A program made the translations under genes and the position numbers. From assembly GCA_018713605.1 (NCBI GenBank), contig DVOM01000027.1, positions 7,255 to 71,254 on the forward strand: a stretch of 64,000 nucleotides of DNA. Direction: 5' to 3'. Under the pieces are notes generated by a model that saw nothing but the letters and a program-made list of their open reading frames with translations, made no database searches and was not told the origin of the DNA. Below, in pieces: positions 1-64,000 of this stretch (its first letter is position 1; each line of letters starts with the position of its first letter). The stretch is from Candidatus Scatocola faecigallinarum (GTDB taxonomy: Bacteria > Pseudomonadota > Alphaproteobacteria > RF32 > CAG-239).

Positions 1-130
1 CTGCCGTTTTGTCTTAACGGCCCGACGGCCGTCGGCAGTCCTTTTTTGATAAAAATCCGCACTCTCGTCCAAACCTTGGTTTGGCCGATTCCCGCATAAT
101 AAACACAATAATCTTCTGCAAAAAATCTTT

Positions 131-499
131 TTAGCCGGCTTTGCTGAGTGAAGCTGCGGCACGGCTCTTGTTTTTCCAGGCCGTAATCTGCCGGCCGATG
201 GCATCTGTCAGCAGCGCCAGCTCGGCAACTTTCTTAATCGGCAGCAGCCGCAGGTCGCCGCACATCCTTATCTCAATCTTCAGCAGTTCAAAATCGTCCA
301 GAAACTCCTCCAGCGGCTGATGCTTTTCCACTGCCCGGTTGGCTCGGTACAAACTGCGAAACAGGTTCAAAACGTCGCGCTTCATATCCTGCCCCAGACA
401 ATATTTGTATTCGTGCGAAAACTTGTTGGTCGCCTTATATATTTCCAACAGCAGATTATAACTGTCCCGATAAACCGGCAATTCATTATATAAAACCAT
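131..499 (-). CDS. Four-helix-bundle protein, DGR accessory variability determinant (Avd)-like
   Basis: 122 aa ORF. LPVYRDSYNLLLEIYKATNKFSHEYKYCLGQDMKRD at the N-terminus and the basic tail ITAWKNKSR resemble Avd-type four-helix-bundle proteins. It lacks the NIAEG-type signature of the 23S-IVS subfamily. It lies downstream of a lectin-fold gene on the same strand. Confidence 0.55.
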   Translation of the reverse strand: MVLYNELPVYRDSYNLLLEIYKATNKFSHEYKYCLGQDMKRDVLNLFRSLYRANRAVEKHQPLEEFLDDFELLKIEIRMCGDLRLLPIKKVAELALLTDAIGRQITAWKNKSRAAASLSKAG

Positions 500-705
500 A
501 AGCCTTCCTTTTCTATTTGAAAGTGCATAAATTAATTTTTAGTACCTTGAATAGAGTATATAGCCTTATATATACGTCCGTACAAAAGATGTCAATACAA
601 AAAAAATTTCAACTGTTTCTGGTGTGTATTTCTTATTTGGGAATGTCTTCAAACTTGTCCCTTTCTGCCCCTCGGCTCCCTTTTTATTGGACGCCGCCCT
701 TCTTT

Positions 706-793
706 GTCATCCTCGGACTCTTTTCTCTCCTGTCATGTTCGGCCTTGAGCCGGACATCCGCAGACACAGGGCACGACCTCACGATATGCACAT
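706..793. repeat. Copy A of the GTCAT repeat family: two 26-bp units, then GGCCTTGAGCCGGACATC and the conserved motif GGCACGACCTCACGATATGCAC
   Basis: GTCAT units start at 706 and 732. The sequence matches the reverse complement of 3984-4064. The 23-nt motif at 769-791 recurs in direct orientation at 4078-4100. Confidence 0.7.
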
Positions 794-809
794 AGAAGGC
801 CGTTTTTTT

Positions 810-947
810 GCGCCTGCGGCGCGATTCTCTTTTCTGCCGATTCCTTTTTCGGAATCAAAAATTTCCGCTCCTGCGGAGCGGAAATTCGGCATTTGCGCCT
901 GCGGCGCAAATCGATTCTTTTTTAAAGCGAGCCCCGCAAGCGGGGCT
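810..947. repeat. Chain of five consecutive GC-rich stem-loops
   Basis: Hairpins found by hand at 810-822 (GCGCC/GGCGC), 839-856 (GATTCC/GGAATC), 861-885 (10 bp), 891-911 (9 bp, same GCGCCTGCGGCGC core as the first) and 930-947 (AGCCCCG-CAAG-CGGGGCT). Confidence 0.7.
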
Positions 948-972
948 GCGCTAAAAAGATAAAGGGTTAAAA

Positions 973-1890
973 TTAAAAAGCTAGCACCGGGCGAACGTAG
1001 CCACTGTCGTCCTTACCGTAGTCGTAGCCCAAACCGTAACTGAGGTTAAGGTACGAAGGCCACGCGTAGTTGCTGCTATACTCCGACGAAGACCAGTTAC
1101 AGCAGCTCGGATAGGAAACACCTCCTACTTTTGAGATCGCTGTTTGTATAGCGTTCTGGTTATTATAGATATTAGTCATGATACCGGCCGCCGGCAGGCA
1201 CCATTTGCCGGCCGTATCTGTCGTCGGCGCATATTTCCGTGCCGCCCAGGCGGCCGGATAAGTGCTGGCATCACCGGCCGCTACAATCTTGTCCGTATTG
1301 CCGCAGCTGTCGTAATCTGTTGATGCAGATGACTGCGAAGTGAAGTTCGGCAGACTTGAAATATCCGTACCATAACCACCCCAGATCATGGTCGTTGAGT
1401 TGCTGCTGGTCTTATTGCCGTTCGTATCAATCGGCCACGGTGCCATGACTTGTCCGCCGACACCGTTATCGTTGACATGTACCACAATACCCAGAACCGT
1501 TTTGCTGGTTGTATAAGCGGCCGGCGCCGAACAGGTGCCGTCACTGTAATAAATCCAGCCGATTGCGCATGAAGCGCGGTCAGCCACGCAGCTGCCACTG
1601 CTGCTGTCCCAATGCGTACCCGTCGCGCAGTTACACATGCTGTACTTGTCGCCGCATTTGGCTGAGCTTGGGCTTTCGTTAGTTCCTGTACAGGTGTATA
1701 TGTAAGAGGCGTCACAGGGGCAGTACCAAGCCTCGCCAAATGGGCATTTTATGCCCTTTCCCGAGTCGCAGCTGCTCTGCTTGTATCCCAAAGTGCTGCA
1801 ATCCTTGGTCGCCACACATTGCGCCCAGGCTTCCGTACCGAAAAAAAGCCCGCAACATACTGTACTTAATAAAATATACTGATTTCTCAT
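973..1890 (-). CDS. Secreted Cys-rich protein with C-terminal DUF1566/Lcl-like (C-type-lectin-fold) domain; candidate DGR variable protein
   Basis: Start taken at the Met giving signal peptide MRNQYILLSTVCCGLFFGTEAWA, with GGGGAGAAAGG upstream. The C-terminus WCLPAAG...NWSSSEYSSNYAWPSYLNLSYGLGYDYGKDDSGYVRPV matches the W-LP...WSS...AW...K...YVRxV pattern of DUF1566. Confidence 0.6.
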   Translation of the reverse strand: MRNQYILLSTVCCGLFFGTEAWAQCVATKDCSTLGYKQSSCDSGKGIKCPFGEAWYCPCDASYIYTCTGTNESPSSAKCGDKYSMCNCATGTHWDSSSGSCVADRASCAIGWIYYSDGTCSAPAAYTTSKTVLGIVVHVNDNGVGGQVMAPWPIDTNGNKTSSNSTTMIWGGYGTDISSLPNFTSQSSASTDYDSCGNTDKIVAAGDASTYPAAWAARKYAPTTDTAGKWCLPAAGIMTNIYNNQNAIQTAISKVGGVSYPSCCNWSSSEYSSNYAWPSYLNLSYGLGYDYGKDDSGYVRPVLAF

Positions 1891-2014
1891 CGCCTTTCTC
1901 CCCTGAATTAGTTCCTCTTGCAACCCCTCACAAAACCTCTGTCTGCCCTGTTCCCTCTTCTGCCATGCCCGGCTCGTTATTACCGCCCCACGGGCCTGTT
2001 TCTTCTTCCTTGTT

Positions 2015-2195
2015 ATACTCGGACTCCTATCTGCCTTGTCATCCTCAGGCTTAAACCGAACATTCCTCTTTTAGATTGCCGTGTGTAAATTCCCAACTAC
2101 GTTGGGCCCCTTTCGTCCCGTAGGCCTCGAACTTCGCTTACAGCTCGTTCTCGCCAACTATCGACTCCAAGTCCGGCAATGACAGAAAAACACAA
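2015..2195. repeat. Copy C of the GTCAT repeat family (forward unit near 2038, inverted unit near 2172-2195)
   Basis: TACTCGGACTCCTATCTGCCTTGTCATCCTCAGGC resembles copy A. CCGGCAATGACAGAAAAAC resembles the inverted units at 4000-4064. Confidence 0.5.
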
Positions 2196-2207
2196 TAATA
2201 TTCAGCC

Positions 2208-3107
2208 TCACATACAGAACTTATAAGTCGTGTCAAACGGACACAAAACCGCATCGCCGGTGCAGGTCTGCTGCCGGTATCCCATCTGCGTACAAGTCGA
2301 AGTGCCATACTCGCTGTACACCGTGCACATGTCCGTATAACCGCTGCTACAGCCGTTGTCGCAGTATTTGCCCGAACATTCCTCATACTCGCAGTCATGG
2401 TTCTCCGGACAGCTTGCCAGCGTGCAACGGTTTTCGCAGCAGGTTTTGCAAACCGCATATTTTGTTACCGAACCGCTTTTGCAGGTTGACGTGCCGATTT
2501 CGCCGCCGCATTCACAGTCATAATAACCCACGCAGGGATTGTTTTTGCGCTTATATTTGGTCGTATTGCAGCTCAGGCAGAAGCCGTCGGTCACATAACC
2601 GTCCGCCGTCGCCTGTTCATAGGTATAAGTATAACCGTCGCAGGGATTGCATTTGCATTTTTTGTAAGAACTGTCGTACGGACAGCTCTGCGCGCTGTCC
2701 AGAACATAACCGTCGCCGCAGGAGTCGACATAGCCGGCGTCTTTGCAGGCTCTGACCTTGTCTTCGCTGCACTTGGCATAATATTTGTCATTATACGGAC
2801 AAGGCGCGCCCGACACATAGGTCGGCGGCTCGCAGGAAGTTATCGTATAACCTTCGTTTTTGCACTGGTTGGCCGTGTCTATGGTAAAATCTTCGCCACC
2901 GCCGCCATATCCGGCCTCCGTGTCACAGTTGCCGAAACCCAGAAAGCACACCGCGGCCAACCGCGGCCCTTCGCCCTGCGAAAGAAGCCCGGCCTCCAGG
3001 TCAACCCGGTCAAAACGGCCTAAATTTAAGGAGTTTTCTTCAAATGCGAAAGCAGGTGCCGTCAATAAAAGTACCGTCAATAAAGAAATTCTTGCTTTGT
3101 TTCTCAT
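2208..3107 (-). CDS. Secreted cysteine-rich repeat protein (paralogous modules to the N-terminus of 973-1890)
   Basis: 299 aa with signal peptide MRNKARISLLTVLLLTAPAFA. More than 35 Cys. Repeated GY-x-C...CP[YF]-x3-Y-x-C modules. GGGGGA Shine-Dalgarno upstream. Confidence 0.6.
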   Translation of the reverse strand: MRNKARISLLTVLLLTAPAFAFEENSLNLGRFDRVDLEAGLLSQGEGPRLAAVCFLGFGNCDTEAGYGGGGEDFTIDTANQCKNEGYTITSCEPPTYVSGAPCPYNDKYYAKCSEDKVRACKDAGYVDSCGDGYVLDSAQSCPYDSSYKKCKCNPCDGYTYTYEQATADGYVTDGFCLSCNTTKYKRKNNPCVGYYDCECGGEIGTSTCKSGSVTKYAVCKTCCENRCTLASCPENHDCEYEECSGKYCDNGCSSGYTDMCTVYSEYGTSTCTQMGYRQQTCTGDAVLCPFDTTYKFCM

Positions 3108-3395
3108 CGTCCCCCGCCTTTCACATAAAAATTTACAAAAAGGGGCGCCCGAATAGGTGTGGTGTGTGTGTATATTGTGTCTCGTTTTGAGCCGGACGCC
3201 CCTTCTTTAAGTAAGTCCGATTCACAAAAAAACGTACAAATTTCATAAGCCGGACTTATTAAATTCATAATATATTAGTAATTTAGTCGAGTCAAGGTAA
3301 AAAATTACAAGTTTATAGTATATATAGATTCACAATAAAATAGGAATATACCTTATTATATATTTTGAGTTACCAAAACAACGGGAATATCCTAT

Positions 3396-3749
3396 ATGAA
3401 TGATAATGACTTTGCCACAAATCTGGGAAACCGTATCCGCGAACTTAGAAAGAATAAGGGCGTAAGCCAGCTCGAACTGGCTTATGACATGGATATGTCC
3501 ATGAATACCATCTCGGGTATCGAACTCGGCAAAATCTCCCCGAAAATTGACACGCTCAAAAAAATCGCCCAGAAACTCGACATTGACATATCCGAACTTT
3601 TCGACTTCAGCGAACACGCCCCCAAAGACAAGGTCATCCGCAAAAAAGTCGAGGAAATTACCCGCAAACTGCTGCCGCAGGACAAGGAGTTTCTGGACCT
3701 CGTCTCCAGCAATATCGACATTCTCATAAAAATCCGCGAATTAAACTAA
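3396..3749 (+). CDS. XRE-family helix-turn-helix transcriptional regulator
   Basis: 117 aa. NLGNRIRELRKNKGVSQLELAYDMDMSMNTISGIELGK is a typical Cro/C1 HTH. Confidence 0.8.
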   Translation: MNDNDFATNLGNRIRELRKNKGVSQLELAYDMDMSMNTISGIELGKISPKIDTLKKIAQKLDIDISELFDFSEHAPKDKVIRKKVEEITRKLLPQDKEFLDLVSSNIDILIKIRELN

Positions 3750-3840
3750 GCAGCCCCGTCGCCTTGCACTTCTCTCCGCTTCTTTTACACACCCCGGGCT
3801 TGTTTTTTCTCCCGCCGTGTTCGTACTTTCTCTTCCGCCT

Positions 3841-4100
3841 GTCATTGCCGGTTCGCCTCTTCTTATTGTCATTCCCCGCTTTTTTTCTCTTTCGTCATTC
3901 CTCAGCTTTTTTTCTTTTTCGTCATTCCCCGGCTTTTTTTCTTTTTCGTCATTCCCCGGCTTGACCGGGGAATCTGTAAGGGAGATGTCCGGCTCAAGGC
4001 CGAACATGACAGAAAGAGAAAAGAGGCCGAACATGACAGAAAGAGAAAAAAGTTCGAGGATGACAAAGAAAATACAAGGCACGGCCTCACGATATGCACG
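3841..4100. repeat. Large imperfect palindrome built from 26-27 bp GTCAT units (5 forward, 3 inverted) plus a conserved flanking motif
   Basis: Forward units start at 3841, 3868, 3894, 3921 and 3948. The central hairpin CCCCGGCTTGACCGGGG is at 3954-3970. Inverted ATGAC cores are at 4006, 4033 and 4060 (27-bp period). The motif GGCACGGCCTCACGATATGCAC is at 4078-4100. Confidence 0.85.
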
Positions 4101-4326
4101 CAGAAAGCAACGCGCTTCAACAAAGGTTCCCGCCGCAGCCAGCGAGCGCTCAAGGGCGTCCCCTTGTCAAGCTGGCTACAGCTTGCGTTATACGTTTTTT
4201 TAAAAACCTCGGAGAGTGAGTCATATAGTAAGAAACAAGGGGAAAATTTTTTGATCGTACAACAGAAGTACGTGAGCATTTATTTTACCCGCTAATCCTG
4301 TATTAGTTCCCCGTTATACGAGGTTT

Positions 4327-5271
4327 TTACTTTATGGAAGCGTCCAACGGATTAAACCGCAACAACATCGTGTTCCAGAGATCGTATTTTTCGGGATATT
4401 TCTCGGCAAAAATGGAATAAACCGGTTCGCAGATATAAACCGCACGCCGCGCGGAATCGGCAACTGAACGGAAATAGCGGTCGCTGTTGTAACGTCCGGT
4501 ATCCAAAATCTTAACCTCGCGCACCGAACCGTCCCGATTCAGATAAGCCCTGATTTCAATAATCATGTCCTGAATGCCCATGGCGCCCGGATCCAAGTTC
4601 CAACAGGCACGCAGACGCCCGGCAATCGCGTCGGTTTCGGAAATCGACAGCTCGCTGAAATAAGAACCGCCGGTACCGCCCTCAATGCCCATGTTGTTAA
4701 CCTCGGCGTCTTCCTTAATCGTTGCCGTCTGGTCTTTTTCGCCCTCTTTTTCCAGAGCGTCCACGGAGGCCAGCAGGCTCTTCAGCGGATTGGCCAGTTT
4801 GGGTTCTTCCTTCTTGGGCTGAGGTTTCGGCTTTTCGGGCACGGCCGGTTTCTTAACCGGTTTCGGCACCGGTTTGGGAGCCGTTTTCTTAACCGACGCT
4901 TTCGGCTTTTTGGGCTGCGGCGCAACCAGAAAATCCTGCTTCGGCTTTTCAACGCGTTCCTGCTTGGCCGGCGGCGTTTCTTCCGCGTCTTTCTGCGGCT
5001 CGCTCTTCACTTCCGGCCGTTTGTCAGGCTCGTCTTTGGTATAGTTCTTTTCAATCTTGCGCTTGATTTTGCTTGCCTGTTTTTCTTCCGGGCCGCGCTT
5101 GGCTTTCGGCGGCAGATTGGTCATTTCCGAAATTTTCACGTTGTTCAAATCCACGATAATCGGCACCTGTTCAATCGTCATGTTCCGGCGCCAAAAAACC
5201 GGAACGTCGACCAGAAACAGTATCAGGACAACCAGATGCAGAGCTACGGATTTGTACAGGGCGTTTTTCAT
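4327..5271 (-). CDS. tolA: Cell envelope integrity protein TolA
   Basis: 314 aa. N-terminal TM helix, a Lys/Pro/Glu-rich linker (PKPVPKPVKKPAVPEKPKPQPKK) and a C-terminal TolA/TonB-like domain. Directly follows tolQ-tolR. Confidence 0.8.
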   Translation of the reverse strand: MKNALYKSVALHLVVLILFLVDVPVFWRRNMTIEQVPIIVDLNNVKISEMTNLPPKAKRGPEEKQASKIKRKIEKNYTKDEPDKRPEVKSEPQKDAEETPPAKQERVEKPKQDFLVAPQPKKPKASVKKTAPKPVPKPVKKPAVPEKPKPQPKKEEPKLANPLKSLLASVDALEKEGEKDQTATIKEDAEVNNMGIEGGTGGSYFSELSISETDAIAGRLRACWNLDPGAMGIQDMIIEIRAYLNRDGSVREVKILDTGRYNSDRYFRSVADSARRAVYICEPVYSIFAEKYPEKYDLWNTMLLRFNPLDASIK

Positions 5272-5277
5272 CAGCGG

Positions 5278-5718
5278 TTATTTCTTTTTCCCCAGAGGTT
5301 TGGCTTCGGTTTTCAGGCCGACCTTGTCAAAGCCGGCTTCTTTCAGCAGCGCCATCAGGCCGATAACCCGGCCGTATTCGGCACCCGCATCGCCGGAAAT
5401 AGTTACCGAAAGCTCGGTATTGGTATCGCGGATAGCCCTAAGCTTGCCGACGATTTCCTCCGCCGGAACTTCCGTCTGGCCGATGTAATAATAACCGTCC
5501 TTGTCAACGCTGATGTTAACCGAAGTTTCTTCGCCATTCAGCGCCTTGCCGCCGACTTTCGGCAAATCGAGCGCAATGCCCGAAGTCATCAGCGGCGCCG
5601 CGACCATAAACACCACCAGCAACACCATCATCACGTCCATCAGGTTGGTCATGTTGATATCGGCGTTGCGGCGGTAAACCCTCGGCGAACGGCGCGTCTG
5701 CTGCGTCATGATAAACAT
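5278..5718 (-). CDS. tolR: Tol-Pal system protein TolR (ExbD/TolR family)
   Basis: 146 aa with a single TM (LMDVMMVLLVVFMVAAPL). ExbD-like periplasmic domain. Position between tolQ and tolA. Confidence 0.85.
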   Translation of the reverse strand: MFIMTQQTRRSPRVYRRNADINMTNLMDVMMVLLVVFMVAAPLMTSGIALDLPKVGGKALNGEETSVNISVDKDGYYYIGQTEVPAEEIVGKLRAIRDTNTELSVTISGDAGAEYGRVIGLMALLKEAGFDKVGLKTEAKPLGKKK

Positions 5719-5720
5719 AA

Positions 5721-6467
5721 CTATTCTCCCGCCATGTCGGCCTTGATGGCCGTGTCGTCAATCTCACGCGACAAAATGCTCGAAAATTCGGCCTGGAAGT
5801 TTTCCAGCCGTTTTGCATAGCGGTCAATGTCCGACGAAATTTTATTATAGGCAACAACGGCCGGAATAGCCGCAATCAGACCAAACGCCGTCGTAAACAG
5901 CGCCTCGGCGATGCCCGGCGCCATTGCCGACAGCGAATTGCTCTGCGTGGCGGCAATAGCGTTAAAGCTGTTGATAATGCCCCAAACCGTGCCAAACAGG
6001 CCGACCAGCGGCGCCACCGAACCGGTTGACGCCAAAAATCCCATTCTGGTATCCAGCTCGTCTAATTCCTTATCCATTGATACCATCATCGCCTTTTCAA
6101 TACGCTGTTGCAGCGAAACCCCACGCAGGCCGCGGTCGGTTTTCGACTTCATGATGTTGGTGCGTTTCCACTCTTTCATCGCCGCCACAAACATCGCCGA
6201 CATCGGGTCGCGCGGACGGTTGCCGATGGAATCGTACAGACGGTCGAGCGAACCGCCGGACCAGAAAGTTTCTTCAAATTTTTTGGAAAGCTGCTTGACC
6301 TGGCGCAGCGTGCCGAATTTTTCGATGATAATCGCCCAGGACCAGACCGACGCGGCAATCAGGCCGATCATCACCACCTTGGTAACCATATCCGAAGCCC
6401 AAACCAAGTCCCACATTGACATCTGGTTGGCCGTATTTACAACATCCGTTAAAGTTTGCGTTTCCAT
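5721..6467 (-). CDS. tolQ: Tol-Pal system protein TolQ (MotA/TolQ/ExbB channel)
   Basis: 248 aa with three TM segments and the conserved APLVGLFGTVWGIINSF region. Confidence 0.9.
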   Translation of the reverse strand: METQTLTDVVNTANQMSMWDLVWASDMVTKVVMIGLIAASVWSWAIIIEKFGTLRQVKQLSKKFEETFWSGGSLDRLYDSIGNRPRDPMSAMFVAAMKEWKRTNIMKSKTDRGLRGVSLQQRIEKAMMVSMDKELDELDTRMGFLASTGSVAPLVGLFGTVWGIINSFNAIAATQSNSLSAMAPGIAEALFTTAFGLIAAIPAVVAYNKISSDIDRYAKRLENFQAEFSSILSREIDDTAIKADMAGE

Positions 6468-6555
6468 TTATCTTATCCATAATTAAAAAGTTGCCTGATT
6501 CTTGCAGGCAACTTAACACAAAATATTAAAAATTCAATTAACTAAATCGGCTTTT

Positions 6556-6999
6556 TCAGAGTTTTTCAATCGCCGCAGCCAGCTCCTGCGGAATGCGCAC
6601 CGGCCGCTTTTTGTTCAGGCTCAGATAAACCACTTTAACCTCAAGTTCGGTCAGCAGTTTTTCGCCGCGCCAGATCTGCTGGAACATCACTGCCGAAGCG
6701 CCGCCAAACTCCTTTACCTCGCAGGTAACGGTCAACGCATCGTCCAAAACCGCGGGCGCCTTATAGTCAACGTCAATATGCCGCACCGCAAAGCCAAACT
6801 TGTCTTCGTTTTCCAGCGCGTCCTGCTGGCTGCAGCCCAGCGCCCGGATATATTCCGTCCGCGCCCGCTCGGCAAAACGCAGATAATTTGCATAATAAAC
6901 GATGCCGCCGGCATCGGTGTCTTCGTAATAAACCCGCACCGGAAAAGCGAAAACCGGCCCGTAAAATCTGCCCTGAGGCGGCAGTACTTCGTCAAACAT
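6556..6999 (-). CDS. ybgC: Tol-Pal-associated acyl-CoA thioesterase YbgC
   Basis: 147 aa 4HBT hotdog fold. Motif VYYEDTDAGGIVYYANYLRF. Located upstream of tolQ. Confidence 0.85.
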   Translation of the reverse strand: MFDEVLPPQGRFYGPVFAFPVRVYYEDTDAGGIVYYANYLRFAERARTEYIRALGCSQQDALENEDKFGFAVRHIDVDYKAPAVLDDALTVTCEVKEFGGASAVMFQQIWRGEKLLTELEVKVVYLSLNKKRPVRIPQELAAAIEKL

Positions 7000-8069
7000 C
7001 AGTCCTTATCTCCCAAATCGTCAAACAGGTCGTTCTGCGCAAAACGCATGTTTTTTCTGAGCTTGGCAATGCCCAGATATTCGCAGCCCAAGTCCGAAAT
7101 CACGCGGCCGCGCGGCGTGCGCTGCAAAAAGCCGAGTTTAAGCAGAAACGGCTCCACCACTTCCTCAATCGTGTCGCGTTCTTCGGACAGCGCCGCCGCC
7201 AGCGTATCGGCGCCGACCGGGCCGCCGCCGTAATTCGTCACGATACATTGCAGGTAGCGACGGTCGAAAGCGTCCAGCCCGTAATTGTCAACGTCCAGCC
7301 GGCGCAGCGCCTTATCGGCCATTTTGTTGTCAACCTCCCCCGCCTCGGCAACCGCGCCGAAATCGCGCACGCGGCGCAGCAGGCGCCCGGCCACGCGCGG
7401 CGTGCCGCGCGAACGTTTGGCAATCTCCATCGCCCCTTCCTTCGACAACGGCATGCCCAACAGGTTGGCGCCGCGGGTAACGATTTTTTCCAGCTCTTCC
7501 GGCGAATAAAAATCCAGCCGCAGCGGAATGCCGAAACGCTCGCGCAGCGGCGTCGAAAGCATGCCCGAACGCGTCGTCGCCCCCACCAGCGTAAACGGCT
7601 GCAAGTCAATCCGCACCGAACGCGCCGACGGCCCCTCGCCGATAATCAGATCCAGCTGAAAATCTTCCATTGCCGAATACAAAACTTCTTCAATCGCCGG
7701 ATTCAGGCGGTGAATTTCATCAATAAACAAGACGTCGTTGCGCTCCAGATTGGTCAAAATCGCCGCCAGGTCGCCCGATTTGGAAATCATCGGCGCCGAA
7801 GTCGCCCGGAAACCGACCCCGAGCTCTTTCGCCACAATCGACGCCAGCGTCGTTTTGCCCAGCCCCGGAGGACCGAACAGCAGTACATGATCCAGTGCTT
7901 CGCCGCGTTTTTTGGCCGCTTCGATAAACACCTTCAGGTTTTCGCAGACCTGCTTCTGCCCGACAAAATCTGCCAAGCTGTTCGGCCGCAGGTTAATCGG
8001 CGCGTTCAAACCCTGTTCGTCTTCGGGCTGTTTCTGGGGGCTGACCAGTCTTTCTTCCATAAGCATCAA
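6999..8069 (-). CDS. ruvB: Holliday junction branch migration helicase RuvB
   Basis: 356 aa. Walker [10 protein letters not shown], Walker [10 protein letters not shown], RuvB C-terminal winged helix. Confidence 0.95.
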
Positions 8070-8082
8070 TCCTTAATTTCCG

Positions 8083-8748
8083 CTAAATTTCCTTATTGGC
8101 AAACTCTTTCAACGCCAGCCGGATAAGCGACGACACGTCCTCTGCCTGCCCCTCCGCCATCGCCTTGCTGACGGCACGATAGGCTTCCAGCCTTTGATAA
8201 CCGAGATTGACCAGCGCCGAAATCGCGTCTTCCATCAGATTCGGGTCTTCGGCGCACGCTTCCAGCCGGTCTTCGTAAGCGGCCGTTTCTTCATTTGCAT
8301 CCATGTCCATTCCTTTCGCAAAATCGTTGGTTTCTGCGCTCATCGGAATTGTTACAATCTTGTCTTTAAGCTCGGTGACGATACGCGCCGCCAGTTTCGG
8401 CCCCACGCCGTTCGCCCGCGTAAACGAGGTTTTGTCCTGCGCCGCAATCGCCTGCGACAGCTGGCTCGGCGACAGCGCCGACAAAATGCTGAGGCAGACC
8501 TTGGCGCCGACGCCCTGAACCTTGGTAAGCGTCGCAAACCATTCTTTTTCCCAGGCGTCGTAGAAACCAAACAGCGAAATGCTGTCTTCGCGCACGACGG
8601 TCTCAATCCGAAGCGCAGCCTCCTGCCCGCGCGACAGCCTGCCGAGCGTCTTGGCCGAGGCAAACACCAGATATCCGACCCCGTTCACGTCGACAATACA
8701 GAAGTCTTCACCGATTGTATCAATAATTCCGCGCAGTTTCGCAATCAT
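8083..8748 (-). CDS. ruvA: Holliday junction DNA-binding protein RuvA
   Basis: Start taken at MIAKLRGIIDTIGEDF (typical RuvA N-terminus). HhH motifs (VQGVGAKV, ANGVGPKLA). Located upstream of ruvB. Confidence 0.9.
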   Translation of the reverse strand: MIAKLRGIIDTIGEDFCIVDVNGVGYLVFASAKTLGRLSRGQEAALRIETVVREDSISLFGFYDAWEKEWFATLTKVQGVGAKVCLSILSALSPSQLSQAIAAQDKTSFTRANGVGPKLAARIVTELKDKIVTIPMSAETNDFAKGMDMDANEETAAYEDRLEACAEDPNLMEDAISALVNLGYQRLEAYRAVSKAMAEGQAEDVSSLIRLALKEFANKEI

Positions 8749-8841
8749 GTTTCCATCCTGAGTTAAAAAATTTACCTCAAGATTATACAAATATATAATT
8801 CTCTTCAAGTTTTATTTAAGACATAAGAACAAAAAAAGAAC

Positions 8842-8880
8842 AAAAAAAAACGGTCAAATACCATAAAAGGTACTCAACCG
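8842..8880 (-). terminator. Intrinsic terminator after the orphan gene 8894-9484
   Basis: On the minus strand CGGTTGAGTACC-TTTTAT-GGTATTTGACCG forms a 12-bp stem (three G-U pairs), followed by T9. Confidence 0.7.
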
Positions 8881-8893
8881 TCTTCAATTTCCG

Positions 8894-9484
8894 TTAGCAA
8901 GAACGTTCTTGTTCCTGACAAACTGTTCCTTGGACTTTCTGTTCCGGCATACCATCTTTCAGGCTGTTAACAAACCTAATGGTAAAAACATTTCTGGCTT
9001 CATCCATAACCAACATTTCGCCTGCAGGAATATCGCCTTCTTCCTCAACAAACATCTCCAACATGACCATTTTTGACAAGAACTTAAAGCGATAAGTACA
9101 TTTTCTTCCGGCCTGAAAAAACTTGGTTTTAGCCAATGCTTCGCAATATTGCCGAAAAGAAACATGTTCCTCTTTTAACCCCTTAAAATGTGAATAAACC
9201 ACCCGCAAAACCATACTTCCGAAATCCACCGCCTCACCATAATTTGTGTTTTGACGCAAATCATCCTGAATTTCTGTAACATACGTGCAATGCCCATAAA
9301 GCCATAGCAATCGATACAAAATCCATTCCTGCATTTTGGGTGAAACAGCCAATATCTCAGCAACAGTCATATCTTCAGGAGATTTTGGCATTTTTACATT
9401 CATCTCTCTGGCAATAACTTCAGCCAGTCTCAGTTTAAAGCGAAAATTATTTTCACCGATAAACTCTGCTAACTTTTTTTCCAT
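8894..9484 (-). CDS. Hypothetical protein (orphan, visibly lower GC than its neighbours)
   Basis: Start taken at MEKKLAEF (Met 28 of the 223-aa ORF), which removes the overlap with the upstream gene. I recognise no motif. Codon usage is AT-rich compared with ruvA and ruvC. Confidence 0.5.
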   Translation of the reverse strand: MEKKLAEFIGENNFRFKLRLAEVIAREMNVKMPKSPEDMTVAEILAVSPKMQEWILYRLLWLYGHCTYVTEIQDDLRQNTNYGEAVDFGSMVLRVVYSHFKGLKEEHVSFRQYCEALAKTKFFQAGRKCTYRFKFLSKMVMLEMFVEEEGDIPAGEMLVMDEARNVFTIRFVNSLKDGMPEQKVQGTVCQEQERSC

Positions 9485-9527
9485 AAAAAACAAAATTATA
9501 ATTACACAATAGATACTCAAAAACCTT

Positions 9528-10211
9528 TTATTCAAACCGGCGCAGATATTTTTGCCAATCCTCACACCCCAGCTCTCTGAAAAATTCTTCTAAAAACACA
9601 AACATTACCTTATGTCTGATTTCGGCTTCCCTTTTGCCGCTCTCCGTATACATCAGCCCTTTAAGCCGCAGAAGTTTTTCAAACATATGGTTAACCGCCG
9701 TCTCTTCGTTTTTGCCCTTGCTCTGATAAGCCTCCCGGCTCAGGTTTTCGCGCGGAAACATCTCCGGATCGAAAAATCTGCCGCTGCCCGCAACCGCATT
9801 AAACACGATTGTCCGCACAATGCCGACGGCGCCCATCGCGTCCAGCATGTCGGCATCCTGAACAATATGTCCGTTCTTGTCAAGTTTCTGCATACCGCTT
9901 AAATATTTGCTGTATCCCAGATTTGACACGATTTCCAAAACTGCGGCCGCAGTCTTACCGTCAGCGCCGCTCTCGTCCAGAATCCGGCGGGCATTTGTCA
10001 GCTTCGCGGCGTTCTCCGGTCCGAAAACCTTATAGTCGTCGCAGTCATGAAGCAGCGCCGCCAGTGCCACAATGTCTTCATCGCCGTTCTCCGTCCGGCA
10101 CAAATGCAGTGCCGTCTTGCAAACCCGGACACTGTGTTCCCAGTCGTGCATCGATTTCTCGTTTCCGAGCAGTTCCCGAACTGCCGCAGCAGCCTTTTCC
10201 CTGACACTCAT
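9528..10211 (-). CDS. HD-domain phosphohydrolase (YedJ-like)
   Basis: 227 aa. H...HD signature (WEHSVRV ... AALLHDCDD) and a downstream DADMLDAMGA motif. Its start codon overlaps the ruvC stop (ATGA). Confidence 0.75.
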   Translation of the reverse strand: MSVREKAAAAVRELLGNEKSMHDWEHSVRVCKTALHLCRTENGDEDIVALAALLHDCDDYKVFGPENAAKLTNARRILDESGADGKTAAAVLEIVSNLGYSKYLSGMQKLDKNGHIVQDADMLDAMGAVGIVRTIVFNAVAGSGRFFDPEMFPRENLSREAYQSKGKNEETAVNHMFEKLLRLKGLMYTESGKREAEIRHKVMFVFLEEFFRELGCEDWQKYLRRFE

Positions 10212-10699
10212 TTAAAACCCCTGATGCTGTGCGCTCCGTGAAAACTGTTATGGCAAATGGCCGCCGCCAGCGCGTCGGAAGAGTCGTTGTTTTTCGGCTT
10301 ACAGCCCGGCAGCAGAATTTTTACCATCGTTTCTACCTGCCCCTTTTCGGCATGGCCCACCCCGACCACCGCCTTTTTAATCTGGTTCGGTTCATATTCG
10401 GTCAGCGGAATCCGATAAGTCGCCGGCGCCAGAATAACGACGCCCCGTGCCTGCCCGAGCTTAATCGTCGATACGGCATTCGAATTCAGAAAGACCTGTT
10501 CTATGGCTGCCTCGTCCGGTTTGTAAAACTCAATAACGTCGCAGAGCGTCTTATAAATCGTATAAAGCCGCTCGGTCAAATCTGTTTTCGGTTCGGTTTT
10601 GATAAACCCGTCGGCCACATAGCGGACACGGTTGTTTTCGACTTCAATAATTCCCCAGCCGGTAGACGACAAACTCGGGTCAAGCCCCAATATCCGCAT
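10208..10699 (-). CDS. ruvC: Crossover junction endodeoxyribonuclease RuvC
   Basis: Start taken at MRILGLDPSLSSTGWG, which contains the first catalytic Asp. RuvC-type RNase H fold. Confidence 0.9.
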   Translation of the reverse strand: MRILGLDPSLSSTGWGIIEVENNRVRYVADGFIKTEPKTDLTERLYTIYKTLCDVIEFYKPDEAAIEQVFLNSNAVSTIKLGQARGVVILAPATYRIPLTEYEPNQIKKAVVGVGHAEKGQVETMVKILLPGCKPKNNDSSDALAAAICHNSFHGAHSIRGFK

Positions 10700-10759
10700 T
10701 TTCTTTTCCTTATTTAAAATGAATAAGGGCACATTCCGCAAAGAACGTGCCCCGAAAAA

Positions 10760-11521
10760 TCAGTCTTCGGAAGCTTCCAAAGCCCTCATAACCTCATCCG
10801 AGAACTCGGCGTTGTGGTAAACTTTCTGAACATCGTCGTCATCTTCCAAAGCGTCGACAAATTCCAGAAACTTCTGCGCGGTTTCCAAATCGCTGATGTC
10901 GGTTTTAACCGTCGCTTTCCAGTCCAGACGCGAGGCCGAAGGCGTGCCGAAAGCTTTTTCCAACGCTTCGGTAACCGCATTCAAATCCTCGGGAACCGTT
11001 TCAATCTCATGTGCATCTTCGTCGGAAACCACATCATTGGCTCCGGCTTCCAGCGCCGTTTCAAACATTTTGTCGGCATCGGTCGCATCGGCCGGATATT
11101 TGATATAGCCGATTCGCTCAAAATTGAAAGCCACCGAGCCGCTCTCGCCCATAACGCCGCCGCGTTTTCCGAAAATGGTACGGACATTGCCGGCCGTCCG
11201 GTTCTTGTTGTCGGTCATTGCTTCGACGATAACCGCTACCTTGCCGGGGCCAAACCCCTCGTAACGGGCCGAAACATAATCGTTGCCGCCAGCCGTCTGG
11301 CTCGCTTTGGCAATGGCGCGTTCAATATTGTCTTTCGGCATGCTCTCGGCACGGGCGGCCTGAATGGCCAGACGCAGGCGCGGGTTTTTGTCGGGTTCCG
11401 GCAAACCACTCTTGGCGGCAATGGTAATATCACGGGCCAGTTTGGCAAATACGCGCGCCTTTTTGGCATCCTGGGCACCTTTACGATACATGATGTTTTT
11501 AAACTGGGAATGTCCAGACAT
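10760..11521 (-). CDS. yebC: YebC/PmpR family DNA-binding transcriptional regulator
   Basis: 253 aa. N-terminus MSGHSQFKNIMYRKGAQDAKKA is diagnostic of the family. Confidence 0.9.
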   Translation of the reverse strand: MSGHSQFKNIMYRKGAQDAKKARVFAKLARDITIAAKSGLPEPDKNPRLRLAIQAARAESMPKDNIERAIAKASQTAGGNDYVSARYEGFGPGKVAVIVEAMTDNKNRTAGNVRTIFGKRGGVMGESGSVAFNFERIGYIKYPADATDADKMFETALEAGANDVVSDEDAHEIETVPEDLNAVTEALEKAFGTPSASRLDWKATVKTDISDLETAQKFLEFVDALEDDDDVQKVYHNAEFSDEVMRALEASED

Positions 11522-11627
11522 ACAAAATCTCCTTAAAAATCCAAATTCTTCATTTGATTAAGGCCATATATACGCTAAAGCCGTTTTTTCCGCAACATTT
11601 TTTTGCAAAAAATAACACCTTTGGCAC

Positions 11628-12398
11628 TTATTTAAGGATAATGTAATCGAGCTTTTCGTTCGTTGCCTGAATAACCTTGATGCCGACCCCGTTCAGATCA
11701 AGAATGCCGCCCGGCTGATACGGATAGGAAACATTACGGAAATAACCGCTGTCGCCGTCTGCCTTGCTGTAATCCAGCAGCGTAAATTTCAAACGTCCCA
11801 GATTCAGCCCTTCATATTTAATGTCAAAACCCTTGACCGGTTCGGTCTGCACGCTTTTGGAGGTTGTAATCTGCACCATTTTGAAATTGTCCGGATACGG
11901 AACAAAATCCGTTTCCAACAACGCCAGACGCCCGTTGCGGATTTGGCCGATGCGGTTGTAGAAAGTGCCGTCCCGACGAACCAGCGCCACAAAATTTTTC
12001 AGTTTGGTGTCAATCAGCACAAAATCCGTACCGTCAATCGTCACTTCGCCGACAGCCCGCACCCGCTCGCCTTTCTGATACGCTACCGGAACCGATCCGC
12101 AGTTCAGCACGCCGTCAACGTTGGCGGTCAGATATTCGCTGCGGTAAATGTCCTTACGGTAAATTTTGGTGTCAACCACCGTATAACCGGTATAGGCTGT
12201 CAGAATAACATTGTGTTTAAAGTTGTTTTCCTCAACGTAGTCGGAACTGACCAGCTCGTTGTCGTCGCCGTAAAAGGAAATCGAATAGGTGCTGAAGTAT
12301 TCAATAAACGTGTTCCTGAAACCCAGGACATCGTGGTTTCCCGCGCTGAAGCAGGAACTTAAAGCCAGACACGAAACCAAAACCGCCAATTTTTTCAT
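11628..12398 (-). CDS. Lipoprotein of unknown function
   Basis: 256 aa. Signal peptide with lipobox LALSSC. No recognisable catalytic motif. Confidence 0.55.
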   Translation of the reverse strand: MKKLAVLVSCLALSSCFSAGNHDVLGFRNTFIEYFSTYSISFYGDDNELVSSDYVEENNFKHNVILTAYTGYTVVDTKIYRKDIYRSEYLTANVDGVLNCGSVPVAYQKGERVRAVGEVTIDGTDFVLIDTKLKNFVALVRRDGTFYNRIGQIRNGRLALLETDFVPYPDNFKMVQITTSKSVQTEPVKGFDIKYEGLNLGRLKFTLLDYSKADGDSGYFRNVSYPYQPGGILDLNGVGIKVIQATNEKLDYIILK

Positions 12399-12490
12399 CG
12401 AATAATCTCTATTTTAGTGTTCAATAATTTTAATTAATATACTATAATCCGCCGTTAGTAAACAAATGATTATAACTTATTAGGAACAAT

Positions 12491-13372
12491 TTGATGACGG
12501 ATAAAAGCGGCAGCTGCCGGGTCGTAACCTTCGCCCCGGTCAAAAGTCTGGACGATTTCACTCAGGAACGGCTGGAAGAATTTTTCGACGTCGTTTCGGT
12601 CGATTACACCGACGACGGCTTGGAAATTTACAAAGGCTATAAAAACGCTTCGTTTAAGGAAGAGGAACTGGCAGCATTCATTGCCGCAAACGGTCTCGAC
12701 CTGCCCGCCTGCACGATTGAACTGCTCGAAAGCGCCAACTGGCTCAAGGACTATGTCATTCAGTTCGCGCCGGTTGAAGTTGAAGACTTTCTCATTTACG
12801 GCGTTCACGAAAAGAAAGCGCCGCAGACCGACAAACTGGCCATTCGCATTTATGCCGCCACCGCTTTCGGTTCAGAACACCAGACCACCAAATCCTGCCT
12901 CAGGGCACTCAGCGAGCTCAACAGAAAAAACGTGCCGCACACCCGTATTCTCGACGTCGGCACCGGCTCGGGAATATTGTCGCTGGCCGCTGCCAAACTT
13001 TGGCGCGAAACCGCGCAGATTACCGCCGTGGACATTGACGAAGAAGCCGTCATCGTTACCCGCGGCAACGCCGAAGACAACGGTCTTGAAAAATTCATCA
13101 CCGCCGGCGTCAGCAACGGCTATCAGTCCGAACTGATATCGAAAAACGCCCCCTATGACATTATATTTGCCAATATTCTGGCCCGCCCGCTGATTGAAAT
13201 GGCGCCCGACCTGGCTCAAAATCTTAAACCCGGCGGTTTTTGCATTCTGTCTGGCTTTGTCGGCGATCAGGAAAACTGGGTCATCAAAGCGCACGAAGAA
13301 CAGGGGCTTTCTCTGGTAAAAATATATGAAATGGACAACTGGCGCGCCGCACTCATGGAGAAAAAAGCATGA
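12491..13372 (+). CDS. prmA: Ribosomal protein L11 methyltransferase PrmA
   Basis: 293 aa (TTG at 12491 or ATG at 12494). SAM loop ILDVGTGSGILS. PrmA-type N-terminal domain. Confidence 0.8.
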   Translation: MMTDKSGSCRVVTFAPVKSLDDFTQERLEEFFDVVSVDYTDDGLEIYKGYKNASFKEEELAAFIAANGLDLPACTIELLESANWLKDYVIQFAPVEVEDFLIYGVHEKKAPQTDKLAIRIYAATAFGSEHQTTKSCLRALSELNRKNVPHTRILDVGTGSGILSLAAAKLWRETAQITAVDIDEEAVIVTRGNAEDNGLEKFITAGVSNGYQSELISKNAPYDIIFANILARPLIEMAPDLAQNLKPGGFCILSGFVGDQENWVIKAHEEQGLSLVKIYEMDNWRAALMEKKA

Positions 13373-15096
13373 CGCTCAAAGAACTGCAGACAGCCGTAAA
13401 AAAAAGCAAACTGAACGCCTATATCGTTACCCGTTCCAATATGTTCATCGGGCAGGATCTGCTTGACGACGAAAATCCGCTGCAGGCGCTGACCGGGTTC
13501 AGCGGCTCGGCGGGAACCTTGGTCGTCACGCCCGACAAGGCCTTTCTGCTGGTTGACGGCAGATATGAGATTCAGGCGGCCCGACAGACGAACCCGGACG
13601 AAGTCAAAATAATCTGCGGCCGAAACAATTTGCTTGCCCAATGCCTGACCGGCCTTTTCGGCGGCAAGCCTGCCAAAGTCGGTTTCAACAGCTTTACCAA
13701 CGCCGTCCGAGGCATCGAGCGGCTGGCCGAACGTTTTCCGGACATAGCTTTCATCCCCGACACATCGCAAATCTTTGCCAACAACATCTTTGGCCGTCCC
13801 TGCCGGGTTTTTGAACACAAAATCGAATTTTGCGGCGTCGGGCGCAACGAAAAAATCGGCGGCATCAGCAGCCGTATCGGTTCCTGCGGCTGCGACGCTT
13901 ACCTCTTCACGGCCGCCGACAGCGTTTCCTGGCTTTTAAACATCCGTTCCGACGCGCTCCCCGACACGCCGCTGGTCCGTGCCTACGCGCTGTTGGACAA
14001 AGACGGACGCATTACCCTGTTCGGCGACAACCTGAACTTTGACTTCGAACCGGCAGACTTCGGGGTCGAACCTCTGGCCAAACTTCCCAGAGCTTTGAAA
14101 GCATACAAAAACAAAACCGTCGGCTTTGACGCGGAAACGACGCCGTATTTTTTTCGCCAGCTGTTTGCCGAACGCAAGATTGCCGAGCATCCGCTGGAAG
14201 ATTTCTGTCAAACGGCCAAAGCCGAAAAAAACCCGGTCGAAATCAGCGGAATTGAAGCGGCGCATTTGCGCGACGGCGTCGCCATGGTTCGTTTTCTGCA
14301 CTGGCTGTCCAGCAACTGGCCGGGAAAAACCGAACTTGACGTTGTCAAAAAACTGCATGATTTCCGCGCTCAAGGGGAAAACTACTGGTCAGAAAGTTTC
14401 GGCACCATTGCCGCCGCCGGCCCGGACGGCGCCGTCGTCCATTATCAGCCCGCTGCCGAAACCGACCGGAAACTGGAAGAAGGCTCTCTGCTTCTGCTCG
14501 ACAGCGGTGCACAGTATTTCGACGGAACGACCGACATTACCCGCACCATCGCCCTCGGCACGCCAAGCCCGGAAATGTGCGACAACTTCACTTTGGTTTT
14601 AAAAGCACATATTGCCCTGGCTTCACAAAAGTTTATCGACGGCACCGACGGCATGTCGCTGGACAAGATTGCCCGCAGCCCGATGTGGAACGAGGGCAAA
14701 GACTACAAACACGGCACCGGCCACGGCGTCGGCTGTTTTCTCAATGTCCACGAAGGGCCTCAGAATATCGGCATGTACAGCTCTTCATATCCCCTGCGCA
14801 AAAACATGATTCTTTCTGTCGAACCGGGATATTACCAAGAAGGCGCCTATGGCATCCGCATCGAAAACCTTGTCCGGGTTGCCGCCTGCGAACAGACTGA
14901 TTTTGCGAAAGATTTTCTGGAATTTAAAATTTTGACGCTCTGCCCCGTTGATAAACAACCGGTTAATAAATATTTAATGAGCAGCGGAGAGATATCCTGG
15001 CTGAACAACTATCACAAACAGGTTTATGAACGGCTCTCGCCGTTCCTGAACGCAAGCGAAAAGAACTGGTTAAAGGATGCCTGCTCTCCGCTGTGA
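13369..15096 (+). CDS. pepP: Xaa-Pro aminopeptidase (M24B, aminopeptidase P family)
   Basis: 575 aa. Creatinase-like N-domains and a pita-bread domain with DITRT, HGTGHGVG and SVEPGYY metal-ligand motifs. Confidence 0.85.
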   Translation: MTLKELQTAVKKSKLNAYIVTRSNMFIGQDLLDDENPLQALTGFSGSAGTLVVTPDKAFLLVDGRYEIQAARQTNPDEVKIICGRNNLLAQCLTGLFGGKPAKVGFNSFTNAVRGIERLAERFPDIAFIPDTSQIFANNIFGRPCRVFEHKIEFCGVGRNEKIGGISSRIGSCGCDAYLFTAADSVSWLLNIRSDALPDTPLVRAYALLDKDGRITLFGDNLNFDFEPADFGVEPLAKLPRALKAYKNKTVGFDAETTPYFFRQLFAERKIAEHPLEDFCQTAKAEKNPVEISGIEAAHLRDGVAMVRFLHWLSSNWPGKTELDVVKKLHDFRAQGENYWSESFGTIAAAGPDGAVVHYQPAAETDRKLEEGSLLLLDSGAQYFDGTTDITRTIALGTPSPEMCDNFTLVLKAHIALASQKFIDGTDGMSLDKIARSPMWNEGKDYKHGTGHGVGCFLNVHEGPQNIGMYSSSYPLRKNMILSVEPGYYQEGAYGIRIENLVRVAACEQTDFAKDFLEFKILTLCPVDKQPVNKYLMSSGEISWLNNYHKQVYERLSPFLNASEKNWLKDACSPL

Positions 15097-15107
15097 GTTT
15101 CAACACG

Positions 15108-15584
15108 ATGCGGAGAAAAAAGATGATAAAACTTCTGTGGGCTTTTATGATTATGGTTGCGCTGGCCATTCCCCTGCATGCCGAACTGACATACGAAGGG
15201 GCTTACAACCCGAACCAGAATCTGCAGGAATATTTCGACGAAGCCTATCCGAATTATGACAAGCCGATAATTTACGTCTTTTTCAACAACGATCCCTGCT
15301 TCCAGTGCCCGCAGACCATTGAACTGATAGAACAGGTCTACAACCGGAACTATCAGAACAAATACAGCCTGTTTCTGATTAATTACCAAAATGACGACGA
15401 ATATAACTTCATCGAAACCTACGACTTGAATCAGCCGTTGGAGGTTGTTCTGGTCGACGTCGCCGACGGACAGAGCATCGGCTACAAGAAACTGGAGAAT
15501 CTTCAAAACCAGATTTCCGATCCGGTCAGTTTTTCGGAAAACCTCCAATATCAGATAAACTCCTTTTTCAACGGGGAAGACTGA
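15108..15584 (+). CDS. Secreted thioredoxin-fold-like protein
   Basis: Signal peptide MIKLLWAFMIMVALAIPLHA. CFQC redox-type motif in FFNNDPCFQCPQTIELIEQVY. Confidence 0.5.
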   Translation: MRRKKMIKLLWAFMIMVALAIPLHAELTYEGAYNPNQNLQEYFDEAYPNYDKPIIYVFFNNDPCFQCPQTIELIEQVYNRNYQNKYSLFLINYQNDDEYNFIETYDLNQPLEVVLVDVADGQSIGYKKLENLQNQISDPVSFSENLQYQINSFFNGED

Positions 15585-16413
15585 TGTCCGCCGCTCTCCC
15601 GGCCGGAGGCTGTTTCCTGATAATGACGCAGAAATCCGTCATCTCGTTTGTAATCCGCATTTTTGCCAGCCGGCGCTTTGAAAAACAATCCTTCGCAAAA
15701 ATAACTTCGGCATTGTACTGCGCTTTCAGCCGGCTGAAAATATCCCTTCCGTAAGCCCGGACATGGTCATGTTGCCCATAGTATTTTTCCCGCTCTTCCG
15801 GTGACGTGATTGAATTGTCCTGAAAAGTTTTTTCCAACCCCATATAGACGGGGAAATTAAGCAGAAACAAGCCTCCCGGCTTCAAGACCCGCAGCAGCTC
15901 GGTCAAAAACTTGCTCTCGTCCATAATGTGTTCCATAACCTGATTGCTCAAAACGACATCAAACGTATTGTCGGCAAAAGACAAGTTCGTAACATCCTCT
16001 TTCCGGCAGCGGCAGAATCTGTAACGCTCGGGCGACAAATCCATCGGCACATAATCAACAAGCGGATAACGCCCTATCAAATCACAGATACACTTTTCCG
16101 GAGCCGTATGCAAAACACGTATCGGCTTACGGGTATTCAAAAAATATTTCTTATAAATAAAAAACAGGAACCGGTGCCGTTCCAGCGAACGGCAATAAGG
16201 ACACTTGACCGCGAACCGGGGCTTGCCGACCATATCCATAAACCGGCCGTAGCGATTGCAGACCGGACAAAAATAAACGCCTCCCGTCAGCGGACGAAAA
16301 TACTTTATTTTTATTCCGAATATCGTAACGACCCGATGATATTTTTCATTTTTTATCGAAAAAAAGAACCGCAGCAGCTTTCGCAACATCACACACTCCA
16401 CCCGGGCAGACAA
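15568..16413 (-). CDS. Class I SAM-dependent methyltransferase with N-terminal zinc ribbon
   Basis: 281 aa. CPVCNRYG...CPYCRS, then a Methyltransf_11-like core (FDVVLSNQVMEHI, LKPGGLFLL). The N-terminus carries the HRVVTIFGIKIKYF motif. Confidence 0.75.
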   Translation of the reverse strand: MSARVECVMLRKLLRFFFSIKNEKYHRVVTIFGIKIKYFRPLTGGVYFCPVCNRYGRFMDMVGKPRFAVKCPYCRSLERHRFLFFIYKKYFLNTRKPIRVLHTAPEKCICDLIGRYPLVDYVPMDLSPERYRFCRCRKEDVTNLSFADNTFDVVLSNQVMEHIMDESKFLTELLRVLKPGGLFLLNFPVYMGLEKTFQDNSITSPEEREKYYGQHDHVRAYGRDIFSRLKAQYNAEVIFAKDCFSKRRLAKMRITNEMTDFCVIIRKQPPAGRAADISLPR

Positions 16414-16470
16414 ACTTGAATCATGAAAATCAGCACATTGAAAACATATACTTTTTCTCTTAACTAAGCC

Positions 16471-18402
16471 TTAACGTCCGATGTTTTTCCGCCGCCCACG
16501 GCAAATCCGTAAAAAAATATTCCGCAGCCTTTGTTTCAGTTCCCAAATACGATAATAAATTTTCGGAGTTCGCGCCTTTCTTATAAAATTCAAATTATCG
16601 TTATCCTCACTGCGAAAAAGATTCCATAACGTATAAGGTTTAGCCATTTCAGAAGCGCCGACCGCCTCCAATCCGACCTCGCTGAAAGGAACGCTTCCCA
16701 AAAATTCTGCCCATTGCCTGTTTTCGGAATGCAGCAACATACCAAAATATCTCTTAAATATGTTGGAAGAATAAACGGAAATATTATTCTTGTGTTCAAA
16801 ACAACTCATTTCGCGGCAAAAATCCAAAATACCGCAAAGATATTCCTCATGTCCCCACTTCAAAAGCAAAGAATTGTCAATGTTTTCCAAAACCGGTTCA
16901 ATCCTGCCGCCCGGACATTCCCTGTATCCCAAAGTCTGACCTTGAGGACATCGGCAAAGAGCCTCGAGCCAAAGCATACAGCCGAGGGAAATCGTCATAT
17001 AGGTTATTTTCCGGGATTTCTCATAATCGGTATTTACGGAATTATAAAAATAAAAAGTTGTAATTCTCCGACCGGCGTCAAGTTCGGAAACAATACTTTC
17101 CAGCATATCCTGCGTTCTGCCGGAACCGCACAAATCAACAAACGCAAATTTGCGGTCAAAATCTATTTCCTGCCTCAAATACCTTTTTAGCAGTTTCCTG
17201 TTTTGCTCATGCGCGGCAATAACTTCCGCCTTCAAACCGTCGGAAGCAAGTGCTGCTTTCTCGTATATCTCGACTTGCTTAGCCGATTTATCGGCATTGC
17301 TTACGTCAAAATACTTCTTCAAAACATCAAAACCTATTCCCAGCCGCAAAGCCAGCCGCTCAAAACAAAAACTGCGCTTATATTCGCCAAACGTCATCCG
17401 AATAAATTCATCAATGTTCTCACAGCCCGGAATACGCAAAGACAGTCTGGAACCATAAAAATAATGCGTTCTCAGACTAAGTTTTTTGGCAGCAATAATA
17501 ACATCGGCAATTTTTTTCAACACAAAACCGTCTCTGGCTATAAAATACAAATCAGTTATCCCTTCACCTGACGAAATGTTTAACAGCCAGCTGACATAAG
17601 AATATAAGATTGCCCCGGAAAACGATACTCCGAAACCGTAAATGGAATCTTCGGAGGCGGAATCATTCAACAGCCGCGAACATCCAAAATATGCCTGAAA
17701 TTCAAGTGTATTGCCGCTTCGAAGCAACGTTTTCTCATAAGATTTCAAAACTTTTGGCGCAAAAAAATCTGCATTTATCCTCAACACCCTCGCATTATCG
17801 ACATCAGTCTTCAAATTATCTCCGCAATGCCGCCACTTTCTGTAATCCGCCCTATAAAAATCCTTTATATGCCGATACAGATCCCCGCGCTCTTTGCTCC
17901 GTTTCAACTCACCCGAAACAAAAATCGGAATATCGTTAAAAATATCGTCAAACTGCAACAAAATTTTACGTATCTGCTCTGCAGTCAAATACATATCCGA
18001 AACAAGAATAACCTGCGCTTTTTCCTTCAGCAGCTTCCGAACCTTTTCAATATTCTCATAAATCGGTACGGCATTACGATATTCCGTTTCCAGTTCAAGA
18101 TTTACCAGTTTTTCCGATAATGTTTCGGACAAACGAAAGTTATTGGCAATTAAACGATATATTTCCTCCAATGTTATTTCACTGTGTCCATGGCGAGATT
18201 TGTTAGCTTTCTTCAAAAACAACGCCGTATCAACCCTGATTGAAGCAAAATTCTGCCGAAAAAAAATATCTGTTTGACGAAAAGAAACATCATTACAAAT
18301 TTTATCCTGCATTATGGCAAAAATTCCATGTGCCGAAGCGGTCCGCCGCGTAATCAGCGTATCCCAGACGTCAAACGAATATAACCAGTCAGCCATCCGC
18401 AA
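16471..18402 (-). CDS. HAD-superfamily hydrolase-like protein (COG5610-type, capsule-locus associated)
   Basis: 643 aa. HAD motif I near the N-terminus (SFDVWDTLITR). Large C-terminal extension. Confidence 0.55.
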   Translation of the reverse strand: MRMADWLYSFDVWDTLITRRTASAHGIFAIMQDKICNDVSFRQTDIFFRQNFASIRVDTALFLKKANKSRHGHSEITLEEIYRLIANNFRLSETLSEKLVNLELETEYRNAVPIYENIEKVRKLLKEKAQVILVSDMYLTAEQIRKILLQFDDIFNDIPIFVSGELKRSKERGDLYRHIKDFYRADYRKWRHCGDNLKTDVDNARVLRINADFFAPKVLKSYEKTLLRSGNTLEFQAYFGCSRLLNDSASEDSIYGFGVSFSGAILYSYVSWLLNISSGEGITDLYFIARDGFVLKKIADVIIAAKKLSLRTHYFYGSRLSLRIPGCENIDEFIRMTFGEYKRSFCFERLALRLGIGFDVLKKYFDVSNADKSAKQVEIYEKAALASDGLKAEVIAAHEQNRKLLKRYLRQEIDFDRKFAFVDLCGSGRTQDMLESIVSELDAGRRITTFYFYNSVNTDYEKSRKITYMTISLGCMLWLEALCRCPQGQTLGYRECPGGRIEPVLENIDNSLLLKWGHEEYLCGILDFCREMSCFEHKNNISVYSSNIFKRYFGMLLHSENRQWAEFLGSVPFSEVGLEAVGASEMAKPYTLWNLFRSEDNDNLNFIRKARTPKIYYRIWELKQRLRNIFLRICRGRRKNIGR

Positions 18403-18417
18403 TCCTTCCCGTTTATC

Positions 18418-19332
18418 TCAGGCCTTGCCTTTTGTCCGAAACTTAAACCTGATGCCAAAAACCGAGACAACTCTGTGCTTTTCGCAGATTTTCACGCCAA
18501 ACAGTTTGCTCCGTGCTCTTACGGGCTTCACGTCTTTCTTTGAAGCAGAAGATGCTTTCCTGTCCGGGTAGTTGCGTCTCACGGCAATATCAAAAACCGA
18601 TACATTCTCTTCCGAATAATTCGCGGCCAAAACTTCCCTTGCCTTTGCCAACTTGCTTTTCGGCAATAAAGTAACCCAGGACATAAGAAGAACGTTAAAC
18701 AAATCGTCAAGACTTTTACGGGTATCGTGATTCGGAATAAAAGCGCCTATATTGGGCAAACCATACGCATATTCCGTTGTTCTCGGATAAAATTTCTCTG
18801 CCCGAACGGTATTGATAAGCACTCTCGGAGCCTGCGATCTGGTCTCAAAATAAAGTTGTATATTAATGTCATGAACAACAAACACGCAATCGACATTAAC
18901 CCAGGGCAAAATCAGAAGAAAATCTAAAACTTCTCCGGGAAGTCCGTGGGCGGCATCTAAAACAACCATATCAATCCCCGCCCCTATATCTGCCGCACAG
19001 TCTGCAATGGTTGAGTTTTTTTTCAAAGACCACCTTTTATGGAAACAATCCGCTTCTTCACACAGAAAGCCAACCTCCCGCCGCTTTTCAAGCGGAATGT
19101 TTTCGTTACGGTCACGATAATATTTCCCGCCGATATCCACGGAATAAAGTAAAGCTCCGCTCTCTTTTGTTGCTTCCAAAAGCAAAAGGGAACCGGCTCC
19201 CGAAGAAACGCCTATTTCTACAATTTTTTTCGGTTTCCTTTCCTGGCATAAATCATAAATAAATGCACACTCGCTTTTGGTCATTTCCGAGTAGGCTTTT
19301 ATTTTCTCATATACAGCCTCAAATCCGCCCAT
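18418..19332 (-). CDS. Class I SAM-dependent (O-)methyltransferase
   Basis: 304 aa. Gly-rich SAM loop IVEIGVSSGAGS and acidic DIG/LDAAH motifs. The C-terminus carries HRVVSVFGIRFKF. Confidence 0.7.
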   Translation of the reverse strand: MGGFEAVYEKIKAYSEMTKSECAFIYDLCQERKPKKIVEIGVSSGAGSLLLLEATKESGALLYSVDIGGKYYRDRNENIPLEKRREVGFLCEEADCFHKRWSLKKNSTIADCAADIGAGIDMVVLDAAHGLPGEVLDFLLILPWVNVDCVFVVHDINIQLYFETRSQAPRVLINTVRAEKFYPRTTEYAYGLPNIGAFIPNHDTRKSLDDLFNVLLMSWVTLLPKSKLAKAREVLAANYSEENVSVFDIAVRRNYPDRKASSASKKDVKPVRARSKLFGVKICEKHRVVSVFGIRFKFRTKGKA

Positions 19333-19335
19333 AGC

Positions 19336-20547
19336 CTAATCTCCCAATAATTCTTCAAGAACGGCTCCGTAGCTCTCCGCAAAATTCCGGTTTGAAAAAT
19401 ATTTTTCATAAACGCGCTTATTCTTGTTTCCCAACATTTTTATATCAGAACCAAGCAAAGCGGAACTGCCCGCTTCATAATCGTCGTTCTTAACCAAAAT
19501 GATATTATCGTCCCGGTTAAACTCCGGATTTCCCCCGACATCTGACAAAACGACGCATTTTGACTTGTTCATCATTTCCAGCGTTGTAAGATCAAATATC
19601 GAAATTCTGTGCAGCATAAGATAAACGTCTGTTATATTCTGCAAATATTGCATTTCCGCATAGGAACAGCCCTTCAGGTGTATATAGCTGAAATTATCAT
19701 ATAAACCGGACAACCGGTCCAGTTCTGTTTTGACTGCCGCTTCCAACGGCCCTTTGCCAACCATAATATAACGCACCTTTCCTGCCGTCTTTTTTAAGAA
19801 AGCTTCAAGGAACAAAGGATTCCGGTCAAGTCCTTTGGCCTTTGTAAGCTGACCTACCGACAAAAAAGTTACACAGCTATCATCCTGTGTAATGCCGGAA
19901 ACCGGCAACATGTTTCCCGTCGCATACAATGTATTATACAGAACACGGCCTTTTTTAAATTGGCCGGACCGAATAATCTTATAGCGGCTGCCGGCAAAAT
20001 AGTCATAAGCTCCCTCAGACGGAAAACACACGCACAAAGCATGAGCAAATGCAAGTTTTTCACTGGCCTGAATAATCTTTCGGGACACAAAAGTAAACTT
20101 CTCTCCAAAATTTATTTTTTCTTCAATTCTGGCTCCCTGAATATGAGAAACAAGAACATATTTCTTACCGGCCAAATACAAACCGAAAGCGCTGCCGTAA
20201 TCATGGGTTATATATGCCGTCTCCCGGTCATCTTTAGTTTTTAACCGCACAAATTCAACTGCACCGAACAAATCCCACAACTCGTTTTTGCGATCCGTCG
20301 AAAACCGGTTGTCCTCATAAAACGAATATTTGAGCGAAACGCCGTTAAGCTCAGAACCAAACAACACCCGGTTGGCAGACTGAACGGCTCCGCCGCCTCC
20401 CGCGCCGCCGTCGGGAAAAAAACGCCTGAAAGTTATAAAACGAACCGACCGGACTTTTTCAAAACTTTTTTTCCTGTTTCGCAAGACCAGCAGACGCAGA
20501 AAGTGCAAAAGATTTTTTAAGTCGGACATTGCTCTAATTCTCATCAA
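19336..20547 (-). CDS. GT-B fold glycosyltransferase (GT4-like)
   Basis: 403 aa (alternative start at 20529). C-terminal donor-binding region HRISIFDLTTLEMMNKSKCVVLSDVGGNPEF resembles the EX7E region of GT4 enzymes. Confidence 0.7.
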   Translation of the reverse strand: MMRIRAMSDLKNLLHFLRLLVLRNRKKSFEKVRSVRFITFRRFFPDGGAGGGGAVQSANRVLFGSELNGVSLKYSFYEDNRFSTDRKNELWDLFGAVEFVRLKTKDDRETAYITHDYGSAFGLYLAGKKYVLVSHIQGARIEEKINFGEKFTFVSRKIIQASEKLAFAHALCVCFPSEGAYDYFAGSRYKIIRSGQFKKGRVLYNTLYATGNMLPVSGITQDDSCVTFLSVGQLTKAKGLDRNPLFLEAFLKKTAGKVRYIMVGKGPLEAAVKTELDRLSGLYDNFSYIHLKGCSYAEMQYLQNITDVYLMLHRISIFDLTTLEMMNKSKCVVLSDVGGNPEFNRDDNIILVKNDDYEAGSSALLGSDIKMLGNKNKRVYEKYFSNRNFAESYGAVLEELLGD

Positions 20548-21634
20548 AATTTCCTTTTCCGTTTACCAGCCTCTGCAAAAATTCCGCTTCCTTGTCCAAG
20601 CGGTGCACACGAGATCTTCTTTTGGCTTCGGCCTCGGTTCTGTCATTAAAATAATGGGTTGCATATGTATCAAACTTATCCTGGCAAAAGCTGAATCCAT
20701 AAAAATCAACATTATTAAAATTTCCAAACTTTCTGAAAATTTCCCAAATCAACACCATTCCCGTCGTCGGAAAATCTACGCCGCTGGCTTTTCTCAGAGA
20801 CATATGACATGCCCAGTCAAAATTATAAATTTTTTGTCCCTCACAAAGCTGCCGGTATAAAATGTCAAGATGATTATGCGCAACCCGCCAGTGGTCATAG
20901 TCGGCTTCCCAGGCAACCAGCCTATAAGGTTCGGTTCTGTCCTCAACATCACTGCCGCCGCTACCGCGCACCCAAATATCGGTTTTGGAGCCATAATCCT
21001 TTTCAAAACCTTTCAGACGATAATTGTTGAATCTGATAACCAAATCATGCGCATCAATTTCAGCACCTTTTTTTCTGCCTATTTCCGAAGGTGCATTACC
21101 CACGACTGCTACCTTTTTTCCCTCCAGCAGATTTTTAAACAGATTTTCGGCCCTGCTTTTTTCCAAAGCCTCGTGAACTTTTGCCGCCATCATTACCCTT
21201 TCGTTGTATATTCCCCGATCAAACATATACTTGGAAACCGGCAAAAAACGTTCAAATTCATCAAGGCGGCCGTTCCGATATGCCAAAAACCTGTCAATCA
21301 TACGCTCGGCCTTTTCAATCTGGCCGCTTTCCAGCAAACAGGAAAACCAGATCAGCCAAAAATGGCAGAAGTAACTTTGCCAGGCAAAGCGCGAATGGCT
21401 TATAAAATCAAAATGTTTCAGCAAAAAGTCCGTACAGCCATATGTTTCCCACATTGCCGCCACCAAATCGGCATTATCCCGGTTAATACGACTTTTTAAA
21501 TCTTCGACCTGTTCTCTCAGATCTCTTAACGACGCTTTCACATTAAAAACTTTCAGCTTTAAGCCAAGCATACGATATATAACATGAAATCCGTCGTCGT
21601 CAGACTTTTCAAACACCCTAAAATTCTTTTTCAT
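20534..21634 (-). CDS. GT29-family (eukaryote-type) sialyltransferase-like glycosyltransferase with helical N-terminal domain
   Basis: All four sialylmotifs are recognisable: L (VAVVGNAPS...EIDAHDLVIRFNN), S (FPTTGMVLIWEI...VDFYGFSF), III (THYFND) and VS (HRLDKE, H-x4-E). Confidence 0.7.
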   Translation of the reverse strand: MKKNFRVFEKSDDDGFHVIYRMLGLKLKVFNVKASLRDLREQVEDLKSRINRDNADLVAAMWETYGCTDFLLKHFDFISHSRFAWQSYFCHFWLIWFSCLLESGQIEKAERMIDRFLAYRNGRLDEFERFLPVSKYMFDRGIYNERVMMAAKVHEALEKSRAENLFKNLLEGKKVAVVGNAPSEIGRKKGAEIDAHDLVIRFNNYRLKGFEKDYGSKTDIWVRGSGGSDVEDRTEPYRLVAWEADYDHWRVAHNHLDILYRQLCEGQKIYNFDWACHMSLRKASGVDFPTTGMVLIWEIFRKFGNFNNVDFYGFSFCQDKFDTYATHYFNDRTEAEAKRRSRVHRLDKEAEFLQRLVNGKGNFDEN

Positions 21635-21672
21635 TGTATCCCAAGCCCGCAATACCCGCTTTGTATAAATTT

Positions 21673-21685
21673 AACGTACGTTTGA
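21673..21685. promoter_or_regulatory. Third copy of the 12-mer operator-like half-site (AACGTACGTTTGA)
   Basis: Matches the half-site of the palindrome at 21765-21789. It lies in the divergent intergenic region between 21634 and 21825. Confidence 0.4.
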
Positions 21686-21764
21686 CTTACGCTGGACGAA
21701 GAAAAAGACAACCCGATAAGATGTGGATAATAGCAATAATCCCTTTGTGGTTTAATTTTCGTTT

Positions 21765-21789
21765 ATGTATGTTTGATTCAAACGTACAT
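21765..21789. promoter_or_regulatory. 25-bp near-perfect palindrome ATGTATGTTTGA-T-TCAAACGTACAT upstream of the plus-strand glycan operon
   Basis: 12-bp arms with one mismatch, 36 bp upstream of the 21825 start codon. Confidence 0.5.
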
Positions 21790-21824
21790 TAGATTTATAC
21801 GGTCTTGCTGCACGGCCGCAGAAA

Positions 21825-23627
21825 ATGGAGAAGACAATGCAGAACATTAATGAACTGGCCAGAATTGTAATGCCGGCTTCGGATTTTCTTGATTATCAGG
21901 AACTGTTCATCAACCGCGAAGAAGGCTCCTGCCGTCTTGACGGCATATTGAAGCAAGTAAATATCTATAAGTTCAATACCTGGATGAACATGTTTGCCGC
22001 CCAAAAGCATTATTTTTACTGCGATCTCGGCAACATTTACCTGCATTTGGACATTCAGGGAAAATACAGGCTGCAGGTTACCGGCAGCAACCGGAACTTT
22101 GCCTTTGAACGGCTGGACGACCTCCTGCTGGATACGGACTGCGAAAACAACGTCTGTCTGAAAATCGACAATGCCGAAAAATATGAAGGGCTTTTTTTCA
22201 CAATCATTGAAGACCAAAACCGCCCGATAACTTTTAAATCCGGCGCCTGGTGCACGGACAAGGCACCGCGCCGCCAAAACAAGCTGGCCGTCGTAACCTG
22301 CACCTTCAGGCGCGAAGACTACATTAACAAAAACATCGCCAAGTTTGAAAACTTCCTGCGCGACAATCCGCAGCTCAAAGACAAAATAAAGCTCTTTGTT
22401 TCCGACAACGGCAAAACCCTTCCCGCCGCGTTAAATTCGGAAAACGTCACAATTTACCCGAACATGAATGCCGGAGGCGCCGGCGGCTTTACCCGCGGCC
22501 TGATTGAAGTCATGAAACTCAATGCCGGTTACACCCGGGTACTGTTCATGGACGACGACGTCGAAATTTTTCCGGAATCTTTTTACCGTACACTGACTCT
22601 GTCAGACTACCTGAAAGAAGAATATAAGGACGCCTTCATCAACGGCGCCATGCTTGACCTGTACCGAAAATCCGATTTTTTTGAAAACCTGGCTCTGCAA
22701 AGCGGCTTATGGGTAGAGGCTTTTCACCGGGGGCAGGAACTGAAATATGATAACGTTTTGAAAATAAATCAAATCCCGGCAGAAATATTTAATGACGCCT
22801 CCCGCAAAGTTGACACCGCATGGTGGTTTCACTGCTTCGATATCTCTCTTGCACAAAAAAACGGTCTCCCGGCTCCCGTTTTTTTCAGAGGAGATGACGT
22901 GGAATGGAGCTGGCGGAATTTTGGCAGGCATCATATATCCATAAACGGGATTTGCGTCTGGCACGCTCCCTTTATTTGGCGCGTATCCAAACCGGCAGAC
23001 TATTACTATCTGCCCCGAAACATGTTTTTCATCAATGTTCTGTATACCGCCGATTTCAAAAAACATTTTAAGGATTACCTCATTCAGCGGTTAAAATATC
23101 TGACCGCAACTTATGATTACGCATCTCTTGATTTGCTAATCAAAGCCATGAAAGATATTCTGAACGGCAGCGCTGTTTTCCGTGAAAACCCCGAAAAACA
23201 GTTTGCCGAAGTCAATAAAATTGCCAAACAGACTATTTATGAAAATGCGACCGAAAACGAACTGTCCGAGGCAAAGAACCACAAAGTTCACGTAAAAAAG
23301 TGGCGAAAGCTCTTATATAAACTAACCGGCAAAGGCTTTCTCTGCCCCAAAAAGCTTCTCAAAAAGCGCGACATAACAACCGAATGGTATCCTCCTGTCG
23401 AAGACTTTACCCTTGCCAAAGAAGTAAAAGTCTGCAACCTGTTTACCGGCAAATTTACCGTCCGCAAATTCGACCGCAGAAAAATCCGTGGCTATAACAA
23501 AGAATTTTTTAAACTGCTCAGGCAAATCGATAAAAATTATGACAGGCTTTATGACGACTTCGTCCAGGCGCATAAGGAGTTTTCAACTTTGGCTTTCTGG
23601 GAAAAATACCTGGAACTGAAAAAATAG
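21825..23627 (+). CDS. GT2-family (GT-A fold) glycosyltransferase, GlfT2-like architecture
   Basis: 600 aa. N-terminal beta-rich domain, then LAVVTCTFRREDY and the FMDDDVEI (DxD) motif. Confidence 0.65.
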   Translation: MEKTMQNINELARIVMPASDFLDYQELFINREEGSCRLDGILKQVNIYKFNTWMNMFAAQKHYFYCDLGNIYLHLDIQGKYRLQVTGSNRNFAFERLDDLLLDTDCENNVCLKIDNAEKYEGLFFTIIEDQNRPITFKSGAWCTDKAPRRQNKLAVVTCTFRREDYINKNIAKFENFLRDNPQLKDKIKLFVSDNGKTLPAALNSENVTIYPNMNAGGAGGFTRGLIEVMKLNAGYTRVLFMDDDVEIFPESFYRTLTLSDYLKEEYKDAFINGAMLDLYRKSDFFENLALQSGLWVEAFHRGQELKYDNVLKINQIPAEIFNDASRKVDTAWWFHCFDISLAQKNGLPAPVFFRGDDVEWSWRNFGRHHISINGICVWHAPFIWRVSKPADYYYLPRNMFFINVLYTADFKKHFKDYLIQRLKYLTATYDYASLDLLIKAMKDILNGSAVFRENPEKQFAEVNKIAKQTIYENATENELSEAKNHKVHVKKWRKLLYKLTGKGFLCPKKLLKKRDITTEWYPPVEDFTLAKEVKVCNLFTGKFTVRKFDRRKIRGYNKEFFKLLRQIDKNYDRLYDDFVQAHKEFSTLAFWEKYLELKK

Positions 23628-23639
23628 GAACGACGGACT

Positions 23640-26060
23640 ATGCAAAAAAACATCCTCTGCCGGGTAAAAAGTCAGGACTGCTGCGGCTGTGGCGCCTGCG
23701 CAAACAAATGCCCTGTCAAAGCAATCAGCTTGAGGGAAAACGAGGAAGGTTTTCTCGCGCCAGCAATTGACGAAAACCTCTGCACCGACTGCGGTTTGTG
23801 CGCCAGGGCCTGCCCGGCATTGAATGTCAGATATGAAAATACGACAGAACCGGAATGTTATGCGGCCATGGCCGAAGACGAAATCCGCATGAAAAGCTCG
23901 TCCGGCGGCATTTTCAGCCTGCTTGCCGAACACATTATCGACAAAGGCGGTTATGTCTGCGGCGCCGCTTTCAACAAAGATTGGAGCGTCAGCCACATCA
24001 TTATCGACAACAAACAGGACCTGGCCAAACTGCGCGGTTCCAAATATGTCCAAAGCGACACCGAAAACTGCTACCGGGAAACGAAAAAGCTTCTCGATGC
24101 AGGTAAAGAGGTTTTATTCAGCGGCTGCCCCTGCCAGATTGCCGGCTTATATTCTTTCCTGGGAAAAAAATATGAAAAGCTGTTTACAGTTGACATTCTT
24201 TGCCACGGCACACCCTCCCCCGGAATTTGGAAGAAATATCTACGTGAAACTTTTCCGCATCAAAAAATTATCGGCATCAACTTTCGAAACAAGGAAAAAA
24301 TCGGCTGGTCCTGTTCTCACTGTACATTCTCTCTGAAAGACGGAAACGAAATCGTGTCTGATGACTATACCAAAATGTTTCACAACACCGCCCTGATGAG
24401 ACCGTCCTGTGAAAACTGCAAACACTCAAAACTTCCCAGACCCGCGGACATAACCCTCGGCGACTGGTGGGGAATAGATAAATATCAAAGCGACATCAAT
24501 GACAATCAAGGCTTGTCCTTCGTGTTGTTAAACAACGACAAAGGAAAAAAAATCTTCAATGCCCTGAACTTGCCCCTGAAACAGAAAATCAGCCTAAAAC
24601 CGGAATATAATAACGGCCATGTTCGCTTCGGGCTGAAACTTCATCCAAACCGAAACAAGTTTTTTACCCTGCAAAAAAAATATTCTTACCGACAAAGTAC
24701 GGACATCATACAAAAAGGCAAATATGACGTTTGTTTAATAACTACTTTCTTTGCTCAAAATTACGGCGCGATTTTAGTTGCCTACGCCGTTAATCGGCTT
24801 TTGGAAAAACTCGGCTTTTCCGTTTTAATGTTGCAAAAACCGGCCGATGTCTGGCCCGGATACCCACTCGGCAACACCATTCCGATGAACTTTGCCCGAA
24901 AACACTATAACATATCGGGAATTTATGCCGACGAAGAAGACATGATTCGTCTTAACGGCCGTTGCGACACCTTTGTCGTCGGATCAGACCAGATTTTCAA
25001 TCCCGGTCTGCATTTAAATTATTCTTTTCTCGACTTTGTTGAAAATCAGAAGAAAAAAATCGCTTTCGCAACGTCTTTCGGACACGACGAATATAATGAA
25101 AAAGAAACGGATATTATCAAAAGAAAATATTTGCTGAAACGTTTCAGTCACATTGCCCTGAGGGAAAAAACCGCCAATCTGTGCGAAAATATTTTTGCCA
25201 TAACGGCCGACGAAGTAATCGACCCGACCCTTATGTTATCTCCGGAAGATTACGACAAGGTAATCGGTGACACAAAATCGGACATTTCCTCACCCTACCT
25301 GTTGACCTACATGCTTGACATGAGCAAGGAAAAAGAAGAAGCCGTTCGCTACATTGCCGACAAATTTAGCTTGCAAATCATAAACATTCCAAACTTAGAA
25401 GAAAAGCATCGCAGACCCTGCGAAATGGACTATCTTGAAAACGTCACGCCCGAAATATTTTTGTATCTGTACAAACACGCCTCCTTTGTCATAACCGATT
25501 CATACCACGGAACCTGTTTTGCCGTAAAATTCAACAGGCAGTTTATTTCTTTCATCAACAATTTCCGCGGTTCTCTGCGTTACCGGATTTTCGACTGCCT
25601 TAAACTCAACAACCGGATTTTTTCAGACCCGCAACACATCTTCAGCTCGCCTGACGTTATGAAACCGATTGACTTTACCGAAGCAAACAACCTTTTAGAG
25701 AAATGGGGGGGGTATGCAATTAATTGGCTAAAAGATGCAATGTCTTCCCCTGTTTCAAATCCGATAAAGTACACCGACTTTGAAAACTATATGGACATCA
25801 AAATTAAAGAAAACGCGCTTTTAAACAAACAACTGAAAAGCGAAAAGGAAAAAATGGAAACTGAACTCAAACAGCTTCAGGAACAGACAATGCTTCTGTC
25901 AAATGCCTCCGCCGTCCGTTTTCGATATTACCGCTGCAAAATGCTATCCAAACTCCTTTGGGGCGCCAAACGGCGGCACTACCGGAAAAAAGCCGAAGCA
26001 TTACACCAAAAGCTTCGCAAAATCAGAAGAATAAAGAAACAACTGCGCAACATCCGCTGA
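23640..26060 (+). CDS. Fusion protein: 2x[4Fe-4S] ferredoxin + FrhB-like (coenzyme F420 hydrogenase/dehydrogenase beta) domain + polysaccharide pyruvyl transferase domain
   Basis: 806 aa. CCGCGACANKCP and CTDCGLCARACP cluster motifs, an FrhB-like middle region, and a C-terminal PS_pyruv_trans-like region (VVGSDQIFNP...TDSYHGTCFA). Coiled-coil basic tail. Confidence 0.65.
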   Translation: MQKNILCRVKSQDCCGCGACANKCPVKAISLRENEEGFLAPAIDENLCTDCGLCARACPALNVRYENTTEPECYAAMAEDEIRMKSSSGGIFSLLAEHIIDKGGYVCGAAFNKDWSVSHIIIDNKQDLAKLRGSKYVQSDTENCYRETKKLLDAGKEVLFSGCPCQIAGLYSFLGKKYEKLFTVDILCHGTPSPGIWKKYLRETFPHQKIIGINFRNKEKIGWSCSHCTFSLKDGNEIVSDDYTKMFHNTALMRPSCENCKHSKLPRPADITLGDWWGIDKYQSDINDNQGLSFVLLNNDKGKKIFNALNLPLKQKISLKPEYNNGHVRFGLKLHPNRNKFFTLQKKYSYRQSTDIIQKGKYDVCLITTFFAQNYGAILVAYAVNRLLEKLGFSVLMLQKPADVWPGYPLGNTIPMNFARKHYNISGIYADEEDMIRLNGRCDTFVVGSDQIFNPGLHLNYSFLDFVENQKKKIAFATSFGHDEYNEKETDIIKRKYLLKRFSHIALREKTANLCENIFAITADEVIDPTLMLSPEDYDKVIGDTKSDISSPYLLTYMLDMSKEKEEAVRYIADKFSLQIINIPNLEEKHRRPCEMDYLENVTPEIFLYLYKHASFVITDSYHGTCFAVKFNRQFISFINNFRGSLRYRIFDCLKLNNRIFSDPQHIFSSPDVMKPIDFTEANNLLEKWGGYAINWLKDAMSSPVSNPIKYTDFENYMDIKIKENALLNKQLKSEKEKMETELKQLQEQTMLLSNASAVRFRYYRCKMLSKLLWGAKRRHYRKKAEALHQKLRKIRRIKKQLRNIR

Positions 26061-26073
26061 CATTATAGAACAA

Positions 26074-27045
26074 ATGGACAACAAAATGAAACTCATCGAA
26101 AAAATCTTTTCCGTAAAGAACAGAAAAAACCACAAAATCGTACATCTTCTGTTTTTCCGCATGAAATTCCGCCAGCAGGTTTCCAATCAGGAACTGCTGA
26201 ACAAAATCAACGCCATTCTGTGCAACGAAGAAAAAATCATCGGCAAGCTTGTCGAAACGTCCAAACCCAAAAAGGGAAAAGCCTTTTTGCCTTTTCTGTC
26301 GCTTCATCTGGTAGACAAATGTAACAACAACTGCGAAAGCTGCTCACACTTCTGCACTTTGGCCGACAACTTTATCCTCAATCCGTCCGACTATGAAAAG
26401 GATTTGACCATCCTGGCACACAAGTTCAACGTCGGCGAAATAGACCTGATGGGAGGCGAACCCCTTCTTCACCCGCAAATTGTCAAAATTTTCGACATTA
26501 CTCGCCGAATTCTGCCCCAAACTTTCATCTGCCTGCATACAAACGGCATTCTCCTGACCAAAATGCCCGACGAATTCTGGGAAGCCTGCCAAAAAAACAA
26601 AATTGCCTTCAAAATTACCAAATATCCTGTCATGAAAAACTTTTCCGAAGTTGTCGATTTATGTCTCCGCAACGAAATCAGAATTGAAACGCTGATTAAC
26701 GGCAACGAATTTCTGCATTGGATGGATCGCAGCGGCAACGGACAGATTGAAGAAAATTTTCACGCTTGCAAGTCCAAATTCGGCTGTTGCTACATTCTCA
26801 GGAACTCAAAACTCTATACCTGTCCGACAGCCTGTTATATGGATTACTACAACCGCTATTTCAACACGGAACTCCCGGTCGAAACCGGCATCGACATTAT
26901 TTATTCCTCTCCCGAAGAAATTTTGAATTATCTGAAAACACCGCTTTCCTGCTGTCGCTACTGCCGAAACGTAAACAAGCTGAAACGAAGACCATGGAAA
27001 CGTTCGCAAAGAAAAATTGACGAATGGGAGGATGCGGAAGCATAA
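26074..27045 (+). CDS. Radical SAM enzyme with C-terminal Cys-rich (SPASM/twitch-like) region
   Basis: 323 aa. CNNNCESC (Cx3Cx2C), a GGEPLLHP SAM-binding motif, and C-terminal CKSKFGCC...CPTAC...CCRYC. Confidence 0.75.
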   Translation: MDNKMKLIEKIFSVKNRKNHKIVHLLFFRMKFRQQVSNQELLNKINAILCNEEKIIGKLVETSKPKKGKAFLPFLSLHLVDKCNNNCESCSHFCTLADNFILNPSDYEKDLTILAHKFNVGEIDLMGGEPLLHPQIVKIFDITRRILPQTFICLHTNGILLTKMPDEFWEACQKNKIAFKITKYPVMKNFSEVVDLCLRNEIRIETLINGNEFLHWMDRSGNGQIEENFHACKSKFGCCYILRNSKLYTCPTACYMDYYNRYFNTELPVETGIDIIYSSPEEILNYLKTPLSCCRYCRNVNKLKRRPWKRSQRKIDEWEDAEA

Positions 27046-27812
27046 TGACCACCGGCCTCATTTTCGACATTAAGGAATTTGCCATCAACGACGGACCGGG
27101 CATAAGGCTGACCGTCTTCATGAAAGGCTGCCCGCTGCGTTGCGCCTGGTGTCACAATCCGGAAGGCATTTCGCCGCAGCCGCAGCTCAACCGGAAAACC
27201 GGCTGCATGGTCGGAAAGGAATACACGGTCGAAGAACTGGCCCGCCGCATATGCAAATTCAGGGACGTTTTTGACCTTTCCGGCGGCGGTGTAACCTTTT
27301 CCGGCGGCGAACCGACCCGCCAGCCTGAATTTGTCGAAGCCTGCGCCCTGCGTTTGAACGGTATTCACAAAACACTGGACACCTCCGGTTTTTGCCCATC
27401 TGCAACTTTTCGCCGGCTGCTCGGCGTCTTCGATTTGGTTTATTACGACCTCAAACTGGCCGACACCGCCGCACATCAGCGCTTTACCGGCCGGAGCAAC
27501 CTTCAGATTCTGGAAAATCTGCATATTCTGGACGAAAGCGGAGTTCCTTACCATATCAGAATCCCTCTGATTCCCGAGATTACCGATACCGAAAAAAATC
27601 TGTCCGGACTTTTAGATATCCTTGCCAGCCTCCGCAACAAACCGCTGCGCGTCGACCCGCTGCCCTACAACATCCTTGCCGGCGGCAAATACGATTCGTA
27701 CGGGATGGCTTATCCGCTTCAAAACGCATCAGCCGAAAACAATCAGGACAACATTGTCCGTTTTAAAGCCGAACTGCGCAAACGAAATATAAACATTATG
27801 GGAGAACAATAA
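27045..27812 (+). CDS. Glycyl-radical enzyme activating protein (short, PflA-like, no ferredoxin insert)
   Basis: Start at MTTGLIFDIKEFAINDGPGIRLTVFMKGCPLRCAWCHNPE. GGVTFSGGEP motif. The ATG overlaps the preceding stop (TAATG). Confidence 0.85.
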   Translation: MTTGLIFDIKEFAINDGPGIRLTVFMKGCPLRCAWCHNPEGISPQPQLNRKTGCMVGKEYTVEELARRICKFRDVFDLSGGGVTFSGGEPTRQPEFVEACALRLNGIHKTLDTSGFCPSATFRRLLGVFDLVYYDLKLADTAAHQRFTGRSNLQILENLHILDESGVPYHIRIPLIPEITDTEKNLSGLLDILASLRNKPLRVDPLPYNILAGGKYDSYGMAYPLQNASAENNQDNIVRFKAELRKRNINIMGEQ

Positions 27813-27813
27813 G

Positions 27814-29901
27814 ATGCTTACCGAACGCCTGCAGAAAATGCGCGACTTTACCCAACAGAGGAAATACAAACAGTTCCGAACCGATTTTAACGAAAACGGC
27901 ACCAAACTGCTGCGCAAACTGAACTGGGACTTTACCCAGCGCAGCGCCTGGCTGCTTAAGGAAATGTGCCGGGCTGAAGACCCAATCGTTTTTCCCGGCG
28001 AAAAAATCGGTTTCATCCGTACCAAAAACAGGCTTCCCGTTTATTGTGACCCCAAGGCCGTGCGCAAATATGTCGGCAAAAACAAACATCTTTTCGCCGA
28101 ACCGTTTCACAACATCTGCCCCGACTACGCCATTCTTCTCAACGAAGGGCTGGAAGAAAAGCGTCGGCAGGCCGAAACCCGCCTGTCCGGAGCCGGAAAA
28201 AGGGAAAAAATATTTTTAAACGGCGTCATCACGACCATCGACGCGGTTCTCAACCTTGCGCAAAGATACAAAGTCGCCGCCGAAGCGGCCGGCAATCGGA
28301 CCGTCGCCGCGCTTTTCGACCGCGTACCTCGCTTCCCGGCCGCAGATTTCCACGAAGCGCTGCAGTCTGTCCGCTTCATTTCCTCAATTTTCAACATGGC
28401 CGACAACTACCAGTTCGGATTCGGCCGAATGGACCAATACCTCTATCCTTTTTATGAAAAAGACCTGAAAACCGGCCGGCTGACTCGCGAAACCGCCGCG
28501 GAACTCCTTGCCGAATTTTTCATTTCTCTGAACAAGGACACCGATTTGTACCGCGGCGTTCAGCAGGGCGACAACGGCCAGAGCCTGATGCTCGGCGGCT
28601 GCAAACCCGAAGACGGCAGCTCCGCCGTTAACGATTTGACCTACCTGATTATGGAAGTGTCCAAAGAACTGAAACTCATCGACCCGAAAATTAATCTGCG
28701 CATCGACAGCCATACGCCTGACGACCTGCTCGAACTCGGCTGTGAACTGACCAAATGCGGCCTTGGTTTTCCGCAGTATTCCAACGATGAGGTCGTCATT
28801 CCGGCGCTGGTCAAAAAAGGTTACGCCCTCAAAGACGCCCGCAACTATACCGTTGCCGCCTGCTGGGAATTTATCATTCCCGGCAAAGGTATCGAAATTG
28901 TTAATCAGGGCGCCGTTTCAATGCCTTACGCCGTCGATGACGCTTTTGAAAAGGCCATGGCCGCCCGCGGTTCGTTCCGCCCGAAAAAATTCCTCTCGTT
29001 AATTCAAAAAAGCATGGAAAAACAAATCAAAAACATCTTGCGTAAACGCGACATCCGCACTTTGCCCTCGCCTTTCGCTTCAATTTTCTTTCACGGCAGC
29101 ATTGAAAACCGGCGCGACGCTTCGGAATGTGTTCCGTACCGCAACATCGGCATTCACGGTGCCGGCTCCGCCAATGCCGCCGACGCCTTAGCCGCAATCC
29201 GCCTGACTTATGAGGAAGAAGGAACAAACGGCCTGAAAAAACTGCAGGAAGCCAAACGCAGAAATTTTGAAGGCTGTGAAGAACTTCGGCACAGACTGCA
29301 TGACGAGATGCCCAAAGTCGGCAACGCGGACGCCGCGGTTGACAGCGAGCTTCGCTTCCTGTTCGACTGCTTTGCCGACGCGGCCGACAAATTTTCCGAC
29401 GACAAACGAAAAATCCGCCCCGGCAGCGGCTCTGCCATGTATTACATCTGGCTGGTCAACAACAATTCTCCCTGGGCTTTCGAGCCAAAAGTCAAAGCCA
29501 CGGCCGACGGACGCCTTAACGGCGAAGCCTTTTCCACCAGCCTGGCACCGTCTCAGGGTATAAAGGTCGACGGCGTTCTCAGCGTGCTCAAGTCCTATTC
29601 CGTCATTGACTATTCGCGGATTATGAACGGCGGCCCGATAACCATTGAACTTTCGCCGTCCGTTTTCAAATCGGACGACGGCATCAAAAAACTGGCCGGC
29701 CTGATAAAATATTTCGTCAAACTCGGCGACCAGCAGCTGCAATTGAATGTCCTTGACGCTTCGGTGCTTGAAGACGCCATCGCCCACCCTGAAAAACACC
29801 GCAACCTGATTGTCCGCGTCTGGGGCTGGAGCGGCTATTTTACCGAACTTGCGCCGGAATATCAGCAGCATGTCCTGAATCGCCACAAATATAACATTTG
29901 A
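27814..29901 (+). CDS. Glycyl radical enzyme (PFL2/eliminase-like), compact 695-aa form
   Basis: C-terminal glycine loop LIVRVWGWSGYF. Cys loop TVAACWEFIIPG (Cys-x-Glu). PFL-like barrel-length protein. Confidence 0.8.
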   Translation: MLTERLQKMRDFTQQRKYKQFRTDFNENGTKLLRKLNWDFTQRSAWLLKEMCRAEDPIVFPGEKIGFIRTKNRLPVYCDPKAVRKYVGKNKHLFAEPFHNICPDYAILLNEGLEEKRRQAETRLSGAGKREKIFLNGVITTIDAVLNLAQRYKVAAEAAGNRTVAALFDRVPRFPAADFHEALQSVRFISSIFNMADNYQFGFGRMDQYLYPFYEKDLKTGRLTRETAAELLAEFFISLNKDTDLYRGVQQGDNGQSLMLGGCKPEDGSSAVNDLTYLIMEVSKELKLIDPKINLRIDSHTPDDLLELGCELTKCGLGFPQYSNDEVVIPALVKKGYALKDARNYTVAACWEFIIPGKGIEIVNQGAVSMPYAVDDAFEKAMAARGSFRPKKFLSLIQKSMEKQIKNILRKRDIRTLPSPFASIFFHGSIENRRDASECVPYRNIGIHGAGSANAADALAAIRLTYEEEGTNGLKKLQEAKRRNFEGCEELRHRLHDEMPKVGNADAAVDSELRFLFDCFADAADKFSDDKRKIRPGSGSAMYYIWLVNNNSPWAFEPKVKATADGRLNGEAFSTSLAPSQGIKVDGVLSVLKSYSVIDYSRIMNGGPITIELSPSVFKSDDGIKKLAGLIKYFVKLGDQQLQLNVLDASVLEDAIAHPEKHRNLIVRVWGWSGYFTELAPEYQQHVLNRHKYNI

Positions 29902-29964
29902 CCGGGAGAACCTAAATTTATCATTGACATTGAATCCTCCGTAAGCTATAAAAACTGAGTTAAG

Positions 29965-30040
29965 GCCGACTTAGCTCAGTTGGTAGAGCTACTGATTTGT
30001 AATCAGTGGGTCGGGGGTTCAAGTCCCTCAGTCGGCACCA
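29965..30040 (+). tRNA. tRNA-Thr (anticodon UGU)
   Basis: 76 nt cloverleaf folded by hand. Acceptor GCCGACT/AGTCGGC, anticodon arm ACTGA-TTTGTAA-TCAGT, T arm GGGGG-TTCAAGT-CCCTC, encoded CCA. Confidence 0.9.
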
Positions 30041-30445
30041 TAAAAAAATCTCCTTATACGGAGGTTTTTTTTTATGGTATAAATTTTTGGGACTTGAACC
30101 CAGGCGGGCGCGAACCGATAGAAAACACCGCTGCTCCGGTGTTTTCGTTGTGAGCGGTGATGGTTTGTCGCCGAGCAAACAAGCCTATGCGAAGTGCGCG
30201 AGGCATACAAACCGAACTCCCCAAGTCCCTCAGTCGGCACCATAAAAAAACCTCCTTATACGGAGGTTTTTTTTATGGTATAAATTTTTGGGACTTGAAC
30301 CTAGGCGGGCGCGAACCGATAGAAAACACCGCTGCTCCGATGTTTTCGTTGCGAGCGGTGATGGTTTGTCGCCGAGCAAACAAGCCTATGCGAAGTGCGC
30401 AAGGCATACAAACCGAACTCCCCAAGTCCCTCAAATCGGCTCTTC
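30021..30445 (+). repeat. Tandem 202/201-bp direct repeats, each starting with the last 20 nt of tRNA-Thr (2 full units plus a degenerate third start)
   Basis: AAGTCCCTCAGTCGGCACCA at 30021 and 30223. A degenerate copy AAGTCCCTCAAATCGGC is at 30424. By manual alignment the units differ at about six positions. Confidence 0.9.
30042..30073 (+). terminator. Intrinsic terminator after tRNA-Thr (repeated at about 30244-30274)
   Basis: AAATCTCC-TTATAC-GGAGGTTT followed by a T-run. The second copy has a CCTCC/GGAGG stem. Confidence 0.65.
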
Positions 30446-30567
30446 AAAAAAAGTTCTGCCGATTTAATCAATCCCGCAAAATATTTTCCCGATTTAAATT
30501 GATATTTAAACATTTTTATACCATATTGAAAACTGATATATAAAAAAGTTGTAAATGAGAGGTTTTG

Positions 30568-31527
30568 ATGGCATTTAAAACAAAGCGGCTGCTGAAAAAA
30601 ATCGTATCCTGGTCCGGCTTATTCTTCTTTGTCGTGGCGGCTTACATGATTTACCACCAGCTTTCCAAATATAAGCTTGAAGACATTAAGGACGCGCTTG
30701 TCAGCATTCCGGCACACAATTTGTTTTTAGCCTGCATGGCCTCGCTCGGCGGTTATGTCGCCTTGTCCTCTTATGACTTTCTGGCTCTGAAATACATCGG
30801 CCGCAAACTGGCGCCCTGGAAATGGATTTTTGCCGGATTTATCGGCTTTTCCATCAGCAACAACGCCGGCCATGCCATCGTTTCCGGCGGCGCAATCCGT
30901 TACCGGCTCTACACGCGCTGGCGTTTCCACGCTTCCGAAATCGTCCGCATGGTCACTTTTTCCGGTTTTACCTATCTGGTCGCCTGTTTCTTTCTGATTA
31001 TTCTCGGCTATTTTCTGACGCCGGATCACGCTTTCGGCGAAGGTTCGGTTTCGCACCTGACCACTCTGACCGTAACGGTCATCTCCGCACTCGGCCTGCT
31101 GATTTATTTCGGCGCGTCGCTGTTTTACAAAAAGCCCATAATCATCAAAGACGTCGAATTTGACATTCCCTCTTTCAAAATGGCGCTGGCGCAGGTTTTC
31201 ATCGGCGGTGCCGACATTCTGCTCGCCTCTCTGGTCCTGTACTACTCGCTCACGCCTTTCATGGACATTCCGTTTGACGTCTTTATCGGCGTTTTCATCA
31301 TCGCGCAGGTTCTCGGCGTGTTCAGTCAGGTTCCGGGCGGTCTGGGCGTTTTCGAAGGTCTGTTCCTGTACATTATTCCGGGCGACCATAACCAGGCGCT
31401 GATTTTCGGTGCCCTGATTGCCTACCGCATTATCTACTACCTTTTCCCGCTGATTATCTCCGGCATTGTCCTGTTTACCTACGAATGGTACACAAACTAC
31501 TCCCGAAACCGGCGTTTGAGCAAATAA
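30568..31527 (+). CDS. Lysylphosphatidylglycerol-synthase-TM-region-like (UPF0104, flippase-like) membrane protein
   Basis: About 319 aa with 8 predicted TM helices. N-terminal KKIVSWSGLFFFVVAAYMIY...L pattern typical of the family. Confidence 0.6.
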   Translation: MAFKTKRLLKKIVSWSGLFFFVVAAYMIYHQLSKYKLEDIKDALVSIPAHNLFLACMASLGGYVALSSYDFLALKYIGRKLAPWKWIFAGFIGFSISNNAGHAIVSGGAIRYRLYTRWRFHASEIVRMVTFSGFTYLVACFFLIILGYFLTPDHAFGEGSVSHLTTLTVTVISALGLLIYFGASLFYKKPIIIKDVEFDIPSFKMALAQVFIGGADILLASLVLYYSLTPFMDIPFDVFIGVFIIAQVLGVFSQVPGGLGVFEGLFLYIIPGDHNQALIFGALIAYRIIYYLFPLIISGIVLFTYEWYTNYSRNRRLSK

Positions 31528-31556
31528 GCGAAGCCCCTCTTCCGAGGGGCTTTTTC

Positions 31557-32903
31557 TCATTTTGCAATCCGAACGCTGAAACCGTCGGGTGTATTGGCAA
31601 ATTCCAGACGGCAGCCGTAATGCCCCGCAATCCGTTTGACAATCGACAGCCCCAATCCGCTGCCGGAAACTTTCTGACCGGCCGGACGGAAGAAACGCTC
31701 GCTCAGATGCCCGATTGTTTCATCGTCAACCGACACGCCGGAATTAACCACCGTCAGAGCGTCCGCCGCAACCGCAATTTTTACTGAGGCGCCTTCCGGA
31801 CTGTATTTCAGGGCGTTGTCCAGCAGATTTCGCATCAACAGCGTCCATAACAGCGGATTGCCGCGCTCAACCGGCCCTGTTTTGCCGATTTCAACGGAAA
31901 CGTTGATTTTTTTTGCCGCAATCGCCGCCGCATAATCAACCTGCAAATCATCGGCAATCTGCTGCCAGTTGATGTTTTCGCAATGCTCGTCATATATGCC
32001 GAAAGCCGTATCCACCTTGGACAATACCAGCAACTGCTCGACCAGACGCGATGAACGCTCAATGCCTTTCTGCAGCTTATCCAAAGCCTCGGCACGCATT
32101 TTTTCGTCATTGCCGGCCATTTCCGCCACTTCCAGCTGCACCTGCAAAGCCGTCAGCGGCGTCCGCAGTTCATGCGCGGCATCGGCAACGAAACGACGTT
32201 CGCCGGCCAGCATGCCTTCAATCCGTGCCATCTGTATGTTCATTGCCTTAACCAAAGGCAGAATTTCTGCCGGAATGCCTTTCTCTTCCAAAGGCGACAG
32301 ATCCCCGCTGCCACGGCTTTTCAGACTGTCGGCCAGATTGCCCAGCGGCCGAAATTCCCGGGTCAGTACAGCCACAATCATAACCATCAGCACAAACAGC
32401 CCCGCCGCCCACGGAATCATAAATTCTTCGGTCATGTCCCAGACCACGTCGGCCCGGTATTCCTCCTCCTGACCGACCGCAATATAAAATTTGCCGTCCG
32501 CGGACTGCAGCCAGACAATCCGCCATTCGTCGTCACCGTCGACAATCTGCCGGATAAAGCTTCCCGTTGCCGGCAAAAAGCCAAAATCTTTGCCATTCTC
32601 GTTATCATGAAAAACCAAACGGCCGTCCCGGTCAAAAACCGCAAAGCCGATGGCCTCGTCCTCATCGTCGGCATTATGAACATTCTCAATCATCTGGTCG
32701 GTAATTTTCTGTGCCCCGGCCGCCAGTCCGCTCCAGTCCGCCCCGGCCAGCTGTCTGGCCAGCGCCATCTGGTAGGTGTCGAAAAACTCGTCGACCTTTT
32801 CTTTGGTTTCTTTCCACGACAAAACGCCCGCAGCCAGCCAAACGACGCAGGAAATCCCTATAAAACAGACGATCAGCCTTAATCTCAAACTGAGCTTATT
32901 CAT
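31557..32903 (-). CDS. Two-component sensor histidine kinase (QseC/PmrB-like)
   Basis: 448 aa. Two TM segments flank a periplasmic domain. H-box [12 protein letters not shown]-box [11 protein letters not shown]-box GSGLGLSIV. Confidence 0.85.
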
Positions 32904-33559
32904 TCGTCCCCCAATATATAGCCGATTTTATTCACGGTTTTTACAATGTCCCGGCCGAGCTTTTTGCGCAGATGATGAATGTGCACTTCCACCGCATTGC
33001 TCGAAACCTCTTCGTCCCAGGAATAAATTTTGTTCTCTATCGTTTCTTTCGACAACACGCGGTTTTTGTTCAAAAGCAGCAGTTCCAGCAGCGCCAGTTC
33101 CTTCGGCGCCAGAACCGTTTCCTTTCCGTCCAGGCGAACTTTGCGCGTCTGCGGATCAAATTCGATTTTTCCGTGCCGGATAACCGGAGCAGCCAGCCCG
33201 CCGCTGCGGCGGATAAGCGCATTCAGCCGCGCCTGCACCTCTTTCAGGGCAAAAGGCTTGCCCAGATAATCGTCGGCGCCGCTGTTCAAACCGGCAATCC
33301 TCTGGTCGACGTCGCCGCGTGCCGTCAAAATCAGCACCGGTTCTTTTCTGTTTTTATGCCGCCAGTCCTGCAAAATCGCCAGACCGTCCTTTTTCGGCAG
33401 GCCCAAATCGAGGATGACTGCGGCATACGGAGCCTGAAACAAGGCCTCTTCTCCCTCGGCGCCGTCCGTAAACCAGTCGACGCTGAATCCGAGCTTTTCC
33501 AATCCGACCTTTAATCCGTCCCCGATAAGGGCATCATCCTCGATAAGCAATATACGCAT
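32900..33559 (-). CDS. OmpR/PhoB-family response regulator (QseB-like)
   Basis: 219 aa. Receiver (LLIEDD...VILDLGLP...K) plus a winged-helix output domain. 4-nt overlap with the kinase gene. Confidence 0.9.
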
Positions 33560-33574
33560 TTGGGCTCCCTGTTC

Positions 33575-33937
33575 CTATTTCTTCAGCGCAATGCTGTCAA
33601 CGTCAATCTTGGTATCCTTAAACATTTCCTTGTCAATCTCGCCGTTCAGAATAACCGTGTCCTGCGGCGTAACGTTCAGGCCTCTCCAGTCTTCGTTGTC
33701 AATTTCGACCGTAACCGTACCGGAAGCGTCCTTGAACAGATATTTTTCATCGCCGAGGCTTCTTTCAATCTGTCCGACCAGAACAACGGCGGTGTCGTCA
33801 TTAAGCTTCAGGGCATCGGCCACGCTCATCGGCGCCAGACCCGGCCCCTGAAAACCGCCGGAAACCATCTGAGCCGAAGCCGCGCCGCTCATTCCCAGAG
33901 CCAAAGCCAAAGCCGATACTGCAAAAATCTTTTTCAT
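33575..33937 (-). CDS. YgiW/YdeI-family periplasmic OB-fold (BOF) protein
   Basis: Start at MKKIFAVSALALALGMSGAASA with AAGGAGAAAAAA upstream. C-terminal VTVEIDNEDW...IDVDSI pattern. Adjacent to a qseBC-like pair. Confidence 0.7.
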   Translation of the reverse strand: MKKIFAVSALALALGMSGAASAQMVSGGFQGPGLAPMSVADALKLNDDTAVVLVGQIERSLGDEKYLFKDASGTVTVEIDNEDWRGLNVTPQDTVILNGEIDKEMFKDTKIDVDSIALKK

Positions 33938-34041
33938 GTTTTTTCTCCTTGAATAAAAAGTTAAGTTGTTCGTTATTACATGGTCAGTACAACAATCTGA
34001 ACTTAAGGAACGCTTAAGGATAAAATAATTTTTCAATTTTT

Positions 34042-35016
34042 TTAAAAACATGTCAGTTCAATACGCTCTCCGTCAACAAATCCGCGCCCTCCGACCGGAA
34101 AGGTAAAAATCGGCGCCGTATGTCCGAAATCCGCATTGGCGATAATCGGCAAGCCCTCCAGCTCTTTTTTGGACAGCAAAATCTCCTCCAGCTGCGCCCG
34201 ATTCATCTGATTCTGCGGTTCAAAACGTCCGATAACCAGCGCCCGTACCCTCTTAAAGTCGGGATGCAGACACAAAGACTGCAGATTTCGGTTGAAAACC
34301 CAGGCGTCATGTTCGGCGCAGTGCTCCGCAAACAAAATACAGTCCCGGATATCCGGAAAATACGGCGTGCCCTTAAGTTCGTCCAACAGCCCCAGATTGC
34401 CTCCGATTATCGTCCCTTCCGCCTTGCCGGGACGAATGGCCCAAATGCCGTCATTGCGGACAAAATGCCGTTCGTCCTGATTAAGATACCACGGATCGTC
34501 AGACCATTCCGGCGACGGACACAGCGCAAAAGCCTCTTTCTGAAAAAAGCATTTCTTAAAACAGTCCAACGTATAGTCAAGACCTTTCAACATACCGAAA
34601 CTCGAAAAATGCGGCCCGGAATAGGTAACCAGACCGGTTTTGGCATAAATGGCGCAGCTCAGCGCCGTAATATCCGAAAAGCCGCAGAAGATTTTCGGAT
34701 TCGCTTTGATCAGCCCATAATCAATCTGCGACAAAAGCTCCACGGCGTTAAAACCGCCGATGGCCGTCAGAACCGCGTCAACCGATTTGTCCGCAAACGC
34801 CTCATGCAAATCGTCAAGCCGCGCCCGTACCGGCGAAGATAAAAAACGGTCCGTCATTTCAACGTTTTTTCCAAAAGAAACCGTCAGCCCCATTTCGGCA
34901 AAACGTGCCCGAGCAATCCGGCGGCAATCTTCGGAAATAATCCCCAAACTCCGCGACGGTGCAATAACCCGCACACGAGAACCGGATTTCAGTTTTTCGG
35001 GAACAATAATCATCAT
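34042..35016 (-). CDS. LD-carboxypeptidase (peptidase S66, LdcA/MccF family)
   Basis: 324 aa with nucleophile motif CGFSDITAL and a conserved downstream His/Glu region. Confidence 0.8.
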   Translation of the reverse strand: MMIIVPEKLKSGSRVRVIAPSRSLGIISEDCRRIARARFAEMGLTVSFGKNVEMTDRFLSSPVRARLDDLHEAFADKSVDAVLTAIGGFNAVELLSQIDYGLIKANPKIFCGFSDITALSCAIYAKTGLVTYSGPHFSSFGMLKGLDYTLDCFKKCFFQKEAFALCPSPEWSDDPWYLNQDERHFVRNDGIWAIRPGKAEGTIIGGNLGLLDELKGTPYFPDIRDCILFAEHCAEHDAWVFNRNLQSLCLHPDFKRVRALVIGRFEPQNQMNRAQLEEILLSKKELEGLPIIANADFGHTAPIFTFPVGGRGFVDGERIELTCF

Positions 35017-35235
35017 CAGTCGGCCTTTTTAGTTAACCCTGCTGAAATAATAAAACATACGGAGCGATTTGCAATTTTAAAATTATTCTTCCCCGTCAAA
35101 CTTCGCCGGCCGAACGTCTTGCCGGAAAAGTCCCGGAACAAAACGCCCCACGCGCTCTGTTGCTGCCGCGGCCTTCGCCGTTTAACAAATGCTTTTCACC
35201 CAATAAAAAAACGCCCACAACGGGGCGTTTTTTTA

Positions 35236-35309
35236 TTGGCTGCTTCACCTGGATTCGAACCAAGATTAACGGAGTCAGAGTCCGCTGTCCTACCATTAGA
35301 CGATGAAGC
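35236..35309 (-). tRNA. tRNA-Gln (anticodon CUG)
   Basis: 74 nt on the minus strand. Acceptor TGCTTCA/TGAAGCA (U1-A72, G73 discriminator as in bacterial tRNA-Gln), anticodon loop CTCTGAC, T arm TTGGTTCGAATCCAG, encoded CCA. Confidence 0.85.
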
Positions 35310-35626
35310 AATCTGTCGAACAAGGGAATATTTATGCCATTTTAAATTACAAGTCAACAACTTTTTCAAAAAAACTGTTCCTCCCGAAACAATTTTTCGC
35401 TTACACTTCCGCCAATTCTCAATTACTTTGAATTCAGCCGTCCGGAAATCTCCGGCGGTCAGAACCGGAAAACGGTTCGGGGTTGTCACAGACCTCGACA
35501 ACAACGGATTGGATATAGTCCGTTAATGCTTATATCCCCGACTCTCGTCGGGGAGACTTTGGCGCATGTTCAGGAGGAAACTCTAAAGGCCAAAGTAGTC
35601 GCGTTGTTGAGGCTTGTGAACTCCCC

Positions 35627-35658
35627 GGCACCCTTCTGTTGAAGATGTGCCTTTTTTT
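35627..35658 (+). terminator. Intrinsic terminator 15 nt upstream of the 35673 start codon (attenuator or sRNA 3' end)
   Basis: GGCAC..CTTC-TGTT-GAAG..GTGCC hairpin followed by T7. Confidence 0.65.
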
Positions 35659-35672
35659 ATGGGAAAAAAACA

Positions 35673-36101
35673 ATGGACATCGAAAACGCTACTTATGCGC
35701 AGCTGCTTTATCTGCGCCGTTCTTACCGTCAGGACCTGGCTGCCATCGAAGCCAAAATTGCCGAACATCGAACCCGGCAGCTCTTTGTCAGAAAACAAAA
35801 GCAAAACGAAGTCTTGCAGCAGGTCAACCGCGAATTTTTCAACTTTTTCGGCGGCGATCCCTTTCTGAACAAAAAGCTCATGGCACCCGTCAGAAACATG
35901 TCGCTCTTCATATCCTACGGTCTGAACAAACGCCTGAACGAGCTGGGAATCTTTTACGTCTGGCAGATTATGCTCCGAACGGAAAAATATTTTCAGGACC
36001 ACATCGGCGGAAAAGAAACCTCCAAGCTGAAAAACCACCTCGCCGAAAACGGCCTGTATCTCGGAATGCGGCCCAACGGAACAAAACAGCCCCGCCGGTA
36101 A
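35673..36101 (+). CDS. Hypothetical protein
   Basis: 142 aa ORF with an N-terminal coiled-coil-like region. No motif recognised. Preceded by a structured leader. Confidence 0.45.
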   Translation: MDIENATYAQLLYLRRSYRQDLAAIEAKIAEHRTRQLFVRKQKQNEVLQQVNREFFNFFGGDPFLNKKLMAPVRNMSLFISYGLNKRLNELGIFYVWQIMLRTEKYFQDHIGGKETSKLKNHLAENGLYLGMRPNGTKQPRR

Positions 36102-36116
36102 GCGGGGCTGTTTCTG

Positions 36117-37886
36117 TTACTTCTTTTCGTCTTCAACCACTTTGATATGCAGTTCGTCAAGCTGCTGCTGCGTAACGAAGTTCGGCGCCTGCATCATCAA
36201 ATCCTGCGCCTTGCCGTTCAACGGGAATAAAATCACGTCGCGGATAATCGGTTCGTCCAAAAGCAGCATTACCAGCCGGTCAACCCCGTAGGCCGAACCG
36301 GCGTGCGGCGGCGCGCCGAACTTAAATGCGCTTATCATGCCGCCGAATTTGCTGTCGACAACGCTGTGGTCATAACCGGCAATCTCAAAAGCCTTATACA
36401 TAATTTCCGGCTTATGGTTGCGCACCGCGCCCGACAGCAGTTCTACGCCGTTGCAGACAAAATCGTACTGGTAAGCATAAATGTCCAACGGATTCTTGCC
36501 GTTCAGTGCATCCATTCCGCCCTGCGGCATCGAGAACGGATTATGCGAAAATTCAACAGCGCCAGTTTCTTCGTTTTCTTCATAAAACGGAAAATCGACA
36601 ATCCAGCACATTTTAAACGTATTTTCGTCAATCAGGCCGAGTTCTTCGCCGACCTTGTTGCGCAAACGGCCGGTAAACTTGTCAAACTTCATGCCCTTGC
36701 CGGCCATAAAGACAACCGCATCGCCGTCCTTAGCGCCGGTTTCTTTCTTAAATTCCTCCAGCTTTTCGGCGCTCAGCAGTTTGGCAATACCCTTGGCGCC
36801 GCCGGCTGCATAAGCGATGTAGGCAATGCCGCCCATGCCTTCTTCCTTGGCATAAGCGTCAAGCTTGTCAAAGAAAGAGCGCGGCTTCTCGCCGGCGCCG
36901 GCAACAACCATCGCCTTAATAACCCTGCCCTCTTTGGCCAGATTGTCATAAACGCCGAAACCCGATTCTCCGAACAGTCCGGTAACATTCTGCAAAACCA
37001 GCGGATTGCGCAGATCCGGCTTATCGGAACCATAATTCATCATCGCCTCGCGGAACGGAATATGGACATATGGCGCCTGGTCGACTTTTTTGCCGTTGGC
37101 AAATTCGTTGAAGATTGTCCCCAGCGTGTGCTCAATAACCTTAAACACGTCGTCCTGCGTGGCAAAAGACATTTCCATATCCATCTGATAAAATTCGCCC
37201 GGTGAACGGTCCGCACGCGGGTCTTCGTCGCGGAAACACGGCGCAATCTGAAAATATTTGTCAAACCCCGAAACCATCAGCAGCTGCTTAAACTGCTGCG
37301 GCGCCTGCGGCAGGGCATAAAAGCGCCCCGGATTCAGCCTTGACGGCACCAGAAAGTCCCGCGCGCCTTCCGGCGACGAAGCGGTCAAAATCGGCGTCTG
37401 ATATTCGGTAAAGCCCTGCTCCCGCATCAGTTCGCGGGAACGCTGAATAACCGCCGAGCGCAGCAAAATGTTTTTGTGAATGCGGTCTTTGCGCAAATCC
37501 AGAAACCGATACTTAAGGCGCATTTCTTCCGGCGCATCGTCTTCCACCGCGACCTGAAACGGCAGAATTTCAGCCTCGGAATAAACCTCAAGGGCATCGA
37601 CCTTGATTTCGATGTCGCCGGTCGGAATATTTTTGTTGATGCTCTCGCGCATCATGACTTTGCCGCTGATGCCGATAACCGATTCGGGACGGATGGCCTC
37701 GATTTTTTCAAACAAGTCGGAGGAGCTGTCGAACACACACTGGGTAATGCCGTAATGGTCTCGCAAATCCACAAAACAGAGATTGCCCAGATTTCTCTTG
37801 CGGTGAATCCACCCCGCAAGCTTAACTTCCTTGTTGACGTCCGAACTTCTCAGTTCGCCGCAGGTGTGAGTACGATAGCTGTTCAT
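36117..37886 (-). CDS. aspS: Aspartate--tRNA ligase (possibly non-discriminating)
   Basis: Start at MNSYRTHTCGELR. OB-fold anticodon domain. Class II motifs FRDEDPRADR and GSAYGVDRL. Confidence 0.95.
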   Translation of the reverse strand: MNSYRTHTCGELRSSDVNKEVKLAGWIHRKRNLGNLCFVDLRDHYGITQCVFDSSSDLFEKIEAIRPESVIGISGKVMMRESINKNIPTGDIEIKVDALEVYSEAEILPFQVAVEDDAPEEMRLKYRFLDLRKDRIHKNILLRSAVIQRSRELMREQGFTEYQTPILTASSPEGARDFLVPSRLNPGRFYALPQAPQQFKQLLMVSGFDKYFQIAPCFRDEDPRADRSPGEFYQMDMEMSFATQDDVFKVIEHTLGTIFNEFANGKKVDQAPYVHIPFREAMMNYGSDKPDLRNPLVLQNVTGLFGESGFGVYDNLAKEGRVIKAMVVAGAGEKPRSFFDKLDAYAKEEGMGGIAYIAYAAGGAKGIAKLLSAEKLEEFKKETGAKDGDAVVFMAGKGMKFDKFTGRLRNKVGEELGLIDENTFKMCWIVDFPFYEENEETGAVEFSHNPFSMPQGGMDALNGKNPLDIYAYQYDFVCNGVELLSGAVRNHKPEIMYKAFEIAGYDHSVVDSKFGGMISAFKFGAPPHAGSAYGVDRLVMLLLDEPIIRDVILFPLNGKAQDLMMQAPNFVTQQQLDELHIKVVEDEKK

Positions 37887-38069
37887 AAAAAACCTCATTT
37901 TCGTTATTATAATTTAGATTTAATTGTTAAAACGAATTTCTCCCGAAAGCAAGCAAAACTTAAGAAATCAGCACCGAAAATCGGCTTTTCCGTCAAAAAC
38001 GGCTTGCACCGGCCTTAAAAAAATATTAAACATCAGGAACTATGCTGAAAGCAGCTTGAAAACAACGGA

Positions 38070-39242
38070 TTGAATTTTATGAAACTGATTGAAAACACAT
38101 CGGAACTGATAAGCTTCTGTCAGGAACTGAACCGGAAGCCTTTCATTGCCGTAGATCTGGAATTCCTGCGCGAAAAATCTTACTACGCCAAACTCTGCCT
38201 GATTCAGGTCGCCGCGCCGGACACAGCCGCCATCATTGACCCGCTGGCGCCCGGAATTGAACTGGAAGCCTTCTTCGCCGTACTGCACAACCCGGAAGTG
38301 GTCAAAGTCTTCCATTCCGGCCGCCAGGACATCGAAATCATTTACCATCAGGCCGGTTTCATTCCCGAACCGCTGTTCGACACGCAGACGGCCGCTCAGG
38401 TCTTCGGCTTCGGCGAAGCGATCAGCTACGAAAATCTGGTCAAAACCATTCTCGGCATTCAGCTGGACAAAAGCTGCCGCCTTTCCGACTGGAGTCTGCG
38501 CCCGCTGGACGCCAAACAGCTTGAATATGCGCTTTCCGACGTTACCCATCTGGTGCCCGTTTATGAACATCTGCGCGGCAAACTGGCCGAAAGCGGCCGC
38601 GAACACTGGCTTGACGAAGAATTTGCCGCTCTTGCCGACCCCGAAACCTATATCGTGCACCCCGAAGACGTCTGGCAGAAAATCAAACACCGGTCGCACA
38701 ACGGCCGCCTGCTGACCGTTTTGCGCGAACTTGCCGCCTGGCGCGAACGCCGGGCGCAAAGCAAAGACACGCCGCGCCAGAGCATTATCAGGGACGACTG
38801 CCTGCTCAACATTGCCGCCGCCTGCCCTGACTGCCGCGAAGATCTGGAAAAAATCCGCAACATCCGCAAAGACGTCGTTACCGGCAAACTGGGCGAAGAA
38901 ATTCTGGAAGTCATTCAAAAAGCCGTCAAAATTCCGCCTTCGGCCTATGTCAAACCCGAGCACGAAAAAATGCTGCCGGTCGGCGCCGCGGCCTTATACG
39001 AACTTTTGCGCCTGCTTCTGAAAATCCGCTCGCAGGAACAAGGCGTAATTCCCAGGCTGATTGCTTCCGACGACGATCTCAAACGGCTGGCAGTTTTTTC
39101 CGACAGAAAAAACCCCGTTCTCCGGGGCTGGCGTTTTGAAATCTTCGGCCGGGACGCCGTGGCGCTGCGGGAGGGAAAACTGAGCATCTCTTACGACGCC
39201 GAACGCCATCGCATTGAAATCGGCGAAAAAGCCGGGAACTGA
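38070..39242 (+). CDS. rnd: Ribonuclease D
   Basis: 390 aa. DEDDy exonuclease motifs (IAVDLEF, HSGRQD, YALSDV) and an HRDC region. Confidence 0.9.
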   Translation: MNFMKLIENTSELISFCQELNRKPFIAVDLEFLREKSYYAKLCLIQVAAPDTAAIIDPLAPGIELEAFFAVLHNPEVVKVFHSGRQDIEIIYHQAGFIPEPLFDTQTAAQVFGFGEAISYENLVKTILGIQLDKSCRLSDWSLRPLDAKQLEYALSDVTHLVPVYEHLRGKLAESGREHWLDEEFAALADPETYIVHPEDVWQKIKHRSHNGRLLTVLRELAAWRERRAQSKDTPRQSIIRDDCLLNIAAACPDCREDLEKIRNIRKDVVTGKLGEEILEVIQKAVKIPPSAYVKPEHEKMLPVGAAALYELLRLLLKIRSQEQGVIPRLIASDDDLKRLAVFSDRKNPVLRGWRFEIFGRDAVALREGKLSISYDAERHRIEIGEKAGN

Positions 39243-39259
39243 TCCCGGCTTTGTTTTGC

Positions 39260-39565
39260 CTATTTGTAAGGCTGATTATACAAACTGTCCAGCAGCTGCA
39301 AAATTTTCAGCGCCTTTTCGCTCTTAATCGAATAATAAATCGTCTGCGCCTCCCGCCGGGTTTTGACCACGTTCTCCGCCCGCAAAATGGCCAGATGCTG
39401 CGACAGGGCCGACTGACTCAGGCCGACGGCCTTCTCAAGTTCGGTTACGTTCATCTCGTTTTGCATCAGATAATACAAAATTTCCAGACGCCGTGCGTTG
39501 CCCATCGCTTTCAGCAGCTTTGACCCCGGTACTATCGCTAAATTCTTCATCTCGCTTCTCCTCAT
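39260..39565 (-). CDS. ArsR/SmtB-family transcriptional regulator
   Basis: 101 aa. Winged HTH: MNVTELEKAVGLSQSALSQHLAILR. Confidence 0.85.
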   Translation of the reverse strand: MRRSEMKNLAIVPGSKLLKAMGNARRLEILYYLMQNEMNVTELEKAVGLSQSALSQHLAILRAENVVKTRREAQTIYYSIKSEKALKILQLLDSLYNQPYK

Positions 39566-39724
39566 TTAACTGATTCTAATTTAGCATGATTCCAAGGCGC
39601 AAAACAGTTCTAGACAAACCAATTGCTATATATACTTGTTGATGATGGCATAAAGTAGAGATTCCGAGTTGCCATCGGAAAATTATTATAATATGATGAC
39701 CTGAACCTAACGGAGAGAAACAAA

Positions 39725-39970
39725 ATGGAAGAAAAAGACATTAAGGATCTGAGCTTTGAAGAAGCGCTTGCTCGGCTTGAAAATCTGGTTCGCGAACTGG
39801 AAAGCGGACGCATCAGGCTTGACGACGCCGTTACCGCCTACGAGCGCGCCGTAAGCCTCAAAAAGCTTTGCGAAAACAAGCTCAGAGACGCACAGCTTAA
39901 AATCGAAAAAATCGAAATTACCCCCGACGGCGAAACAAAACTGAGCGAACTGGATAAAATCGAAAACTGA
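39725..39970 (+). CDS. xseB: Exodeoxyribonuclease VII small subunit
   Basis: 81 aa. LSFEEALARLENLVRELESG is diagnostic. Confidence 0.9.
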   Translation: MEEKDIKDLSFEEALARLENLVRELESGRIRLDDAVTAYERAVSLKKLCENKLRDAQLKIEKIEITPDGETKLSELDKIEN

Positions 39971-39986
39971 TTACGGACGATGCGAC

Positions 39987-40886
39987 ATGACCGACATTAA
40001 AGAAAAACTGAGCGCCTTTTCCCGGCGTTTCAACGACTGCCTGCCCGAATTCTTTACCCTTCCGACCGGCCCCGAAAAAAGAGTGGTTCAGGCCATGGAA
40101 TATTCGGTCATGAACGGCGGCAAACGCCTGCGGCCTTTCCTTGTCTGCGAGTGCGCCGCCCTGTTCGGCGTACCGGAGGAAAAATCTTTCCGCACCGCTG
40201 TCGCGCTTGAAATGCTGCATTCCTATTCGCTCATTCACGACGATCTCCCCGCCATGGACAATGACGACCTCCGCCGCGGCAAACCAACCTGCCACAAGCA
40301 GTTTGACGAAGCCACCGCCATTTTGGCCGGCGACGGTCTGCTGACCTATGCCTTTGAAATCATCAGCGACGAAAAGACGCATCCGCGGCCGGTCATCCGC
40401 AGCCGTCTGGTCAAACTTCTGGCCGAAGCCGCCGGCGCCTTCAACGGCATGATTGCCGGGCAAATGCTTGACCTTTACGCCGAAAACCTCAAAAACCCCG
40501 CCGAACCCGAAAAACTGATTAAAAACATTGAAGAAATGAAGACCGGCCGCCTGCTCCGTTACGCCTGCGAAGCCGGCGCCGTTCTCGGCAACGCGCAGGG
40601 CGAAAAATATCAGGCGCTGATTGACTACTCGCGCCGTATCGGCATCGCTTTCCAGATTGCCGACGACATTCTCGACGTCGAAGGAAACCAGGCGCTGGTC
40701 GGCAAAACCCTGAACAAAGACGCCGAACAGGGAAAAATTACCTTTGTCGGCATCTACGGCCTGTCCAAAGCCAAACAAATTGCCAAAGACTTCATAATCG
40801 AAGCCGAGCAGGTTTTGGACATCTTCGGAAATAAGGCCCAAACCTTAAAGGAACTGGCACACTTCATCATCGAACGCAAATCTTAG
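39987..40886 (+). CDS. ispA: Polyprenyl (farnesyl/geranylgeranyl) diphosphate synthase
   Basis: 299 aa. First Asp-rich motif LIHDDLPAMDNDDLRRG and second motif QIADDILD. Confidence 0.9.
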   Translation: MTDIKEKLSAFSRRFNDCLPEFFTLPTGPEKRVVQAMEYSVMNGGKRLRPFLVCECAALFGVPEEKSFRTAVALEMLHSYSLIHDDLPAMDNDDLRRGKPTCHKQFDEATAILAGDGLLTYAFEIISDEKTHPRPVIRSRLVKLLAEAAGAFNGMIAGQMLDLYAENLKNPAEPEKLIKNIEEMKTGRLLRYACEAGAVLGNAQGEKYQALIDYSRRIGIAFQIADDILDVEGNQALVGKTLNKDAEQGKITFVGIYGLSKAKQIAKDFIIEAEQVLDIFGNKAQTLKELAHFIIERKS

Positions 40887-40914
40887 CATGCGGAACGCCG
40901 TCAAAACGTATTTA

Positions 40915-41745
40915 TTACAGGTATCTGTACTTATTGGCGCGATATGTTCCCAGAACATGAATGGATTCTGAAAAGAATTTCAGCTCATCAAAAGCATTAT
41001 GAAAAGCTTTTCTGGACGGGTGCGATTCTATCTCGGCATAAAACTGCGCCGAAACAAACTTCCCTTCCAGCAGATAACTCTCAAGTTTTGTAATGTTGAT
41101 GCCATTAGTGGCAAAGCCGCCCAGCGCCTTGTACAATGCCGCCGGAATGTTTTTGGCCTTGAATATGAACGAAGTGATAAATTCGCCGCCGTCGTCTTCG
41201 GGAATTTCCGGTTCCCGTGCCATAATCAGAAAACGGGTCGTGTTGTTGCGGGCGTTTTCAATATTCGGCGCCACCACGTCCAGCCCGTAAATTTCGCCGG
41301 CCAGTTTGGAGGCGATTGCGGCTATTGACTTATCCTGAAACTTCAGCACGTCCTGACAGCTGAGCGCCGTGTCAATGCGCGCCGTCGGCTTAATGCCGTG
41401 TCTTTTCAGAAACTCCGAACACTGCGCCAGCGCCTGCGGATGCGACGAAGCCGATTTTACGTCCGCAAGTTTGGTCCCGGGCAAACCGAGCAACTGATGA
41501 TTAATCGGCAGAAAAAACTCGCCGATAATATGCAAACCGGTCTGCGGCAGCAGAAAATGCACGTCGGAAACCCGCCCGGCATTGGAGTTCTCCACCGGAA
41601 TCATCGCCAGATCGGCCTCTCCTTCGCTTACCAGGTTCATGGCTTTTTCAAAAGTGTCGCAGGGCAGATATTCCTGCCCGGGATAAACCGTCATTGAGGC
41701 AATGTGCGAATAAGCGCCGGCCACGCCCTGATAGGCTATTCTCAT
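40915..41745 (-). CDS. pheA: Prephenate dehydratase
   Basis: 276 aa. MRIAYQGVAGAYSH start, a TRF motif region and a C-terminal ACT domain. Confidence 0.85.
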   Translation of the reverse strand: MRIAYQGVAGAYSHIASMTVYPGQEYLPCDTFEKAMNLVSEGEADLAMIPVENSNAGRVSDVHFLLPQTGLHIIGEFFLPINHQLLGLPGTKLADVKSASSHPQALAQCSEFLKRHGIKPTARIDTALSCQDVLKFQDKSIAAIASKLAGEIYGLDVVAPNIENARNNTTRFLIMAREPEIPEDDGGEFITSFIFKAKNIPAALYKALGGFATNGINITKLESYLLEGKFVSAQFYAEIESHPSRKAFHNAFDELKFFSESIHVLGTYRANKYRYL

Positions 41746-41824
41746 TTTTTTCAGCTCCTTAAAAATAACTTGCGTCAGGCAAGTTTATATAATATAACAG
41801 CCTGAAAATAAAGGACGAAAAAGC

Positions 41825-42907
41825 ATGAAAGTGGATATTTTTGATTTTGACCTCGACCGCAGCCTGATTGCCGACAAACCGGCCAGCCCGAGAGACAGCT
41901 CCAAACTTTTGGACTTGTCCGAAGAAGACAGGATAACCGATCGCGTTTTCTATGAACTGCCCGAAATCCTGCACGAAGGCGACGTTCTCGTTTTCAACGA
42001 CACCAAGGTCATTCCGGCGCGGCTTTACGGCAAACGCGGCGAAGCTCAGGTTGAAGTCACGCTCTACCACCCGGTTGACGGCATCCGCTGGCAGTCCTTC
42101 ATAAAAAATGCCAAACGTCTGCGCCCCGGCGACACGGTTGCCTTTTACACCGCCGAAATCCCGGCCGAAAAATCGGATTTCACCGCCGAAGTCCTGGAAA
42201 AAAACGGCGAAGACGGCGTTTTGCTCAAATTCGACTGCGACCCGAAAAATCTCGGCCATTACCTGGAAAAATACGGTTCAATGCCGTTGCCGCCTTATAT
42301 CAAACGCGAAAAACCCGCCGATGGCCTGTGGAGCAAATATAACGACAAAGAAGATTATCAGACCGTCTATGCCAGACACGAAGGTGCCGTTGCCGCACCG
42401 ACCGCCGGCCTGCATTTTACCCCGCGCGTCCTGGAGGCTTTGGATAAAAAAGGCGTCAAAAAGGTTTTTCTGACCCTGCATGTCGGCGCCGGAACTTTCC
42501 TGCCGGTCAAAGTCGAAGACACCAAAGACCATAAGATGCACGCCGAATACGGCGTCATTTCCCCGGACGCCTGCAAGATAATAAACGAAGCGAAAAAGAA
42601 CGGCAACCGCATTATCGCCGTCGGCACAACCTCTCTGCGCTTGTTGGAAAGCGCCGCCGACGACAACGGAATCCTGCACCCTTTTACCGGCGAAACCGAC
42701 ATTTTCATCACGCCGGGCTACAGGTTCAAAATCATCGACTACATCATCACCAATTTCCATCTGCCCAAATCGACGCTGTTCATGCTCATCTGCGCCATCG
42801 CCGGCACCGAACGCATGCAGGCGGCCTACCGCTACGCCATGGAGCACAAATACCGCTTTTATTCTTACGGCGACAGTTCGATTTTAAAATGCGTAAACAA
42901 AATTTAA
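41825..42907 (+). CDS. queA: tRNA preQ1(34) S-adenosylmethionine ribosyltransferase-isomerase QueA
   Basis: 360 aa. FDFDLDRSLIADKPASPRDSSKLL and the VAAPTAGLHFT motif. Confidence 0.95.
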   Translation: MKVDIFDFDLDRSLIADKPASPRDSSKLLDLSEEDRITDRVFYELPEILHEGDVLVFNDTKVIPARLYGKRGEAQVEVTLYHPVDGIRWQSFIKNAKRLRPGDTVAFYTAEIPAEKSDFTAEVLEKNGEDGVLLKFDCDPKNLGHYLEKYGSMPLPPYIKREKPADGLWSKYNDKEDYQTVYARHEGAVAAPTAGLHFTPRVLEALDKKGVKKVFLTLHVGAGTFLPVKVEDTKDHKMHAEYGVISPDACKIINEAKKNGNRIIAVGTTSLRLLESAADDNGILHPFTGETDIFITPGYRFKIIDYIITNFHLPKSTLFMLICAIAGTERMQAAYRYAMEHKYRFYSYGDSSILKCVNKI

Positions 42908-42947
42908 ACCACTTCCCGCCTATGATACGGCATAAGGGAGAAACAGG

Positions 42948-44123
42948 GTGCTCAAACTGAACATAAGCTTGGAAAAGATTCTGCCGCTGCTGAAAAACAC
43001 GTTTCTGCCGGCACTGGTTTTCGGTGCCGGAGTTATCGGGTTCTATGCGGCCAACCCGTTTCCTGAATCTTCGCTGCTTACGCTGCACAGCCTGTTTTAC
43101 GTTCTCAGTTTCGCAACTTTTCTGATTTTGCTCTACTTCGACAGCCGCAAACCGGTCTTTTTTATCCTGATAACCGTTTTGAGCTATATTTTGATAAACT
43201 ATGTCAAAAAGAACGGGGGCGAAAGCTATCAGTCTTCGGCCGAATACCTTAACCTTTGCTTTTTCCTGCCGCTCAATCTAACGATTTTTTACTTTTTGCC
43301 CGGCGGCAAACTGTTGCGGAAAGAAAATGTCTGGCTCCTGCTCTCGGTCTTTGCCCAGTTTGCCGTTGCCGAAAAGCTGAGCGCTGCGGGGCTGGCTCCG
43401 GCATGGAACTTTAGCGACACGCCTTCTTCCGGTCTCAACGGCCTCAGCCTGATATTCTTTGCCCTCATGCTTTGCGCTTTTTTCATCCGGGCGTCGGTCA
43501 GCGGTTCCATTGTCGACACCGCTTTGTTTTTTGCCGGTTTTGAAATTTTCCTCGGCTTTTACTATTCGCTGCTGCCCTCGGCGTTGACGATCTTCTTTGC
43601 CGCCGCCATGCTCAGCATTGCCGTCGCCGTCGTTCAGGATATTTATTATTCCACCTACCGCGATGTCCTGACCGGACTTGCCGGACGCAACGCGTTTATA
43701 ATCAACGCCAAAAATTTTCCGCTCAAATACTCGGTCGGCATTGTCTGTATCGACGATTACGAAAAGCTCGGTCAGGTCTTTGGCCGCATGGGGCAAAACG
43801 CGCTTACGAAAATGATTGCTTCCCGCATTACCGAAACTGAATTTGAAAATCAGGTTTATCGTTATACGCCGGACGAATTCGTCATCATTTTCAAAAAGGA
43901 AGACAAAAACGAAGGCTTCGACCGGCTGGAAAAAATCCGCCGTGCCGTCGCCTCGGCCGAATTTATGCTCGGCCGCCGCAAAAAGCCGATAAAACTGACC
44001 GTGTCCTGTGCGGTTTCCGAAAAAAAACGCAGCGACGCCAACTCAGTCGAAGTTCTGGTTCGTGCCCATAAGGCCCTGCAAAAAACTTACAAATTTACCC
44101 AAAACGTCACTTCCAAAGCCTAA
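42948..44123 (+). CDS. Polytopic membrane protein with degenerate GGDEF domain
   Basis: 391 aa (GTG start). About 7 TM helices, then a GGDEF-fold region in which GGDEF is YTPDEF and the DxDxFKxxND region is IDDYEKLGQVFG. Confidence 0.7.
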   Translation: MLKLNISLEKILPLLKNTFLPALVFGAGVIGFYAANPFPESSLLTLHSLFYVLSFATFLILLYFDSRKPVFFILITVLSYILINYVKKNGGESYQSSAEYLNLCFFLPLNLTIFYFLPGGKLLRKENVWLLLSVFAQFAVAEKLSAAGLAPAWNFSDTPSSGLNGLSLIFFALMLCAFFIRASVSGSIVDTALFFAGFEIFLGFYYSLLPSALTIFFAAAMLSIAVAVVQDIYYSTYRDVLTGLAGRNAFIINAKNFPLKYSVGIVCIDDYEKLGQVFGRMGQNALTKMIASRITETEFENQVYRYTPDEFVIIFKKEDKNEGFDRLEKIRRAVASAEFMLGRRKKPIKLTVSCAVSEKKRSDANSVEVLVRAHKALQKTYKFTQNVTSKA

Positions 44124-44127
44124 AAAA

Positions 44128-44934
44128 CTAGGAATGTTCTTTCCTGAGCATAGCCAGACGCGCCATCACAAATACGCCGAGCAGCACCAGCGGCAACGAC
44201 AAAATCTGTCCCATTGTAAACGAGTTGAAAAAGAATCCCATCTGCTCGTCCGGCTCACGAAACTGTTCCATGGCAATTCGGAAAACCCCGTACAAAGCCA
44301 CAAACGCGGCCGAAACGAAACCGTGTCTCTCGCGCACCCATTTGTAACGCCACAACACGTTCAACACGATGAACATCAGCACGCCCTCAAACATTGCCTC
44401 ATACAGCTGCGACGGATGCCGCGGCAGATAACCGCCGCTCGGAAAACGTACCGCCCACGGCACGTCGGTTATCCTGCCCCACAACTCGTCGTTCACAAAA
44501 TTGGCCAGCCGGCCGCAAAATATGCCGATTGGCGCATACAAAACCACCAAATCCGTCAGCCGCAGAAAACCGTAATTTATCTTGCGCGCAAACAGCCAAA
44601 GCGCAGCCACGACGCCAAGCACGCCGCCATGGAAAGACATGCCGCCCTGCCAGATTTCCAAAATCCGCAGCGGATTTTCCCAGAAATATCCTTTGCCGTA
44701 AAACAGAACATAACCCAAACGGCCGCCCAGAATAATGCCCAGCGTCAGATAGAAAACCATGTCCTCAACATTTGTCCGGCTCAGTCCCAGATCATATTTT
44801 TTCACGTTGCGGTTAATCAAATACCAACCGGCCAGAATACCGAAAAGATACGCCATCGAATACCAGCGCACCGCCACGGGACCGATTGAAAACATAATCG
44901 GCGAAATATCCGGAAACTCAAGACCTGTCATCAT
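44128..44934 (-). CDS. lgt: Prolipoprotein diacylglyceryl transferase
   Basis: Start at MMTGLEFPDISPIMFSIGPVAVRWYSMAY. GGMSFHGG motif. Confidence 0.9.
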   Translation of the reverse strand: MMTGLEFPDISPIMFSIGPVAVRWYSMAYLFGILAGWYLINRNVKKYDLGLSRTNVEDMVFYLTLGIILGGRLGYVLFYGKGYFWENPLRILEIWQGGMSFHGGVLGVVAALWLFARKINYGFLRLTDLVVLYAPIGIFCGRLANFVNDELWGRITDVPWAVRFPSGGYLPRHPSQLYEAMFEGVLMFIVLNVLWRYKWVRERHGFVSAAFVALYGVFRIAMEQFREPDEQMGFFFNSFTMGQILSLPLVLLGVFVMARLAMLRKEHS

Positions 44935-45191
44935 TTTTTCTTTCCTTGGTTGGCAATTGATTAAAACTATATTAACAAAAAAAAATATATCCACACCTAA
45001 AAATTTTTAATTTGCACCGTTCCTTGTCAGTCTACTGATTTAACGTAAATTTTCTTTTGAAATTTTTTTTGTTTCCCGATTTAGGTGGAAAACTTTTTTT
45101 AATTTATTGTAATCGCCGACTCGGTAATGCAATCTGTTTTTATCACGACGCGGTCGCGGCTGCAAAACTAACCCAGGTGGAGAAGCTCACA

Positions 45192-45689
45192 ATGAATCCG
45201 GCAAAGAATTTAGCCCCTGAATACAATCCGATAGACACGGTTGAAAACATTTTCAGCACCCGTTCTTTCGAGTTGGAACGCCGCAGTCTGAACGAAGTCG
45301 TGGTTGAAGTGCAGGGCAAATGGAACAACATGCTGCTCTTTTTTGCCTGGGAACAGAACATGCGCTGCCTGCATCTTTCCTGTCTGATGGATATTGAAAG
45401 CACCATTGAAGACCGCAGCAAAATCTTTGAACTGCTGGCACTGGCCAACGAAGAACTCTGGGTTGGGCATTTTTCTTACTGGACCGAACAAAACATGCCG
45501 GTTTTCAAACACTCCGTCATCATTAACGATGACGAAGAAATGGTCGAAAACAAAGTTTCGCAGATTATCGACATCGCCATCAAGGAATGTGAACGCATGT
45601 ATCCGATTTTCAATGTTGTCCTTACCCGCGGCATGGACCCCAGACAGGCGCTCTATCCGATGATGATGGAAACCAAGGGTTCAGCCTGA
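45192..45689 (+). CDS. YbjN-domain (T3SS-chaperone-like fold) protein
   Basis: Start at MNPAKN. 165 aa. The pattern ...VVVEVQGKWNNMLLFFAW...LHLSC...W.GHF is typical of alphaproteobacterial YbjN-like proteins. Confidence 0.55.
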   Translation: MNPAKNLAPEYNPIDTVENIFSTRSFELERRSLNEVVVEVQGKWNNMLLFFAWEQNMRCLHLSCLMDIESTIEDRSKIFELLALANEELWVGHFSYWTEQNMPVFKHSVIINDDEEMVENKVSQIIDIAIKECERMYPIFNVVLTRGMDPRQALYPMMMETKGSA

Positions 45690-45738
45690 AACCACAAAAA
45701 AAAGGTCTTCGCCGCAACCGGCAAAAACCTTTTCTTTT

Positions 45739-45975
45739 TCACGCAAACAGATAAACCTGCTCCGCTAAATCCCCGAAAGTCCGCACTTCCGTTTCCAAAA
45801 CAAACGAGGGAACGCAAACGCCCAGATGTTCTTCAATCAACAGGCTCAGCCTCAACATGTCAAGCTCGTCAATCCCCAGCAGGAGAAGTTCCGTCCCGTC
45901 GTCAATTTCAGACATTGACGCAACCACGCCGAACTGGCAGACAAGCAGCTCTTTCAGTTCATCTTTGTAATCCAT
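45739..45975 (-). CDS. Acyl-carrier-protein-like protein lacking the phosphopantetheine-attachment serine
   Basis: 78 aa four-helix ACP-like pattern, but LGIDELDML replaces the canonical LG-x-DSLD. Confidence 0.5.
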   Translation of the reverse strand: MDYKDELKELLVCQFGVVASMSEIDDGTELLLLGIDELDMLRLSLLIEEHLGVCVPSFVLETEVRTFGDLAEQVYLFA

Positions 45976-45981
45976 AATAAA

Positions 45982-46251
45982 TTATTTTTTGGTTTTTAAA
46001 TGCTTGCCGCAGATGTAAATTATCCACACTGCCGCGGCAATAACAAAATCACAAAACACCCAGCCTTTAAAAAGGGCAAAATCATTCACGACCACCACAA
46101 ACTGAGTCATGAAGATACAGGTCAGAACATTAAGAAGCATCGCCGGAATACGCGGATTGACCTTTTTCAGCTTAAACATTTTCAGGTTAAACCGAAACGA
46201 CAAACCCGCGGCAACGACAGCTCCGCTGACTAAAATCACATTTTGAAACAT
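45982..46251 (-). CDS. Small membrane protein (3 predicted TM helices)
   Basis: 89 aa hydrophobic ORF, 6 nt upstream of the ACP-like gene on the same strand. Confidence 0.45.
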   Translation of the reverse strand: MFQNVILVSGAVVAAGLSFRFNLKMFKLKKVNPRIPAMLLNVLTCIFMTQFVVVVNDFALFKGWVFCDFVIAAAVWIIYICGKHLKTKK

Positions 46252-46348
46252 AATATTTAATTTTTAATGATAAAGACACATATCTATAAACAGTTATGCG
46301 TTAATTTAACCTTTTTTGTCCAAAATGTAAACCGAAAATAACCGGAAA

Positions 46349-47305
46349 TTAATTTCTGATTGAACGAACCCAGGCCTTCACATTGCGGTTATGCTCATTC
46401 AGGCTTCTGGCAAAACGATGACCTCCTTTGCCGTCGGCCACGAAATACAGATAATCGCTCTGCTGCGGGCGGGCAGCGGCCATAAGCGCCTCTCGCCCCG
46501 GATTGCAGATTGGTCCCGGCGGCAAACCGTAATTCAGATAAGTATTGTAGGGACTGTCGATTTTCAGGTCGGCGCGTTTCAAACTGCGTCCGAACGAAGT
46601 TTCGCCCTCCGTAATCGCATAAATTACCGTAGGATCGGTTTGCAGCCTCATACCTTTCTTCAGACGGTTCAGAAACACGGAAGCCACCAGCGGTCTTTCT
46701 TCCGGCACACCGGTTTCCTTTTCGATAATCGAAGCGAGCGTCAGCAGTTCGTTAACGTCCTTCAGCGGCAGACTGCTGTCGCGGGAAGCCCAGACTTCTT
46801 CCAGCGCTTTCTGCATAGCGGCCCGCGCCTGCAGGATAATGCTGTTGCGGCTGGCTCCGAGTTCAAAACTGTAGGTCTCCGGCAACAGCTCTCCCTCCTT
46901 GACGTCAAGGTCAATCTCGCCTTCCAAATCGGGATAATTGGCAATCAGATACATAATCTGACCGCTGGTCAGTCCTTCGGGAATGGTTATCCGGCGGAAA
47001 AAAACTTCCCCGCGCGCAATCTTGTCCATCGCGGCCTGCAACGAAATCGCCGGCATAAACTGGTACTCGCCGGCTTTGAGATGCTTGGCCAGCCCGTTGA
47101 TTCTGGCCATAATGCGAAACAGCCAGGGCTTATCAATCACGCCGGCGCGCGACAACTCTTCCGCCACCGTTTTCAGCGACGCCCCTTTCGGAACCACCAC
47201 ATTGGTAACGTTAAGGAGCGGACCGCCTTCCGCAATCCACCCCTTAATCTGCATATAAGCCAGCACCGACAAAACAATCAGAAAAATGATAATAAGCTTT
47301 TTCAT
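46349..47305 (-). CDS. mltG: Endolytic murein transglycosylase MltG (YceG-like)
   Basis: 318 aa. N-terminal TM, a YceG domain with an ASIIEKE catalytic region and DSPYNTY. Confidence 0.9.
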   Translation of the reverse strand: MKKLIIIFLIVLSVLAYMQIKGWIAEGGPLLNVTNVVVPKGASLKTVAEELSRAGVIDKPWLFRIMARINGLAKHLKAGEYQFMPAISLQAAMDKIARGEVFFRRITIPEGLTSGQIMYLIANYPDLEGEIDLDVKEGELLPETYSFELGASRNSIILQARAAMQKALEEVWASRDSSLPLKDVNELLTLASIIEKETGVPEERPLVASVFLNRLKKGMRLQTDPTVIYAITEGETSFGRSLKRADLKIDSPYNTYLNYGLPPGPICNPGREALMAAARPQQSDYLYFVADGKGGHRFARSLNEHNRNVKAWVRSIRN

Positions 47306-47322
47306 CGGTGTTCTTTACACGG

Positions 47323-48591
47323 CTAAGCTTCGTATTTCTTGAAAATCAGCGAAGAATTCGTACCGCCGAAGCCAAACGAGTTCGACATGACAGCCTTCAG
47401 TGCCTTCGGTTTTGCTTTCAGCGGAACCAAATCCATATGGGCAACCTCGTCAGCCGGATTCTCAAGGTTCAGGGTCGGCGGACAGATTTGATCCTGCAGC
47501 GCCTTGACGGACAGAACCGCCTCAACGGCACCGGCAGCGCCCAGCAGGTGGCCGATGGCCGATTTTGTAGAAGACATCGAAACCGTCTTCATGTTTTCGC
47601 CGAACAGACGTTCAACCGCCTGCGCTTCGCCGACGTCTCCGGCCGGCGTAGAAGTTCCGTGCGCATTGATATAACCGATGTCGCTTAATTCAATGCCATG
47701 TTCCTTGGCATGTGCTGCCGCCTGTTTCATGGCACGATAAGCACCGTCGCCCGAAGGCGCGGTAATATGATAAGCGTCGCCGCTCATGCCATAACCGACG
47801 ACTTCGGCATAAATTTTGGCGCCGCGGGCTTTGGCATGCTCCAATTCTTCAAGCACCAGAGCACCGGAACCTTCGCCCATGACAAAACCGCTGCGATCCT
47901 TGTCCCAGGGACGGGAAGCCTTTTCCGGATTGTCGTTGAAAGAGGTTGTTACCGCACGCAGACGGGAGAAGCCGGCCAGCGACAGAACATTGACCGCAGA
48001 TTCGGCACCGCCGGCTACCATAACGTCCGCATCGCCCATGGCAATAATGCGCATGGCGTCGCCGATGGCGTGCGTGCCGGTCGAACATGCCGTAACGCAG
48101 GCATGATTCGGACCTTTATACTTATAGGCAATCGAAAGGTTGCCGGAAATCATGTTAATCAGACAGGCCGGAATAAAAAACGGCGACATTTTGTGACAGC
48201 CGGATTCATTAAAAATCAGCGAATTTTCGTAAATCGTCTGCAGGCCGCCGATGCCGGAACCCATCATAACGCCGGAACGGAACTGGTCTTCGTCGGTCTC
48301 CGGTTTCCAGCCGGAATCTTCAATTGCGTCACCGCCTGCGGCCAGGCCGTAAAGGATAAACTTGTCAACTTTTTTCTGATCTTTGGGAGCCATAACGGTA
48401 TCCGGATCAAACTGGTTCTCTTCCTTGCCGAACGGAACCTGGCCGGCTATCTGGCAGGGAATGTCCTTCAAATCGATATTGTCGATTTTCCTGATGCCCG
48501 ATTTACCGTCCAAAATGTTTTTCCAGTTAAAGTCTACGCCTCTTCCGAAAGGAGAAACCATACCCAGTCCGGTTACAACAACTCTTCTCAT
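47323..48591 (-). CDS. fabF: 3-oxoacyl-ACP synthase II
   Basis: 422 aa. MRRVVVTGLGMVSPFG start, active-site ACSTG, and the HGTSTP / GHLLGAAG motifs. Confidence 0.95.
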   Translation of the reverse strand: MRRVVVTGLGMVSPFGRGVDFNWKNILDGKSGIRKIDNIDLKDIPCQIAGQVPFGKEENQFDPDTVMAPKDQKKVDKFILYGLAAGGDAIEDSGWKPETDEDQFRSGVMMGSGIGGLQTIYENSLIFNESGCHKMSPFFIPACLINMISGNLSIAYKYKGPNHACVTACSTGTHAIGDAMRIIAMGDADVMVAGGAESAVNVLSLAGFSRLRAVTTSFNDNPEKASRPWDKDRSGFVMGEGSGALVLEELEHAKARGAKIYAEVVGYGMSGDAYHITAPSGDGAYRAMKQAAAHAKEHGIELSDIGYINAHGTSTPAGDVGEAQAVERLFGENMKTVSMSSTKSAIGHLLGAAGAVEAVLSVKALQDQICPPTLNLENPADEVAHMDLVPLKAKPKALKAVMSNSFGFGGTNSSLIFKKYEA

Positions 48592-48718
48592 TAATTAACT
48601 CCGAATAAGTTACATCATTGAGCACAGTAAAAAAACAGCTGCGCAATTCAACACTCTATTATATGAAAAAACTCGCTTAGTCAAGCGAGTTTCATCAATT
48701 GTACAAAGCCTGTGCGAC

Positions 48719-48952
48719 TTATGCGTTCTTGGAAAGATAGTCGATAGCGTCTTTTACAGTCAGAATTTTTTCAGCGGCTTCGTCCGGAATTTCACAACCG
48801 AATTCTTCTTCGAAAGCCATAACCAACTCTACTGTATCCAAGCTGTCAGCGCCCAGATCATCGATGAAGCTTGCGGTATCGGTAACTTTAGATTCTTCGA
48901 CGCCAAGGTGTTCTGCAACAATTTTCTTAACGCGGTTAGCTGTATCAGTCAT
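48719..48952 (-). CDS. acpP: Acyl carrier protein
   Basis: Start at [33 protein letters not shown] with the canonical Ser. Confidence 0.95.
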
Positions 48953-49247
48953 ATGGATAAACCTCAAAAAATATTAAAACAAATTTTCAGACCTCCCGGC
49001 CTGTGATTGACTAGTTAGCACAAATTTATATAATTTGACAAGCATTATTTTCAAATGCGGAGGCAAAGCCCGGACAAAAAAGCCCGAAAACGCCGAAAAA
49101 CCCGCCTTTTCAGCCGCTTAAAAAAGTGGATAAATTGCGCACGGATATTTTTTCCGCCGCATAAACGCCGCTTTCTGTTGACAATTCGGCATTAAGGAAA
49201 TAATCATTATATACAGTTATTCAACTCTGGTTTTAAGGTGAAACAAA

Positions 49248-49535
49248 ATGAAAAAGATTTTCTACATAGTTCTGGTCATCGTCGCCCTGATGGTTATCAG
49301 CCGCTTTGTCAAACAGGGCAATCAGACCGTTCCGTCCGAAGTCATTGCCGTTGAAGAAGTTGTCCCCGAGGGCGCCGAAGCTGCCGAAGCGGTCAGCGAA
49401 GAAGTCGCCGTCGACGAAAACGGCAACCCGATTGCCGAAGAGGAAACCGTCAGCGAAGCCGAAGCGGTCAGTGTTGAGGAAGCCGCAGACCCGGCCGAGG
49501 AAGAAACGCCGGCCGACGCCGTTCCCGCCGAATAA
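49248..49535 (+). CDS. Small membrane-anchored, highly acidic (Glu/Ala/Val-rich) protein
   Basis: 95 aa. N-terminal TM IFYIVLVIVALMVI followed by a low-complexity acidic tail. Confidence 0.4.
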   Translation: MKKIFYIVLVIVALMVISRFVKQGNQTVPSEVIAVEEVVPEGAEAAEAVSEEVAVDENGNPIAEEETVSEAEAVSVEEAADPAEEETPADAVPAE

Positions 49536-49689
49536 ACCGGTTAAGAATTGTTACAAAAAGGTCATCATTTTTGATGACCTTTTTTATTGTATTTCGAAAA
49601 AAAATTCCTATATTAGCACATGAAAATTTATAGTGGAAAAAATAACTCTTGTGCAGAATGCGCACCAGACAAGCTTGAAAGGAAAAAAG

Positions 49690-50661
49690 ATGAAAGTAGG
49701 AATTATAGGTGCCGGCTCCGTAGGTTCGGCAACGGCATTCGCCCTGATTATGAGAGGCGTCGCCCGCAAAGTCGTTTTGATTGACGCCAATGAAAAGAAA
49801 GCCCAGGCCGAAGCCATGGACATTGCCCACGCTGCGCCGTTCGCTTATGCCAATAAGGTCAAGGCCGGAACTTATGAAGATTTGAAAGGCGCCGAAGTCG
49901 TCATCGTTACCGCCGGAGCCAACCAGAAACCCGGAGAAACCCGCATAGACCTGCTCGGCCGCAATGCCAAAATCTTTGAAAGCATTATTCCCCAGGTTGC
50001 CAAATATGCGCCGGACACCATCCTGCTCATTACCTCCAATCCCGCCGACATCATGACCGAAGTCGCCATTAAACTTTCAGGTTTTCCGCGGGAACGCGTC
50101 ATCGGCAGCGGCACCGTGCTCGACACCTCCCGCTTCCGCACCCTGCTCGGCTACCATCTCGGGGTTTCGCCGAAATCGATTCACGCCAACGTCCTCGGCG
50201 AACACGGCGACAGCGAAGTCCTTGCCTGGTCGAACGGCGACGCCGGCTCGGTACAGATTGAAGAACTGGCCCGTATGGAAAACAAACCCTTTACCGCCGA
50301 TGTCAAGGCACATATCGACGACTGCGTCCGCAATGCCGCCTACAAGATTATCGACGGCAAAGGCGCCACCTTCTATGGCATTGCCGGCGCGTTGTGCCAA
50401 ATCTGCCAGGCCATATCCAATAACGAATATGCCATTCTGACCGTATCCACCCACCACGATGATGTCGAAGGCGTCAAAGACGTCTGCCTTTCGCTGCCGA
50501 CCGTTGTCGGCAAACGCGGCGTCCACGGCATAATCTATCCGAAACTTTCGGAAAGCGAACACAACGACCTGCGTTACAGCGCCCAGAAAATCAAGGAATA
50601 TTCCGACAAAGCCGTCGAAATCGTTTCCAAAGATCTCGAAGAAGGCCTGAAATCGGCTTAA
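49690..50661 (+). CDS. ldh: L-lactate dehydrogenase
   Basis: Start at MKVGIIGAGSVG. GANQKPGETR carries the LDH-type Gln rather than the MDH-type Arg. Catalytic His in GEHGDS. Confidence 0.85.
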   Translation: MKVGIIGAGSVGSATAFALIMRGVARKVVLIDANEKKAQAEAMDIAHAAPFAYANKVKAGTYEDLKGAEVVIVTAGANQKPGETRIDLLGRNAKIFESIIPQVAKYAPDTILLITSNPADIMTEVAIKLSGFPRERVIGSGTVLDTSRFRTLLGYHLGVSPKSIHANVLGEHGDSEVLAWSNGDAGSVQIEELARMENKPFTADVKAHIDDCVRNAAYKIIDGKGATFYGIAGALCQICQAISNNEYAILTVSTHHDDVEGVKDVCLSLPTVVGKRGVHGIIYPKLSESEHNDLRYSAQKIKEYSDKAVEIVSKDLEEGLKSA

Positions 50662-50724
50662 TAACAAATTTCTGGTTTGATTTTATCCTCCTCTTGCCGT
50701 ATATTGCGCAGAGGAGGATTTTTT

Positions 50725-51768
50725 ATGGTTGAAGTCGTTACGTTCGGATGCAGAATAAACTCTTATGAATCGGAAGTTTTAAAAGAAAAGCTTGCCGCTT
50801 TGGACAACGTTGTCATTGTCAACACCTGCGCCGTCACCGGCGAGGCTGAACGCCAGTGCCGGCAGGCCATCCGCAAACTCCGCCGCGAAAACCCGGACGC
50901 CCGGATAATCGTTACCGGCTGTGCCGCTCAGATAGCGCCGCGCAAATTTGCTTCCATGCCGGAGGTCGATCTGGTACTCGGCAACGGGGAAAAGGCCGAA
51001 ATCGAAAAATACCTGGCCGGCAACCTTACCGAAAAAAGCATTGTCGGCGACATTTTTTCCTATGACGACTACGACCGTTACCTGATAACCGGCTTTGAAG
51101 GACGCCAGCGCGCCTTTGTTCAAATCCAGCAGGGATGCAGCCACCGCTGCACCTATTGTATCGTTCCCTATGCGCGCGGCAACAACCGCTCGGTAAAGGA
51201 AGAAGACATCATCAGTCAGATTCGCGAACTTCTCGGCCGCGGTTTTGGAGAAATCTGTCTGACCGGCGTCGACGCCTGCTCCTACCGCCCGTCTTTCAGC
51301 GGCCTGATACAGCATATTCTGGAACAGATTCCCGAACTTCCTTCGCTGCAGTTCGGCTCACTGGACCCGGCTGCCGTCGACGACGATTTTATCGCTCTGG
51401 TCGGCAGATACAGAAATGTCCATCCGCATTTTCACCTGTCTGTCCAGTCCGGCGACAACATGATACTAAAAAGGATGCGTCGCCGCCATACCCGCGAAGA
51501 TGTCATTAAACTTTGCGACGCCATTCGTCGGGTACGCCCCGAAGCAACGTTCGGCGCCGATTTTATCTGCGGCTTTCCGACCGAAAGCGATGAAAATTTT
51601 CAAAACACGCTTAAATTGGTAACTGAGGCAGGCATTACCAGACTGCACGTTTTCCCCTACTCGGAACGTCCGGGAACACCCGCAGCCCTCATGCCGCAGC
51701 TTCCGGTCGAAATCCGCCGGGAACGGGCCCGCATTCTGCGTGAACAGGGAGAAACCGACAATGACTAG
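50725..51768 (+). CDS. mtaB: MiaB-like tRNA methylthiotransferase (MtaB-type) lacking a TRAM domain
   Basis: Start at MVEVVTFGCRINSYESE. UPF0004 domain Cys residues and radical SAM CSHRCTYC. The ORF ends directly after the radical SAM core. Confidence 0.75.
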   Translation: MVEVVTFGCRINSYESEVLKEKLAALDNVVIVNTCAVTGEAERQCRQAIRKLRRENPDARIIVTGCAAQIAPRKFASMPEVDLVLGNGEKAEIEKYLAGNLTEKSIVGDIFSYDDYDRYLITGFEGRQRAFVQIQQGCSHRCTYCIVPYARGNNRSVKEEDIISQIRELLGRGFGEICLTGVDACSYRPSFSGLIQHILEQIPELPSLQFGSLDPAAVDDDFIALVGRYRNVHPHFHLSVQSGDNMILKRMRRRHTREDVIKLCDAIRRVRPEATFGADFICGFPTESDENFQNTLKLVTEAGITRLHVFPYSERPGTPAALMPQLPVEIRRERARILREQGETDND

Positions 51769-52675
51769 CTTTTTGCAGAAATTAGGCTTTGGCCTCAAAA
51801 AGTCTTCCGCCAAGCTTACCGGCGGCATCAGCAGCATCTTTACCAAGCGCCGTGTCGACGCCCAAACGCTTGACGAACTTGAAGAACTTCTGATCAGCTC
51901 GGACATTGGCGTCCGAGCCAGCGCCAAAATCATCGGCAGCTTTGCCAAACGCCGATTGAACAAAGACGCCGGCGACACGGAAATCAAAAACGAACTTGCC
52001 GCCGACATCGAAGCAATTCTCCAGCCTTGCGAACAGCCGCTGGCAATTGACGATACCCAAAAACCTTTCGTTATTTTGATGGTCGGGGTCAACGGCGCCG
52101 GAAAAACCACCACCATCGGCAAACTGGCAGCCAAATTCAAGGCCGGCGGCAAACAGGTCTCGTTCATTGCCGGCGACACCTTCCGCGCCGCCGCCGTCGA
52201 GCAGCTTGAAGTCTGGGGGCAACGCTGCGGCATCCGCGTCTTCAAAGGCCCTGCCGGCTGTGACGCCGCCGGTCTTTGTTACGACGGTCTGACGGAAGCT
52301 GTCAGGCAAAAAGACGATATTGTTTTTATCGATACTGCCGGAAGACTGCAAAACAAAACCGGCCTGATGGACGAACTGAAAAAAATCGTCCGCGTCATCG
52401 GAAAAGTCCTGCCCAAAGCGCCGCACGCCACTTTGCTGACCATTGACGCCACAACCGGACAAAATGCCCTGTCTCAGGTACAGACCTTTAAGGAAATGGT
52501 CGACGTTACCGGCCTTGTCGTTACCAAACTTGACGGTACGGCCAAAGGCGGCATTCTGGTCGCCGTCGCCGAAGAACAGCCCTCCCCGATTCATTACATC
52601 GGCGTCGGCGAAGGAATTGATGATCTGGACGTCTTCAACGCGGCGGACTACGCCAAAAACCTTTTGGAACTCTGA
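51761..52675 (+). CDS. ftsY: Signal recognition particle receptor FtsY
   Basis: Start at [14 protein letters not shown]. GTPase motifs [20 protein letters not shown] and TKLDG. Confidence 0.95.
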
Positions 52676-54042
52676 TGATGGAAGACCTTCTCAACCTGGC
52701 GGAACAACAAACCCCGCAGTTGCCCGAATACACGGTCAGCGAAATATCGTTTGAAATTAAAAAATTTGTCGAAACCACCTTTAACCGGGTTAAAATCCGC
52801 GGCGAAATTTTCGGCGCCAAACGTGCCGATTCCGGCCATTGGTATCTGTCGCTGAAAGATCCGAACGCGGTTCTTTCCGCCGTTATCTGGAAAGGAACCG
52901 CCTCCCGTCTCAGTTTCAGACCCGAAGACGGCATGGAAGTCGTCGCCACCGGCAAAATAACCACTTTTGCCGGCAAATCCTCTTATCAGCTGGTAATCGA
53001 ACAAATGGAAATCGCCGGTGCCGGCGCGCTGCTCAAACTTTTGGAAGAACGAAAACAGAAATTTGCCGCCGAAGGCCTGTTCGACCCGGCGCACAAAAAA
53101 CCCGTTCCCTTTCTGCCGGACGTCATCGGCGTTGTCACCTCGGCCAGCGGCGCCGTCATTCGTGACATTATTCACCGCGTTCGCGACCGCTTTCCCAGCC
53201 GCATTATTGTCTGGCCGACCCCCGTACAGGGCGAAGGAGCCGCCGAAAAAATCGCCGCAGCCGTCAAAGGCTTCAATGCCCTGCCTCGCGGCGGCGCCGT
53301 TCCCCGGCCGGACGTCCTGATTGTCGCCCGCGGCGGCGGCAGTCTTGAAGACCTCTGGCCGTTTAACGAAGAAATTGTCATCAGAGCCGTCTATGATTCG
53401 GAAATTCCGCTTATTTCCGCCGTCGGCCACGAAACGGACACCATGCTGATTGACTACGTCTCCGACCTGCGCGCACCGACCCCGACCGGTGCCGCCGAGT
53501 TTGCGGTTCCGGTCAAAGCCGAAATTTCCGCAACGCTCAGTACGGCACAAAGCCGTCTGTCCAACGCCGTTAACCGCTACTTCGAAGAACGTCGCAGCCG
53601 GCTTGACGGGTTAAGCCGCGGCATTCCCAATCTGGAACAGATACTTGCCGAAAGCAGACAAAAGCTGGATGACCGCATTGAACGCCTGCAGCTGGCATTC
53701 GGCAACATGCTTAAAAACAAACAAAACCAGATTGCCCAAACCAGTCTGCGCCCGTATTACATTTTGAATATTTTTGAAAAAAAGCAAGAAAATTTAAAGA
53801 ATTTGTCGCTTAGACTGGATTCAGTTTCAATAGATTCGGTTCTAAGCCGCGGTTTCGCCTGGGTCCGGGACAATCGCCGCCAAACGGTCTACTCCGTTGC
53901 GCAGGCGCAGAAAAGTCCGTCGCTGGAAATCCGTTTTATTGACGGCAGTATCAAAACCAAAACGGAACGAAAGAAAAATGACACTCTACAAGGCGATTTG
54001 TTTGACTTGTTTTCTGACGGCGCTGCTCCCTGCCGGGACTGA
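52675..54042 (+). CDS. xseA: Exodeoxyribonuclease VII large subunit
   Basis: 455 aa. OB-fold N-terminus ([13 protein letters not shown]...VKIRGEI), a catalytic core ([10 protein letters not shown]) and a coiled-coil C-terminus. Confidence 0.9.
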
Positions 54043-54814
54043 AGCGCTGGAACTCTGCGGCAAGCCGGCGCAGGGCGAAATTCTGAAAGGCTATGCCCCC
54101 GGCGCCGAAAAAATTCTGCTTGACGGCCGGGAATATATGCTTTCTCCGTCGGGAAACTTTCTGTTGGCCTTCGGCCGCGACGAAACTCCGGAAAAAAAGC
54201 TGACAGTCATCAATGCCAAAGGCGCTGCCAAAGACTATTCCCTGAACGTCGCCGCGACCAAATGGGATATTCAGGACATTAAAGGCATACCGCAGAAGAA
54301 AGTTACGCCCTCGGCCGCAGACCAGAATGAAATCGGCCGGGAACGCGGCGACCTCAAAAAAGCCCTGGCAGACAAACTAAACAAAAACTACTGGGAAAAA
54401 GGCTTTGTTATGCCGGTCAAAGGACGTATCAGCGGCCATTTCGGGGGACAGCGGATAATGAACGGCAGAAAGATGAACCCGCATCAGGGCACCGATATCG
54501 CCGCTCCGGAAGGAACCCCGGTCAAAGCCGCGTCAAACGGCATTATCCGGTTAAGCGGCGGCAATTACTTTTACTCCGGCAACACCGTCGTCATCGACCA
54601 CGGCCACCAGCTGTTTACCATCTACGCGCATCTGAAAAAAGTTTCCGTCAAAGCGGGTGATTATGTCAGACAGGGACAGGTCATCGGCGAAGTCGGCAAA
54701 ACCGGACGCGTTACCGGCCCGCACCTGCATTGGGGCGCGTCGCTCAACGGCGTGCGCTTCACGCCCGAATCATTATTACATATGAATAACGCTGATTTTT
54801 GTTTTAATTTATAA
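53978..54814 (+). CDS. M23-family metallopeptidase
   Basis: Start at [23 protein letters not shown] (signal peptide). [14 protein letters not shown] and GPHLHWG motifs. Confidence 0.85.
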
Positions 54815-54864
54815 ACAATTATTATAAACTTGAAACAAATCGGAGAGCTGATATCGAGGTAGTC

Positions 54865-55287
54865 ATGGAAAACGCGCATAAACAATTGGCTTGGGACAGT
54901 TTAACCTGTCTGGTCGTCGATGACGACAAATTCTCGCGGACATTCATCAAAACCGCCCTGTATCAAATCGGCATGAAAAACACCCGTGAAGCCGCATCTG
55001 CCGCGGAAGCCGTCGAATTGCTCAACAGTTTCAAAATAGATATAATTCTCCTCGACCAGCAAATGCCTGGCAAAACCGGCCTTGAACTGGCGCGCGAACT
55101 GAAAAACAGCAACAATCCCCACCTGAAAAGCCTGCCCATAATCATGATTACCGTCGACACCAAGGAAAAAACCGTTCTCGACGCACGCAATCTGGGCATA
55201 CAGGAATATCTGGTCAAACCGATTTCCCCGCTGGCTCTCAAAAAAAGAATTTTAAATGCTTTCGGCATTAAACAGGAAAGAGTGTAA
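54865..55287 (+). CDS. Single-domain (CheY-like) response regulator
   Basis: 140 aa. VVDDD...ILLDQQMPGKTG...K receiver signature. Confidence 0.85.
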   Translation: MENAHKQLAWDSLTCLVVDDDKFSRTFIKTALYQIGMKNTREAASAAEAVELLNSFKIDIILLDQQMPGKTGLELARELKNSNNPHLKSLPIIMITVDTKEKTVLDARNLGIQEYLVKPISPLALKKRILNAFGIKQERV

Positions 55288-55290
55288 AAA

Positions 55291-56109
55291 GTGACTAATA
55301 TACAAATTTTGCTTCTGTCCGCCCTTCAGGGCTTGACGGAATTTCTTCCGGTAAGTTCCTCCGGCCATCTGATTCTTTTTTCAAAATTCACGTCTTTCCC
55401 CGATCAGGGACTGGCACTCGACGTTGCCATGCATGTCGGTTCGATTATGGCCGTCATGATTTACTTTTCGGAAGAAATCTGGATGATGCTCAAAGGCGTC
55501 TTCAAAACCTGGTTCATTCCCAATTTCAAAAATGCCGGTTCCAAGCTCTTCTGGCTGATTGTTATCGGAACAATTCCGGCTGTTATCGCCGGACTGGCGC
55601 TCAAATCCTACGGCATGGAGTGGCTGAGGGACAGCCGTATCATCGGCTGGACGATTCTGGGATTCGGCATTGTTCTGTTTATTGCCGACAAACTCGGCAT
55701 GACCATCCGCCAGATAAAACATCTGACCGCCCTCGACGCTCTGCTCATCGGTCTGGCTCAGTGCCTGGCGCTTATTCCCGGCACCAGCCGCTCAGGCATA
55801 ACCATTACCATGGGACGCTTTTTGGGAATGGAACGCCGCGAAGCCGCCAAGTTTGCCATGCTGCTGTCAATTCCGACCATTGCCGCCGCCGGAATGCTCG
55901 TCGGCTGGGAACTTTACGCCGCCGGCAATTTTCAGGAAATCATTTATGCCATGGACGGTATAACCTATTCGTTCATCTTCTCCATTCTGGCTATTTACAT
56001 CATCATGTGGTGGCTAAAGAAATCAACGTTTCTGCCGTTTGTCATCTATCGCCTTTGCCTGGGAACCTATCTCCTTTTAAATTCTTATGGATATCTTGAA
56101 AATTTTTAA
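55291..56109 (+). CDS. uppP: Undecaprenyl-diphosphate phosphatase
   Basis: 272 aa (GTG start). LQGLTEFLPVSSSGHL and PGTSRSG motifs. Confidence 0.95.
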   Translation: MTNIQILLLSALQGLTEFLPVSSSGHLILFSKFTSFPDQGLALDVAMHVGSIMAVMIYFSEEIWMMLKGVFKTWFIPNFKNAGSKLFWLIVIGTIPAVIAGLALKSYGMEWLRDSRIIGWTILGFGIVLFIADKLGMTIRQIKHLTALDALLIGLAQCLALIPGTSRSGITITMGRFLGMERREAAKFAMLLSIPTIAAAGMLVGWELYAAGNFQEIIYAMDGITYSFIFSILAIYIIMWWLKKSTFLPFVIYRLCLGTYLLLNSYGYLENF

Positions 56110-56162
56110 AATAAATGCTTGCAATTTATTTTGAAGTGCGTTAAAAGGATATCCGTTGTTAA

Positions 56163-56248
56163 GCCCTGGTGGCGGAATTGGTAGACGCGCATGCTTCAGG
56201 TGCATGTTACCTCAGGTAGTGGAAGTTCGAGTCTTCTCCAGGGCACCA
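56163..56248 (+). tRNA. tRNA-Leu (anticodon CAG)
   Basis: 86 nt. Acceptor GCCCTGG/CCAGGGC, anticodon arm CATGC-TTCAGGT-GCATG, a long variable arm, T arm GGAAGTTCGAGTCTTCT, encoded CCA. Confidence 0.9.
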
Positions 56249-57712
56249 ATCTTCACAAGCTCCTATTTTTGATAGGAGCTTGAAGTTTTTATGCATTGAT
56301 ATTTCAGGATTTTTTCCATCCATCAAAAAGTTCGCAAAAACGATATTTAAAATACGCCGTTTTTCTTCAATTTGCGAACTTTTAAAAATCGCAAAAGAAT
56401 TTTGGCTGAAATTCAACACCTTATCAATCGCCCGTTCAACGGAGTTATCAGGTGTCTGCAATTGTTCAATTTTCGCCTGCAGCTCAATTTTAGCCGTTTC
56501 ATACTCGGCATTTTTACTGCGATATACTTCGGCAGGAACTGTTCCCGCAATCAGCAAATCCAAAAGTTTCTTTTGATTTTCTTCAACATCAGCTAACTGA
56601 TTCCGATTCTTTTCCAACTGATAATAGTTGTTGCCGTGTGTTGCTTCATAGCGTTTTTTCAGAGCATCCGCCAGAGCGAGTTTCAACTCATCATCAAAGC
56701 TGATTGATGCAAGAGCCTTTTCCACTTCTTTCAGCAGAATTTTCTCACTGATATTATTACAGTGTTCGCAATTCTTGAGGTCTGTATGCCGCAAATAAAC
56801 ATACTGCCCCTTCTTTGTATAAGGCGAAAGCAAACAACCGCAATGTTTGCAGCGAACCAGCCCCCTAAAGATATAGGGTTCTTTGGTATGCTTGGATGTT
56901 CGTTTGAACTTTCCTGTCCGCACTTCGGTGCATTTATCAAACAACTCTTTGGAAATGAGTTTTTCATAAATATGCGAAAAATAGCTTTTGTTGTAATACA
57001 TAACCCCATAATAAAACGGATTTTGCAGAATATCTGCAAATTGGGCTTTGGTAATCGGGTTGCCACTTTTTCGGTTTCGCAAACCCCAGTTTTTGGACTT
57101 TTTAACCAACTCGTCCATTGAAAATAACCCAGTGGAATACTCTTCAAATAATTTTTTGATGAAATGTCCACGGTCTGGGTCAATGATGATGGTCTTCTTG
57201 CCATTCTCATCCTTGGTATTTAAGTAACCAATCGGAGCAGGCCCTGGGAGCAATCCTTCATTGAGCATTCGCTCCTCAGAACGCTTAACATTATCCCGAG
57301 TTGAATTGACAAACATATTAGCCGACAAAATTTGCATTTGCCACATCGCAAGGTCAGAGCTTTTGAAGTTTTTATCAATTACCAAGCCTTCTTTAAAGAA
57401 GTGAAGAGCCAATTTTTCTTTTTTAACAAGCTCTAAAAGCATCGGAAACTCGTTGAAGGTTCTTTGCAACCTGTCTACGGTATCAACAACAAGAGCCGTC
57501 AGCTTACTTTGCCGTTTAATGTAATTAACGGCTTCGTAAAACTTAGTCCTCTTACCGTGGAATGAACTTTCAACAAAAGTAAATTCTTTTGCGATTTCAA
57601 GCCCTTTGATTGAACAATAGTTTCTCAACCTGTCCAATTGTGCATCCAATGAGAACCCATCTTCCTGCATCTCGGTGGAAACCCGAGCCAAAATAACCGC
57701 TTTCATATCCAT
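56207..57712 (-). CDS. Large serine recombinase (integrase)
   Basis: 501 aa. Resolvase catalytic domain (AVILARVSTEMQ), a recombinase domain, a zinc ribbon (CKHCGC...CEHC) and a coiled coil. The last 14 codons are antisense to the tRNA-Leu 3' end. Confidence 0.9.
   Translation of the reverse strand: MDMKAVILARVSTEMQEDGFSLDAQLDRLRNYCSIKGLEIAKEFTFVESSFHGKRTKFYEAVNYIKRQSKLTALVVDTVDRLQRTFNEFPMLLELVKKEKLALHFFKEGLVIDKNFKSSDLAMWQMQILSANMFVNSTRDNVKRSEERMLNEGLLPGPAPIGYLNTKDENGKKTIIIDPDRGHFIKKLFEEYSTGLFSMDELVKKSKNWGLRNRKSGNPITKAQFADILQNPFYYGVMYYNKSYFSHIYEKLISKELFDKCTEVRTGKFKRTSKHTKEPYIFRGLVRCKHCGCLLSPYTKKGQYVYLRHTDLKNCEHCNNISEKILLKEVEKALASISFDDELKLALADALKKRYEATHGNNYYQLEKNRNQLADVEENQKKLLDLLIAGTVPAEVYRSKNAEYETAKIELQAKIEQLQTPDNSVERAIDKVLNFSQNSFAIFKSSQIEEKRRILNIVFANFLMDGKNPEISMHKNFKLLSKIGACEDWCPGEDSNFHYLR
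56256..56290 (+). terminator. tRNA-Leu terminator hairpin, lying inside the antisense recombinase ORF
   Basis: CAAGCTCCTAT-TTTTG-ATAGGAGCTTG (11-bp stem), then AAGTTTTT. Confidence 0.6.
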
Positions 57713-57997
57713 AGCTCCTAATTCTTCTGCAGTTCAAGTTCTAACAATAACATCAGTAGTTGGAAAATATCTTCTCCAACTTCAATCATTTTTTTAGGAT
57801 TTTTATCTTGGTAATTTGTGCAAATCATAGTTATCCCCTATACGAGTTGAAACTATATTTGCAATTCTGACTATAAATATGGATATGTATTTTAGGAATA
57901 GAGGATAAAACCACCTCAATGAATAATGAGATATTACCTTAAAAGTTTTCAAAAGTCAAATTTCTGCGAACTTTTTTTATTAAATAAAATCAGCACA

Positions 57998-58207
57998 TTA
58001 CACAGCATCATCAAAAAAATAAATTTTCGGGTTATTTTGATAAATAAAATTATCAGAATAATTTTGCATCGCCCAAAGCTGATATGATATTATTTTGCCA
58101 TCAGCAACAGATACCGATAATCTAAACCTTTTATTGGTATAAGGTTTGATAGGAGAAAAGGAATTCCCCTGTTGTTGCTGATAGTTAGACAAGCGTAAGA
58201 AGAGCAT
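57998..58207 (-). CDS. Hypothetical small protein (doubtful)
   Basis: 69 aa ORF in an AT-rich spacer. No recognisable motif or clear RBS. Confidence 0.2.
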   Translation of the reverse strand: MLFLRLSNYQQQQGNSFSPIKPYTNKRFRLSVSVADGKIISYQLWAMQNYSDNFIYQNNPKIYFFDDAV

Positions 58208-58348
58208 AAGACGAGTATTAGAATGAGAAAGAATGTTTAATAACTACTTTCTCAATTATTTATACCACAATCTATCACAGTAACTAAATGGCTAAAAACT
58301 AGCCATAAATCTAACCATATTTAAAACTTAATTATTATAGAGGACAAA

Positions 58349-58903
58349 ATGAGTGAAAAAATATTTAAAAATAGAATAACACAAGAAACTCCCAATACCA
58401 TAAAACAATTAAAATCTCTCTGGATAGATATGAGTTCTGATAAACAATTGGCACCAAACACCCCAAACGGATTATTTGCATTTACCTTAAATCCAAATAA
58501 TTTTGTAGATGCGGTAAAATTAGAGACAGATTTTAAATCAATTTTATCTCACTACTATCATTGGAGATACGGTTCAAAATGGAGAAAATTAAAACACATA
58601 CAAGTTCCATTTCAAGGGATTATAGAAAAACAATCCAATGGTATAAATCATATTCATATCACTATATATCAATATAATATAGAAGAATTGGCTTTGTTTG
58701 TGGGGTATATTATAAGAATGTTCAAATCTCTATATATCAAAACATCATACAAAATAAAGAAGATTTACAATATTGATGGTTGGCATAACTATACATCCCC
58801 ATTTCCTACCAATAAGGACAAATTCATCAGTAAGCATAGAATTGAAGCTCCTACTTATATCTGCTCAGATTTGTTTAATTCACAATTATCTACTCCCAAC
58901 TGA
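58349..58903 (+). CDS. HUH-motif protein, possible Rep/relaxase-like (YagK/YfjJ, inovirus Gp2-like) protein
   Basis: 184 aa. FAFTLNP (motif-1-like), NHIHITIY (HUH-like), Tyr/Lys-rich YIKTSYKIKK. AGAGGA RBS. Confidence 0.35.
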   Translation: MSEKIFKNRITQETPNTIKQLKSLWIDMSSDKQLAPNTPNGLFAFTLNPNNFVDAVKLETDFKSILSHYYHWRYGSKWRKLKHIQVPFQGIIEKQSNGINHIHITIYQYNIEELALFVGYIIRMFKSLYIKTSYKIKKIYNIDGWHNYTSPFPTNKDKFISKHRIEAPTYICSDLFNSQLSTPN

Positions 58904-58934
58904 TAAATATAATTATCACAAACAAGGAGATTTG

Positions 58935-59207
58935 ATGAATAACAATAAGAGAAATCAATATTTAGAAATGTTCCTAAACATTGCAGATGAATTGTTACAA
59001 GAACAAAAAATAAAAAGTAGAAGAGATTTTAGCACCAGATATTTGAATAGATGTAGTAATTATTTGGGCTCTCTGGTATGGCAAAATAAAAAGCCAAGCA
59101 TTTCTTCAAGTTGGGCTTTATTTGTAAATTTAAATAGAAAAAAGCAACTTCCCCATTGGCAGGAACAATTATCAAAAACCTTATATGATATGGCGTTAAA
59201 GGATTAA
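58935..59207 (+). CDS. Hypothetical small protein
   Basis: Start at MNNNKRNQ with AAGGAGA upstream. 90 aa. Tightly packed between island genes. Confidence 0.4.
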   Translation: MNNNKRNQYLEMFLNIADELLQEQKIKSRRDFSTRYLNRCSNYLGSLVWQNKKPSISSSWALFVNLNRKKQLPHWQEQLSKTLYDMALKD

Positions 59208-59209
59208 AA

Positions 59210-59875
59210 ATGAGAGAAGATATAGTTTTTGAGGAATTGATTGAACAAATAGACCTGATATTAAATTCATCTAAACCACTGCCTTATCATATGAAAGCAG
59301 AGAGGAAGTTGGCCGAAGTGCTTAGACATTTGCAGGAAATTCCAGAGTATGACAATTTAAAGCAATTTGAGCCTTTGTTTGATGTAGAGTCATTTTTGAT
59401 ACACTTTTTAGCTTCTGCTGATTACACGGATTTACTCAAAATAATAGACCGAAGCACGATGAAATTTAAGCATATTGATGACTATACTCATTTAATGGCT
59501 TTGGTTGTGAATCCCAATATTCCATTTTTTGAGAAAACTGTTGTGGTAGATAGAATGTTAGAAATGGGTGAAGGTATTGATGTAGTTAATGCGAACGGTG
59601 AAACAGCACTGATGATGGCAGTCAAAAGAAACAACAGAAAAATGATTGAATATTTATTGGAAAAGGGTGCATCTCCAAATATTCCTGATGATATGGGAGT
59701 TACACCATTGATGGTGGCAACTTTTAATGGTCAATTATACAATATGGCTCTTCTTCATTATTATGGTGCATTCGCAGGAGATGTTTGTGCTGAATATGAA
59801 TTTGATGCCTTTGATATAGCAGATATTACCCAAAATTCCACAGCAAAAGAACTATTGCTGGATTTGGCAAAATAA
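59210..59875 (+). CDS. Ankyrin-repeat protein
   Basis: 221 aa. The C-terminal half has ANK repeats (NANGETALMMAVKRNNRKMIEYLLEKGASPNIPDDMGVTPLMVATFNG). Confidence 0.8.
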   Translation: MREDIVFEELIEQIDLILNSSKPLPYHMKAERKLAEVLRHLQEIPEYDNLKQFEPLFDVESFLIHFLASADYTDLLKIIDRSTMKFKHIDDYTHLMALVVNPNIPFFEKTVVVDRMLEMGEGIDVVNANGETALMMAVKRNNRKMIEYLLEKGASPNIPDDMGVTPLMVATFNGQLYNMALLHYYGAFAGDVCAEYEFDAFDIADITQNSTAKELLLDLAK

Positions 59876-59887
59876 TAATTTCATAGC

Positions 59888-59915
59888 AAAACCAGAGTTA
59901 ATACTCTGGTTTTTT
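59888..59915. terminator. Bidirectional intrinsic terminator between convergent island genes
   Basis: AAA-ACCAGAGT-TAAT-ACTCTGGT-TTTTT. Confidence 0.7.
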
Positions 59916-59916
59916 A

Positions 59917-60519
59917 CTAATCACTCCATCCCATTCGTTTAATAAATCTTCTTAATGTTATTTTTTGAACACCCATAATTCTGGCGATTTGTGCTTTTGG
60001 CACTTTTTTATCCAATAAATCTCTTATTCTTTTTGTATTTTTAGAGAGTTTTAATTTTTTGGATTCTGCTCCGAAAGGGCGACCTAATCTCCGACCTGAT
60101 GATTTAAGATTATCCAGTGACATTTTGGTTCTTTGGGAAATCAGGTTCCTTTCAATCTGTGCTGAAAGTCCAAAAGCAAAAGCCAATACCTGTGATTGAA
60201 TGTCATTGCCTAAATGGAAACCTTCTTTAATGGTAATGATTTGACAGTTTTTAGCCAAACAAGTTTCCAAAATTCCCATAACTTCTAAAAGCGAACGCCC
60301 AAGCCGAGAGATTTCACAAGCAATAATCACATCATTTTCTTGCAATTCATCAAGTAATTGACCTAATTTTCTGTGTTTTAATGCTTTTCGTGAAGAGATA
60401 GTTTCTTCAATCCAACTATCTATTTTTATGCCCTTTCTTAAGGCATATTGCTTAATTTCATATTCCTGATGCTCTACCGACTGTTTTTGGCTGCTTACTC
60501 TGATATAACCATAAATCAT
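59917..60519 (-). CDS. Small serine recombinase (resolvase/invertase family)
   Basis: 200 aa. MIYGYIRVSSQKQ catalytic Ser, an ISRLGRS motif and a C-terminal HTH (KAQIARIMGVQKITLRRF). Confidence 0.9.
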   Translation of the reverse strand: MIYGYIRVSSQKQSVEHQEYEIKQYALRKGIKIDSWIEETISSRKALKHRKLGQLLDELQENDVIIACEISRLGRSLLEVMGILETCLAKNCQIITIKEGFHLGNDIQSQVLAFAFGLSAQIERNLISQRTKMSLDNLKSSGRRLGRPFGAESKKLKLSKNTKRIRDLLDKKVPKAQIARIMGVQKITLRRFIKRMGWSD

Positions 60520-60932
60520 CTTTTCCCCTTTTCATATATTTATCAGAATTTCAAAGAGTTAATAACAAATAGAAGGTCATTTTTATTGAACAATAAAATC
60601 AACCCTTTTTTATGGTTATTCGTTTTATCTTCTTTCGCTTAATTCAAAAATATATAAGTGGCATCAACGCAAGTAAAACCAATGGGTTCAAGGAGTTCTA
60701 TGTTAGGAAATTCATTTCTTTTAAATAGGTAATGGCTGACAAGAACACAATCGTTGGTTTGTGTATCCTTAGGAAAACATCTCTATTGTGAACAACAGAG
60801 TAATTGAGGATACGGATTCCGTCACTTCCTATAATCAATTGGAAGGCAAAACCTTTGAAGTATATAAAAGGGCAAAAACAAGGGTGTTACGGTAATTGAA
60901 TTGGCGGATATGAAATAGAAAAGGAAAATATA

Positions 60933-63305
60933 ATGCGTAGATTTTTAGTTTTTTTTACAGCTGTTATTTTTTCTCGTTTTTTGATTCGTATCCATTTCTT
61001 TATAAAAACAGGCAATAAAAGGATGGTTATTCTTTATTTGTTGGGAATAATTATCAGCGGAGGTATTTTAATTTCTTTTTTTACGAGCGGAAATTATAGT
61101 TCAGAAAATTCTTCTGTTGATAGTACATCGTATGTAGTTGTTTCTAAGAAAAAATTTTCATCATCATCCGTAAAAGATTACTATAAATTGATTTGGACTG
61201 AGCTTAATAATGGTAATGATATTAACGCCAATGACTTAGATGCTGTATTAGTTTATTTTAAAGAGGTAGAAAATTTTAAAAAAAATATTCAAGAAATATT
61301 TAATCAATTACCATCTGCGGAAAGAATAGAAATTTTTGCAGCTTTATTTGATGAACTGAATAAGCATCAGTTATTTACAGTAAGTTCCTTCTATTTAGAA
61401 GAAAAATTAAAAGAAAATAGCTGGGGACAAGACATTATATACCTCACGCCTAATGGACTACCAATAAACATTTCAGAAAAAGAGTTAGATATTAAAAATT
61501 ATGGAATGAAAAGAGGAATGCTAAGTTGTCGGCTGTATCCTCCATACACAAATTTTATAGTTCATAAACTTGCTGCATTAGGAAATATTGCTTATTCATA
61601 CAACGATTTGAAAGCTAACTACTATCATAAATTTGAAAAAATAATAATGGCTGCCGAAAATAAAGTTGCTAATAAATATCAAAGTTTTTACAAAAATTTT
61701 GATAATAAGAGTGAAAAAGAACAATTCTATTTTTGTTCAGGATTAAGCGTCGCAACACTTGATATTACAAACCCGCCTGTTCTCGCTCCCCATAGGATTC
61801 TAGGTAGAGATGCAAATTACGCAGAATTAATGCGAATCTATAAAAATCCAGAATTTGTTCAAATGACTATGAGACAGGATGAGGAAAATTTGAAACGTCT
61901 TGATAGGCAGGTAAGACAAACAATGGAAAGTAGAATTGCTCAATACTTTGGTTGGGGAATAACCCAATATGGAAGTATTTCAGATACAGATTTTGATATT
62001 GTTGATGAAGGAAGATTGGCTGCATATTTTGATGCAGATATTAGACAAGATAAAAAACAGATTGAAAAGTGCAAAAATATTTTTAATAAGATTCCTGCTC
62101 AATCAGAAAAAGTACTAGAAAATAAGGGATTTCCTTATGTTGATAGATTCTTAGAAAAATATTGTCAGAAACTACTTAAATCAGAGCTGGGATTAAGATA
62201 TTATTTTACTAAACCGCAATCTCTTCAACAAGCTTCATCACAAACGACATATGGTTTGACTTTAAATATATCAAAACCTGTTTATGAAAAGGGAGAAAAT
62301 ATTTCTTTACTCTTTCAATGGTACGAAGATAATGCCGATTGCAAAGTCTTAGAAGAAAAAGTTAAAGAAACTTTGAAAGAAAATCAGCTGGAAATTATTG
62401 AAAATGGATTAACTTGTTCCAAAGATGCTAAAGCAACCACAATAAAATTATCAGTTCAAGTTAAAGCATCAAATGTTGGCCAATATTCAATCCCACCAAT
62501 AGAACTTGAAGATGTTCTAAGCAACGGTATTAACTTCACCATAAAAGATACGAATACGTTAAAAAATTCTTTAATGTCAAAAAATATAAAAGGTATTAAG
62601 GACTCTTTATTAGCTTCTTCTGATTTAGATGAAATCAAAATTGACGGAGAACATCCTGTTGCTCATTTCATCAAAGATGATATGACCTTTGCTCAAGAGC
62701 TGATTAAATTGGGAGCTTCTGCGGATGTTATTGATAAAAACGGCTACACGCCATTGATGTATGCTGTTATTCGCCAAGATAATGATTTTCTTGATTTGTT
62801 GCTGAAGAAAAAAGTTTATTTAAACGAGGTTGATAAAAAAGGAAGAACCGCAATTATGTATGCGGCCATTAAAAATAATCTGTATGCCGCCAAAAAGTTA
62901 ATAGGACATAGAGCAGATATTTACAAATCCAAAGATGAGAAATGGACAGCCTACAAATATGCCAAAGAAATGAAACACAATGAAATTGCTGAACTATTAA
63001 AAAGCAACAAAGACCAAATAGTTTTACTTATTGATAACTGTGATGCTTGCAGAGCTAAAGAAAAAATATTTCATAAATTGACTAAGAACTATCCATCATT
63101 TCCTCGCTCTTCCGTCATAACGACAACGCCAGATAATGACAAAAATTCAAAAGAACATAATTGGAATATAAAATTTCCATTTGTGAAAATCGGAGATAGT
63201 AAAACACTTGATGGTGACGTTATGAGTGCCTTTCGTCCAGGTCATCGGCTTGATAATTGGGATGGAACGGAAAAACAATTGGAAACAATAATGTATAAGG
63301 ATTGA
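60933..63305 (+). CDS. Large membrane-anchored protein: unknown about 550-aa region + ankyrin repeats + C-terminal glutaredoxin/thioredoxin-like CxxC module
   Basis: 790 aa. N-terminal TM helices. ANK repeats (DKNGYTPLMYAVIRQDNDFLDLLLKKKVYLNEVDKKGRTAIMYAAIKNN). VLLIDNCDACRAKEKIF...FPFVKIGD resembles a Grx fold. Confidence 0.65.
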   Translation: MRRFLVFFTAVIFSRFLIRIHFFIKTGNKRMVILYLLGIIISGGILISFFTSGNYSSENSSVDSTSYVVVSKKKFSSSSVKDYYKLIWTELNNGNDINANDLDAVLVYFKEVENFKKNIQEIFNQLPSAERIEIFAALFDELNKHQLFTVSSFYLEEKLKENSWGQDIIYLTPNGLPINISEKELDIKNYGMKRGMLSCRLYPPYTNFIVHKLAALGNIAYSYNDLKANYYHKFEKIIMAAENKVANKYQSFYKNFDNKSEKEQFYFCSGLSVATLDITNPPVLAPHRILGRDANYAELMRIYKNPEFVQMTMRQDEENLKRLDRQVRQTMESRIAQYFGWGITQYGSISDTDFDIVDEGRLAAYFDADIRQDKKQIEKCKNIFNKIPAQSEKVLENKGFPYVDRFLEKYCQKLLKSELGLRYYFTKPQSLQQASSQTTYGLTLNISKPVYEKGENISLLFQWYEDNADCKVLEEKVKETLKENQLEIIENGLTCSKDAKATTIKLSVQVKASNVGQYSIPPIELEDVLSNGINFTIKDTNTLKNSLMSKNIKGIKDSLLASSDLDEIKIDGEHPVAHFIKDDMTFAQELIKLGASADVIDKNGYTPLMYAVIRQDNDFLDLLLKKKVYLNEVDKKGRTAIMYAAIKNNLYAAKKLIGHRADIYKSKDEKWTAYKYAKEMKHNEIAELLKSNKDQIVLLIDNCDACRAKEKIFHKLTKNYPSFPRSSVITTTPDNDKNSKEHNWNIKFPFVKIGDSKTLDGDVMSAFRPGHRLDNWDGTEKQLETIMYKD

Positions 63306-63308
63306 ACA

Positions 63309-64000
63309 ATGAAAAAAGTGCTTTTTTTAATGCTGTTTTTAACATCGTGTCGTTCATTAACAATGGAAGACTATCAAACCAACATATCTCCATTTAAGTA
63401 TCAGGATTATGAATTTACTCTAAATGTTCCCGATAACATTTATGTTATTACCCAAACTAATGTTGGCGAACGAGCCAAGATTGACAGCAAGCAAGAACAT
63501 TTGAAAACGGTCGCCTATGATGTGAATAGCGAGATAATTAATAAGCTCGGAAACGATGATAACAGCATTGGTAGTATCATAATTTCCCAAGATGTCCTTA
63601 ACCGTAAGCAAGGGACTTTGATGACTTTACTTGGGTCTTTCCCTTCTATTTTATCATTAGGAACACTCAATTTAATAGGGTATCCTTTCGGTACTGAGGA
63701 ATATACAGTACAAGTCAATGCTGTTGCTTATGATTTAAATGGAAAACAACTAAAAGAATATAAGGCAACAGCAAAGGATTGGAAATTTGTTGCTTGCTAT
63801 TATGGTTATGCTCCAGACCAAGTTCAGGCTGCTGCTTATTTGGCTGCCTACAAAGGGGGATTGGAATTTATTATTGATAAAATCAATCAGGATAGTGATT
63901 TGCATTCATTAATGCAAAAGAGAGCTCAGACAATAATGAAACAAAACAAGCAAATTGCACAAAAGAAAAAAGCGGAAGAGGCCAAACGCAAAGCTCTTGA
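63309..64000 (+). CDS. Lipoprotein of unknown function (3' end beyond the window)
   Basis: ATG at 63309, 3 nt after the preceding stop. Signal peptide MKKVLFLMLFLTSC with a lipobox. The frame stays open to the window end. Confidence 0.6.
   Translation, partial: MKKVLFLMLFLTSCRSLTMEDYQTNISPFKYQDYEFTLNVPDNIYVITQTNVGERAKIDSKQEHLKTVAYDVNSEIINKLGNDDNSIGSIIISQDVLNRKQGTLMTLLGSFPSILSLGTLNLIGYPFGTEEYTVQVNAVAYDLNGKQLKEYKATAKDWKFVACYYGYAPDQVQAAAYLAAYKGGLEFIIDKINQDSDLHSLMQKRAQTIMKQNKQIAQKKKAEEAKRKAL

Follow-up and report, generated by a model that had tools for sequence, protein, structure and literature searches.

Glycyl radical enzymes (GREs) characterised so far are catabolic or nucleotide-reducing. 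A comprehensive GRE review of June 2026 places none of them in glycan biosynthesis and none on furanoses, leaves whole clades unannotated, and records the ferredoxin-like domain as missing from only PFL-AE and RNR-AE among the activases; we found no paper in the literature tying GREs to glycan synthesis. Their active sites are usually buried and bind small molecules. The CXE 1,2-eliminases (CutC, GD, PD, HypD, IslA and HpsG) combine a PFL-like barrel with an RVxG glycine loop and a Cys-x-Glu loop. The CXE enzymes YbiW and PflD, which lie in PTS/aldolase catabolic operons, are the precedent for opening sugar C-O bonds (ring opening of 1,5-anhydrohexitol-6-phosphate), so that a restriction of GREs to small metabolites other than sugars is an outdated view. 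Biosynthetic enzymes that modify sugar hydroxyls anaerobically by radical chemistry include the twitch dehydrogenases SpeY and BtrN, which use stoichiometric SAM in antibiotic pathways. AprD4/DesII-type radical SAM enzymes are also anaerobic sugar-tailoring catalysts with stoichiometric SAM in antibiotic pathways.

In the window, by which we mean the whole 64,000-nucleotide stretch of Candidatus Scatocola faecigallinarum DNA that was analysed, a complete GRE system, of an oxygen-sensitive enzyme class, lies inside a surface-sugar (galactofuranose) operon, and this setting suggests that radical chemistry modifies a sugar during polysaccharide synthesis. ORF calling gives five plus-strand genes in a row (21825-29901) with intergenic gaps of 12, 13, -1 and 1 nt, which reproduces the packing first described, and the four motifs claimed with it (CNNNCESC, CPLRCAWC, RVWGWSGYF and AACWEF) were all found. 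The genes encode a GlfT2-like polymerising galactofuranosyltransferase of 600 aa (21825..23627), an 806-aa fusion protein that joins a 2x[4Fe-4S] ferredoxin to an FrhB-like flavoprotein and a polysaccharide pyruvyl transferase (23640..26060), a twitch-type radical SAM enzyme (rSAM) of 323 aa (26074..27045), a PflA-like GRE activating enzyme (AE) of 255 aa (27045..27812) and a compact GRE of 695 aa (27814..29901). The ATG start of the AE lies inside TAATG, overlapping the rSAM stop at 27045, and a plus-strand tRNA-Thr(TGT) at 29965..30040 forms the locus boundary. On the minus strand, a divergent set of strain-variable glycan genes (15568..21652) comprises, by Pfam matches, a methyltransferase, a CrpP/CriT-like gene, another methyltransferase, a GT1 and a GT29-like protein. 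The product of the CrpP/CriT-like gene (16471-18402) resembles ribofuranose-5-P transferase-phosphatases and matches Bcs3 residues 383-907 with an E value of 5e-47.

The GRE is intact and is matched by Pfam PF02901 (PFL-like, 285 bits) and PF01228 (Gly_radical, 75 bits). Its Cys loop AACWEF (aa 348-353; 28855..28872, plus strand) carries Cys350 and Glu352, and its glycyl radical loop RVWGWSGYF (aa 668-676; 29815..29841, plus strand) carries Gly671. In the alignment of the compact GRE family C350, W351, E352 and the whole glycine loop are invariant, and the catalytic Cys of CutC, PD, PflD and YbiW falls in the alignment column of Cys350. The AF2 model (pLDDT 91.4) gives a confident PFL-like ten-stranded barrel, which Foldseek superposes on CutC, PD, GD and PflD with TM 0.81-0.86 at 20-24% identity. 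In both sequence and structure the closest matches are the CXE 1,2-eliminases (E 1e-51 to 1e-68, TM 0.77-0.86), but the GRE is only 20-24% identical to them and about 100-150 aa shorter; YbiW and PflD (TM 0.82-0.84), of 765-810 aa, are 26-28% identical. The GRE reaches the cut-off of no NCBIfam equivalog (CutC, HypD, HpsG, HpfG, IAD, HPAD, PFL, PflD): its best score, to the subfamily model TIGR01774, is 311 against a cut-off of 678, and other scores are 243 against 1100 for HypD, 234 against 1050 for CutC, 226 against 1109 bits for PRK09983 and 78 against 994 bits for TIGR01255 (PFL), whose Cys-Cys motif it lacks. With such scores and identities of 20-28% to all characterised GREs it falls outside every characterised clade, as had been proposed, and it is a member of a large, deeply branching and uncharacterised compact GRE family with minimal activases. 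We take the glycan-linked GRE to be a functionally new variant within a known superfamily.

The activase carries its CX3CX2C motif, CPLRCAWC, at aa 29-36 (27129-27152). It scores 215 bits against TIGR02494 (cut-off 174) in two stretches, leaving out the ferredoxin insert at about positions 45-99, and by this match the 255-aa protein lacks the auxiliary ferredoxin-like domain that is usual for CXE-class activases. Like PflA it consists of the RS domain only, with a single-stretch match of 181 bits to TIGR02493 (PFLA), and it is 34% identical to E. coli PflC. Across the compact GRE family the AE has a median length of 253 aa and adjoins the GRE in about 95% of loci. The pairing of an unusually short GRE with a PflA-type activase, already remarked on in the first-pass annotation, is exceptional for non-PFL/RNR GREs according to the 2026 review.

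Within the active site, the HNICPDY segment (28108..28128, plus strand) contains an invariant Asn100, whose counterparts in the alignment are PflD His156 (E. coli) and YbiW His165 and which would by homology be equivalent to GD His164, CutC Asp216 and IslA Gln193. In the C-O-cleaving CXE members GD, PD, YbiW and PflD a general-acid His protonates the departing hydroxyl; the GRE has the invariant Asn at the aligned position, which argues against simple diol dehydration, so that the GRE is not a plain diol dehydratase; the exchange might indicate a leaving group that is anionic or activated in some other way. The segment lining the active site, aromatic in CutC and PD, reads VQQGDNGQ in the GRE and is polar and nearly invariant.

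The first gene of the operon had been labelled GT2; it is indeed a glycosyltransferase, more precisely a GlfT2-like one. It matches the PDB galactofuranosyltransferases 9dtp/9oa3/4fix over aa 48-595 with E 1e-19 to 3e-18, and although the Pfam models Glft2_N (N-domain) and GlfT2_domain3 (C-domain) score just under their cut-offs, the three-domain GlfT2 architecture is present, with an N-terminal domain, a GT-A domain bearing DxD (DDD at aa 243-245) and a C-terminal helical domain. No GLF, GalE or DUF4422 gene occurs in the 64-kb window, and GLF is adjacent in about half of related loci; we therefore infer UDP-Galf as its donor from homology only. The fusion protein matches 2x Fer4, FrhB_FdhB_N/C and PS_pyruv_trans (102 bits). 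The rSAM has a Radical_SAM match in Pfam, the motif CNNNCESC (aa 83-90; 26320-26343) and eight C-terminal Cys, with C232, C250, C294 and C297 invariant. Its nearest solved relatives are the SpeY/BtrN twitch dehydrogenases (SpeY: PDB 7wzv, E 2.7e-17), and Foldseek of the model (pLDDT 89.9) returns SpeY as best hit (TM 0.62-0.69) followed by BtrN (TM 0.48-0.61). By sequence and model, the rSAM has an RS core and a C-terminal auxiliary-cluster (twitch) domain of the SpeY/BtrN type, and it is probably an anaerobic sugar-hydroxyl dehydrogenase.

The genomic context of the AE-GRE pair is conserved. In the window's branch (53-99% identity) it sits in galactofuranose-type glycan loci of at least seven phyla, next to a GlfT2-like polymerase, a UDP-galactopyranose mutase (UGM/GLF) and DUF4422, and carriers of pairs linked to Galf genes include Melainabacteria, Muribaculaceae, Alphaproteobacteria, Lachnospiraceae, Planctomycetes, an Akkermansia-like MAG and a Desulfovibrio MAG. 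In a census of 174 compact-GRE loci, not de-replicated, 21 of the 22 loci in the 52-90% identity band have a GlfT2-like, GLF, DUF4422, FrhB/PyrT or rSAM gene; of the 106 loci below 52% identity, only 2 have a GlfT2-like or GLF gene. Homologues of the upstream GT with 44-78% identity adjoin AE-GRE in other phyla, the order AE-GT-GRE occurs in Lachnospiraceae, and SDR-GLF-DUF4422-GT-AE-GRE is found in locus L086. In the reciprocal test a GT homologue of 63% identity adjoins a GRE and homologues of 45-47% lie in glycan loci without one, which fits a tailoring role for the GRE. The conserved partner is the GlfT2-like GT with UGM/DUF4422 and not, as first supposed, the pyruvyltransferase; FrhB/PyrT and rSAM are optional, and AE-GRE is an accessory of galactofuranose-glycan loci, not a universal part of them. 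A sister branch (45-51% identity) occupies arabinose/galactose-utilisation loci, where its neighbours are GH51-like and GH127 arabinofuranosidases, AraA/B/D, GalK and a CUT2 sugar ABC transporter. Araf and Galf have their ring stereochemistry in common. Across the two branches 175 positions of the GRE are conserved to at least 90%, and only 12 are switched. Neither setting, glycan biosynthesis or sugar utilisation, is the BMC or small-metabolite operon typical of the CXE 1,2-eliminases.

From sequence and neighbourhood, the best reading of the GRE is a putative radical C-O-cleaving sugar tailoring enzyme on galacto/arabino-furanose units. We propose tentatively, at slightly below an even chance, that the AE-GRE pair serves a surface-glycan pathway with furanose units as its module for radical sugar tailoring. 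The activase would install the Gly671 radical, and the Cys350 thiyl would abstract H at a hydroxyl-bearing carbon of a galacto/arabino-configured furanose whose hydroxyl Glu352 would deprotonate. The ketyl radical would then expel a beta C-O substituent, by 1,2-elimination or ring-opening isomerisation as in GD, PD, YbiW and PflD, and leave a deoxy-keto or deoxy-aldehydo sugar. The substrate here may be UDP-Galf or the lipid-linked galactofuranan made by the neighbouring cytoplasmic GlfT2-like polymerase, and the most GD/PD-like target would be Galf's exocyclic 5,6-diol, which is known to be tailored in 5,6-pyruvyl-Galf. Given the buried, small-molecule sites of GREs, one that acts on a polymer or a nucleotide sugar would have no precedent. 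It also counts against the proposal that the biosynthetic branch shows no extra conserved basic residues for nucleotide binding. The fuller proposal is somewhat more doubtful: it would make this the first GRE family of polysaccharide biosynthesis, deoxygenating or keto-modifying Galf on UDP-Galf or on nascent lipid-linked galactofuranan, and environmental anaerobes (Anaerolineae, PVC bacteria, Acidobacteria) would catabolise arabino/galacto-furanose-derived sugars by the same chemistry. Where SpeY and BtrN spend SAM stoichiometrically, a catalytic protein radical would operate here in a surface-polysaccharide locus. If true, a GRE module conserved where gut and environmental anaerobes encode galactofuranose glycans would be a new reaction class for bacterial glycobiology and would predict unusual deoxy/keto furanose residues on commensal surfaces, possibly antigens or phage receptors. 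From the sister branch there is a hint of an anaerobic step in sugar utilisation, so far unrecognised, that is tied to arabinofuranosidases and corrinoid methyltransferases. A compact GRE with a minimal activase may reconstitute more easily, which is useful to enzymologists, and cultured carriers (Parablautia muri and 'Bacterium C-53') make the question directly testable.

Other readings of the GRE have to be weighed against tailoring of furanose units. Its substrate might instead be a small sugar or polyol, free or phosphorylated, that is common to both branches; the product would be activated and incorporated only later, or used as a substituent, and the GRE would supply a precursor instead of tailoring a glycan or nucleotide sugar. 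The catabolic and biosynthetic branches have almost the same active site, a CUT2 monosaccharide ABC importer precedes the genes of the catabolic branch, small substrates suit GRE active sites best, and some biosynthetic loci include NTP-transferase or CTP-transferase genes. However, the minimal units GT-AE-GRE (L098) and that of L086 contain no kinase or nucleotidyltransferase that could activate a new sugar, and we regard a precursor substrate as unlikely. That the GRE reductively deoxygenates a furanosyl nucleotide or sugar in the manner of RNR, giving the deoxy-furanose directly with formate, thioredoxin or the FrhB-like flavoprotein as external reductant, is quite improbable: class III RNR is a GRE on ribofuranose whose activase likewise lacks the ferredoxin domain, and the locus is rich in furanose genes (CriT/CrpP-like ribofuranosyl transferase, GlfT2-like), but in fold and sequence the GRE resembles PFL and not RNR, CXE eliminases make up all of its best PDB matches, a second active-site Cys pair is not evident in the GRE, and FrhB is optional.

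Processing by the GRE of a pyruvyl ketal, which the first-pass annotation had entertained, or of a lactyl ether, either one installed by the FrhB/pyruvyltransferase, is very improbable. Pyruvate is a substrate of PFL chemistry and the GRE adjoins PyrT in the window and in L002, L003, L006, L089, L092 and L094; against this, conspecific L098 and also L001, L007, L012, L086, L091, L178 and L182 have AE-GRE but no PyrT at all, the motif is CXE, the catabolic branch has no PyrT, and loss of FrhB/PyrT and rSAM from conspecific contigs likewise speaks against it. It is most improbable of all that a small-metabolite catabolic GRE, such as a diol dehydratase, was inserted at the side of tRNA-Thr, next to an unrelated glycan island. 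The tRNA-Thr, an att-like duplication and the composition step flank AE-GRE, whose GC3 is host-like when that of the glycan genes is not, yet accidental adjacency is largely refuted by the Galf-gene synteny across phyla, including a GT between AE and GRE, and is further opposed by junctions of a 1-nt overlap and a 1-nt gap, by the lack of BMC, aldehyde dehydrogenase or transporter genes, and by scores far under the GD, PD, CutC and HypD cut-offs.

The composition step at the TAATG junction (27045) was confirmed, overall GC rising from 0.43-0.45 upstream to 0.53 downstream and GC3 from 0.53-0.56 to 0.61-0.64. Together with the comparison of conspecific loci it backs the earlier suggestion of a recombinant operon: the operon is a recombination mosaic in which the upstream genes are the swapped part, and AE and GRE the host-like conserved part. 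The same cassette recurs in conspecific contigs and is thus not an assembly artefact. L098 has kept GT-AE-GRE and lost PyrT and rSAM, its FrhB/PyrT fusion being shrunk to a 45-aa remnant, and the fusion of L095 is 68.5% identical to that of the window in its N-terminal half and 99.5% in its C-terminal half. The rSAM is present in L092 and absent from L093, which has the identical GRE; FrhB/pyruvyltransferase and rSAM are optional and would be independent tailoring genes. In conspecific L082 and L084 the minus-strand glycan genes are replaced by GT8, GT2/GT1 and MT genes.

The operon comprises five co-directional plus-strand genes, called as ORFs and spaced by 12, 13, -1 (a TAATG overlap) and 1 nt: a glycosyltransferase (GT, 21825-23627), a ferredoxin/FrhB/PS_pyruv_trans fusion that includes the pyruvyltransferase (PyrT, 23640-26060), a radical SAM enzyme (rSAM, 26074-27045), an activase (AE, 27045-27812) and a glycyl radical enzyme (GRE, 27814-29901), with Pfam and NCBIfam assigning the fusion, AE and GRE. 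This tight arrangement is as the first-pass annotation had described it, and every motif that it had read in the last three genes was located in the translated ORFs: CNNNCESC at residues 83-90 of rSAM, with eight further cysteines C-terminally; CPLRCAWC at residues 29-36 of AE; and, in GRE, AACWEF with Cys350 and Glu352, and RVWGWSGYF with Gly671. The first gene had been labelled GT2, and its matches to PDB 9dtp, 9oa3 and 4fix (E about 1e-19, over residues 48-595) refine the plain label to a polymerising galactofuranosyltransferase of the GlfT2 type, while its reading as a glycosyltransferase stands. Taken as a whole, the earlier observation is confirmed and its interpretation is partly supported.

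Since all features of the GRE superfamily that can be tested by sequence are present in the window GRE, which carries PFL-like and Gly_radical domains, it can be placed in this superfamily, but in no characterised clade. It scores under every NCBIfam equivalog cut-off (CutC 234 against 1050, HypD 243 against 1100), shares 26-28% identity with YbiW and PflD of E. coli and 20-24% with all solved GREs, with which its model (pLDDT 91.4) has a common fold at TM 0.81-0.86, and thus lies at an equal distance from every CXE eliminase and isomerase. The activase indeed lacks the ferredoxin insert, as had been proposed: TIGR02494 matches in two stretches only, on either side of the absent insert, and the PflA model matches in one. 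Protein and contig searches gathered a large family of 680-750-aa GREs, with at least 570 loci among species-representative genomes and 550 or more from metagenomes, and nearly all of them have an adjoining activase of about 253 aa without a ferredoxin domain. According to a 2026 review of GREs, this domain is absent only from PFL-AE and RNR-AE. The same review has no GRE of galactofuranose (Galf), capsule or O-antigen synthesis among its enzymes, and a literature search for GREs or pyruvate formate-lyase tied to polysaccharide, Galf, arabinose, capsule, O-antigen or UDP-galactopyranose mutase (UGM) found nothing relevant.

GREs 53-99% identical to that of the window are sited in glycan-biosynthesis loci, next to a GlfT2-like GT, UGM, DUF4422, an epimerase/SDR and, in some loci, FrhB/PyrT and rSAM. 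Their carriers include Melainabacteria, Muribaculaceae, Alpha- and other Proteobacteria, Lachnospiraceae (including the cultured Parablautia muri, the order in this group being AE-GT-GRE), an Akkermansia-like MAG and a Desulfovibrio MAG; Planctomycetes share the Galf-glycan arrangement, yet their GREs are only 48-50% identical. At least one biosynthetic marker occurs in 21 of the 22 loci of the 52-90% identity band, counted without de-replication. A reciprocal search with the GT returned a 63%-identical homologue with rSAM-AE-GRE downstream, as well as 45-47% homologues, one of them in Treponema primitia ZAS-2, in glycan loci without a GRE, and therefore the GRE is an accessory, tailoring-type module in a subset of Galf-type loci. 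The Treponema locus (L177, 11778-21785) is of the Galf type and has PS_pyruv_trans fused to TPP_enzyme_N (972 aa); after it come at least four paralogues in tandem, each about 670-680 aa long and with a Citrate_ly_lig domain.

A sister branch, 45-51% identical to the window GRE and carried by Anaerolineae, Verrucomicrobia, Planctomycetes and Acidobacteria, lies in sugar-utilisation loci with a CUT2 ABC transporter, LacI, GH51-like and GH127 arabinofuranosidases, AraA/AraB/AraD or GalK, Zn-ADH and SDR, to which the Anaerolineae add three MtaA-like methyltransferases and a corrinoid protein. Their operon (about 1-18 kb in L015, L016, L018, L033, L041, L043, L075 and L078) consists of the CUT2 transporter, the three MtaA/URO-D-like methyltransferases, the corrinoid protein, AE and GRE, together with AraA, an M24-like protein, Zn-ADH, an FGGY kinase and AraD, and looks like an anaerobic pathway for a (perhaps methylated) arabinose- or galactose-type sugar. 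In six PVC loci (L019, L024, L032, L036, L066 and L071) the GRE directly adjoins GH51-like or GH127 arabinofuranosidase genes; a CUT2 transporter is present, and no araABD genes lie nearby. The family is strongly conserved: 175 positions reach a conservation of 90% or more in each of the two branches and only 12 are branch-specific switches, and a search for extra basic nucleotide-binding residues special to the biosynthetic branch found none.

The claim of a recombinant operon, with a composition step at the start of AE, is supported both by GC3 and by contigs of the same species. The host, going by the name of the AspRS cluster, is an alphaproteobacterium of the gut and uncultured. GC3 is 0.53-0.56 in the first three genes, 0.61 in AE and 0.64 in GRE, the last two matching the housekeeping genes of the window (0.63-0.65), and 0.42-0.46 in the divergent minus-strand glycan genes. 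Among conspecific contigs AE and GRE are kept at 99% identity and the upstream part varies. L098 has a GT allele of 74.5% identity and neither PyrT nor rSAM, leaving a 45-aa FrhB remnant (9021-9155) where FrhB/PyrT and rSAM were deleted; L095 carries a chimeric gene (1473-3914) with an FrhB half 68.5% and a PyrT half 99.5% identical; and the junctions in both are recombination breakpoints within the species. An identical GRE occurs with rSAM in L092 and without it in L093, rSAM sits at another place of the cassette in L094, and other strains have a different GT set on the minus strand instead. AE-GRE is thus the stable, host-like anchor of the cassette. A mosaic pattern as in the window is also seen in the Desulfovibrio MAG (L091), where the GC-rich GlfT2-like gene and AE-GRE (0.53-0.57) are separated at 4174-7398 by two inserted genes of GC 0.30-0.34, for a second rSAM of 358 aa and a GT of 625 aa.

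What the GRE may do to the glycan can be approached from its active site. The 2026 review reports that CXE is kept in all C-O, C-N and C-S eliminases and in new isomerases, and that its Glu hydrogen-bonds or deprotonates a substrate hydroxyl. By analogy, Cys350 would take a hydrogen beside a sugar hydroxyl, Glu352 would deprotonate that hydroxyl, and a beta C-O bond would be cleaved, in a free sugar, UDP-Galf or a lipid-linked polymer. A target like those of GD and PD could be the exocyclic 5,6-diol of Galf, a known tailoring site that bears 5,6-pyruvyl-Galf in Klebsiella K12. Where CutC and PD have an aromatic segment, this GRE has a polar, nearly invariant VQQGDNGQ, and the His of PflD and YbiW, by homology at the position of GD His164, aligns with the invariant Asn100. 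This replacement weighs against simple dehydration; it may mean that the leaving group is anionic or activated, or that a different residue, for instance the invariant His448, serves as the acid. The two genomic contexts would be explained by the ring stereochemistry common to alpha-L-arabinofuranose (Araf) and beta-D-Galf.

Other readings were weighed against this proposed C-O cleavage. Processing of a pyruvyl ketal, raised in the first-pass annotation, would suit the neighbouring PyrT, and is rejected as the main function on account of the mosaic variants, in L098 and others, where the GRE persists without PyrT. Replacement of UGM by the GRE is likewise rejected, as UGM stands alongside it in about half of the loci. 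Among specific chemistries, candidates are a C5-C6 cleavage that turns Galf into Araf, anomeric 1,2-elimination and 2-deoxy-lactone formation. rSAM was discarded as a second activase: it is optional, it resembles SpeY and BtrN, and its wider family, a general glycan-locus family, occurs in glycan loci without a GRE. Among solved structures rSAM comes closest to SpeY (E 2.7e-17, TM 0.62-0.69) and BtrN, both twitch radical SAM dehydrogenases, which suggests anaerobic oxidation of a sugar hydroxyl. A homologue of 37% identity lies in such a GRE-less locus (L184/L185, 8001-15311), which also encodes a further FrhB/PyrT fusion, a DegT aminotransferase and ACP/KAS proteins.

The minus strand carries a 643-aa ORF (16471-18402) with no Pfam family, which aligns (E 5e-47) to the part of Bcs3, the capsule polymerase of Hib, that holds the CrpP phosphatase and the CriT ribose-5-phosphate transferase (residues 383-907). 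Thus the glycan of this locus would be rich in furanose, and PRPP-derived ribofuranose is predicted in it. GT29 is chiefly a eukaryotic family of sialyltransferases, and the minus-strand ORF at 20534-21652 is a bacterial match to it (PF00777, E 4e-20, two stretches), with no sialic-acid synthesis genes seen nearby.

Neither promoter nor terminator scans exceeded the level of shuffled controls. The top promoter-like site (27017-27046) overlaps the AE start codon and is taken as chance, and an Rfam scan of 13-36 kb of the window found tRNAs and no other RNA family. In the conspecific L081 five additional genes separate GRE from the ankyrin/MprF genes. From within the 3' end of tRNA-Thr onwards, about 201 bp are duplicated in tandem, as an att-like scar: the last 21 nt of the tRNA with a hairpin/T-run (30020-30072) recur at 30222-30274 (98%), and a second repeat pair is formed by 30066-30232 and 30267-30433.
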